From: Fimicolochytrium jonesii
Lineage: Eukaryota
Direction: 5' to 3'
NCBI RefSeq assembly: GCF_025526975.1
Contig: NW_026515688.1
Coordinates: 124,001-188,000 of the forward strand
DNA: 64,000 bases
The notes under the pieces were generated by a model. That model was not told the DNA's origin, did not search any database, and saw only the letters and a list, made by a program, of their open reading frames with translations. Made by a program: the position numbers and the translations under genes. Shown here piece by piece: positions 1-64,000 of this stretch (position 1 is its first letter; each line of letters opens with the position of its first letter).

Positions 1-661
1 GATGCACATACCACCTCCGTTTCCCCATCTCCCGGCCCCTCTCCGCCTTTCCCCCCATCCACATCCCCGCAACCCCAGCGACCCGTCATCCCCACAACTC
101 ACCCGCAGCCTCGTACCCCTGCACAGCCATATCCCAATCGGGCTTCTCTTTCCCGAACAGTGTCTTTTTGTTGCGGGCCTTTTCGGCTGCTGTCATGAAT
201 TCCATGCCTGTCGCGGAGGGAAAGACGATGAGGTGAGTGATCTGCGGGAGGTGAGAAGAGGGGAAGCGAGGGGAGGGGAGGATGGGCTACCTTCGCGGAG
301 TTTTGCGTCTGCCATCTTTGAAGTCTGGGGGGGCTGGAGTTTGGGGCGAGGGGGTGTGGGATGTTGTGCTGGATTGGGTGTTGCAAGAAGTTTGGGAAAG
401 GTGCGAGAGTTGCGGTTGCGCCGTCATCGCTTTGGGAGATTTGCACGCGTTGCCCAACGCTCCCCTCGCACCTCGCAAAAACCCATGTTGAATCATTAAA
501 TGATGTAGAACGCTACGACTATGCCGGGATGATACATTGATGAAGAAAGCCGAACGCCGATAACATCACAAGCTTGAGGTCCTTTGGGGGAAGCATCTAC
601 GTCTGCGTTTGTACACTACGAAGCCGTATCCCTCCCTAGCTTCCTCCTATTCCTATTCCAA

Positions 662-1657
<996 letters not shown>

Positions 1658-2304
1658 GGTTGCTGGAGGAACTTGTTTTTTTTGGCGGCAAGTCCCAGGC
1701 CAAGAAAGAGTGGAATGAGACGGAAGCCACGAGAGGGAGTCGAGAAAAGGAACGCGCATCCGGTGACCTCCCGCTCGATTTGCTCTTGCGGCGGGAGAGA
1801 AAAAGACACCCCAGCGCGTGTTCTCCTGTTGCCCCTCTTTCAATGAATACTGTCCTCAGTAAGTCACTCGGACTCAGGAGTCACTCGGGGTTCTGCACGT
1901 TGCAAGAAGATGCACACCGTGTTCTTCTGTCTGATAGCGTGTCCGATCTTCCCTTCGGCCTCCCAGTCCGCCCCCCTAAAGGAATCCACTTCATTCCCCT
2001 TGTGCTCTCCTGCCCAAACAGCCGAAAGACGCTTGCAGCTGCACATCCAGTACCTTCTTCCCAGCCGCCGGCACAGAGAAGGATAGCTTATCCTCCCCTG
2101 TCCGACAACCGCCTCCTTCAGGTGTGCACTCTCCCGGCGTCGCGCTGCCGAAAAACCCGCCTAGATCACACACAATCTCACACCTCCACTTGACATAACC
2201 ATCGCGACACTCGGCCCATATCCGCTCTCCACAAAGCTACAGTCAAAGCACAGGAAAGATGGGCCCACCGCACGGCCGAACACCGGTGCGATCCACCAAT
2301 AACA

Positions 2305-5091
2305 ATGTCCGCATCACAAACCACCACCCGCCGCGCTCCATATTCTCCTCCTTCACCGGGATCTTCTCGGGAGCTAGCCGTGGGGTAAGTATCCATCCCT
2401 ATTGGTGGAGCCTTCCAGCATAAACGCATCGTCAGTGGATGATTCATGGTGGCCTGCACCTTCACAGGTAAACAACATCCTCGGCTCTGTCTTCAGCACC
2501 TCCGGCTCTCGTTCATCCACATCATCCTCAACCCTCCCGCGTCGCCGAACGTCAGGTGCCATAACCAAACCGCACCCGACCCGTTCCCGTCCTTTCCGCC
2601 CCTCCTCCCTCTCATCGTCCACCACTGCAGCCGCCGTTAAACGGGGAGACGCCATTGCGTTGCAAAAGACGCGGTATGGCCAGTTGGCGTTGAGTGAGTT
2701 GCGTGAACAGGAACGGGAGAAGGAGAGGGAGGGTGGTGGTCTTGGCGGGGATCCGATGCGGAGGTGGGGTGACTCGGCCCCACCAGGTGACGAGGATCTT
2801 AACGGACACGACGAGAATGATGTTGGCGAATCGATCAATATCCTGGGCATCGCGCCGTGTGCGGAACCGGACGTGATGCCAATGTCGACGCCGGTGGTGA
2901 ATGGGAAACGAAAAGCGGAGCATGAGTTTGAGCCGATGGAGGGGGTCGTTGTGACCGGGGAAAGCGAGCTGAGAAAGAGGGTGAAGGCTGAGGATGCTGT
3001 CAGAGGTATGTAATCAATGGGGAGTCGGTACTTGTGTGGTGCGGTCACGGCACCTTCTCGGAAGCAGAATCCCACTGACATCCCGAATATTGCACTCTTG
3101 TAGCCCCATCACCCCAACCACAAGCTCAGACCCCAGACTCCCAACGGATCACGGAGCTGGAACGCAAAATCGCATACCTCGAGGCGTGCGTCCTCCGCGC
3201 CGCTGCTTCCTCCTCACCGACATCCTATACAGGAGCACCACCACCGCCGCCCCCTCCTCCAATGAACGAGTCGTCGTCCGCGTCTCCCTCGAATGCTCAT
3301 TTGCCATCTGTAAGTCGTGCTCACATCCCCGTGGGGATGCACCGAGTCTCGAAAGCAGGGAAGATGCGGATACTGACCTTTCTTTCGTGAACCCAGACCC
3401 CCCGCGACCCCCGCAATAACAACACCGGCCACCCGCTCATGCGCCGTCTGTTGAGCGAGATGAAGAGCGTGCAGTTGAAGAAGATCAATGTTGCGCGGTA
3501 CGCTCCGTGAGAGTATTTCACACCCTCACTACACAGCCATGCTTATGTTTCGCTTGTGTTTTCAAGATCACCACGTGGAAGTATCCTCGATTCAGCGCAC
3601 CGCAAACGAACCGCCGCCGCCTCGCAACCTCCACAGCCCGTCTCATACATCACCAATGACGCCATACACCCCAACAACGCTCAACGATCAAACGAAGAGG
3701 AGGCGGATATCAGCGACCTGGACCTCGAGCGGCACATGGAGCGTAGTCTGAGGGGAAGGTATCGGAGTCTGAGGGAGGAGTCGCCGCCTGCGGAGGTGGA
3801 GCACGAGGCGGAGCGAGAGCAGGTGCAGGTGCCGAAGGATGGCATTGTGGAAGTTCAAGGCCCGGAAATGGGCGTTCGTGAGGGTGGGAGCGCGGGGCGG
3901 ACCGAAGCGATGCATGGTGCGACCGGCCCGGGATCGTCTCGGAACGGTGACGGGGTGGATATGCGGGGCGTGGACATGGATGTGGAGATGCATGTGGAGA
4001 TGGATGGGAATAGCAACCACCCGCCCGCCGCCACCATCCACCACCAACCCGACCCCCGCCTCCCACCCACACCCACCGCCACAACAACCCGAACCACAAA
4101 CGAACAAGAAATACACAGCGTCCCCAGCCGCAGCGCATCACCCAGCATCACCTCCCTGCACAGCAGCCACGCCAGTGAATACGACACCCCCTCGGATCCA
4201 TACGACAGCGACGACGACGGGTCCGGGTCAGCGGCGGGGACCATGTCCAGTGACGCGGACGCGGACGCGGATGTGGGTGCTCGGGCCAGTGTTGGGGGGA
4301 AACGGCCGCCGGGCGGGTACGATGCGGGTGGTGACGTTGTTGAGGTTTTGGACAGCGGGGAGGAGAGTATGAGTGGGAGTGGGAGTGGGAGTGAGGCAAC
4401 CCACGATGACTCCGATAGTGAAGACGAGGAAGGTACAGAAGCGATCCACACGTGGCACCACTCGCACACACCCGCTAACGGGGTCGTCGTCGTCGTGTCG
4501 GCGGCCACGTCCCTGGACGCGTCTGCGGATGAGGAAGAGGCGTCGGAAGCGTATGATCTGAGCGAGGAGGAGGAGTGTTTCCGTGGGTTCGATGGGGCGT
4601 CTGCGGATGAGGAAGAGGCGTCGGAAGCGTACGACCTGAGCGAGTCGGAGGAGTGTTTCCGTGGGTTTGGTGGGGCGTCTGCGGATGAGGAAGAGGCGTC
4701 GGAAGCGTACGACCTGAGCGAGGAGGAAGCGTGTGGCCGTGGGTTTGACGAGCTGGACGGGGACGAGGTTGACGTGGGGTCGGAGTATGACTGCGACTCG
4801 GAATCGGAAGCGGAAGAGGAAGCGGAATCGGTGCAGCCGCCGGGTGGATTGCTGGGCGACCCTGTGGATCGTGCACCTGAACCCGATCGCGCCGATGACG
4901 TGACCGCGACCGAGTTTGGGATTCCGACCGGTGGACCCAAGCCCCGCGCATGCCATAGCCGCGGAACCGAGACGACCACCGCGGGTGTCGGGAGCTGTGA
5001 TGAGGAGGGAAACGACGGGCTTGGCGGGGATGTGAGGGGGGCTGTGGAAGGAGGTGGGGAAGGGGGTATGGAAGTGGGTGTGTGTCGCTAA
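2305..5091 (+). CDS. Multi-exon protein with coiled coil, polyproline, WH2-like LKK motif and acidic tail (MTFR1/PRR11-like architecture)
   Basis: Donors at 3007 (gtatgt), ~3310 (gtaagt) and 3498 (gtacgc) join in frame: ORF 2402-3006, an exon encoding RITELERKIAYLE...PPPPPPPP, an exon encoding MRRLLSEMKSVQLKKINVAR, and ORF 3567-5091. The first exon (2305-2384) and its acceptor are uncertain. Confidence 0.6.
4519..4750 (+). repeat. Three coding tandem copies of a 78-bp unit (ASADEEEASEAYDLSEEEECFRGFDG)
   Basis: Units start at 4519, 4597 and 4675 and are near-identical at DNA level. Confidence 0.95.
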
Positions 5092-5532
5092 GGGGGGTCT
5101 GGTGCAGTACATTCTACCTCCCCCGAATTCACAAACCCAACGTGGGCGCAGAGGATATTTATTCGTACGGGCGTAGTGGTGTTTTGGGTTGGGGTTGAAT
5201 ACTCAACATGGGTGATGGGAGCGGGGTGACAAAACTATATCATGTGCGACTAACTGTATGAAGAAGAGCAAACTTTTGGGGAAAAGCGTCATATGAGTAC
5301 ATTTCGGTGAATTCTGTGCATGAACGGGGGTTGTGGAACCACCCAGAACAGCCCCCCGAAATGGGTTGTTTTTTTGCTATATTGCCCTAAACTGTAAAGG
5401 TCTACACTACGACGCAACCCGGGGACAAAACGCCCCCAATCTCCCAACGAAGAAATCTTCCCGATCCGCAAAGCTTTCTCAATACCCACTCGTGCATCCT
5501 CCCCCTGATCGCCCCGACACCGTTCGCCCTCC

Positions 5533-8006
5533 TCAACCCCTCCCACTCTCATCCACATGAACGCTCTCATCAAACTCATCGGGCCGCACCACCAGGTCCA
5601 GCTGCTGCACCTCCCACCGCTGCGACCGCCCGTCCCAGTCGATGTCGAGGGGAACGCTGCGCGCGACGCGGAAGGTGACGGGCTCGTGGATCTTCAGACC
5701 CATGTGTTTGTAGACCTGAATCAATCAAAATAAGGGGGCGTTGAGGGCGGGAGCAGACAGGGGCGATGGCAGAACGGGATGGGGGGAAGGGGGGAGCGCA
5801 TCGTTGGGGTTTTACCTCTTGGCTGCTATGCACGGGTTTCCCGTTAACGGCGGTGATCACGTCCCCCTCGGCGAGGCCGCCTCGGGAGCTTGGCGAGTCG
5901 GGTACCATCTGAGAAACGAATACAACGTTTGAGGGTGTAGATTCACACTGTGGAGGGATGGATGGATGGGTACGCACGGCGGTGATGATAACCCCGCTCG
6001 TAGCGGGAGGGAGGTACGCCCACTGGTTCTCTTCACGGAGCTGCGTTTGGATGTCGCGGGTTAGGGTTACCATCCTGCATCCTACCGAAAAGAAAAACAT
6101 CCATCCAGAAGTGTAAGTGATTGGTTGGATGAGGTGAGAGATATGTGAGAGAGACGCACCTAACCAGGGCCGCACGATCCTCCCTTCATTGTGCAGCTGA
6201 TGGATCAGGTCGAGCGCGTTGTCGGCCCGGATCGCGAAACTTATGCCTTCGCCGGCTGCGCGGGTCGTGTTGATGCCTACCAACCCCAAAAAAATACATT
6301 TCCATCAATCAACTCCCATCCCCGTCCTCGTCCCCCCAACCCCTTTCCTACGCCTATCAACACCCACCAACAACCTCCCCATCCAAATTAACGAGCGGCC
6401 CCCCCGAGCTGCCCTCATGTATGACGCAATCGGTCTGTATATACTCGACGCGGACATCGGAGGAGGCTGCGCCGATCTCGTCTTTTGCGCGGCGGATGGA
6501 GGAGACGACGCCGGCTGTTACTGTGTTTTGGAGGCCGAAGGGGGAGCCGATTGCTATTACCCAGTCGCCGAGGCTGTGTTCGGGAGAGGGGTTAGTATGG
6601 GGAGGGAGGATCGGTGACGGGGTGCTTGTCAGGAGGGGGACGTGGGGATTACCGAAGGTTGATGTTCGTGCCTGGAGGATGTATGGGGGTGAGGTGGTGA
6701 GCATTCGCGGCGGGCACGGCCACTCCGAATCTTTGTTCCACTCCCCATCCGTTTACTCACTCAATTTGAGCACAGGCCATTTCCTCGGTACATCCCCCGG
6801 CCGTGGCCTGATCTTAACCACGGCCAGGTCAGACATCGTATCCATGCTGTGTATGTATCCGTCGTATTCTGTTCCATCTGTTGCTGTTACCGTCAGCTGG
6901 GTGGGGGGAATGCCGTTGAGGTCAGGTGGGGTCTTGGGATAGGATGGTGGGCATGGGAAAGGGTATAGCTTACCTTGCTCCCGTCACTCATGTCGCAGAC
7001 TACGTGCTAAGAGACCAGGACGGTTGACACCTTGTTTTCCATGATAAACGTCACGATAGAGATGCCAGTACATACGGCATTGGTCAAGATGGACCCGTCT
7101 TCGTCGATAAAGAACCCTGATCCGGATGTCGCGAGGCTTTCTTTCGAGAGCATGGATGATGTTTCTGTAGGGATAAATGAAGGACGCATGGATGAACCGG
7201 TGAATGGAAAGAACGATACATGGATAAACAATGGTCGGACTGACACCCCTGCTCGCTACGCTCGCGACAAGGATGTTGGGCGAGATATTATAGGAACGAC
7301 CGTTCGCTATCGCTCACATTCACTGCTCGCCCCATAAACCGTATTCGCTCGCTTTGCACGCCTCAGACACCGCATTCCCTCCCTCCGCTCGCGGCCGGTC
7401 ACGCAACTCACCAGTTACAACACAAATGTTGACAACGCTGCCCGCCGCACCCTCGACCGCATCGGCAATAAACGAATGACCCCTTCCCTTGTCCTTGTCC
7501 TTGTCCTTCCCCTCTTTCCCACCAGTCCTGTCCCTCCCCTTCCTCAACCCGTCCCTCCACTTATGCCGTCTCTCCTCCTGCTGCTGTTGTCCGTGCCCAT
7601 GCTCCAGTTCCCTCTCGCGATGATAATCCTTATTCCCGATAATGAAGACGGCGGGCGAGTCCGGGTCCGGGTCGTGGTCGTCCCGATTGTTGTAGTTATG
7701 AGACGAGGAAGACCAAGGCCCCCAAGCGGAGACCTGTCCTACTTTGAAGCCTAGAAGGAGGGAGACGACAGTTGCAAAGAGCCATAGTGGGACGCCTGTG
7801 GTGGAGGGGTTGGTGGTGGTGGGATGTGGTGCTGAGCGTGCGGATAGTCGGGGGTGGGGGTGGGAGTCGCCTGGGCGGCGTCGTGGTGCTGGCGGTCCGC
7901 GTTGCGCGTGTGGTGGTGGTGGTTGTGATGGGCGACCGCTGGAGGGTGCTGTGCGGTATAACTTTGCGAGGGGTTGATGATACGTTTGTGGCAGTAGGCG
8001 GTTCAT
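5533..8006 (-). CDS. HtrA/DegP-family serine protease with N-terminal presequence, TM segment and one PDZ domain (HtrA2/Omi-like)
   Basis: Exons encode [94 protein letters not shown] and [21 protein letters not shown] segment: [14 protein letters not shown]. Confidence 0.9.
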
Positions 8007-8495
8007 AGGCTGTTGCTGCAAAGCGAGGGGTGTTGGGAGGGGGAGCCCGTGTAGCCGTGGGGCGCGGACGCCGACCATTGCGGTTCCTCAAGAGGGTGAG
8101 TGTGCGAAGTTGCAGAAAGGTCCGAGCGGAAGGAGGAGGAGGGAGGCCGCGCGCCCGTGACAAACGGACGTAGCGAACAAGACAGACTCCCGCACATCTC
8201 CCACCTGTTGAAACTTGAACGACACGCAAGCAGCCTCTTCTCTGGATGGGGTCGTGCACGTGATCTGCATCTCGCACATGTTGGGCATGTTGAGATGGTT
8301 GATTACCCCCCCCCTCTCAGGCCTGGGTGGGTGCTGCTTCTCGGGTCGAGCACGCGTTCCTCTGGGCCTGCTTCATCTACTTCATAGGCTTCCCCCCTCA
8401 CGAGAGTCCACACCACTCTCGCTCCGTCTCCTACTGCACCCAGCACACAGCACGTCTGCTCTCGCTCAACCGAAGAAAAAGGAAACGCTCCAGCA

Positions 8496-9170
8496 ATGCT
8501 TTCTATACCAGACATCATCGCCCTCGTGCCGACGGAAACCCGGAAATGGGCCGACAAGGATATCTGGACGTGAGTGGGGCCGGGCGGCCCAAGGGAGAGA
8601 GAGAAAGATGGCTAGGAGGGAGACGGGTGTGCGATACGAGGTCCATCCTACGGTGTAGATGGGGTCCAAAACTGTGACCATCTCGGAACTCCTTGGTGTG
8701 CCAGATATTGATGCAGGACAGGATATCGCTGAAGCACCCCAATCCCCAGTTCCCAACACTTTCCTTGTCTTTCCACCCTTTCCAGGCTAGCGGTCTTCTT
8801 CGACCTCGACACCACCACCGCCGCGTTGAGGTACCTCGATACACAGGCCGGTATGCTTTGTTTTTCCTTTGGGGGGCGTGTAGTGCTGTCCATGCACATC
8901 CCATGTATATCTGACCGTCTTGCTCTCCTAGTAACGAAAGTAAACGGACCAGCCAACAGATCCTTCTTCCAAATCGAAGCCGAAACCGACTTCTTCACAG
9001 TCCTCCCCTTCATTCCATTCTGCACATGCTCCCTCGCCCAATCGAAACCGTCACACCACACACGCATATGTCCGCACATCCTCGCCGCCCATCTCGCCAT
9101 CCATCTCGATCGGTATGCGAGTGTGACGTGGGAGGGGGCCGAGTTCTTGGAGTGTCTTGCTGGGCGGTAG
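8496..9170 (+). CDS. ZSWIM7: SWIM zinc-finger protein, ZSWIM7/Sws1 (Shu complex)-like
   Basis: Exons 8496-8569, 8786-8850 and 8932-9170 splice in frame to MLSIPDII...LAVFFDLDTTTAALRYLDTQAVTKVNGPANRSFFQI...FCTCSLAQSKPSHHTRICPHILAAHLA, which contains the CxC...CxH SWIM motif. Confidence 0.75.
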
Positions 9171-9625
9171 TCGAAGGGGGATCGGACATGGGAGTGTAGA
9201 GCGGGGATGCGGACAGGGGCGATTGTCGGCACATCCCGATATGTATGCACGACCAGTCGGGTGGGTGTATTGGAACCCCCTATTAGGTCGGTCGCACGGC
9301 CCAAAAAGTGACTTCCCCGCCCTGCACCGTTTTCATCATTCCCTCCCCATCGGGCGTACCCGTAGTGCATTTGTACATACATCCCGTCACACATCAATAC
9401 GCATATCGTTTTTTTGGCCCCATTCCAACCGCCCACATGAATACAGCGTTTTGGGGTTTCGGTTCATTATTTCTTTTGTTTTCTGTTTGATCTTGTTCGG
9501 GGGGTTATCTGCATACGCCTGAGTGGTTGGCAAAACACTATACAAATGTGGTGCATATATATATACAGCACCCGCTCTTCGACTCCGAACCCCTCAGTGA
9601 TGCACATCCCCCATGCATCCATGCC

Positions 9626-12600
9626 TCATCCCCGCATCAGCATTTTGCGAAAATCATCTTGCGATTTCGCTCCGGCGGGAGGCTCACCGCCACTCCCAGT
9701 AGCACCATCCGCTTTGGCACCCTCCCCTTTCGGCACACCGCCCAGTTTCTTCTTCGGCGCCGCGGCCCGTGCACGCGGAACGAAGGACGTCAGTGTAGTC
9801 GTCGAGGCGGGCGCGGGCGTGTCCGTTCCCGCCTTGTTGTGAGAGTTGGGAGCGAACCCCAACCCACCCTTTCCACCCCTCCCCCTGCCCCCACCGCGTC
9901 CCCGCTCACCTCCATGTGACGCCCCTCTCCCCCTCCCCCCCTTCGCCGCGCCCCTCTTGTTCGGATCCGGCACACTCACGCTCACCACCCGCCCTTCCAC
10001 CGTCGTGCCCTCCAGCGTCTCGACGGCCTTCTTGGCGCCTTCCTCCTCCACATACTCCACAAAGGCCGTCCCGCGGGACCTGCCGTCGGATCCCACCATG
10101 ACTCTGACGTCGCGCACGTCGCCGCAGGGCTTGAAGAGCAGCTCGATATCCTCTTTCTGCAGCGTGCGCGGGAGGTTGGTGACATACACCTCCCTCCCGT
10201 CCGCGGTGCGGGGTTTGGTTTTCTGCGGGTTGGAGATGGCGACCGAGATCTGTTTGCCCAGGATCTGTTTCCCGTTCGCAGCGAGACTGGTACTCGCGGC
10301 GTCGGCGCTCGCAAACTCGATGTATGCGAACGCGGTGGTGGGGCGTAACATCAGCCGGATCTCCCGGAGATGGCCAAAGGGTGTGAAGAGTTCCCGAAGG
10401 TGTCGTTTCTCGGTCTTTGGGTGTAGATTAGCAACGTAGATTTTGTTCTTCTCCTCCACGCCTGCGAAGTTCCAGATCGAGTGTTCGGGTTTGCATCGCA
10501 CGACGGAGATGGTTTGTTCGCAGAGGGTGGATTCGTGCAGGGCGACGCCTTTGCGGACCATGGCCGCATCGGCGAATTCGAGGTAGGCCTCGAGGGCGCC
10601 GGTGGTAGGGTTGGGTTGGAGGATGACGTCGAGGAGGGTGCCGCAGGGGGAGAAGTGGTGTTTGAGGTCGGTTTCGGTGGTGCGGGGGGAGAGGTTTGTG
10701 ATGTAGAGCATGTTGCCGGCCATTTTGTTGTCCAGGATGTGGAACTCGTACATGTTGCCTTTTGCGGGTTGCGTTGTCTCCGCCGCTGAAGTTTCGGCGT
10801 CGGGACCTTCCGATTTGGGCCGTTTGGCGCTTGGTTGTTGGACATTTGCGTCCACGTCATACCCCCTTTGACGCTTGTTATGGATAGTTCCGTTCTGCGG
10901 TGCCTCTCCTTGTGCCGGGACGTACGTGTCCAGCGGCACCGCAGCAGCCGCGGCGGGATCCTGGTTCTGTAGCAGTGCAGCGTCCTGCTCCCTCCGCTTC
11001 TGCAAAATCCTTCCCTGCTTCTTGATTGCCGCCGCAGCCTGGTAGTACGCCTCCACATCGCCCTCTTCTCGCTCAAAAGCGAGCCACGCGTCAAATACGC
11101 GTTCAGGCCAGTCTAGGTTGCGCGCTGCAGCGGATTTGAATAGCGCTCGAGCTTGCTTAGCTGTTCCGTACTGTCGTTCAAAGCGGATGTATTCGAGCCA
11201 TAAATCACTTTGCGTGCCGAATATCTTAGCGGTGTCAGCGTAGACAGCGCGGGCCGCGGCAATGTCCTTCGTCTTGTGCACCAAGATGTGGATGAGGTCG
11301 CGTTCCAGACGGAGGAAGGTATCCCCCGGCGGGTATTGTGCGCGCACAAACTGGATCTTCTCAAGGTACCCATCAACGACCGTTTTCGCCCACTCCGCGT
11401 TGGTCCAGTCTGCCTGCGGCGACGACGCTTCCAAATCTTGCCACGCCAGCAGCAGCTTGACCATCTCGTCTACGTTTCCAAGGGTGGGGAGATATGCGAG
11501 CCCGCGCTCAAAGATGTCGAGGATCTCGATCAAAGGTTTCTGGAAGTGGCCCGAGATCCGGATGTGGTGGCTCCACATATCCCCTGCCCAGGGACAATTA
11601 CGCACGGCTCGTACGGCGATTGGAAGTACGACGAGCTCGACGGGGCAGATGATCATCATGTCTACGATATAGGCATCCCAGAGGGTTGCGTCCAGACAGT
11701 GGGTCGCAAGAGCGCGTTCGTAGAGGGTGCGGATCCGGAACTGATCTGTGCCCTGCTTTTTCTGTTTCTCAAATTCGATGTAGCGGAGGTAGTCCTCCAC
11801 GCTTCCTCCAGAAGCTTTCAATGCATTCTCATAAGGTTCGCGCGCATTCAAGAGCAGGCGCGTCGCTGCAACCAGAGCGTTGGCGGCTACCAGCTGCGCC
11901 TCATAGTTCGCAGCGTCCCAAGTGCTTTCAAATGTCGAATAGGCGCTAAACGTCTCCTCAAGCTGCGCATGGGGCTGCTGTAGTCGCCGAAGGTACATCT
12001 GTCGTAATCGATCCCTCTGTTCGTCCGATTTGAGTTGGTCGAGTAGCTGGGCTTCGAAATCCCTATATGTGTTCCAGACCGTAGCGCTTTCTGTAAAGTG
12101 CAGCTGTGTTGCGAGCAGGGCTTGGTCGCCAACCTCACGCACGTCCTGCGCCGTTGGCCAGTGATCTTCCAGGTTTTCCTCACTTCCTTCCATATTCTCC
12201 GCCGCCTCCGTAGCCTCTTGATACTGCTGTATGACGAATCCCAAAAAAGCGCTCCAAAGCCTGATGGACAAATAGTCCTTCCCAGCACGAGCATAGAGCT
12301 TTCCGACATCCTTCTGCTCCCCCGGCGTCGCAGCCATGCGGGCATCATCATCAATCCACTCCATCCACAGACTCTCTGACAAGGGGAAGATCGCGGCCAT
12401 AGCCTCTCGCGCTGTTCTCATTGCATCGAAATCGAAGGATTGACGGAGAGCGGTGATGTACTCGATGTGCGCGTTGTAGTCGTAGGGATTGGCGTTTAGG
12501 CGTTCTTTGAGTTCGAGAACGGCTGCGTTGGCGACGGTTGCTGAGGTGTTGGTGTCGTGGAGTTCATCGCCGTCGTCGTCGTCGTCGTCGTCGTCGCTGC

Positions 12601-12697
12601 TATGGTCCGAGGAGAGATGGGCGTTGTTGGTGATGGCTGCTGTGTCCATTTTATCGTCGTCGTCCGAATCGGGAGAGATAAGCTCGTCGACGTTCAT
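9626..12697 (-). CDS. PRP24: U4/U6 recycling factor SART3/Prp24 (HAT repeats, three RRMs, C-terminal LSm-binding motif)
   Basis: 1023-aa intronless ORF with NPYDYNAHIEYITALR, LYERAL, RAVRNCPWAGDMW, RRM motifs (LYITNL, IYVANL, VYVTNL) and terminal KSQDDFRKML. Confidence 0.93.
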   Translation of the reverse strand: MNVDELISPDSDDDDKMDTAAITNNAHLSSDHSSDDDDDDDDGDELHDTNTSATVANAAVLELKERLNANPYDYNAHIEYITALRQSFDFDAMRTAREAMAAIFPLSESLWMEWIDDDARMAATPGEQKDVGKLYARAGKDYLSIRLWSAFLGFVIQQYQEATEAAENMEGSEENLEDHWPTAQDVREVGDQALLATQLHFTESATVWNTYRDFEAQLLDQLKSDEQRDRLRQMYLRRLQQPHAQLEETFSAYSTFESTWDAANYEAQLVAANALVAATRLLLNAREPYENALKASGGSVEDYLRYIEFEKQKKQGTDQFRIRTLYERALATHCLDATLWDAYIVDMMIICPVELVVLPIAVRAVRNCPWAGDMWSHHIRISGHFQKPLIEILDIFERGLAYLPTLGNVDEMVKLLLAWQDLEASSPQADWTNAEWAKTVVDGYLEKIQFVRAQYPPGDTFLRLERDLIHILVHKTKDIAAARAVYADTAKIFGTQSDLWLEYIRFERQYGTAKQARALFKSAAARNLDWPERVFDAWLAFEREEGDVEAYYQAAAAIKKQGRILQKRREQDAALLQNQDPAAAAAVPLDTYVPAQGEAPQNGTIHNKRQRGYDVDANVQQPSAKRPKSEGPDAETSAAETTQPAKGNMYEFHILDNKMAGNMLYITNLSPRTTETDLKHHFSPCGTLLDVILQPNPTTGALEAYLEFADAAMVRKGVALHESTLCEQTISVVRCKPEHSIWNFAGVEEKNKIYVANLHPKTEKRHLRELFTPFGHLREIRLMLRPTTAFAYIEFASADAASTSLAANGKQILGKQISVAISNPQKTKPRTADGREVYVTNLPRTLQKEDIELLFKPCGDVRDVRVMVGSDGRSRGTAFVEYVEEEGAKKAVETLEGTTVEGRVVSVSVPDPNKRGAAKGGRGRGASHGGERGRGGGRGRGGKGGLGFAPNSHNKAGTDTPAPASTTTLTSFVPRARAAAPKKKLGGVPKGEGAKADGATGSGGEPPAGAKSQDDFRKMLMRG

Positions 12698-12983
12698 TTC
12701 TGCGTTGCGGGAGGGGTACGGTAAGACTGATCTTGAGCTCGGAGTGAATAAAAACGAGACGACAGAAAGCGGTTATTGCTTGTGGGGAAAGGGCAGAGAG
12801 AACAAGCGACGCGCTGTCGGATGTCCCCCTTCCCCGCTTTCCACTTCCGCTCGCTTCCGTTCTCGCCGCGGGCATTTTGACACTTTCCCTGTTTCCACTC
12901 TTCTTACCTACTGCACCTTCCTACCTGCCTTCGTTTTCTGCCATATCTCTTCCTTTCCGCTTCTACGTCCCTCATCCGCAAGC

Positions 12984-14596
12984 ATGGCCGCAACTGCATC
13001 ATTATCAAGCATGACCCCTGGCGCCTCCCATAGCTCGCACGAGTTCATGAACCCAAAGAGTCCCGGTCTCGTGTGGTATGTCCTCCCACGATGGGTCTCT
13101 TCCCGACGCATTATCGTTCATACTCATTCCTCGACCTCCCACCTTCCCAAAGGAAACACCTGTCCATGCAACAAATCTACGATTTCAACTCCATAGGGCC
13201 TGCTGACGAAGCTTTAAGGTACGGAATGTGCCTCTCTTTGTGTGTGGAATGCAAAGAAGTGGTGTTGATGTGATACATTGGATTCAGATATCTGAACACG
13301 ATATTCAAGACGGAGCCGGACATGGATCCGCAGCGGAATTTGATTCTGATGGATTTCTATTATTATACTTTGAGGTAAGAGAGGGCACAAGGCCGTTGTA
13401 ATACCTGGGGCTCACACCATGTCCTCATCGACAGGTTCGCCAAATCGAGCAACCTCTCACCCATGCAAGCTTCCGTCTTTTTCTCCATCATGAAAATCAC
13501 GCATGAGCGGGCCACAGGTAAAGCCTTCTCCGCTCAACCGTCTCTATTCTCCACTCCATCTCACATCCTCCATTTTCCGCCATAGCATCACCGTTCATCC
13601 ACCTCGAATCCGACTACCACTTCTTTCGGGACCTCCTCCTGAAACACTCGATCCACCGCCCGCCTTTCAGCCAGAAAGTATTCTCGCTTCAGGAAGTGAA
13701 AATCATCGAGGAGTATGCTCTCAATTCGTAGGTTCCCTTACCTCCCATCTGCATCCGTGATTTCACGCTCACCTTTGTTTTGTTGAACGCAGATATTTCC
13801 GCCACTACCTCATGTACAAATACGCCTTTACGCAGAAACTGCGGCTGAATTTCACGCTGGATAATGATGCCATTGAGGAGGTTGCCGCGCCGGCTGCTGC
13901 CGCTGTTGGAGGTGCTGCGCGGAGGGACAGCGTTGCTGTTGAAAGCGAGAAGGAGGGGGATGGGGAGGTGAGTTCCTTATTTCTTTCGGGGATGCGGTCA
14001 TCTTCTAAAACATCCCCTATATGGACGCAGACCCCCGACGTACCCCAAACAGACTCATCCGCCGACCTGTCCGCATCATCGGGAACCATCCCCACAACCA
14101 CAGCCGCCACCGTGGACGACACCTCACCAACGGAGCCCGCAACCGCACCTGAAAAGGACAAAAAGCCCGAAGACGCATCCCCCGCACCACAGCCGACGGC
14201 GACGGCCACTGCAGAGGTGGAGCAGGTCGTAAAGGAGACGGAGCAGCCGCAGGGCGAGGATGGTGGCGAGGCTGGTGCTGGTGAAGGTACGGCGTGCATC
14301 ACACTTACAGTTCCTCTGTCCGCGACATACAATCTAACGCCCCCCTATTTCCCACCCAACCCCACCCAGCCCACCGCCCAACTCCCCAAGAAATCGCAAC
14401 CGCAGAACTCTCCAACTTCATCAGCACAACCCTTGCCACGCGCATTGACGATCTGCGCAAATCGCTGCTTGCCAAATTGCAGACGCAGGAGGATCAGATC
14501 AATAACAAATTGAAACGGTTGGAGGATAGGCAGGAGGAGGATGCGGGTGGGGCGGGAAAGAAGGGGCCGAAGGGGGTGGCGGGGAAGAAGAAGTAG
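12984..14596 (+). CDS. CFAP119: Flagellar central-apparatus C1a-32/CLAMP-domain protein (CFAP119/CCDC189-like), multi-exon
   Basis: Exons encode LILMDFYYYTLR/FAKSSNLSPMQASVFFSIMKITHERAT/...FRDLLLKHSIHRPPFSQKVFSLQEVKIIEEYALNS/YFRHYLMYKYAFTQK, then an acidic linker and a C-terminal coiled coil. The 5' exon structure is approximate. Confidence 0.8.
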
Positions 14597-14936
14597 TAGG
14601 ACTGTGTGTGATGGACTTGCGTTCGGGCCATGTCATATTTCGCCGATATATGCTTCATACCACATGTATCACAACATCCGACAAAGATTCTTTGTGCAAG
14701 GCATGTCTATTGTGAAATGAAGCCAAAAAGGGGGAGAGTGAAGCGGAGTAGACGGAGCTGTGATGGGGATGGGCATATGCGGGCGCAGAGGGGTTGCTAT
14801 ATTATCAAATGCCCCCGGGTGGCTACGCTCCGTGGATTGAGGCAAGGAATCCGGCGGTTGTGGAGTAAGTATCAGACTTTCGATGCTGCATAAATAATCC
14901 TGCGAATGCATGATCCCCAGCGGTGCCAAAGCTTCC

Positions 14937-15674
14937 CTACGCCGAACAACACTTCACCGGCGCCGTCCCAGCCCGCTGCGGCGGCTGCCCCTTCCTACTC
15001 CGGATCGACTCGTTGTCGTTGATCTCCTTCTCTTCGTCTAATCGGAGCTCTGAAGCATCACCAATGAAAATTCATCAATATATTGCAGATAACCCGAAAA
15101 ACACAGACCATTGATGATACTCACGAAACGTATCCTCCCGCTTCCTAACGCCCTGTACAACATTCCTCCGGATGATGGTTGCCGCTTGGTTTGCGGTAGT
15201 GACTAGTTTGGTGATTGCGGCGGGGTCGGTTTCCTTTGCTGATTTGAGGAACTGATCCCGGGTGTATTGGCGGGCGCCTGCGAGGGTGAAAAGAGGTGTT
15301 AGATATCATGGGGGCTCGTGGGTGATCGCCCAACTGAGATTTCGCCATACAGCCGCCGCTAGGGCCCGCCTCCAACTATCTCCCGTTGTCCTTTGCCAAC
15401 CCGTTTAGCTCAAGTTTTCTGCCGTTTCATTCCCTCCCGTCCTGCGACTGTGTCACCCCGACAAGAACGCAAACGTGACCACGGTTCTCGTCAACGCCTT
15501 CCAGCCCGACCCGACTCCCGACTCCCCCAACCCCATATTCTACCTTCAGCCCCTGAACTCACTTCTTATCTGAAACATATCCTGCCCAAAAGTCTTCTTC
15601 TGTGCGCGCAGCAGCGCCTTGTATGCCGAAAGCACCTGCGTGCGGAGCGGTGTTGTTGCTGATGCTGTTGACAT
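14937..15674 (-). CDS. MZM1: LYR-motif complex III assembly factor Mzm1/LYRM7
   Basis: Exons 15674-15563, 15277-15125 and 15049-14937 give MSTASATTPLRTQVLSAYKALLRAQKKTFGQD...ARQYTRDQF...AATIIRRNVVQGVRKREDTFQLRLDEEKEINDNESIRSRK...KCCSA. Not in the ORF track. Confidence 0.85.
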
Positions 15675-16095
15675 TCTGTGGGGTTTCGAGGGGAGGGCGA
15701 CTGCAACAGTGTGTGTGTATGTGGGTTGCCTATGGAGGTGCGAGACGAGCGGGTCGAGGCTGAAGTAAATAGGACTGACCGACGCTGACTGCCAGGTGTG
15801 GTGCGAAATGGCGGAATGAGTGTGTCGTCGAAGAGCGAGTTTTCCGAGTTGCGATCAGCGGGAGTCGGAGGCGGGAGTGGGAAAAATCTCCCCAAGTCGT
15901 CCTCAAGTGTTCTGCAGTGGCTCCCACGCGTAAAGGAACACGTCTGAACAGGGAGGATGGGATATGCCCAAGGGGGGACTGAGAAAAGAGGTCAGAGTTA
16001 CCACACCCTGAAATTCTCACATCTGTCCCACCAAATTTATTGAAAAACACAAAACAGAATATTATGAAGTATCTCTCAACACACAACCCACTTCT

Positions 16096-22186
<6,091 letters not shown>

Positions 22187-22852
22187 GACTGTATCTGGTG
22201 TTGTTGGCCAACCGGTGTTGATGCAACTGCTGTGGGAAAAAGTACCGATTTAGATGCGCTCTTTGTGAGGGTTGCGGCGTCCCTCCTTTGACGCGTTTGT
22301 AAGTCCCAGCGATTCACAGTACTCAACTGGAGTCAGAAGTGACTGGGTGCGGGAGGTGCAGCCCTATGCTTTGGTGCGACGATGATGCGACCGATCTGGA
22401 AGAGAGGACAGGTAGTGTTCGGTGTGTCGCAGCTCTTATGGTTCGCGAAGGACCCGACGGTGCTGATGGCGGACAACTGTAAAGTTGCGGTGCGTGGCCG
22501 TTTCAATGGAGAAATGAGTTGCGCCTCATCGTTTGTCTCGCTCGCCGGCGCCCCGCACTGGAGAACACGCTTTGCGCCTGTGACTCATCATTCTCAAGTT
22601 CGCCCAACTTGGCTATAGACGCTGGATCTGGAGACCCTAGCTTCACCATGCATCAGAACGCTGCTCGATTGCTGAAAAATTATAGTACCATATCCATACA
22701 GGGTGATACTCATAGGAGGCATCGATGTTCTTCTGCTTGACGTCCTCGAATTGCATGTCCCACTACGTTTCACGAGGGTGTTTATATGTACAAATGGCTC
22801 ATCAAAGAGCTATTCTACTTCTCGACCCTCCGCCGCTGCCCTCCATTCCGTT

Positions 22853-23239
22853 CTAGTACAAGCCGTACGCCCAAAGAGAAGCCAAAGCGGCCAGCGCTGG
22901 CGCCCCCTGTACCAGCCAAATCTTTCTTGCAGCGGTAGCGCCTCCATACAGCGCCGCGACGCCGACGCAGCTGAGGAAAAAGTACGCCAACTCGGTAGCA
23001 AACTTGATGTCGGTATGCGTGAGCGACCACACGAGGCCAGCGACGAGAAATCCGTTATAGCAGCCCTGGTTTTTAGCGAGGGTTCGAGTGAGGCGATGGG
23101 CGGCGATAGCTGCGTCCGCTTTGGGGATACCGAAAGCCCTGTTTGCGCTTGGTGTGCCGAACGTGAACATCTCTGCGTACATGAAGCACGCGTGCTCGAC
23201 GGCAACGAGGCCGATGAGCGCTTGAGTGAGAAGTGGCAT
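22853..23239 (-). CDS. DUF1304-family small membrane protein
   Basis: Intronless 128-aa ORF with VAVEHACFMYAEMF, LAKNQGCYNGFLVAGL and VAALYGGATAARKIWLVQGAPA. Confidence 0.85.
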   Translation of the reverse strand: MPLLTQALIGLVAVEHACFMYAEMFTFGTPSANRAFGIPKADAAIAAHRLTRTLAKNQGCYNGFLVAGLVWSLTHTDIKFATELAYFFLSCVGVAALYGGATAARKIWLVQGAPALAALASLWAYGLY

Positions 23240-23558
23240 TGATGCAATACGATGGTTTCAGGAGTCGGCGTATGTAAGATATGACACTGGCTATGCCAAG
23301 AACACTTTTTCGCTTGGGAGGAGAAGGTTCCAAGTCTTCCCAATGTACAGTACAGTATATATCTATGCGAGCAGTTCGTCTTGTCCACAGTTCAGGCGAC
23401 CAACCGCTCAGACGAAGCACGCGGCATTTGTCCTCCGTTACTGTGGTCATAAGTGTGTTATGAGTCATGCTTACGTAAAGTCGGAAATCGCTCACAGAGG
23501 GCCGCCAAACTCTTTGCCAACGCTCACCACAATCGCCAGAAGGGCAGAGAACACAGCA

Positions 23559-25685
23559 ATGATCCCTCGTATACCTCGTCACAACTGGGATAGGCGGCTC
23601 CTGCGGGCTCTATTGGAGTCAGAGAGCATCTTCGCCGCCTGCCAACCCCGCACCTTCTTCAGCTCGCTCTCCGCGACAGGCGCTCGACGGTCTGCCCAAA
23701 CTCGCATAAAATCGTTACCAAGCGGGACACGATGCTCTGGGGGGTCACACCGGCACCTCAGCACTTATGCACCTTCAGCGCAACAACCGCCACAGCAGTC
23801 GAGGAAGCGAACGCATATGTGCGGACACGTTGATGTCTCCCACGTTGGGCAGCGGGTGGTTCTGTGTGGATGGGCATTATCCGCGCGAAAGGCAGGGAAA
23901 GATCTGGTCTTCGTACCGCTTCGAGACGCGACGGGCATCTCCCAGCTAGTCTACGAAGACCCGCACAGTTCTTCGTCCCACTCCGCTGAAGCGCGAGAGA
24001 GTATCAGGGACGCGCTTCTGTCCATCACTCCAGAGTCTGTCGTGCGCGTGTCCGGCATCGTAAGAAAACGGCCCACGGAGGCCGTGAAGAAGGACCAGTG
24101 CGGAGGCGAGGTGGAAATTGTTCTCGAAGGTTTTGAAGTCCTGAACGCTGCAGACCCATTACCATTCTCGACGGCGGCGCGAGCCAAGCTGCCGTCTGAG
24201 GAAGTGCGACTCAAATACCGCTACGTGGATCTCAGGCGGTCACAACTGCAGGACAATCTCCGCAAACGGGCGCTCGCTGCACATACGGCCCGCAACTACC
24301 TTCAAGTCCAGCGCTTCGTAGAGGTTGAAACACCCCTTCTTTTCAAATCCACGCCAGAAGGGGCACGCGAGTTCCTGGTCCCCACGCGACACCCAGGGCA
24401 ATTCTACGCCTTGCCGCAATCGCCACAGCAGTACAAGCAGGTTCTGATGTCTGCCGGGCTGGACCGCTACTACCAGATTGCAAAGTGTTTCAGAGACGAA
24501 AGCCTCGGTGCAGACCGACAACCTGAGTTCACGCAGATCGATGTTGAGCTTAGCTTTGCGGAGATGGAGGACGTGATGGAGGTCATGGAAGGCTTGGTCA
24601 AGCAGATCTTCAACGCGGTGATCGGGTGGAAGACTGATGGGCCGTTTCCGAGGATAACGTACGAGCAAGCGATGCGTTCATACGGGTCAGACAAGCCGGA
24701 TGTACGATACGGCATGAAGATCTGTAACGTCTCCGAGGCGGTTGGCCACGTGTCGGATGACGGGACTGTGGTGGAGGCGTTTTGCGTGAAAGGCGGCGCA
24801 AATAAAATCAGCAATAAGGCATTTGAGAAGATCAAGGAGGTCATTTTGACCGAGGCCTTCCCGTTGTTGGGAGGGAAAGTGGATCCCAAAGACCTGTATC
24901 CTATTCGCGTTTCTGGCGAGGCTGGTTGGACTGGCAAACTAGGCTTTGGCCTGGAAGTTTCGCCGGCGGGAAAGCAGCAAATAGAAGCAGAAATGGGACG
25001 TGTGGAAGAAGGCGATCTGGTGGTTGTTAACCGCAGATTAAACGGATACCTCGGGCCGCATACCATCGCAGGCCGCATGAGACTCCATATCATCAAGCAC
25101 TTGCTGAGCACCGGCGCCCTCTCACCCGACAACGAGTACAACTTCCTGTGGGTGCATTCCTTCCCGCTCTTTACCCCTACTACGCATCCTGCACGTATCC
25201 CCGCCGGCACCGAAGCCACGTACGAAGCTACACATCACCCTTTCACCGCGCCGTTACTGCCGTCACCGCCATCCACCACCTCGCCGTCACCCACAACACA
25301 GCACGACTCGCTCTTCACCTCCCCCGGCGACGCCCTAGGTCAGCACTATGACCTAGTAGTTAACGGCCAAGAAATCGGCGGCGGGTCCGTGCGGGTCCAC
25401 GACCCGCACCTCCAGCGTCGTATCTTTTCTGAGATCCTTCACATGACCCCTGAGCGCGTCGCAGCCGATTTCAACCACCTCCTCGACGCTCTCCGCTTTG
25501 GCTGCCCACCGCACGCGGGGATGGCGATTGGGTTTGATCGCATGGTTGCGATCTTGTGTGGGGCAAGTTCCATCAGAGATGTTATTGCGTTTCCAAAGTT
25601 GAGTGGAGGGGATTTGTTTGTTGGGAGCCCTGCGGGGGTTTCGGGACAGGCATTAAAGGAGTATCATTTGAAGGTTGTAGAATAG
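23559..25685 (+). CDS. MSD1: Mitochondrial (bacterial-type) aspartyl-tRNA synthetase
   Basis: RTHMCG, RLKYRYVDLRR, KSTPEGAREFLVP, YALPQSPQQYKQVLM, DRQPEFTQIDVE, YDLVVNGQEIGGGSVRVH and GCPPHAGMAIGFDR, preceded by an Arg/Ser-rich presequence. Start ATG chosen at 23559. Confidence 0.95.
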   Translation: MIPRIPRHNWDRRLLRALLESESIFAACQPRTFFSSLSATGARRSAQTRIKSLPSGTRCSGGSHRHLSTYAPSAQQPPQQSRKRTHMCGHVDVSHVGQRVVLCGWALSARKAGKDLVFVPLRDATGISQLVYEDPHSSSSHSAEARESIRDALLSITPESVVRVSGIVRKRPTEAVKKDQCGGEVEIVLEGFEVLNAADPLPFSTAARAKLPSEEVRLKYRYVDLRRSQLQDNLRKRALAAHTARNYLQVQRFVEVETPLLFKSTPEGAREFLVPTRHPGQFYALPQSPQQYKQVLMSAGLDRYYQIAKCFRDESLGADRQPEFTQIDVELSFAEMEDVMEVMEGLVKQIFNAVIGWKTDGPFPRITYEQAMRSYGSDKPDVRYGMKICNVSEAVGHVSDDGTVVEAFCVKGGANKISNKAFEKIKEVILTEAFPLLGGKVDPKDLYPIRVSGEAGWTGKLGFGLEVSPAGKQQIEAEMGRVEEGDLVVVNRRLNGYLGPHTIAGRMRLHIIKHLLSTGALSPDNEYNFLWVHSFPLFTPTTHPARIPAGTEATYEATHHPFTAPLLPSPPSTTSPSPTTQHDSLFTSPGDALGQHYDLVVNGQEIGGGSVRVHDPHLQRRIFSEILHMTPERVAADFNHLLDALRFGCPPHAGMAIGFDRMVAILCGASSIRDVIAFPKLSGGDLFVGSPAGVSGQALKEYHLKVVE

Positions 25686-26021
25686 ATCCGGGTGGGGTTG
25701 CTCCTGTAAGGTCCCCTTGCGCTCTCGTAGATACTCTAGAATAGGTATTAGATATTCTTCTGAGCTAAAAGACTACTAGCGGCGTCTGACCCTGATTCAT
25801 GTGTCTTTTTGAACACCTACCGCCTAATGCTCATCATATTCGGCATGTCCAAACTCTCCGTGATCCAGAGTCAAACGCTGTGCTCGTCGCGAGGTGCTCG
25901 TTGGGTCGTCAAGCATGTAACCCAACCCAAAGGTTCAACGCGTGCACTTTCGTGTGCACTTTTTCGTGTGCACTTGACCTCCAGCAATAACTTAGACCAG
26001 AACCTAGACCGACACTCCCGA

Positions 26022-27815
26022 ATGACCTCCTCAACAAGTTCCCCTAAGCCCATCACCAGCCTGCGCGGCCACTCGGCTCCAGTGCTATGCCTCGCCACAC
26101 TGCCTGCCGACCCAACTACCCTCGCGTCAGGCGCAGAGGATGGCACCGCGCGGATATGGTAGGTGCCTTTTCAGTACACTGTGTTTGGGTTTCGTTGCGC
26201 TGTATTTCACGAAGTGTGGATGACTGTATGACTAACAGTGTTTTCTTCTTTTTTCGGTTTGTGCTCCAACAGGGACGTGGCGAGGGGTCGGTGCCGGAGG
26301 GGTATACGTGTCGGGGGGGCGGGCGAGGAGGTCAACAGCGTGTGCTGGGGTCTGGACCCGAACGAGGTGTATGTGGCTGCCGGTGCGAAGGTGAGAACGC
26401 CGCGGTGGTTGGGAGCGGAGCGAGTGAGAAATGGCGTCGTATCTCTGGAAGGCGACGCAGCGACAGGGGAGAGCTTTGTCGGCAGCCTGCTAACCGTGTG
26501 AAACAACCGCCGTTCGATAGGTCCATGCGGTGGATCTCCGGTCTCCTGGGGTTGTGATCACGGCATCAACGCCGGTCGGGCCGGCGGCGGACGACGATAT
26601 CAATCAGGTACGAGTCAGAAGCGGCATCGCCGGCGGAAGGCAGCTTACGGTCTCTCATTGGCCCGCGGAACAACCGCAATCTCTAGATATGCTTGCATGA
26701 GAAAGGCACTTTTCTAGCGGTTGCGGATGATAGCGGGCAGGTCCGTGTTCTTGATATGCGCACTCGGCGGCCTTTCAAGCGGTTTCGGAGAGGACATGAC
26801 AGCGTGAGTTTGAACACAAAACATCGCAAGCTCGTCACGTTTCTACTCAAGAAGAGAATGCCTCTGGTTTTGAGACGAAATCTGACATGCTATGTCCCTG
26901 GCTCTAGCTGGCGATGTGTGTCCGGTTCCAGCCGCAGACGTCATGGACATTGTGGAGCGGCGGGATGGATAACACAGTCATTGCGTGGGACTACTCAAAA
27001 GGAGCACCAGTTGCGGAGTTTGATATGGGTGGGTGACGCGGAACATCAGTAGCATGGGGCAGCGGGGTGACTCGTCGGAAGTTAGATGAGCACGGGCCTC
27101 CCCTTGGCATGGTCTAATCTAGACCCCTACCCAACATAGCATCGCCACCCGAAACCTCAACCTCGCCATCCCCATCACCAACCCCCGAACCAACAGCCCC
27201 GCAAACAATCAACCCGCCATTCGTACAATGCATGGATTTCTCTCCGAACGGCAACATACTCGCCGCCGGGCTAGGCGACGGCGCCCTCGCTCTGATCGAG
27301 CCGCCCTTATCAACGACGACGGCGAAGGGGAAAGGGAAGGCATCTGGAGCGCCGTGGATGTATAGGAGTAGATTGGAGGGTGGCCATACGTGGTCCGTCG
27401 CTGCGATGTAAGTTCGTCCGAACGTCTTCGTCCAGGACACTTTTGCGAAGGCCTTGTTTCAATACGCGGCTGACGGGATAACCACCATATCAGGACGTTC
27501 GTACCCAACTCGCATATCTACAATAACAGCACCCTCCTCACCGGCGGAATCGACGGCGTGGTCGCCATCTGGCGGTCCGTGGACATCTCATCTGCCTCTC
27601 CAACAATAGACACGAAGAACACTCCACCATCATCCTTGCGCCTCGACACCCGCTACCGCGTGCACCGTAAAGTCAACTGCATCGTTGCCACAGTGCACGC
27701 GTTTGTAGGTGGGGCGCCGACGGCTGATGCGGGATCTGGGGTGGGTGTGGGTGATATTGATGTTTTTGAGATCCCTGGGGAAGTTTGTGAGGATGTAAAT
27801 TCGGGAAGGGGTTGA
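26022..27815 (+). CDS. WDR53: WD40-repeat protein, WDR53-like (multi-exon)
   Basis: LRGHSAPVLCL...LASGAEDGTARIW/D; DDINQ/ICLHEKGTFLAVADDSGQVRVLD; LWSGGMDNTVIAWDYSKG; INPPFVQCMDFS...AAGLGDG. Confidence 0.8.
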
Positions 27816-28082
27816 TATCATTTATGAGCTCTCAAAGGAATATGTAGTGTCTTCGGACAGCAAGATTGTAGGATAGATTTGACGCATAGATGGCTACATT
27901 CTCTAAGAAATTTGTGGAAAGATCGGAGCAAGTCACCCGTCATCTTACGGATTTTTCCGTAGAAATTCCAGACACCACACAAAATCATCGAACGGCGGCT
28001 CGCGAGTACGTAGCTCTCTCACATCCAAAAAGAACCTAAAAAGGAGGCTCTGGCAAAAACAAAAAGGTAAATCCAGAGAATT

Positions 28083-28155
28083 TGCTTCCGCTCGGGATTG
28101 AACCGAGGACCTCTTCGGTGTAAACGAAGCGTGATGACGACTACACTACGGAAGC
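28083..28155 (-). tRNA. tRNA-Val(UAC)
   Basis: GCTTCCG/CGGAAGC acceptor stem, CTTCG-TT-TAC-AC-CGAAG anticodon arm, GGTTCAATCC T-loop (B box), and T runs downstream consistent with a Pol III terminator. Confidence 0.95.
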
Positions 28156-28351
28156 TGGTTGGAGACATACGAAAAGCGTTGTGTTTATACAGGTGCCACG
28201 TGTGGTTGCAGCAAACTCGTGGCGCTGTCGTGGCGCAGGGGGGTATCAGGTCGCTCACAAGAGAGCGTTTTCGCACCGTCGACACAAGCTGTGCAATCCG
28301 ACTCAACCCCTCTGTGATAAAGGCAGAGTCCCCTCCAACAACACAGCAGCA

Positions 28352-29681
28352 ATGGCCCCACCAAAAGCGAATCTCGCAGCTGCCGTGCGTGCGGAAGCTC
28401 CGGCTGTCAACCTCGAAGGACTTGATCCGGCGTTGCTCGAGTCGAAGCCGCTGTTCGAGGTCCAGCTCGACGCTCTTGTCGTCGTGAAGATCCTTAAACA
28501 CTGCCGTGAATACGCTCCCTCCTCAACCGCCACCGGCCAACTCCTCGGAATCGACATATCCGGACGTCTTGAGGTCACCAACTGCTTCCCCTTCACATCA
28601 AAGTCCCATGATGATGACGGTCAGGACGACATGGACGGAGCGGAATACCAGCTGCAGATGCTTCGCTGCCTGAAGAAGTTGAACTACGACGCTAACACCG
28701 TTGGGTGGTACCAGTCCACGCAGCTGGGCTCGTTCTGGAACCAATCCTTGATCGAGACCCAGTACAACTATCAGAAGACGATGCCCCAGAGCGTCGTGAT
28801 TGTTTACGACTCTACCCGTACCACACAGGTAAGCGTTCATTTCTTTCACATCTCGGACTGGCATTCTTCCTGCCATGTTGCCACGGCGGCGAGATTACTT
28901 GGTCAAATATCGGATGTCCTCAAGTGGTCATGTTTCGTTCGCAAATATCTGACCAAATCGCTTCAAATTTCAGGGTAACCTTTCTCTGCGTGCCCTTCGT
29001 CTGAGCAATGGCTTCATGGATCTGTACCAGAACCGCAAATTCACCATGGAGTCTCTGCACAAACACAAGCTCACTCCTACGACAATCTTCGAGACCCTCC
29101 CCATTAAGATTCACAACTCCCATCTCCTCAACGCCCTCCTCCACGAATTGGACGTCCAGGTCTCCTTCCCGTCTTCTCTCGAATCCAGCCTCAGCCTTCC
29201 CTTGTCCACCCTCGCCGCACCTCCCTCAACGGCTGATGTGTCCCCGTTCTGGCCAAACCTCGACAAACTAGACTTGAGTTCCGAAGCGTACCTGGAGAAG
29301 CACCTCGAATACCTGAGCGAGGCCGTAGACGAACACGGTCAGGAGCAGTGGAGGTGGCAGGGATGGCAGCGCAACCTGCAAAAAGAACAGCAGAAGGTGC
29401 AGCAGACCATCGCGAAGCGGAGAATGGAGAACCAGACACGTTCGGCGCAGGGTTTACCCGCTGTCTGGACCGACGACGACCTTTCCCTGAACAGCAGCCC
29501 GTCTTTAGTCAAGCTCATGGCCAACGAGCCTTCCAAGCTCGAATCCATTATTATCACCAACCAAATCGACACGTACTGCAAGCAGATTACACAATTTGCT
29601 GGCCCAGGGTTGACTAAGATGTTCCTGACAAAGGGCGTTCGTGCCGAGTCCACTGCTACGAATACTGCTGCCGCCATCTAA
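28352..29681 (+). CDS. EIF3H: Translation initiation factor eIF3 subunit H
   Basis: VQLDALVVVKILKHC, GQLLG, LEVTNCFPF, YQLQMLRCL, VGWYQST; intron 28829-28973; GNLSLRALRL, IFETLPIKIHNSHL, QIDTYCKQI. Confidence 0.93.
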
Positions 29682-30514
29682 AGAAGCAGCGTGCGACTCG
29701 TCGGCTCTCATCCCCCGCTGCCGCTTCCGCTTCAGGCTAGAGCGTAAACGCATCCCTTGATTTCCTTTCCCCGCACTGGAAGTGTGCCCCCCTCTCCCAT
29801 AGCCGTAGTAGTCATGCATACCAAGTCCCCGCTAGATTGCTGGCAGCGCGGGAAACTCCACCGCATGCTGATATCATTATGCCCATCTGTATGTATTTAG
29901 GTCGTATGTTTCGGTCGTAGAGGACGAGTTCCGGCTGTATTTCTACTCCATATACATCATGTCTTTCTACCATTACCTGCGGTTGACATCGTCGCGTAAA
30001 CTGTGTGAACGGGGTGTCGCTTTTGGGGTTTCTGACCGAAACATCCAACAGTTCTGAGAGGTTCCTGGACTTTCCCGCGTCCACCACGACATCGACAATT
30101 CAATTATATGGTTAATCCATATCTGAAGCTCTACATACGATACAGGATATACTGTATCCCATGCCGCAACCATAGTAACACCAACCATCGTGTGCCGCGG
30201 TAAAGAGCGATAAGGAAATTCCGGAATCAGAACTTTTGGGCGCCACAGCAGAGCGACGCGGTTAGTCGTGTAACAAGCGGTACGCGTAGGCACAATCGAT
30301 CTTTCGATAATCCGAATCTAGTGACGTCCCACCCATCTTTCCGGCATGCAAGGTGCGACGACCGTCTCCGCCAGGATGTGGACAAGCAGCGTAACAGGGC
30401 CTCGACAGCATAAAAGGGCGCTAGGGGTGTCGCCATCGCCTGCCACCCCAACACGCTTTGCCTTCCTCCTCTTACAAGTCCCGTCCACCGCTGCACAACC
30501 ATATCAACCCGAAT

Positions 30515-31465
30515 ATGACCGAAATCAACAAAGGTGAGGGAGGTTTCTAATATAATGTATTCCGGTCCTCTACTTATCATCACGGTCCTTTCCTCAACAA
30601 TCAGCCTGCTGCTCCCTCCCCCCGGTAAAATCGGCCTACAAGCCCGTCGGCACCACCACAACCATCGCAGGGCTCGAATGCTACGTCACCGGTCCCCAGA
30701 CTGCCGACAAGGCCCTCATTGCCGTGTATGACATCTTCGGCATGAACTTCTCACAAGTCAAGCAGGGTGCGGATCTGCTCGGCACTCAGGGTTACAAGGT
30801 CGTCATCCCAGACTTCTTCCGTGGTCAGCCCTTCCCGGACGATACGTTCCCGGCATTTGACTCTCCAATGAAATCTTTGGCCACGATGACCGCTGAGACG
30901 TGAGTAGATGTTCAAATAGTGATGGACCAGTCCGTACACACATTGACATCTGACGCAAATGGTCTTCCTGCTACTCGTTCTCTGAAATTGCAGGAAGAGC
31001 GCATTAATGGCTTTCATGGGGAGCAGTGCCAACTTTGCGACCCGCCAGCCAGACCTCCTCGCCGTGGTGGAGCACCTCCGCAACACTGAGAGCATCGCCA
31101 ACATTGGCGCCTATGGTCTCTGCTGGGGCGGTAAGCTCGTCATCCTGACCGCATCGCAAAACCCAACGGCCTTCAGCGCCATCGCCCAGGTCCACCCTGC
31201 GCGTATGGAACCCGAAGACGCCGAAGGTCTAACCATTCCCCTTGCCTCATACATCTCCGATGACGAGTCCGTGGACGCTCAGAAGCAATTGGAGGAGATT
31301 ATGAGCAGAAAGAAGTTTGACAACAAACTGAACGACTTCAAGCACTTTGTTGGCATGCATCACGGGTTTGCAGGATCCCGAGCAGACCTCTCGAACGAGG
31401 TCGGTGCTGAGAACTTCCAGGACGTGTATAACCGTTTGGCCTCCTTCTTTGCTCGGGCCTTGTAG
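30515..31465 (+). CDS. Dienelactone hydrolase family protein (3 exons)
   Basis: MTEINK/ACCSLPPV...YVTGP...YDIFG...VIPDFFRG / GAYGLCWGGK (catalytic Cys) ... MHHGFAGSR. Confidence 0.9.
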
Positions 31466-31774
31466 ATATCGACTTAGGAGCGTTTTAGACGAGGACAGTT
31501 CGCTTATAGAACCTGCGCATATACCACTTGAGCTGCTTGTTGCATACAACTGACACGCACCCGTTGTCATCATAACACATGTATATAATGCCGTGCAATA
31601 CCCTTTCACTTTCCCGAAAGCCGCTAAACATTGGCCTCAATTCGCATCTTACGAGTCTTGTTTTCACCGTCAGTCTCTGAGTGGTTGGATGGTTTCTGCG
31701 AGGCGTAAGCTTCGCGATTGACACAGCCGTAAGAGCCTTCTCAGGCATGTGAGGTGACAGAGGTCATAAAGGGG

Positions 31775-31910
31775 TTTGGGTCTACAAGATCAAGATGAAT
31801 GCTCAGGGCAGTATCAAATGTTACAAGGCCAGACCCGTCGCCCAAGGCTTCTCACAAGAAGAGGGAGTGGATTACAACGAAACATTTGCTCCAGTAGCCA
31901 AGTTTGACAC
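31775..31910 (+). mobile_element. Short copia family A RT fragment
   Basis: WVYKIK...[30 protein letters not shown], nearly the same as 33590-33718. It ends abruptly at TGTAATGTG. Confidence 0.85.
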
Positions 31911-31962
31911 TGTAATGTGGGTTGTCCTGTCTACTTGGAGAACCACGCGTCGGTCATGTTGC
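31911..31962 (+). mobile_element. Start of an LTR related to the gypsy family D LTR
   Basis: TGTAATGTGGGTTGTCCTGTCTACTTGGAGAACCACGCGTC resembles 56804 TGTAATGTGTGTTGGGTTGTCCGGTTTTATTGGAGAACAACGTGTC. The far end could not be defined. Confidence 0.5.
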
Positions 31963-34727
31963 AGAAAGTACCTGGGAATATACAGAGTGTGTATCTGACC
32001 AAAGCGCGTTTAATGGCATGGTCCCAGTCACAGCCTGTGATTCTAATTGTGACCATTAAGTGCCGTGACTCTGTTAGAAATACGGTACATGCACCCCCAC
32101 ATCGACCAACCCGGCCACATGGCTCCATGAGATGATTAAGCCATAGATAACACTGATAATCGTAATGGGCAATGCCCAGGAAGTGGGGTGCACGTGGAGC
32201 CACGTGACCTATTTGCGTTGCTGGCACGGCCGTAGTATCTAAGGCCTTCAAGTTCGTTCTTTCCCTCCTCACTGGAAAAGCAGCACAGATAGCAATGTGG
32301 GGAGTGGAACTACGGCCATACACACCAGAAAGCACCGGATCCCGTCTGATCTCCGAAGTTAAGGTGGTGATGGCCCAGTCAGTACTGTACTGTGGTGGGG
32401 GACCTCTGTGGTCCCATGCGGACGTCTACCTTTGGGGGATGTACTTACTTCGCATCATGGATTGATGACAAGTCCAGAATCGTCTGGGTCAAGCTCCTAC
32501 GCAAGAAAAGCGATACCTTTGATGCATGGGAGGAATACAAGGCACTATGCAGAAACAGACTGGGAAATCCATCAAAGTCCTCAGATCGGACAAAGGAGGC
32601 AAATACGAATCCATCCAATTCACTCTTGCACTCAGAAAGGCTGGAATCCAACATCAGCGCGCTGCTACCGACACCCCACAGCAGAACGGAGTAGCGGAAC
32701 GTATGAATCGAACTCTAGTCGAAATGGCACGCTGCCTACTCACCCAGGCTGGTCTTGGACACGAGTACTGGGGAGAAGCGCTGCTTGCAGCTGTCCACAT
32801 TAGAAATCGCTGCCCTACAGTTGCCCTAGACAACTCCAAGACACCATACGAAGCCTTCTTCGGTCGCAAACCCATCCTCCTTCGTCTCAGAGTGTTTGGA
32901 TGCATAGCCTATGCTATGGTACTCAAGAAAAACCGAGGAAAACTGGAGAACAAAGCCAAGAAGTGCCTCTTTCTCGGCTATAGCTCTTCCAGCAAAGCCT
33001 GGAGGCTCCAGTCACTCGAACCCAATGATCAGGGCGCCATTATCGAATCAAGAGACGTCCAGTTCAATGAAAACAAGTTCTACAACAGCTTGGACAACGA
33101 AGATACGCATGAAGACACGTCAGATCGCTCCTATGACAGCTTAGCTAGCCTTGAATTCGATCCTGAGCCTGACAACATCGTTTCATACGCACCCAAGCCC
33201 ACAGACACCACCAAATTACACCCGCACGCTGCAGGGGGGGATCCTGAGCTCCCTGACGCATCTCCCAACCCACAACCTGACACTGATCAATGGGCAGAGG
33301 CCCCAGAGGACCTAGACGACCAGGAAGACCAGGAAGATGACGATTTGGTGCATTACGGACGCATCACACGCTCCCAGAGCACTCGAGTACGCCAAAGCAA
33401 CCTTGCCTATGCCCTGGCTACCGAAGTACTGTACACAGAGCCCAAAACTCTCAAGCAAGCTTTAAACTCGAATGACTCAGCCAAGTGGAAGGAAGCCATG
33501 GATGCTGAATACGCATCCCTTGTCAAGAACGGCACCTGGGAGCTCTGTCCAGCACCCAAAGATCGCAACCTTGTCGGCTGCAAGAGGATTTACAAGATCA
33601 ACACGAATGCTGATGGCAGTATCAAACGCTACAAGGCCAGACTAGTTGCCCAAGGCTTCTCACAAGAAGAGGGAGTTGACTACAATGAAGCATTTGCACC
33701 AGTGGCCAAGTTCGACACCATTCGGCTACTCCTGTCGTGGGGGGCAGCTTAGGACCTCGAAATGGACCAAATGGACGTATCCACCGCATTCCTGAACCCG
33801 ACATTCAGTGAGGAGATCTATATTAAGCAGCTACTGGGCTACATCAAGGCAGGAGAAGAGCATCTGGTGCTTAAACTCAAGACGACACTCTATGGTCTTA
33901 AACAAGCCCCCAGGGAAAGGAACATCGAAATCCACGGCACTCTAGTTGAGAAAGGCTTCACACGTCTTGATTCAGACCATTGCATCTATATCAGATTCTT
34001 TGAGGGCTGGCTACTCATCCTGATCCTCTATGTGGACGATCTCATACTTATGAGCAACAAGAGACTCGATCTTGACAACTTGAAGGCCAAGGAACTTCAG
34101 AAAGAGTACGAGATGCGTGACCTTGGTGTCCTACACTACTTCCTGGGCCTCCTAGTCACCCAAGGCCAAGCCAAACGACTCCTGACGCTCAACCAGCTGG
34201 GTACATCAAAAAATGGCTTGAAACATATGGGATGACCGATTGCAAGCCTGTATCAACTCCCAGCGTCGTGGGAAGCCCTCTCACCAAGGAAATGGCACCT
34301 CAAACGCCTGAAGAGACTGCAGAGATGCAGAACAAGCCCTATTGAGCCATCGTAGGCAGTCTGATCTACGCAATGATCGGCAGAAGACCAGACATAGCCC
34401 AAGCAGTTGGAGCTGTGAGCCAGTTCTTAGCCAATCCAGGCAAAGGACATTGGAAAGATGCCAAACGCATTTTGGCGTATCTCAAGATGACCAAACACTA
34501 CCAACTTCGACTGGGAGCCGTCCAAGGAACCCCCAAACTTGTGGGATGGTCGGACTCAGACTGGGGAGGCTGCCCAGACACTTGCAAATCGACCACAGGA
34601 TACCTCCTCACCTTTGGCGGTCCAGTAAGCTGGAAATCACGCAAACAACGCACTACAGCACTCTCCTCAACCAAAGGCGAATACATGGCACTCACAGACG
34701 CCTGTAAAGAAGCCATGTGGCTCAGAT

Positions 34728-37700
34728 TGTCGGGGATATCTCATCTTCACTTGTATTTCATATTATATCTCTTTACTTCTACTTGATCCGAGACCCGGGC
34801 TGGCCACCCAAGCTCTCGGTGATACATTACAAAAGGCGCCAAGCCTCACTGAAGCCACGCAAGCCCCACTGGCGCCTGATCAACGGTATCAGGGATTGTT
34901 TGCGCGGCGCCCGCCGTCTCACCAAGATCGACCTCCGCGGCGCTTATAACCTCTTACGCATGCGCCCGGGCGATGAATGGAAGACCGCCTTCCGCTGCCG
35001 CTACGGCCTATTCGAATACCATGTCATGCCCTTTGGACTCAGCAATGCTCCTAGCGTCTTCCAGTACCTGATGAACGACATCTTCCGCGACATTCTCGAT
35101 GTGTTTGTTGTCGTCTACCTCGACGATATCCTGATATTCTCCAAGAACCCCGAAGACCACCCCAAACATGTCCGCGAAGTCTTGTCCCGCCTCCGACAGC
35201 ATGGGTTGTACGCCAAACCAGAGAAGTGCGAATTCAACCGCGAATCCGTTGAGTTCCTAGGCTTCATCATCTCCAAGAAAGGCATCCAGATGGACCCCAA
35301 GAAGATCGCTGCCATCACGGATTGGGAACCTCCCAAGAATGTCAAAGGCGTCCAGCGGTTCCTCGGCTTTGCCAACTTCTATCGCCGATTCATCCAAGGT
35401 TATTCCAAGATCGCTACCCCGCTCACAGCCCTGACCCAGAAAGACATCCCGTACGCCTGGACACCCGCCGCAAACACCGCCGTCGAGAGCCTGAAGAAAG
35501 CATTCACCACCGCCCCCATCCTTGCTCACCCTGACCCAGAGAAGCCCTTCGTCGTCGAAACTGACGCCTCCGACTTCGCTCTTGGCGCAGTTCTCCTCCA
35601 ACCTGACCAGGACAATCAGCTCCACCCCGTGGCCTTCCACTCTCGCAAATTCACGGCCGAAGAGATCAACTACGAGATCTACGACAAGGAACTTCTGGCG
35701 ATTCAAGACTCCTTTGCCCAGTGGCGCCACCATCTCATTGGCGCCCGTCACAAGATCACCGTTTACTCCGACCACAAAAACCTTCAGTACTTCATGACCA
35801 CCCGCACCCTGAATCGCCGCCAAGCCCGCTGGTCAATATTCTTCTCGGATTTTGACTTTGTCATTACCTATCGCCCCGGTTCCCAGCGGCACCAAGCCGA
35901 TGCCCTCTCCCGACGCTCCGAACATGAGCTAAAAGAGGGGGAAGAAGCGTTCCGCTCCCAGGCAACCACAATTTTGACTCCCGAACGCCTTCGACTCGCG
36001 GCTGCCTACCTCACACCTATGGATACCACGCTGCTTGACAAGATTAAGGCCGCCCAGGCCTCTGATCCCCTCGCTAAGACCATTCGCGAAAAGCTCAAGA
36101 TACCCCTCGCCCAACGAACCGAGGAAACCCAAGATCGTATCAAGCGGTTCTCGGATGAAGATGGGATCCTGCTGCACGATAACCTGGTCTATGTCCCCAC
36201 CAACGAGCTCCGAGCCGAAGTCTGCCACGACATGCACGATACTCCCCTAGCCGGCCACTTTGGGATGTCCAAGACGCTCGAACTCGCCTCCCGCAACTAC
36301 TGGTGGCCCAGCCAGTGGCGCTTCGTCAAGGCCTACGTCAAGTCCTGCGATACCTGTAGCCAAGCGAAATCCAGTCGACACAAACCATACGGCCTACTCC
36401 AGCCCAGCAGTATCCCTACCCGCGCTTGGGGATCTTGGTCCCTGGACTTTATCACCAGTCTGCCTCCTGTGGACGGGTACGACTCCATCCTGAGCGTCAA
36501 CTGTCGCCTCACCAAGATGGCCCACTTCATCGCCTGCAGCGAGTCAGAATCCGCCGAATCCACCGCCGACCTAGTCTTCCACAACATCATCCGTCTCCAC
36601 GGCCTCCCCGACGACGTCATCTCTGACCGAGGACCCCAGTTTAAGTCCCGGTTCTGGCGTCGACTTCTCAAACTCCTTGGGGCAAAAGCCAACCTCTCCT
36701 CGGCCTTCCACCCCCAGAGCGATGGCCAAGTGCTCGTGGCGGCCGTGGAGCCAGTCGCGGTCGAGGTAGTCGTGGCGGTGGTTGTGGCGGACGATTGGCC
36801 CCTTACACCAATCCTTGAATTACGGAATTCGAGCAAGACTTAGATGATATGACCTTTGGGCTCAATGCCCTCGGTACGTCATACTATCCCCCTGGAGTCA
36901 GTCGTCTCACTACAGGTCAAGTTCCCTACCAATGTCAACAGCCCTTTCGTCGACGTCGACATTGGCAAACTACTCACGTTCCTCGTCAATGTCCAACGAC
37001 TCCTTGTCCCCTTTGTAACAAAATGGGACATTGGAGAGTTGAATGCTGGTCAAATCCCAAAAATCGACAGCAAGGCTCGCAAACCCAGAACCGACGTGGT
37101 GGTTTTTGACAGCGCGGTCGTGGCGCTCAAACTCCGCAGCGCAATCGCCAACCTAATCAACAACAAGGTTCAGCCAATCAGGTTGATGCTGGGTCACGCA
37201 TTACGGAAACTCTCAATGACGCCGTCAACTCTGCGAATACTACCAATACTACTACAAATCAATCTTCGAGTTTTTTCCAAGGTCGATAGAGCCCCTCGGT
37301 AGCTCTGCTCGGCCTACAACATACGATCCTACCAATAAACCTGCCTTTGAACCACTGTCTGCTGGACTCTGGGTCTCTCATTGTCGCATCGGAAACAAGT
37401 TTGCTTGTGTTCTCTTCGATAGCGGCGCAACTGGGTTATTCATTGACAAGACATTCGTCAAAAAGCACAAATTTCCCAAGAAACATATCGAACCAAAGCA
37501 GATATGGCTGGCCAACGAAGACTCATATATGATTCTCGACACGGTCGTTTTGGAAAAGTTAGATCTATGGGATCTCGAATCTCAGTTGCTTTTCTTAGTT
37601 GGACAAATTCCCTGGCTAGTCAGCAATCTGGCTTACGACGCTATTATTGGAATGCCTTTCTGGCGTTTCTTTAATTACGCTGAACAATTCTCGATGAGTA

Positions 37701-40700
37701 CCTTACCTATCCTTCGCTGGACCAATCACGGCCCTATACCAAACGCACCGCAGTCTGTCACCATCAAGCGCGAGAGAACTTCAAGAAACTGGGAAGACGT
37801 CGAATATATCCCGAAAAACAACAACCCTTACTTCAATGTACAACGAGACCCGGTCTATGACAAAAGACCCGTTCAACCTGTTTGGATCATTAAACCTGTG
37901 GATACTCGTCCTCTACAAGCCGCACCTCATTATGTATCTCGATTCGCTCAAGCCAATGCCCTTCGCAATCCTCAAGTCATAGAAATGACTTCTAAGCGAT
38001 TCAATAAGGCTTGGCGACGGAACAAGTTTGAAAAAGACAGGGTCTGTCACCTCGCTCTTAACAAAATACCAGACGCTACTCAAGAGCTTAAAGGAAATCC
38101 AGGACATCTCAAAGATATCCTAAATAAATACATCAATACGCTCTTCAAGGAACCGGAAGGTCTACCCCCTGATCGCGGAGAGGATGATTTCAAGATCGAA
38201 CTCACTGAAGGTGCTGAACCCGTTTGGCAACCTCTTCGGCACATGAACAAAGAAGAACTCGCTGAACTCAAGAAACAAATCACCTTGATGCTCGAAAAAG
38301 GATGGATACAACACTCCTCAAGTCCCTGGGCAGCTAGTGTCGTCTTGGCGAAAAAGAAAGATGGCGGATTACGCATCTGTTCGGACTACCGAGGTCTCAA
38401 CGCCGTCCCCAAGAAAGATCGCACTCCTTTACCCAATATTCGTGAGATGAGGGATCGGATTCAAGGTTGTAAATGGTTTACGCTTATCGATATTTGGAAG
38501 CATACCATCGTCTTCTTATACGAAAACAAGATCGAGAAAAAACGGCAATACGAACTCGCTTTGGACATTTCAAGTATTTGGTCATGCCGTTCGGGCTTAC
38601 CAACGCACCTGCTGCATTTCAACGTCTTATGAATAAGATCTTCCATAAAGATTACGACGAATTCCTCGCTACCTACCTGGACGACATTTTCATTTTCTCG
38701 AAGACCTTTGCTGAACATCGGGAACACGTTGATTGTATCCTGAAGAAACTTGAAGAACACGCCCTTTTCATCAAGCCTTCAAAGTGCGTATGGGCTAAAG
38801 AAGAACTTAAATGGTGTGGACATATTGTTGGAAGACATGGTGTTCGCATCGCGCCGTCGAAAATTCAAGCTATCAAGGACTGGGCTACTCCAAAGTCCAC
38901 AAAAGGAGTTCAAAGCTTTCTCGGGTTCACGAACTACTTTCTCGACTTCGTACAAAGTTATTCGGACATCGCTCGGCCCCTATCAAGCATTCAATCTTTG
39001 AAAGTCAAATTTCGATGGGGTCCTGAGCAACAAAGGCATTTCAAAAGTTAAAAGAAGCGTTGATCAATGCGCCTACGCTAGCAACAATCGATGAAACCAA
39101 GCTGATTTGCGTCTATACCAACTCATCAGGCTACACTATCGCTGGCTGGATTGGACAACCTTCTGGCGATGAAACAATTCCTATGAATCTGCCTACTCTC
39201 GTCAGACAATGGAAGAAGTTACCTCGACTCCGGCCTGTGGTCTTCTTTTCTAGAAAGATGAAGGACGCGGAAACTCGATATCCTACGCACGAACAGGAGC
39301 TACTAGCTCTTGTCAAGATGTTGGTCGCCAATTGCCCATATCTCATCGGTCGTTACTTCCAATGCTCTAGCGATCAAAAGGGACTCGAATTCATCCAAAC
39401 GCAAACCCATTTGAGCAGAAGACAAGCCAATTGGGTGGAGAAGCTACAAGAGTATGAGTTCGATATCCAGTATTTACCTGGACGATGGAATCATATCGCC
39501 GACATGCTCTCCCGCAATCCAATCTATGCGCCTCGGTGTGTAGATTGTCAACGACGCCTCGACATGCATACACAGATCAGCAACATGCTTGTCAACGAAC
39601 CTTCCTCCAATGCTACGACAGACGATCCACAAAACTCACCTACCTGCTCAGAAGAAGAATGGAAAAAAACGCTACGCGAAGATCCATATTCGGATTATCT
39701 CGATGAAATTTCTCGAAAGCCTCAACACGAGAAAACTTTGAAAGAAGTCCGTTATATGTTCGAAAATGGATTAGTACGACACAAAGGACATTTATACGTT
39801 CCTGAAGACATTCGCCCGAAGATCTTGAGGAAATTCCATGATGAACTGGCCACCGGAGGACATCTCGGTGTTAAGAAGACTCTTGCGAGAATTCTTATGG
39901 ACTATTACTGGCCTACCGTACGCTCCGACATCATCAAATGAGTTGGAACTTGCAAATCCTGTCGACAATTCAAGCCTGGTCATCGTCGATACGGATTTCT
40001 TCGACCTCTTCCTATCCCTTTTGGAAGATTGCACACGATCGGATTCGACATTTTCGAAGTAGATGAAACAAACTCTTGTCTCGTCTGCATTGATTACCTT
40101 TGCGGACGTGTGATTCTGACACCGATCAAGAAGACAATCACTGGATGCGAACTAGCCCAAGTCTTCCTAGATCATGTTTGGAAACATGTCGGTACGCCAA
40201 AAGTCTTCGTTACGGATCGCAAACCTCACGCACTTTCCGACTTCTTCCTCGCATTCGATCTTCTCCTCGGCGTAAAACACGAATTTGCTACGGCTCGTCA
40301 TCAGCAAACTGATGGCAAAGTTGAGCGAGCCATCCAAACCCTGAAAAGGATTTGGAAGCAATACCTCAACTACGACAAAAGCAATTGGAAGATACTATTG
40401 CCTTTAATCGAATTCGCATGCAACACCGCTCCGAGGGAGGAATATGAAGGTTTATCGCCATTCAAAGTAGATCTTGGACGCTCTCCAATCCTCCCGGGTT
40501 GGAATCCAACACTCGAAGGACAAGAACTCAAACTTCAAGCTGTAGATCGAAACGAAATCGAACTCTTCAAGAAAGGGCAGGAAGACATCTCCCGTATCGT
40601 ACGTAAAAACCTTCAGAGATCGCAAGATCAATTCGCACGTCAACATGACGAAGGTCGAACGCCAATCGCATACAAAATTGGCGACCTCTTCGATTTAAAT

Positions 40701-41717
40701 CGACAAGGAATCAACCTAGAAGTAGACGCTTGAAGAGGACTTCGATACTCAGCTACGTGGATCGGACCATTCAAAATCATCGCACTGGGAGCACATCCTG
40801 ATACCTACGAACTCGATTTATCACCATCAAAGATCAGGGGCATCTGGCCCATCTTTCACGTCGATATTTTACGACCACATTGCGAAGAGCAATATCCCCA
40901 ACATGCAGTTCCACAACCTCCTCCACCAATCGAAGAATGCGGACAACCTGAATGGGTTGTAGAAGACATCATCGACGAGCGACGCGCCATATGAAATCTT
41001 CTAGTCAAATGGCTCGGTTATCCTGACCCTACTTGGGAACCCGAATCCGCACTTCGCTACACGCCTGCCTACAAACGATGGCGAAAAGCTCACCCACAAT
41101 CTTTGTGGATACGGAGACGAACAGCATAGAGCATTTCATATCACATCACACGCGCGACTCCGCAAGAACCACTCATTATCAATCACACCGCTGACAATAG
41201 CGACGTAAACTACATCACATCACGCGCGGCGACGCAAGAACCGACCTTACACATACACATCACACACGACGTCGGCTTAGGGACGCCTTTGCCTCAAACA
41301 CACACATCACACAGTGCGTCAACACTATAAAATGAACAAGTGCGTCAACACTTTAAAAGGAACATGAGCTCTCCCTTCCTTTACATATCCCTCGTAGTTC
41401 ACCTCTTAGTTATTCAGCGCCCTCCTCAGGATCTGAGGGAGGTGTCGGGGAGATCTCATCTTCACTTGCATTTAATATTATATCTCTTTACTTCTACTTG
41501 ATCCGAGACCCGGGCTGGCCACCCAAGCTCTCGGTGATACATTACATAAGGCGCCAAGCCTCACCAAAGCCACGCAAGCCCCACTGGCAGCCCATATACA
41601 AAGCTGTCAGTCGAGCGGCCGCTGCGAAGAGCTTCTTACTTTTTTCTTCACTACAATACACTGCTCTCAGCCCTCTCAGAAGGGCCCAATATCGTCTACA
41701 TTTCCTCTGACATTACA
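34728..41717 (+). mobile_element. Ty3/gypsy chromovirus G1 with 5-bp TSD CAGAT
   Basis: TSD at 34723-34727 and 41718-41722; partial 5' LTR 34728-34873; 3' LTR 41443-41717 (TG...CA) after PPT GAGGGAGG; gag knuckle CPLCNKMGHWRVEC; protease LFDSGA; RT YLDD; RNase H; integrase GHLG...HQQTDGKVER, WIGPF; chromodomain remnant at ~40950-41090. Confidence 0.92.
34874..36729 (+). mobile_element. Fragment of a second gypsy family (G2, Tf2-like): RT-RNase H-partial integrase
   Basis: Uninterrupted frame: TKIDLRGAYNLLR, WKTAFRCRYG, YLDDILIFS, ETDASDFALGAVL, GHFG, SDRGPQF, FHPQSDGQ. It is C-rich, unlike G1 pol. Confidence 0.9.
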
Positions 41718-42025
41718 CAGATCTCTCAGAGAACTGAGCACGCACTAAGACAAGACAGGACTCGTCCAAGGCCCCACTGTCATCTGGGAAGACGACCCAG
41801 GAGCTATGGCACTCGCCACAAACCCAGTTCACCATGCACGAACCAAGCACATCGACATCCGATACCACTTCATTCGTGAACAAGTCCCACACAAGACAGT
41901 TACCATCCAGTACTGCCCAACAAATGATAGCTGATGCGCTCACCAAGCCCCTCCCCATGCCGGGCTTCACACGTCTGAGAGCTGCGATGCACTTAGACGC
42001 TGCAGAGCCTTCAAGTGAGAGGGAG

Positions 42026-42638
42026 TATTGAGATAGCATCAAGATGCAGCACTTAGAAGGCTCTGCCAGACTTAGGAGGACGAGTCTTGGAAGGCTCTGA
42101 AGATGTCTGGACCATTTCCCAGACATCCAGGCGTCAGCACTGCGCTTTCATGATGTTCTTAGAGCTGATGGCGGTCAGTAGTGCCCGTATGGAGCTGTGA
42201 TCGGGTTGTAGTAGCTAGATTGGGTTTTATTGAGCTTGTGGAAGCCTGTAGCACCTTCCGCGGGCTCCGCGGACTTGGCAGACATCCATGGGGGCATCAG
42301 CAGGCTACACAGACTTGGCAAAACCTTACCAACCTTAACTGCGGCACTCAGAGACGCCTTGGGCGTTCTGAGGGGGTCTCAGAGGGTGCTTTGGACGCCC
42401 CGGCACATAGCTAAATCCCCAAGAAAGAAGACCCAGATTCGTATAAAAGGCAGACCTGTTGCCCATCCCCTCTCTTCACTTTATCCTCTTCAATACACTA
42501 CTTTCGATCGCACTACTCTCGTCACATTACTGTCTTCCACATCACAACACTGCCCTTTGGGCAGCTACGTCCCTCAGGCATCGGCGAACCAGTCTTAGTG
42601 ACCTCTCACTAACACCTATATCAGCTAAGGTTTCAATA
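42026..42638 (+). repeat. 3' LTR of copia A with TATTGA...TCAATA termini
   Basis: Follows the polypurine tract GAGAGGGAG (42017-42025). Its 3' ~370 bp match the reverse complement of 47042-47414. Confidence 0.85.
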
Positions 42639-43367
42639 TGTACTCATTGTTTCCCTTTATCTTTCACTTGGATAGACTCGTGAGTTTGCGTGGGGATGTT
42701 GGAGGTATCATCCTCCCGAGTCCCCAGTTAGGGTTCCCTTAGTTTACTTCCTCATGTGACATCACTCCCGCTTACGCCATGCTTCCATGGACATGACTTC
42801 TCCCTTTTCTTACTTCCTCGTGCTTCTCCCATCGTGGGCATAGTCGGTTTCGACGGGCCTGGCGGTGGCACAGCTTCAGAGGGCTTCGGTGTGGAGTTGA
42901 GTTTGAGAAAGTTGGTCTTACCTTGATGGGCGACTGACAGCCGTCTTGTTGTTTTATACTTGCGGCGTTCCCTCTTCTTTGATTTCGATTTCTTTCATTT
43001 CCTTTCAATTTAGTCATAGATATTCATCCCAACGTCCGCCCGCATTTTGCGTAAGGCCGTAGCATTGTACTCATTGTTTCTCTTTATCTCTGACTTAGAT
43101 AGACTCGTGGGTTTGCATGGGGATGTTGGAGGTATCATCCTCCCGAGTCCCCGGCTAGGGTTCCCTTAGCTTATTTCCTCACGAGATCCCACTCCCGCTT
43201 ACGCGATGTTTCTGCGTACGTGACTTCTCCCTTTTCTTACTTCCCCGGACCTTGTGTCCTCCTTTCTGTCTTCAGACAAGACTTTATAACTTCATACAAT
43301 ATAGGGCTTCGTCTTCCCTACATGGTTCTGTTCTCTATTTACATTCCTTTGCCAACTACAGCTAACA
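42639..43367 (+). mobile_element. Rearranged 3' end of copia family C (PPT-partial LTR, antisense-ORF promoter piece, PPT-LTR)
   Basis: Two copies of TGTACTCATTG...TGGGGA-TGTTGGAGGTATCATCCTCCCGAGTCC, with LTR starts at 42697 and 43124. The second LTR ends GCTAACA at 43367. Homologous to the reverse complement of 52391-52860. Confidence 0.8.
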
Positions 43368-43395
43368 CAGACTCAGACTGGGGAGGTTGCCCACA

Positions 43396-46300
43396 AAGGC
43401 TCGATAGGGCTTGTCCTGCATCTCAGCAGTCTCTTCAGGCGTTTGAGGTGCCATTTCCTTGGTGAGAGGGCTTCCCACGACGCTGGGAGTTGATACAGGC
43501 TTGCAATCGGTCATCCCATATGTTTCAAGCCATTTTTTGATGTACCCAGCTGGTTGAGCATCAGGAGTTGTTTGGCTCTGTCTCTGGTGACTAGGAGGCC
43601 CAGGAAGTAGTGTAGGGCACCAAGTTCGCGCGTTTTGTATGCTTTCTGAAGTTCCTTGGCCTTGAAGTGGTTGAGGTCCAGTCTCTTGTTGCTCATAACT
43701 ATCAGATCGTTGACTTAGAGGACCAGGATGAGTAGCCATCCCTCAAAGAGCCTGATATAGATGCAATGGTCGGAATCAAGCCTTATGAAGCCTTCCTCGA
43801 TGACAATGCCGTGGATTTCAATCTTCCATTCCCTGGGGGCTTGTTTAAGGCCATAGAGCATCTTCTTGAGTTTAACCACGTGATGCTGTTCTCGTGGCTT
43901 GATGTAGCCCGGTGGCTGCTCCATATAGATCTCCTCACTGAGTGTTAGGTTCAGGAATGTAGTGGATACATCCATTTGGTCCAGTTTGAGGTCTTGAGCC
44001 GCTCCCCAAGACAAGAGTAGTCTGATGGTGTCGAACTTTGCTACTGGGGCGAAAGTTTCGTTGTAGTCAAGTCCCTCTTCTTGTGAAAAGCCTTGGGTGA
44101 CCAGTCTGTTGTAACGTTCGATAGTGCCATCAGCATTCGACCTAATCTTGTAGACCCACTTGCATCCGACGAGGTTGCGGTCATTCAGCGCTGGGCAGAG
44201 CTCCCAGGTCCCATTGTTGACGAGAAGATTCATGTTCAGCATCCATGGCTTCCTTGCAATTGACTGAATCACTCGAGTTCAATGCTTGCTTGAAGGTTTT
44301 GGGCTCTGTGTGCAGTACTTCGGTTGCTACAGGATAGGCGAGGTTCCTTTGACAAACTTGAGTGCTCTGAGAACGTGTGATGCGTCCATACTGCACCAAT
44401 TCATCGTCTTCGGGCTCTTTCTGGTTGTCTAGATCCTCCGAGGCTTCTGCCCACTGATCAGTGTCAGGTTGAAGGTTGGGAAACGCGTCAGGAAGCTCAG
44501 AATCCCCGTCTGCAGCGTGCGGGCGTGATTCGGTGTTGTCTCTGGGCTTGAGTGCGCGTGTACCAGTGTTGTTTGGTTTTGTCTGGTTCTGGATCAAATT
44601 CAAAGCTCGCTAAGCTGTCGTAGGAGCAAGCTGACGTGTCTTCATGCGTATCATCATCTTCCACGCTGTTGTAGAACTTGTCCTCATTGAACTGAACATC
44701 TCTGGATTCGATAATGGTGCCTTGGTTGTCCAGCTCGAGCCATTGGAGCCTCCAGGCTTTGCTGGGGGAGCTGTAGCCGAGAAAAAGGCACTTCTTGGCT
44801 TTATTGTCCAGCCTTCCTCGGTTTTTCTTGAGAACAATTGCATAGGCTATGCATCCAAACACTCTGAGGTGAAGGAGGATGGGCTTGGGACCAAAGAAAG
44901 CTTCATTTAGTATCTTGGAGTCGTCAAGTCAAGGGCAGGCGTAGGACAGCGATTTCGAATATGCACGGCTCCAAGGAGGGCTTCCCCCCAATATTCATGT
45001 CCAAGACCAGCCTGGGTGAGTAGGCATCATGCCATCTCAACCAGAGTGCGGTTCATACATCCCACTACACCGTTCTGCTGTGGAGTGTCCGTAGCAGCGC
45101 GCTGGTGTTTTATTCCAGCCTTTCTGAGTGCGAGGGCGAACTGGAGGGATTCGTATTCGCCTCCTTTGTCTGACCTGAGGACTTCGATCGACTTCCCAGT
45201 CTACTTCCCCATAACAGTCTTGTACTCTTCCCATGTATCAAATTTGTCACGTTTCTTGCTCAGCAGCTTAACCCAGACGGCTCTGGACTTGTCATCAATG
45301 AATGATGCAAAATAGGTGCAGCCCCCAAAAGTAGATGTCCTCATGGGCCCACAGAGCTCAGTGGGGACAAGTGCCAGTACTTCTGTGGCTCGGGTAGCTT
45401 GTTTCTTCGGAAAAGGAGCTCTGGACTGCTTGGAGAGCGCGGAGACTTTGCAGATATGACCCTCAGGGTGCCGAGTGACTCTGATGTTGTGGTCATAGCA
45501 GTTGGTGAGCTTCTAAATGTCTTGGGCATTCAGTTGACCGAGTCTCTGATGCCAGATGTGATAGGGAGTGCTGCGAAGTACTCCTGCTGAGTAGGCGTGC
45601 TCAGGGATAGCTTGAGCCTTCACGGTGTAGAGACCGTTCCCTTTGGGAGCTCTGAATGCGAGAGCACCATCTCCGGTCTTGATTGTGCACTCTGCACTTG
45701 AGAACTCAACTTGTGCTCCATCCTCAGTCAGCTGGGGTACTGAGATGAGGTTCTTTTCCCGTTTGGGATTAGAGCAGACATTTTGAAGCGTGCCAGTATG
45801 CTCCCCATGAGTTCTAACTGTAACGGAGCCCGTTCTGGATCTCAGTTTCCAGCGTCTTGTAGTCCTGGAGCCATTCCCTGACGTGTGTCATGTGTGAGGA
45901 GGCTCCTGAGTCGATAATCCAGCACCCTGGGCTAATTTCCGTGCGTTTCATAGCTGCCATGAAGAGGAACCCGGTTCCCTGGCTGGCCTGGTGTGGTTCG
46001 GCTTGATTCGCATTGTTGGCTTGAGCTAGCTCTCGTTTGAGCTTCTTGCACCCGTTCTTCCAGTGCCCTTCAATCCCACAGTGATGGCACTTTCCCTTCT
46101 TCCTGGCGAACCTGGCTGAACCACCAGCCTCCTGCTGGTGTCCCCCGTCCCCAACGAAGGCGTTTCCAGTCGATCTGACTGGTTTCGAGTTCTCCTGGCG
46201 CCTGGCTTCTTCATTCAGAAGTCTGGCTGTCAAGAACTCCATGTCTAAGTCGTCCGCCCTGCTTTCGAGGCTCGTGATGACTTGTTCGTAGCTGTTTGGT

Positions 46301-47414
46301 AAGCTGTATATCAAGGTCGTCATGATATCGTCTTCGGGTACTGGTGCGCCGATAGCCTCCAGCTGTTGTGCGAGCTGTCTGACTTTGTTGATGTGGTTTG
46401 TGATCGAGTCAGATTCGTTCATAGTGATGGTAAGGAACTTTCGACGTAGGAAGAGCTTGCTGGCGAGCCCCTTTCGTTTGTGCACCTCAGCTAGCTTAGA
46501 CCAGGCTTCCCAAGCGGTCTGAGCTGTATGCACATGCATAAGCTGCGTGTCGTTCAGACTGAGGCAGATGTATGCCAAAGCCCTCTCGTCCTTCCTCTCC
46601 ATCGAGTCCTCCTCCTCTCCTTCAGCCCCCTTTCCCTGCGACGAGCTTGCTGTAGCCGTAGCTCCTTCCTTCTCCTTCTTCCCAGCTTCCACTGCCACCC
46701 AAAGTCCCTTCGCCTTCAACATCATTATCATCCTAAACTTCCATAGATGGTAGTTCTCCCCTGTGAACTTACCCACCAAAAGTCTCGAAGTCTCTGAGTC
46801 TCCAGCCATTGCGTGTTCGAGCTAAAGTCGTCTGTTTCGGGTGTGTGGTCGCGTTTTGGATGTCAAGTAGTGCGTATCTTGTCGAGTTGAGCACTTTGGC
46901 GCGTTTTTCGGTCGGAAACTGGTGATTTTGGAAGGAGATGTCGAGAGGAGTGCGTAGGTAGCGTTCGTAGGGGGTTGGGAACGTCTTGAATGGGATTGGC
47001 GAAGACGGTTTTAGTGATGATAAAGCTCAGGGCTCATAACCTATTGAAACCTTAGCTGATATAGGTGTATCTGAGAGGTCACTAAGACTAGTTCGCCGAT
47101 GACTGAGGGACGTAGCTGCCCAAAGGGCAGTGTTGTGATGTAGAAGACAGTAGTGTGGCTAGAGTAGTGCGATAGAAAGTAGTGTATTGAAGAGGATAAT
47201 GTGAAGAGAGGGGATGGGCAACAGGTCTGCCTTTTGTACGAATCTGGGGCTTCTTTCTTGGGGATCTACCTATGTGCTGGAGCGTTCAAAGCACCCCCTG
47301 AGACCCCCTCAGAACGCCCAAGGCGTCTCTGAGTGCCGCAGTTAAGGTTGGTAAGGTTTTGCCTAGTCTGTGTAGCCTGCTGATGCCCCCATGGACGTCT
47401 GCGAAGTCTGCGTA
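43396..47414 (-). mobile_element. Ty1/copia element B (family A): partial 5' LTR, PBS, gag, PR, IN, RT; 3'-truncated
   Basis: gag at 46809 (KFTGENYHLWKFRM, CHHCGIEGHWKNGC), WIIDSGASSHMT, WHQRLGQL; IN and RT closely similar to element A; LTR 47042-47414. Confidence 0.92.
47030..47041 (-). promoter_or_regulatory. Primer-binding site GGTTATGAGCCC (internal, half-tRNAiMet type)
   Basis: Directly abuts the LTR end TCAATA and is complementary to the iMet anticodon arm GGGCUCAUAACC. Confidence 0.85.
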
Positions 47415-47415
47415 G

Positions 47416-50400
47416 ATAAACATGTTGGCAACTTCAGCATCTCGAAATTGCGGACGTAGCAATCATCACAAAACATCGATACAATCATTCTAGGCGATTC
47501 AAATAGTTTTCAGGACGTCCAGGACAACGTCCACCTCAACTCCTGAAGCCCCTAGTGCGCTATAGTCGAAAAGCGCCGACCTCTAGGTTATTTACCTAGT
47601 AGAACGACCGATACGTCGCAACCACCTCACTTTTCGCACCTGGATGGTTAAACAAACCTCTGTAACTCACAGTTTGCCATCCATACCTTACTCTTTCGGT
47701 AAATCAACATCGTGAGAGTATACGTTCAACGGTTGACACGTGGTCAACATAAACGCGTGTTTACTAGTAGCCAATTAGTAACACGTTCACGGATCGGAAA
47801 TCTACCCCAGCAATTCGATCCCCTTCAAACTCAGAAACCTCGTAGAGCACACTGAGCCTGAAGACTTGTGAAAGTTTCAAAGAGATTCGACCTACGGACA
47901 CGGAGATATCAAAAAATGCACTAAATCGTTGCTCCTATAACCTCCATATAGCAAAACTATCACAGTTTTGACCGAAACGACCCCAGAGTAGGTTTTTCCC
48001 GATCCCGAAAATTACCTTGAATTTACCTGAACGTTTTGGGATTTTTGAATCACAGCAAAACGAGTAATCTGTCATCGCCTTCGTCGTTAATTTGATACTT
48101 GAGCGAAAACGGGCGGATAGGAAAAGTCTTCCAGGTTTGGGACAGAGCTAAGCCGTTGGGGTTCTTCTTGATCCTCTCAAAGGTCTCCTTAAACTGATAG
48201 CTTCAGATCCTGTACAGGATCAACGCAGCCAAAACCCGCCGACATCGGACATGGTGGATTTTGGGGCTTTTCGCTCAAAAAGAGGGAAAATCTATGCCTG
48301 AATTTTGGTTATTGCATACGGCATATACCTGATTCAAAACCTAGTTGTTTGTGTGTATTTGCTCAAGGTACTGAGCTATACAACATCAACGGAGTACTTC
48401 TGTCCGCATTCTGGACGTATTCGTCGTTGTTTGAGGTTATTCAACCTGAAAACAAGATTACACTGGCCAGAAGGTTGTCATGAGTACGTCAACGGGTAGT
48501 ACAGTTACCAGGAGTGAGGACACTACTCCCGGAGGTACAGCTGTTATTACTGAGATCGTTGAGGAGCCGGACACTTCAGTGGACGAACCTCGTGTTGAAG
48601 TTCGCCTTCCTCTTCCTCCTCGAACAACGGGCCCTGTTCCGATGGAGGGTATCCAGGTCGGTGGACCTCCTCCACCGCCTCCTGGTCACCCGCCCGCTAC
48701 GGCTATGCTGACGATCTCCGTCAAGGAGCTCAGTGCCCGAATGAAGGCTGCTGCGGCTGCCGCTCGAGCAGAAGTTTGCGATCAACATGCCAAGGAACAT
48801 CAGGCTGGACGGGATCTTTTGCGAGCTATGTTGGAGCGTGACTCTGCAATGCGCCGTAATGTGCTGCGGGATGGGTCGGTGGATCCATTCTATATCGAGC
48901 AGCGTAGGCACCATGGTACATGGATCTCGCAACATCCGTTCAATGGCAAACGGCGCGAGGCCGCTTTTGTCAACACGTTTTTGCAGGAGCACACGGACTT
49001 CATGGTTACTTTTGGTCTTCCGATTGACGACTTTAAGTACATGCAGAAGGTATCTGGCTCGCTTGAAGGCGACGCACGTACCTGGTTTGACACCGCATAC
49101 AGGCTTGACATGCGGAAAGAGGATTTTGAAACGGCTTTCAAACTAGCGTTTTATCCTACGAATGCGAAAACCAACGCGCTCAATGCTCTGCAACGAATGA
49201 CTTTTCATAAGTCGATGGAGTCGTATGTGATGGAGTTCAAACGTATCGTTGCCGAGGCACAGCGCAACCTGGAGGTCATCACTCCTGACGATTTGAATAA
49301 CCTGTTCCTTTGTGGTCTTGCTTGCGATAAGACCAATACCGTCGGCTATGAGATCGCCCAGTCGTTATTGCATACGATGGTCGATTATAGGGAGCAACAC
49401 CCTCTGCTCGCATTTCCATTGATTTGTTTGATGGATCATGCGCTTAGTTTGGTTGCTGTACGTCGCCTCGCCGGTAAGGGAACCGACGCGAACGATAAAG
49501 CGGTTGCTTCTGGTGGTAGTAATGCGCCTAAACGTGCTAATGTCTCTTCTGCCGCGGGTACTGCGGGCAAGAAGGGGGGGAAAGCTAAGAAGGCGGACGC
49601 TGCTAAACCTTACGCACGCCCAGACCTCTCGCACATGAAGTGTTTTGATTGTGGCGAGATGGGTCATCGTGCGCGAGATTGTCCTAAAAAGAAGAAGGAT
49701 AAGAAGTCCGACGAGGCTAAGGATAAGCCGCATTGGGACGCTGGTCAGAAAAAGGGTTTTCACTACAGACGTTTAATAAAGACACCGCTTATTCGTCTCA
49801 TTGTGCAATGGTGTCCACTGAAGAGGAACTTGAGGCTATACGTCCTGAGTCTGCTGATGGTATACTGGTTGATTGTAGGAATACGTCTGCTGCGGGGGCG
49901 CGTATGTGCCGGCCAGACGAGACTGAAAGCGTTTTGAAGACTAGGCCTGAAGCTGTTGGAGGTATCATCCTCCCGAGTCCTTAGTTAGGGTTCTCGTAGA
50001 TTAGTCCCCAGTTAGGGTTCTAGTAGTTAAGTTCCCCTTGTGACTCCCCTCCCGCTTACGCCATGCTTCTGCGTACGGGACATCACTCTTTTCTTCCCCC
50101 TTCGGGCCTCGCGTCCTCTTTTCTATGGAAGACAATACATACTTCACAGTACTACATCTCACACAACATAGAGTTCGCTCAGTCATCTGCTTCCTCTGCC
50201 GACTACTGCTAAGTGAAGCACTGCAACTGCAACCTGATGTGTTGATCGCACGATGTGCATTTGTAGTTCATGGCAAGTTGAGTGGCAAGTTTTGTCGTAT
50301 TCTGATAGATACGGGATGCACAACACTAATGGTACGTCAGGGATGGGTGTCAAAACATGGTTTCCAAACCTATAACCCCAAAACACCCATTGATGTCGCC

Positions 50401-52390
50401 TGGGGCGACGACGGCCGTACATTCAACGCCAACAAGTTATTTTGGGGCGATCTACAGTTATGGGGAGATGGACGACACTATCCCAGAGAACAGCTTCCAT
50501 GTGTGGTCGCTCCTCTGCGGGTAGATGTTATTCTCGGATTGCCATGGATCTATATGCTTGACGATGTTCGTTTCAAGCACATAGAAGACGAGATTCCTGT
50601 TCTACGATTCCGTGCAGAGGAAGTTGAACATACCCTGGTTGCGAGACCAGTAACTAGGAATTGGGAATCCCAGTCGTCCTGTAATGCGGCCGATCTGCGG
50701 TCCTTTGACACCAGAAAGAAGTCTAAACGATTCAAGGCGGCGATGCCTGAACGAGAAGACTCGAGTGCAGGAGTTGTAACTTATCAGAAGTTCACTCGCT
50801 TATCTCGAAAAAAGGTGTATGGGAAGTGCTACATAGCGTACGCTATGGACATAGAAGCTGCAGTGAATGCGTCACCAGCTTATGTCCCCGCAGATGAGCG
50901 CAATCGCGCTGAACCAGAGCCAGAGGTTCAAATAAGCGATATATCAGGACAGAAGGCTGATTTGGGCGTGCCATCGAATCACCTTCTTTATCCAACGTTA
51001 GAGAAGTACATGGATAGTTTGTTTGTCGAGCACGCAGAGTTGCCACCCGATAGAGGAGAGGATAACTTCCATATCCAGCTGGAGCCTGGTACGAAACCAG
51101 TCTTTAATCCTTTACGGCATATGAGCGAAGCCGAACTCAAAGAGCTGAATGAGGAGGTTACTCTCATGCTCGGGCGTGGTTGGATCCAACACTCGCAGAG
51201 CCCGTGGGGCGCGGCAGTGTTATTCGCTAAGAAAAAGGATGGCAGTCTCCGTATGTGCATCGACTATCGTGGGCTGAATAAAGCAACGATAAAGGATTGT
51301 ACGCCGTTACCAAATCTTGCAGAGATGCAGGATCGGTTACGTGGAAAGAAGTTCAAGTCTTTGTTGGATATCAAAGATGCGTATCACCGCCTCTTGGTTT
51401 GCAAGGCTGATAGAGACAAAACAGCGTTTCGGATGCGGTTTGGTCATTTCGAGTACTTGGTTATGCCATTTGGGTTGACGAATGCGCCAGCAACGTTCCA
51501 ACGGTTAACCAATAAGATATTGGGGAAAATGTACGATGCGTATGTCATATCTTACCTGGATGATATCTTAATCTTCTCGGAAACGGCCGAGGAGCATACC
51601 GCTCATGTGGATAGCGTTTTGGCTGTTCTAGCCGAGCACAAACTCTATGTTAAGCCGTCCAAGCGCAAATGGATGCAGAAAGAGCTTGAAATCTGCGGCC
51701 ATGTCCTGGGAGAAGATACGATGGCCATTGCACCCTCGAAATTGAATGCCGTGCGAAACTTTGCACGTCCTACGAAACAGAAAGAGGTCCAATCTTTCTT
51801 AGGATTGACCAATTACCTGAGTCAATATGTCGATTGTTATGCATACATCACGTATCCATTGACAGAGCTACAGTCGGGCAAAAGGCCTTGGCACTGGGGC
51901 AATGTCGAAGAGACGGCTTTTGTTAAGCTGAAGGAAGCTATTATCACAGCTCCTACGCTCGCATCTTATGACCTGGAGCGAGATTTATACGTGTTCACGG
52001 ATGCATCGGGTTTTGCAATTGGAGGATGGCTCGTCCAGCCGGCGGATCCGTTGGAGCATTACCCATCACCGTTGCCTACCTCAGTGAAGGAATTTAAGAA
52101 TCTGCCACCGTTAAAGCCGATAGCTTTCTTTGGGCGGAAGATGCAGCCCGCTGAAACACGTTACCCCGTGCACGAACAAGAGCTATCAGCTCTGGTTAGG
52201 ATAAGCAAGGCGAACAGACATTACTTGCAGGATCGGACGAATGACCGCCCGTTTCGCGCGTTCACCGATCAGGCTAGTTTGGTCTGGCTGCAGACACAGC
52301 CCTTCCTGAGCCATCGCCAAGCACAATGGGTTGAATTCCTGCAACAATTCAAATTTGATATTGAATATCAACCTGGTCGTTGGAACACCG
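47416..52390 (+). mobile_element. Ty3/gypsy element D1 (leader, gag, PR, RT, RNase H; both ends truncated)
   Basis: gag at 48480 with CFDCGEMGHRARDC; ILIDTGCT; RMCIDYRGLN; YLDDILIFS; FTDASGFAIGG. Interrupted by a solo LTR at 49954-50214. Confidence 0.92.
49954..50214 (+). mobile_element. Solo LTR of copia family C with TSD GAAGC
   Basis: Starts TGTTGGAGGTATCATCC; GAAGC at 49949-49953 and 50215-50219. The uninterrupted site is visible in D2 near 59760 (GGCCTGAAGCACTG). Confidence 0.9.
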
Positions 52391-52894
52391 TAGCAGTAGT
52401 TGGCAGAGGAAGCAGATGACTGAGCGAACTCTGTGTTGTGTGCAATGCCGTACTGTGAAGTATGTATTGTCTTGTGTAGAAAAGTCTGAAGTGTAAAAAG
52501 GACGCGAGGTCCGAAAGGGAAGAAAAGAGTGAAGTCCTGTATGCAGAAGCGTGGCGTAAGCGCGAGGGGAGTCACGTGAGGAAATAGACTACGGGAACCC
52601 TAACCGGGGACTTGGGAGGATGATACCTCCAACACCCCCACTCAAACTCACGAGTCTATCTAAGTGAAAGATAAAACAAACAATGAGTACAATGGTGTGA
52701 CCGTACGCGAAAAGCGGGCGGTCGGGGTGATGAATAGCTATGACTAAAAATGAAAGAAATGAAAGAGTAAAATGAAAGGAGAGGGAAACGCCGCCAGTAT
52801 AAAACAAGACAGCTGTCAGTCGCCCAAGCGAGGTAAGACCAACGTTCCCATACTCAACTACCGGATCCCAGACTACCACACGATACGCGAAACA

Positions 52895-53547
52895 ATGGTG
52901 AACGGAGGCAAGAACGGCGGGAGTGGCAAGAAGAGCGGTGACGGCAAGAAGAAGCAAACGGCCCGTAAGACGGGAGCGCCCGCGGCCCCTCCAGCTGCAC
53001 CTCCTCCGGGACCCTCACGACCGACAACGCGCTCTACGCGCGCATCATCCGCAGCGTCCGCAAGCGACTCTTCGATGTTGAAAGCCCGAGTTAGAGAAGC
53101 TCTTCGTTTGCGACGGAAGTATCGACGTTGAGGTACCGCAAGGATAACCATGAGAACCTCGCGAAGCACCTGGCGTTTACGAAGGCGAAACTGGATCGAT
53201 CGAAGCGAAAGAAGCGGTCGTTCGAGGCATTGATGGAGGGGGCAGACTACCTTGGATGTAAGGCAGTCTCGGAGTCGCGATATAAGGCAAAAGGCAGCAT
53301 ATCGAAAGAAAAGATGAAAGAGGCGAAGCGCCGCAGTGATGCGGTCGAGAGACGGGAGCGAGACAAGATGTTGAAGCGACTCCAGTACTTGCGAAAGCAC
53401 ATGGATGATTCATCTTCGAGTGACGATGGAGACGGTGACGGAAACGGCGGGGGAGGTGGTCCAGGGGGTCCGCCTGGTGGAGGCGGAGCCGGAGCCGGTG
53501 GAGCCCCCGGTGCCGGGGCAGCGGCGACTATCACGGTGGCGGGTTAA
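52895..53547 (+). pseudogene. Antisense extra ORF of copia C (basic, coiled-coil-like, Gly-rich tail), one frameshift near 53100
   Basis: MVNGGKNGGSGKK...LKARVRE / TEVSTLRYRKDNHENLAKHLAFTKAKLDRSKRKKRS...DDSSSSDDGDG...TITVAG-stop. Lies between the pol stop (~53606) and the PPT/LTR. Confidence 0.65.
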
Positions 53548-55313
53548 GGTGCCGAAGTCGTATGTAGTGCCCAGAAGCCGTCCCGGTATGGGTGTTCCAT
53601 ATGTCTCATTCGGACGTCGTCGTCGCTGGCTGTCTATTGCTAGCGACACGTCCTTCTTGAATTGCTTGAATAATTTTCCTATGTGTCTCGGGAGGAAAGG
53701 GCTTGGTAAAGTAATCAGCCAGTTGTTCCTGCGTCGCGGTGTCGAGGAGTACGACGTCTTTCTTCGCACGCCGTCGCGTAGCTTGTGGTAGCGTACGTCG
53801 ATGTGTTTGGAGCGTTGAGTAATAGCCGTGGAGTTGGCAATCTCGCGTGCGCTCTGATTGTCGATGTGAAGTGGCGTGGGGTCTTGATGTTGCCGTATTC
53901 GTCGCCGAAGACCTCCGCGATGATCGAGCGGAGCCAGATGACCTCGTTGTAAACGAGGGATGCGGCGATATACTCAGCTTCCGTGGAGCTGAGAGCTACG
54001 CACTTCTGCTTGGTGCTTTTCCAGTAGATAAGCTGGCCGTGGAAGAAGCTGGCGATGCCCGCGGTAGATTTGCGATCGTTGACATCGTCTGCGTAGGATG
54101 CGTCTGTATAGACGCGAAGTCCAGCCTGATCTGAATGGCCGGACTTGTAAGTAAGCTCGAAGGTGCGGGTACCTTTAAGGTAGCGCATGATGCGAAGTAC
54201 ATCATTCCAGTCGGCTTGAGTAGGAGCTGAGACTTGACGTGCGACGAAGCCGACGGCAGTTGAAATATCCCAGCGCCGGGTAATGGATGCCCACGTGAGG
54301 GCCCCCACTGCTTCCTGGTAGAGAAGCTTACTATGAAAAGGGGGGCTTGCGGAGGCTGGTTGGGTACGCGCAGAGACGGCGCACGGCGTAGAGACCGGGG
54401 TAGCGTTTTGTTGTCCAAATCGTTCGAGTAAACCGTCGATATAGGTAACATTGCTGATTTTGAGTTGGTTCCCTGACGGCGAGAGCTGGTAATCGAAGAC
54501 CAGACCTAGGCAGTTCTTGTAGGGACCGAGATCCGTACAGTTGAAATGAGAACATAGTTCACCTTTCACTTGTTTGACGTGTACCGGAAAGCAGCAGGCA
54601 ATGAAGTCGTTCACATAGATAAGGAGCATCTGGAGGGCGTCCAGAGTGCGCGTCGTTGTCGCGTGGCGATAGAAGACGCAAGGGCAGTTCTTTAACGGGG
54701 TAAAGCCGAGAGAACTGAGGGTTTTGCGAAGAGTACGGTACCAGAGAAGCGGAGACTGCTTCAGACCGTATAGAGCTTTGCGTAGGAGGTATACCCAGTC
54801 TGCGCGCGGTTTCTGCGGATCTTCGTAGCCTTGAAATTGTTCAACATAGACGGGTCCGTCGATATCGCTGCGTAAGAACGCGTTGGGGACGTCGAGTTGA
54901 TGGATTTACATACCAAGAGAGACGGCAATGGAGAGGAAAAGGCAAAGAACTGACATGGGTAGGGTTGGAGTGTAGGTGTCGTTATAATCAATACCCTTAG
55001 ATTGAGGAAAACCTTGAACTACACCGCTGCCCTTGAATTTCTTGAAAGTACCATCCGGATTGAAGATTTGACGAAGTACCCAAGTACTACCGAGTAGGCG
55101 CTGATTTTGCGGACGGGGTACGAGCTCCCAAGTCCCGTTATCAACTAGAGCTTGGAACTCTTTATCAGCTGCGAGCTTGAAGTCAGCTGTTTGAGGGGAG
55201 GCCATTGCTTGTCGCCAGGTCTTAGTGACTGATTGAGGCGTGTCTTCGGTACGCGCGTTGAAGGCGTTCGAGAGGGCTTCAATGGTTCGGGCGTTGAAAG
55301 CGTCTGGACGAGA

Positions 55314-55466
55314 CTCCCAGATGTGCAACGCTTCAGTCTCAATGAGATCAGACCGTGGTTGCCAGGTAGGGGTAGTAAAACCAACCCACTTGATGAGGTA
55401 TTCCTTTTGGACGTTCTTGCCACGGCGTTGACGTTCAGAAAGGATGTGTTCGATAGGGAACTCCTC
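55314..55466 (-). other. Chromodomain within copia C pol
   Basis: EEFPIEHILSERQRRGKNVQKEYLIKWVGFTTPTWQPRSDLIETEALHIWE, in frame with the downstream RT ORF (54906-55328). Confidence 0.88.
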
Positions 55467-56803
55467 TTGCGAGGTTGGAGCATCTTCTAGAAAATCTAGG
55501 AGAGCAGGATCTTGACGCGGGTGGTCAGAGCAGGATCAGAGAGTCCAGTAGATTCGTCGAAACGAACGTCACGTGAGACAGCGACAGTGTCGCGTACTGG
55601 ATCCCAGACATAATAACCTTTGGTGCCTTGTTGGTGAGCATAGCCCACTAGGTACGTCTCGGTAGCACGATTGCCATCTTGTCCCGGCCCTTGGGTGGAA
55701 CTACAGTGTACGTGGGACATCCGAGCTCGCGCAGATGCGCGATGCTTGGGCGGCGACCGGTAAGGAATTCGGAGCGCGATTTGGCGTCCGGGGTTGCAAC
55801 TGAATGCGGGTAGAGGTTGTGCAGGTAAGAGACAGCCTCCAGGATGTACGGCCAGAGCTTGCGGGGAAGCTGAGTGTCCGCGAAGATGGCGCATACGCGA
55901 TCCAGCAACGTCCGATTGAGGCGCTCTGCTTTTCCGTTTTGTTGACTAGAATAACTCATGGGTAATCTCATTGTTGTGTAGGTACGACGTGAACGCGCCA
56001 GTGTATTCTCCTCCCCTATCCGTACGTAGGATCTTGAGGGAGACGCCAGTTTGATTCTTGAGCCACTTATGAAAGATCATAAACCTTGCGGTAACAGTGG
56101 ATGCTTCCTTGTCCTTGATGGAGTAGGTACGGGCGAAATCGGAGCCGTTGTCGAGGAACGCGAGACTGTAGCGCTCTCCGTCGATGCCATGGATCCGAAA
56201 GGGACCTTGTAAATCGCTGTGTATCAGCTCGCCAGGTTTGTGTGGCGGGGATGTCGATTTAGGGAAGGTAAGGCGGGTAGCTTTGCCGAGAGCGCATGGA
56301 GTCCGGCGTAGCCCCCACTGAAGGCCAACCCTCTACTATCTTAGGCATAACCGGGAGATGTGGTTTCCAGGGTGTCCAAGACGTTGATGCAGAAGTTGGG
56401 GGGTTACGGAAGCGACCAGCGCATGTGCATTGGGATTGTAGGTAGTAACCCGTCCTTCTAAATAGTACGCGTCACCTTCGCGCATTCTCATCGCGAGTAA
56501 ATGTCGGTCGGTATTGAACGTAACGACGTTGGTGGGGTGAAAGGAGACGGTAACGGCGTTATCAGTGCATTTAGCAACAGATATGAGCGGCTGGGCAAGA
56601 CTGGGAACCAATAGAACGTCGCAAAGAGCGAGAACGTTGCCGCTGGACGTAGGGTGCATAAGTACGGTACCCTTCTTTTGAGAGGTAATGGTAGTCAAAT
56701 CCGCGAGTCCAATAAGGCGTTGGTAGTCTTGGAGAGAAGATGGATCTAGATCCTCAGTATAGGGGATCATATGATCCGTACAACCGGAATCCACGTTTGC
56801 CTT

Positions 56804-59800
56804 TGTAATGTGTGTTGGGTTGTCCGGTTTTATTGGAGAACAACGTGTCAGTGAAAGACCTATCGCTGTCTAGGTGAAAGGCCTTCCGACCCGTCAGTGA
56901 AAGGCCTTCTGACCTGTCAGTGAAAGGCCTTTCCTAAGCACTCGGGCTTATGCCCTTCACGCTCAGGCTTACGCCCTTCACGCTCAGACAGTGTTCTCCA
57001 GTGGACCCCGACCACATGGGTACTATAACAGTGCTCGTCGCGAGTTCCTATTCACAACAAGTAGTTCTTTTACTACATACCGAATAGCAGCGCCGGCGAA
57101 CACCCAGTCCGTCTACAATACCTTACAGCAAAGTAGTTATTGTATACGAACATCAATTATACAACCCGTGTGGAAGGTAGTGCACATCACGTGGTAGCAC
57201 CACTCCTTCAAACAAAATGAGCTTCCTAGTAGTAAACACGTCGGCAACTTCAGCATCTCGAAATTGCGGACGTAGCAATCGTCACAGAACGTCGATACAA
57301 CACTTCTAGACGATTCAAATAGCCTTCAGGACGTCCAGGACAACGTCCCCCTCAACTCCTGAAGCCCCTAGTGCGCTATAGTCGAAAAGCGCCGACCTCT
57401 AGGTTATTTACCTAGTGGAACGACCGATACGTCGCAACCACCTCGCTTTTCGCACCTGGATGGTTAAACAAACCTCTGTAACTCACAGTTTGCCATCCAT
57501 ACCTTACTCTTTTGGTAAATCAACATCGTGAGAGTATACGTTCAACGGTTGACACGTGGTCAACATAAACGCGTGTTTACTAGTAGCCAATTAGTAACAC
57601 GTTCACGGATCGGAAATCTACCCCAGCAATTCGATCCCCTTCAAACTCAGAAACCTCGTAGAGCACACTGAGCCTAAAGACTTGTGAAAGTTTCAAAGAG
57701 ATTCGACCTACGGACACGGAGATATCAAAAAACGCACTAAATCGTCGCTCCTATAACCTCCATATAGCAAAACTATCACAGTTTTGACCGAAACGACCCC
57801 AGAGAAGGTTTTTCCCGATCCCGAAAATTACCTTGAATTTACCTGAACGTTTTGGGATTTTTGAATCACAGCAAAACGAGTAATCCGTCATCGCCTTCGT
57901 CGTTAATTTGATACTTAAGCGAAAACGGGCGGATAGGAAAAGTCTTCCAGGTTTGGGACAGAGCTAAGCCGTTGGGGTTCTTCTTGATCCTCTCAAAGGT
58001 CTCCTTAAACTGATAGCTTCAGATCCTGTACAGGATCAACGCAGCCAAAACCCGCCGACATCGGACATGGTGGATTTTGGGGCTTTTCGCTCAAAAAGAG
58101 GGAAAATCTATGCCTGAATTTTGGTTATTGCATACGGCATATACCTGATTCAAAACCTAGTTGTTTGTGTGTATTTGCTCAAGGTACTGAGCTATACAAC
58201 ATCAACGGAGTACTTCTGTCCGCATTCTGGACGTATTCGTCGTTGTTTGAGGTTATTCAACCTGAAAACAAGATTACACTGGCCAGAAGGTTGTCATGAG
58301 TACGTCAACGGGTAGTACAGTTACCAGGAGTGAGGACACTACTCCCGGAGGTACAGCTGTTATTACTGAGATCGTTGAGGAGCCGGAGACTTCAGTTGAC
58401 CAACCTCGTTTTGAAGTTCGCCTTCCTCTTCCTCCTCGAACGACGGGACCTGTTCCGATGGAGGGTATCCAGGTTGGTGGACCTCCTCTGCTTCCTGCTG
58501 GTAACCCGCCCGCTACGACTATTTTGACGCTCTCCGTGGAGGAGCTCAATGCCCAAATGAAGGCTGCTGCGGCTGCCGCGCGAGCAGAAGTTCGCGATCA
58601 ACATGCCGAGGAACATCAGGCTCAACAGGATCGTTTGCGAGCTACGTTGGAGCGTGAATCCACCATGCGCTGTGAGGTGCTGCAGGATGGGTTGGTGGAT
58701 TCATTCTATATCGAGCAGCGTAGACACCATGGTACATGGATCTCGCAGCATCCGTTCAATGGCAAACGGCGTGAGGCCGCTTTTGTCGACACGTTTTTGC
58801 AGAAGCATACGGACTTCATGGTTACTTTTGGTCTTCCGATTGATGACTTTAAGTACATGCAGAAGGTATCTAGCTCGCCTGAAGGCGACGCACGTACCTG
58901 GTTCGACACCGCATACAGGCTTGACATGCGGAAGGAGGATTTTGAAACGGCTTTCAAGTTAGCCTTCTATCCTACGAACGCGAAAACAAACGCGCTCAAC
59001 GCTCTGCATCGTATGACGTATCATAAGTCGATGGATTCGTATGTGACGGAGTTCAAACGTATTGTTGCCGAGGCACAGCGCAACCTGGAGGTCATCACTC
59101 CTGACGATTTGAATAACCTGTTCCTTTGTGGTCTTGCTTGCGATAAGACCAATACCGTCGGCTACGAGATCGCCCAGTCGTTATTGCATACGATGGTCGA
59201 TTATAGGGAGCAACACCCTCTGCTTGCATTTCCATTGATTCGTTTAATGGATCGTGCGCTTAGTTCGTTTGCTGTACGTCGCCTTGCCAATAAGGGGACC
59301 GTTGCGAACGATACACCGGTTGCTTCTGGTAGTAGTGCGCCTAAACGTGCCAATGTCTCTTCTGCCGCGAGTACTGCGGGCAAGAAGGGGGGGAAAGCTA
59401 AGAAGACGGAAGCTACTAAACCTTACGCACGCCCAGACCTCTCGCACATGAGGTGTTTCGATTGTGGCAAGATGGGTCATCGTGCGCGAGATTGTCCTAA
59501 AAAGAAGAGGGATAAGAAGTCCGACAAGGCTAAGGATAAGCCGCGTTGGGACGCTGGTCAGAAAAAGGGTTTTCAGTAGAGACGTTTAATAAAGACACCG
59601 TTTATTCGTCTCATTGTGCAATGGTGGCCATCGAAGAGGAACTTGAGGCTATACGCCCTGAGTCCGCTGATGGTATACTAGTTGACTGTAGCAATACGTC
59701 TGCTGCGGGGGCGCGCCTGTGCCGGCCAGACGAGACTGAAACCGTTCTGACGACCAGGCCTGAAGCACTGAAACTGCAACCCGATGCGTTGATCGCACGA

Positions 59801-60036
59801 TGTGCATTTGTAGTTCATGGCAAGTTGAATGGCAAGGTTTGTCGCATTCTGATCGATACGGGATGCACAACACTGATGGTACGTCAGGGATGGGTGTCGA
59901 AACATGGTTTCCAAACCTATAACCCTAAACTGCCCATTGATGTCGCCTGGGGCGACGACGGCCATACATTCAACACCAACAAGTTATTTTGTGGCGATCT
60001 ACAGTTATGGGGAGATGTACGACACTATTCCAGAGA
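56804..60036 (+). mobile_element. Ty3/gypsy element D2 (5' LTR 56804-57191, PBS, ~1.1-kb leader, gag 58296-59579, protease; 3'-truncated)
   Basis: LTR TGTAATGTG...CACATCACG; PBS TGGTAGCACCAC at 57192-57203; leader and gag duplicate D1; similarity to D1 stops after TATTCCAGAGAA. Confidence 0.9.
59567..59628 (+). promoter_or_regulatory. -1 ribosomal frameshift signal (G_GGT_TTT plus stem-loop)
   Basis: Heptamer in the gag frame just before CAG TAG. The -1 frame opens into the protease. Stem GAGACG..AATAAA/TTTATT.CGTCTC follows. Confidence 0.8.
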
Positions 60037-60384
60037 AGGCAGCCGTCGGGATACGTTGTTGTTAGTGAGCCGCCAAGATTTTGTCGCCACCGAGATCCCA
60101 TCACTGATCCCCGTACATCAATACCTGCGTATAATAAAAGCCTTCAATTTCGTGTGAGGCAGAGTCGTCCTCATTTTTGATGCAGCGTTCAGGCCAAGGT
60201 GGTGCTTAACAGGATACTGAGAAAGGGACGTGCGAGCATTAGCTGACCGTCAGCGTGGCTCATAAAAGAGATATGGGTCAGACACTTTTTTAACATGAAA
60301 AGCATGGGCAAAACACTTGCACGGACTGCCACCCTCCGGAGGGAACCTTGTACATACCATTCAAGAAGGGAAGGGGAGGCTCAA

Positions 60385-60975
60385 AACCAAGTGGAGCGCA
60401 AAGCACACATCTTTGACCCGGTGCGAGAGGGACGAACCCTTGTCAAACCACGAGGCGTCGGACGAACCGAAGGGCCTTGTAGCTGCCCCGGACCAGATGT
60501 GTGCATTTGCTGGAGGCGCCAAGCAAAACAAACTCGGCCCAGAGCGAGAGGGACGAACCCTTGTCAAACCCCGAGGCGTCGGACGAACCGAAGGGCCTCG
60601 AAACTGCCCTGAACCGACATTTTGCTGGCGGCTCCACATGATTGTGGACCAACAACTCGGCAGCTGTAATAAGAGCTGCACGTTAGTTTAAAGCCAACAT
60701 TCCAAATAGCGAGGCAAAAGTGTGCATACATTTTGTTGGAGAAGTAAAACGCAAACCAAGTGGAGCGCAAAGCACACATCTTGCCCGGGGCGGCAAACCA
60801 CGCGGCGTCGGACGAACCGAAGGGCCCTAATAGCTGCGCTGCCCCGGAACCAGATGTGTGCATATGCTGGGGGCGCCAAGCGAAACAGACTCGGCCCAAG
60901 TCAAAATACGCGGCGTCGGACGAACCGAAGGGCCTGTAGCTGCACTGGGCCGACGTTTTCGTCGGCGGCTCCACA
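60385..60975. repeat. Complex non-coding repeat block with four exact copies of GGCGTCGGACGAACCGAAGGGCC
   Basis: Cores at 60454, 60575, 60804 and 60912. Block ~60385-60640 is imperfectly duplicated at ~60755-60975. Confidence 0.9.
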
Positions 60976-61724
60976 AGGTGTGTCTCCGCGGTTCTAAGAT
61001 CCTGTAAAGGTGAAGAAAGGAGATGTAACGTGTCCTTGCTGTTGCGAGTTGCGTGTATAGTGGGTAGTATATATGAGCGACGGTGCCAATGACTTACGTG
61101 CGCGGGGAGACTGGCAAGTGCGGCCAAATCCGAGAGGGCATCGTCACGGCAAGGGCGATTAGACAGCTGATCGCAAATCCGTGCCGTCACGCTGCGGGTG
61201 CAGGCTTTCTTCGACCTAGTAGCTATACAGAAACACGACGGCGTGGCTTTAGAATGATGCTCGTGTAGTGGCGTCCGGCGGCCGTGCATTTGCTATGATG
61301 TCTGGACACCACCGTGCGGCTTGATGGGCGGTGTGTGGGTGGCAGATGAGGGGGGGATGGGCTTTTGTGTTGTTCCTCTGTTCTCTGCGCCGTGATGCCG
61401 TAATGACGGACAATTAATGAAATAACCTTGAGAACGGGCACGCACTCTCTTAGTCTCTCACGCGCGCCTCGGGCCCCTGCGCTGTACTGTACAGTACATA
61501 TATATACATACACTTTGGCCCGCGTTCTCGCGTTTTCGCGCCTCCGTCCGAACTTCCGAGCCTCCGGAGTCCGGACTCTAGGGAGACTGCGACAGGATCG
61601 CTCAGAGGTGTCCCAGCAGTTGGCGACCTGGAGAGTGGTTTGACGCCTGGTTGCGTTATCAAATCAACCAGATAGCATCCATATAGGAGCGTATTCGTCG
61701 GCAGCGTTCCTGGTTACTGCGAAC

Positions 61725-63345
61725 ATGGCCCGTCGGAAAGAAAAGCGGACGGAGTCCTCACTTTACAAAGCAAGAACGCCCTCCCTGAACGATGTTACTG
61801 CACAGCAGCCACCAATCCAGAATGAAGAGCGGCCGGCAGCCTCCAAGGGATTTATGCGTAAGGACCTGGCCCGGGTAATAGCAGAAGAACTCCACCGTGT
61901 GTACTGACTCGCTACCACCTCCTGTCTATGGCTGTTGTCTCGGCTTAGTCACCCGCCTACCAGGATGGGCGCAAGTCGTCGTGTACGCCTTACCTGTCCT
62001 GTCGATCATCATCACGAGGAACTGGGATATCATAAATAAGACCTACCAGCTGTGGAGCAGTCCCTTGCCCCCTCTGTCGAGACTACGTGGAGTTTTTGAA
62101 GAAGCTCCAGGGACTCGAGCGAATGCCGCGATCGTGGTTTTAGCCCGGAATCGCGATGCCGGGGAGGTTGTGCATACGCTGAAAACATTCGAGCCAACGT
62201 TCAATGCCAAGTGCGTGATGTTGAACCTCGCTTCGTCGCAACCCGATGGAATCGACCAATTCATGTTTGCGCGTGGTCCTATAGGTACCGGTACCCCTAC
62301 GTATTTCTGAACGACAAGGACTGGGAACCGCAATTCAAGCAAACGATCGCAGACTTCTTGTCAGAAGTCCGCGCAGTCAACATATCTGTGAACGATACCC
62401 TCTATCTGCGATTCGGAAAGGTTAAGGAGGAGCACTGGTCATGGCCGGCACATGTGGACAAGACTGCGGCACTGAAAGACATGCGCCAGATGGCTGATCT
62501 TGGTGTCTTGCATGCGAATAAGGAAAGCTACCATCACATGTGTCGCTTCCAGAGCGGCTTTTTCTTTCAGCACGAACTGTTGAAGGATTTCAAGTGGTAT
62601 TGGAGGGTACGCTGTCATGAATGAGCAAATCTGATGCGGCATAACGCATGGCTGATACGTTTGACCGCAGGTTGAGCCCGACGTTGACTTTTTCTGTCCC
62701 CTCCATTACGACCCTTTCATGTTCATGGAATCGCACAACAAAACCTATGGCTTCAACATTGTGGCCCCAGAGTTCATGGCAACTATCCCTTCCTTGGGCA
62801 AAACTGTAAAAGCATACATGCGCGAACGAAACATTACATCCATCCCGCCGACGTTGAAGCTCATGTGGAACGAGACCACAGATGATTACAGTGGGTTCCA
62901 CTTCTGGTCCAATTTTGAAATCGGGTCCCTTGACTGGCTGCGGTCACGGGAATACGGAGAGTTCTTCGAGTATCTCGACGCAACTGGCAACTTTTTCCAT
63001 GAGAGATGGGGCGACGCCCCCGTTCACTCTGTAGCAGCAGGGCTGCTATTACGGCCTGATGAACTGCATTACTTTGAAGACATTGGATACCGGCATGCCG
63101 ATCGGATACACTGCCCCATTGTGAAGGAGAAACAAGGCGTTTACGGACCTTGTGAGTGCGATGTAGAAGAGCTGAAGAGGAGGCGAGTTCAATGGGGTAT
63201 ATGGGCCTACTCGGATCGGTGGATGAACGAACTGAAGAAATGGCAGAGATGGGCGAAGGCGTACCAAACGCCGGTCAACCTGGAGGACAAACGACAGGCG
63301 GCGCTCGTGGGACAGGCCTCCGATCCGCCGCCCGTCCTCCCATAA
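61725..63345 (+). CDS. KRE2/MNT1-family (GT15) alpha-1,2-mannosyltransferase, 4 exons
   Basis: TM anchor, AAIVVLARN, YPYVFLND, SYHHMCRFQSGFFF, YWR/VEP, HFWSNFEI, ERWGDAPVHS. Confidence 0.93.
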
Positions 63346-63655
63346 GATGTTTGGTTAGCCGACGTGGACAGGCATGCTGCTTCATTGATGGGAGGGTCAA
63401 ATCACATAACGAGAAGGAAGAATCTCGTATCGTTTTAGCTAAGCAGAACTGCCCGCTGGTCAGCCTTAGATATACGCACTTCTCAGCTCGCCATTATATT
63501 CAATCATTTAAAAACGACTCTCACGACAATGATGTACTACAAACGTGCCCAGTCCTCCGTGCCTGAAGGAAAATGGATCTCTCGCAGCACTTATCGCTTG
63601 TCCGTCCATGTCAAGCGGAAACAGGAACCGGAACGTGACATCGATTGTCTTTCCA

Positions 63656-64000
63656 TCAACAAAGGATCGCGCTCGTCCCGACGCCGCGCGGATCCTTGCC
63701 TGCCAATGCGACAGGCTCTTCGAGCAGAGGGGCTTCCTCACCGGGCACATCCAGTCCGCCGACCGCATCCAGTCCGCCGACCGCATCCAGTCCGGCGCCA
63801 TACGACACATACTGCATAATATCCCTTGACCTGCCGATGGATGTGACCCGCTCCCGGGTAGCCTCGTTCAGCGCCAAATGCTCGTGATCAGTTTCCACCG
63901 TTTCGGCGATGCCCATAAAATGATTGATATCCAGCGATGTCAACCGCCGCTTGGCGTCGCGCGCGAACGTTGCGGAACCCGCAACACCAGCCCCAGCCAC
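63656..64000 (-). CDS. Possible 3' end of an unknown gene entering from the window edge
   Basis: Frame open to the edge, with an in-frame 18-bp tandem repeat (GLDAVG). No recognisable domain. Confidence 0.3.
   Translation of the reverse strand: MAGAGVAGSATFARDAKRRLTSLDINHFMGIAETVETDHEHLALNEATRERVTSIGRSRDIMQYVSYGAGLDAVGGLDAVGGLDVPGEEAPLLEEPVALAGKDPRGVGTSAILC

Follow-up and report, generated by a model that had tools for sequence, protein, structure and literature searches.

The 51 residues encoded at 55314-55466 on the minus strand of the window (the 64-kb stretch of DNA analyzed here) are confirmed as a chromodomain, and they lie within a decayed copy of a fungal Ty1/copia retrotransposon, between integrase and reverse transcriptase (RT). 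The domain, whose aromatic cage is intact, was probably kept on the integrase, where it would tether the enzyme to heterochromatin carrying methylated H3K9 and place new copies among silenced repeats. A chromodomain in a copia element is in itself known, from the CoDi-A elements of diatoms; what is new here is the canonical cage, the deep fungal clade that carries the domain, and the Ty3-type Gag found in that clade.

A chromodomain in a decayed copia element

The element, referred to as copia C, occupies the minus strand, and its pol region extends to approximately 56845, where the gypsy element G2 cuts just upstream of the protease, leaving the main copy without gag and 5' LTR. Its parts are listed below in coding order.

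56558..56794 (-): copia-type aspartic protease (Pol_BBD), by Pfam
55549..56470 (-): copia integrase (pre-integrase/zinc part, rve core, SH3 tail), with stops and two frameshifts; ends approximate
55467..55548 (-): acidic integrase-chromodomain linker, holding the frameshift between integrase tail and chromodomain
55314..55466 (-): chromodomain, group I type, cage F/W/F, by Pfam, PDB alignments, AlphaFold and Foldseek
55221..55313 (-): chromodomain-RT linker, containing a patch of small hydrophobic residues (putative cleavage site) and 36 bp duplicated in frame (55248-55303)
54381..55220 (-): copia RT (RVT_2), with one stop at 54906-54908; YVND replaces YVDD
53660..54110 (-): RNase H, with two frameshifts; ends approximate
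52635..52643 (-): polypurine tract
52391..52634 (-): 3' LTR of the main copy, starting TGTTGG; terminal bases altered where it abuts the RNase H of gypsy G1

This copy is dead and no longer able to transpose: it has at least five frameshifts, stops both before the integrase and within RT, and an RT active site that reads YVND. Its assignment to copia, made already in the first-pass annotation, stands: the order is protease-integrase-chromodomain-RT-RNase H (PR-IN-CHD-RT-RH), the RT is RVT_2 and not RVT_1, and the RT-RNase H region aligns and trees with copia. The family also has the TG-starting LTR, polypurine tract and target duplication (4-6 bp) of Ty1/copia elements, the CA end being present only in the copy at 43124, and the best PDB match of the integrase profile is 7z0h, a 635-aa integrase that we take to be that of Ty1. 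The RVT_1 RT and RT-RH-IN order of chromoviruses are absent, a chromodomain behind the integrase is present, and the domain combines the Chromo fold with the three aromatic cage residues of the Group I, or HP1-type, class. The gag of G2 was considered as a candidate gag for copia C and was rejected, since it lies on the opposite strand and shares 95% identity with G1, whose sequence continues into RVT_1. In the 1-kb interval between the RNase H and 3' LTR of copia C, at 52763-53547 (+), lie two overlapping antisense frames of 122 and 150 codons, lysine-rich and then acidic/glycine-rich, with no Pfam match.

The peptide quoted in the first-pass annotation is the exact translation of 55314-55466 (-), in frame with RT and one frameshift from the integrase tail VSRDVRFDE, which lies upstream in another frame. 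In the Pfam comparison that had been proposed there, the 51-mer scores above the cutoff for Chromo (PF00385; 25.7 versus 25.1 bits, E 1.1e-5), and the 209-codon stop-to-stop frame that contains it (54909-55535), and that runs on into the N-terminus of RT, gives 23.2 bits for Chromo, below the cutoff, and 40.8 bits for RVT_2. All five PDB sequence alignments shown are to chromodomains (HP1, CBX, CDY, Chp1), and in those with HP1, CDY1 and CBX8 the F, W and F residues occupy the three cage positions, as had been claimed. The AlphaFold model consists of three strands and one helix (block pLDDT 92-96, residues 31-70), and its top Foldseek matches are the Chp1, CBX4, CDY1 and HP1 chromodomains, with a probability of 1.00 and, for crystal structures, an RMSD of approximately 2 A, no Foldseek match reaching E 0.001 (best E 1.7e-3). 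The window copy has Q at the position of the conserved TWEP glutamate. An HMM built from relatives, with the window copy excluded, scores the frame at 59.4 bits and the best of 2000 shuffles (1300 reported) at 6.8 bits, a control that is partly circular because these relatives had been found with the window copy as query. For the window frame, ESM Atlas returned scores under 0.9 only. A six-frame HMM scan of the window revealed no chromodomain besides 55314-55466 and one in a gypsy element (40944-41090), and the linker between integrase and RT of the window's copia A and B is indeed without one, as had been stated.

Relatives of copia C

Many of the matches found by a phmmer search of 1.84 billion representatives with a chromodomain-containing query cover both the domain and RT (among the best 150 listed). 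Pfam Chromo and RVT_2 occur together in 22 of 30 picked matches, mostly chosen for reaching into the domain, and the domain lies just upstream of RT in 27 of 153 RT-bearing proteins, representing 25 separate clusters. Word-index protein searches, which are insensitive, returned no matches, three generic copia, and 14 matches with Chromo in P0014 itself only. Among the matches listed, four fragments that are 41-46% identical to the window copy (P0005, P0006, P0012, P0094) have the domain in the corresponding position, flanked on both sides by homologous linkers, the integrase-chromodomain linker of copia C being homologous to that of P0006/P0094 (DPALLDFLE versus PEDLDLLEE). Four members of its clade, P0014, P0063, P0065 and P0081, are intact single-ORF Gag-PR-IN-CHD-RT polyproteins, and P0014, of 1457 aa, is collinear with the window copy over the region from protease through RNase H and has the proposed PR-IN-CHD-RT-RH order in an intact frame.

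Relationships were examined in an RT-RNase H tree of 58 rows (25 main-group chromodomain-positive sequences, 26 chosen chromodomain-negative ones including copia A, and 7 of 43 metagenome loci), which includes no gypsy RT, in which 10 rows fill under half of the columns, and whose support values are rough, since the bootstrap correlation, at 0.980, had not fully settled. The window copy falls into a 4-row clade (100/99) within a 12-row clade (99/99), all 12 members of which are chromodomain-positive, a count in which members that lack the domain may be under-sampled because the query contained it. A FastTree analysis of 151 rows adds only P0089 to this clade, an uninformative fragment in which 16 residues precede RT. 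Each of the 11 clade members with a complete domain has kept the cage, at approximately 30-45% domain identity. The uniform clade and its intact polyproteins make the chromodomain a heritable family trait.

Other chromodomain-positive copia fall outside the 12-row clade, including two proteins of the chytrid Powellomyces hirtus, which among 30 proteins looked up were the only chromodomain-positive ones that carry an organism name. A metagenome scan yielded 43 loci with 26-43% identity, none resembling a close relative, and the seven placed in the tree all lie outside the clade. Two of the 43, in a distant clade, have a chromodomain before RT: L020 (273-434) and L030 (118-276), both on metagenome contigs, are cage-intact and match Pfam Chromo at 34.8 and 36.2 bits, respectively. 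Together with L021 and L017, a 1980-aa single ORF with no chromodomain, they form a second copia clade split from the main group with 100/100 support. Two proteins have unusual domain content: P0034, a 544-aa metagenome protein, has a match of the ADP-ribosyltransferase-exoenzyme-like kind at residues 33-101 (E 4e-7) and, after it, six short-loop chromodomains, and P0180, a 1570-aa copia polyprotein, carries precomputed Pfam matches to PF00642, PF18345 and PF18044, presumably CCCH-type zinc fingers, a possible case of accessory-domain capture.

Genomic setting and proposed role of the domain

Copia C lies in a nest of copia and gypsy retroelements that extends from approximately 31.7 to 60 kb of the window. 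The genes flanking the nest contain introns and include a Glyco_transf_15 mannosyltransferase, a family not known outside fungi, and a flagellar CLAMP gene with three exons; they point to a zoosporic fungus as the host, which bears out the earlier attribution of this copia to a fungus. Family C is represented by three pieces within the 64 kb (main copy, solo LTR and tandem remnant), and the features of the nest that concern it are the following.

40944..41090 (+): chromodomain belonging to another element of the nest, a gypsy chromovirus; 38% identical to that of copia C
42639..43367 (+): family C remnant, two tandem 3'-UTR/PPT/LTR pieces between the copia A 3' end and copia B
47412..52416: gypsy G1, containing the solo LTR of family C
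49954..50214 (+): solo LTR of family C inside gypsy G1, with a 5-bp target duplication, GAAGC (49949-49953 / 50215-50219)
56846..60037 (+): gypsy G2, on the strand opposite to copia C; start inferred from the TG end

G1 and G2, which flank copia C on both sides, are 95% identical copies. Copia A (31777-42641) is interrupted by the gypsy chromovirus at 34728-41588, whose ends of 146 bp are 96% identical and whose two RT-RNase H regions suggest further nesting.

In the mechanism favored here, the protease of the element would cut the polyprotein after the chromodomain, at a site proposed from sequence: a small-hydrophobic patch with an invariant alanine (alignment A2) lies between the chromodomain helix and the start of RT, and because this patch presumably resembles copia cleavage sites, the chromodomain would likely form the end of the mature integrase. 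The cage-intact domain would then, by analogy with HP1, Chp1 and chromoviruses, bind H3K9me2/3, and an integrase tethered in this manner would be expected to bias integration to heterochromatin, with new copies arising among silenced repeats. Heterochromatin targeting by the copia C chromodomain is a role that we infer from chromoviruses, in which the domain is reported to send new insertions into heterochromatin (Gao et al. 2008, cited by PMC6673714, PMC2864245 and PMC6317226). The position of family C among other retroelements, which had been put forward in support of targeting, does not discriminate: copia A and B, which are without a chromodomain, share the same nest, and the location of copia C therefore gives the idea no specific support.

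The domain could also be a conserved trait with a different ligand, be it H3K27me3, a methyl-lysine outside histones or RNA, or one that serves silencing evasion or nuclear retention instead of target choice, an explanation that we regard as rather unlikely but that does draw on several observations. The fold matches cover Polycomb-type CBX and CDY proteins besides HP1 and Chp1, so that the fold does not tell which mark is bound, family C is no more clustered locally than copia elements with no chromodomain, and the available part of PMC6673714 raises the same alternative for the MBDs of copia. What speaks for H3K9me is that the location behind the SH3 tail of the integrase, together with the intact cage, mirrors group I chromoviruses, described in the accessible text of PMC6317226 as H3K9me binders. 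It is very improbable that the domain is a vestige, kept with no current function in the subfamily of the window copy: its four closest relatives are fragments, and hence no guide to activity, and P0035, outside the clade, does have a decayed domain, but all 11 complete domains of the clade, those of the four intact ORFs included, have kept the cage although they have diverged deeply. Least credible of all is a one-off insertion of a gypsy chromodomain fragment into this copy alone, unconnected with any function in the copia family, which the first-pass annotation had named as its own refutation; although this is a nest of rearranged elements, with a gypsy chromovirus carrying a similar short-loop domain 14 kb away (38% identity, and 46% to P0006), the two chromodomains have no DNA-level match, relatives carry the domain at the same place between homologous linkers, and the window copy sits in an all-chromodomain clade of 12 (99/99) with four intact polyproteins, so that this explanation is largely refuted.

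Gag type, origin and known systems

The four clade members that retain Gag (P0014, P0063, P0065, P0081) all match Retrotrans_gag and/or Ty3_capsid in Pfam, and none matches Retrotran_gag_2; a copia-type capsid is absent from all four by Pfam, PDB profile and reciprocal HMM. It speaks against this reading of Gag that P0014 matches Retrotrans_gag with no Ty3_capsid match and that PF03732 alone is not known to be gypsy-specific. Among chromodomain-negative copia with a Gag region, Retrotran_gag_2 was found in 11 of 12, the twelfth having no match, and the Gag of copia B in the window is also copia-type. A profile of six Ty3-type polyproteins matches, over its Gag part, Ty3 Gag 6r22 (E 9e-10) and dArc1 (E 3e-10), and the Copia capsid is absent among the 60 of its 214 PDB matches that were listed; as a control, the profile built from eight polyproteins with copia Gag (P0059 and seven chromodomain-negative ones) matches the Copia capsid at E 4e-34. 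The two types separate reciprocally, since the clade Gag HMM scores the gypsy polyprotein P0190 at 47.7 bits and copia Gags at 9.1 or less, and the copia Gag HMM scores clade Gags at 1.2 bits or less. Over Gag, P0014 and P0190 are 25% identical in 326 residues; against the Ty3-type reading, the clade HMM reaches 7-8 bits only on the window's own gypsy Gags, for which hhalign gives 93% (E 2.6e-7). As a lead only, ESM Atlas places the P0014 Gag with Retrotrans_gag/Ty3_capsid clusters at 0.93, with 143-145 of 256 features shared. Outside the clade, chromodomain-positive proteins have Gags of both kinds, Ty3-type in P0031 and P0035 and copia-type in P0059 and P0126. The protease of P0065 has a weak gypsy-type Asp_protease_2/gag-asp_proteas match and not Pol_BBD, which hints at a Gag/Pol junction differing from that of P0014 and P0063.

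Because all four Gag-retaining members have a Ty3/gypsy-type capsid, the lineage looks, as judged from sequence, like a gypsy-copia mosaic; the Ty3-type Gag is extended to family C itself by inference, as the window copy and its four nearest relatives are without gag. The earlier description as a copia with a chromodomain is thus correct but had overlooked the gypsy-type Gag of the clade. An independent gain of the domain by fungal copia, also proposed there, is not shown, since a single origin of the copia chromodomains was neither demonstrated nor rejected in AU tests (p 0.13 with 25 main-group rows, p 0.21 with 20 rows), in which the groups were named after the tree had been seen, and a domain taken from a gypsy chromovirus would agree with the clade's Ty3-type Gag. 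A chromodomain tree built from 43 rows and 63 columns has no resolved branching; in it, the window gypsy chromodomain, the only gypsy domain included, groups near the C subfamily on a long branch (SH-aLRT 89/81), a grouping that names no donor, and its 46% identity to that of P0006 is about as close as copia domains are among themselves. It is conceivable, and we put it forward tentatively, that the lineage is an undescribed zoosporic-fungal mosaic in which a Ty3/gypsy capsid houses copia integrase, RT and RNase H and a group I chromodomain steers them to their target, capsid and chromodomain both coming from chromoviruses; if true, the two oldest LTR superfamilies could swap Gag and a targeting module with each other.

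Chromodomains are used as a near-diagnostic mark of gypsy chromoviruses, and the copia exception found in print is the putative domain of CoDi-A. In plants, according to the consulted part of PMC6317226, 94% of chromoviruses and no other LTR group carry one; the accessible text of PMC3248453 ties fungal chromodomains to gypsy, that of PMC12440569 only mentions chromoviruses, and "chromo" has no occurrence in PMC5445492, on fungal copia. A literature search whose coverage did not extend to most subscription papers and Repbase found no chromodomain in fungal copia and no copia with a Ty3 capsid. The first-pass annotation passed over the CoDi-A precedent. The available portion of Llorens et al. 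2009 (PMC2774666) describes a putative chromodomain in the diatom CoDi-A copia, at that date in no other copia, and suggests a capture independent of gypsy. Like copia C, CoDi-A combines the copia order with an integrase that ends in a chromodomain; according to the same portion of that paper it has a diatom host, a domain termed putative, a position in copia Branch 1 and, for CoDi2.4, no CCHC arrays, whereas the clade of copia C has a flagellated-fungus host, a canonical cage, a CCHC knuckle (in P0014 and P0065) and a Ty3-type Gag.

Group I chromoviruses such as Tcn1 and MAGGY share with this lineage a cage-intact chromodomain behind the integrase (accessible parts of PMC2864245 and PMC6317226) and the Ty3-type capsid of its intact members, and differ from it in that copia C has an RVT_2 RT and a chromodomain internal in the polyprotein, not at its C-terminus, because the integrase precedes RT. 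CopiaMBD elements of centipede and spider, in the part of PMC6673714 consulted, are copia that acquired a reader of a chromatin mark, for which a role in guiding integration has been proposed; they read methyl-CpG through an MBD in arthropods, and the copia C clade has a chromodomain and lives in fungi. Canonical Ty1/copia, represented by copia A and B, have the PR-IN-RT-RH order, the copia-type protease, integrase, RT and RNase H and the 5-bp target duplication in common with copia C, and are distinguished by a plain linker and by a Retrotran_gag_2 or Copia-type capsid (Drosophila Copia capsid 8vvw). The presence of a canonical domain with its cage intact in a deep clade of fungal copia indicates that capture of a heterochromatin reader recurs in copia, and the intact ORFs of this clade could be used to ask whether a Ty1-type intasome can be guided by a chromodomain. 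Should a Ty3-type Gag prove general in the clade, copia enzymes function with a gypsy capsid, and LTR classification by domains will mislabel such elements.

The elements of the nest also differ in base composition: CpG is depleted in copia A and B (observed/expected approximately 0.6; 32401-34700 and 43400-46800) and not in copia C (1.16), with 1.0-1.3 in the gypsy elements and host genes. Degenerate tandem repeats with a unit of approximately 120 bp mark the right edge of the nest (60384-60975), and a tRNA-Val(TAC) predicted by ARAGORN at 28083-28155 (-) adjoins the eIF3h gene.
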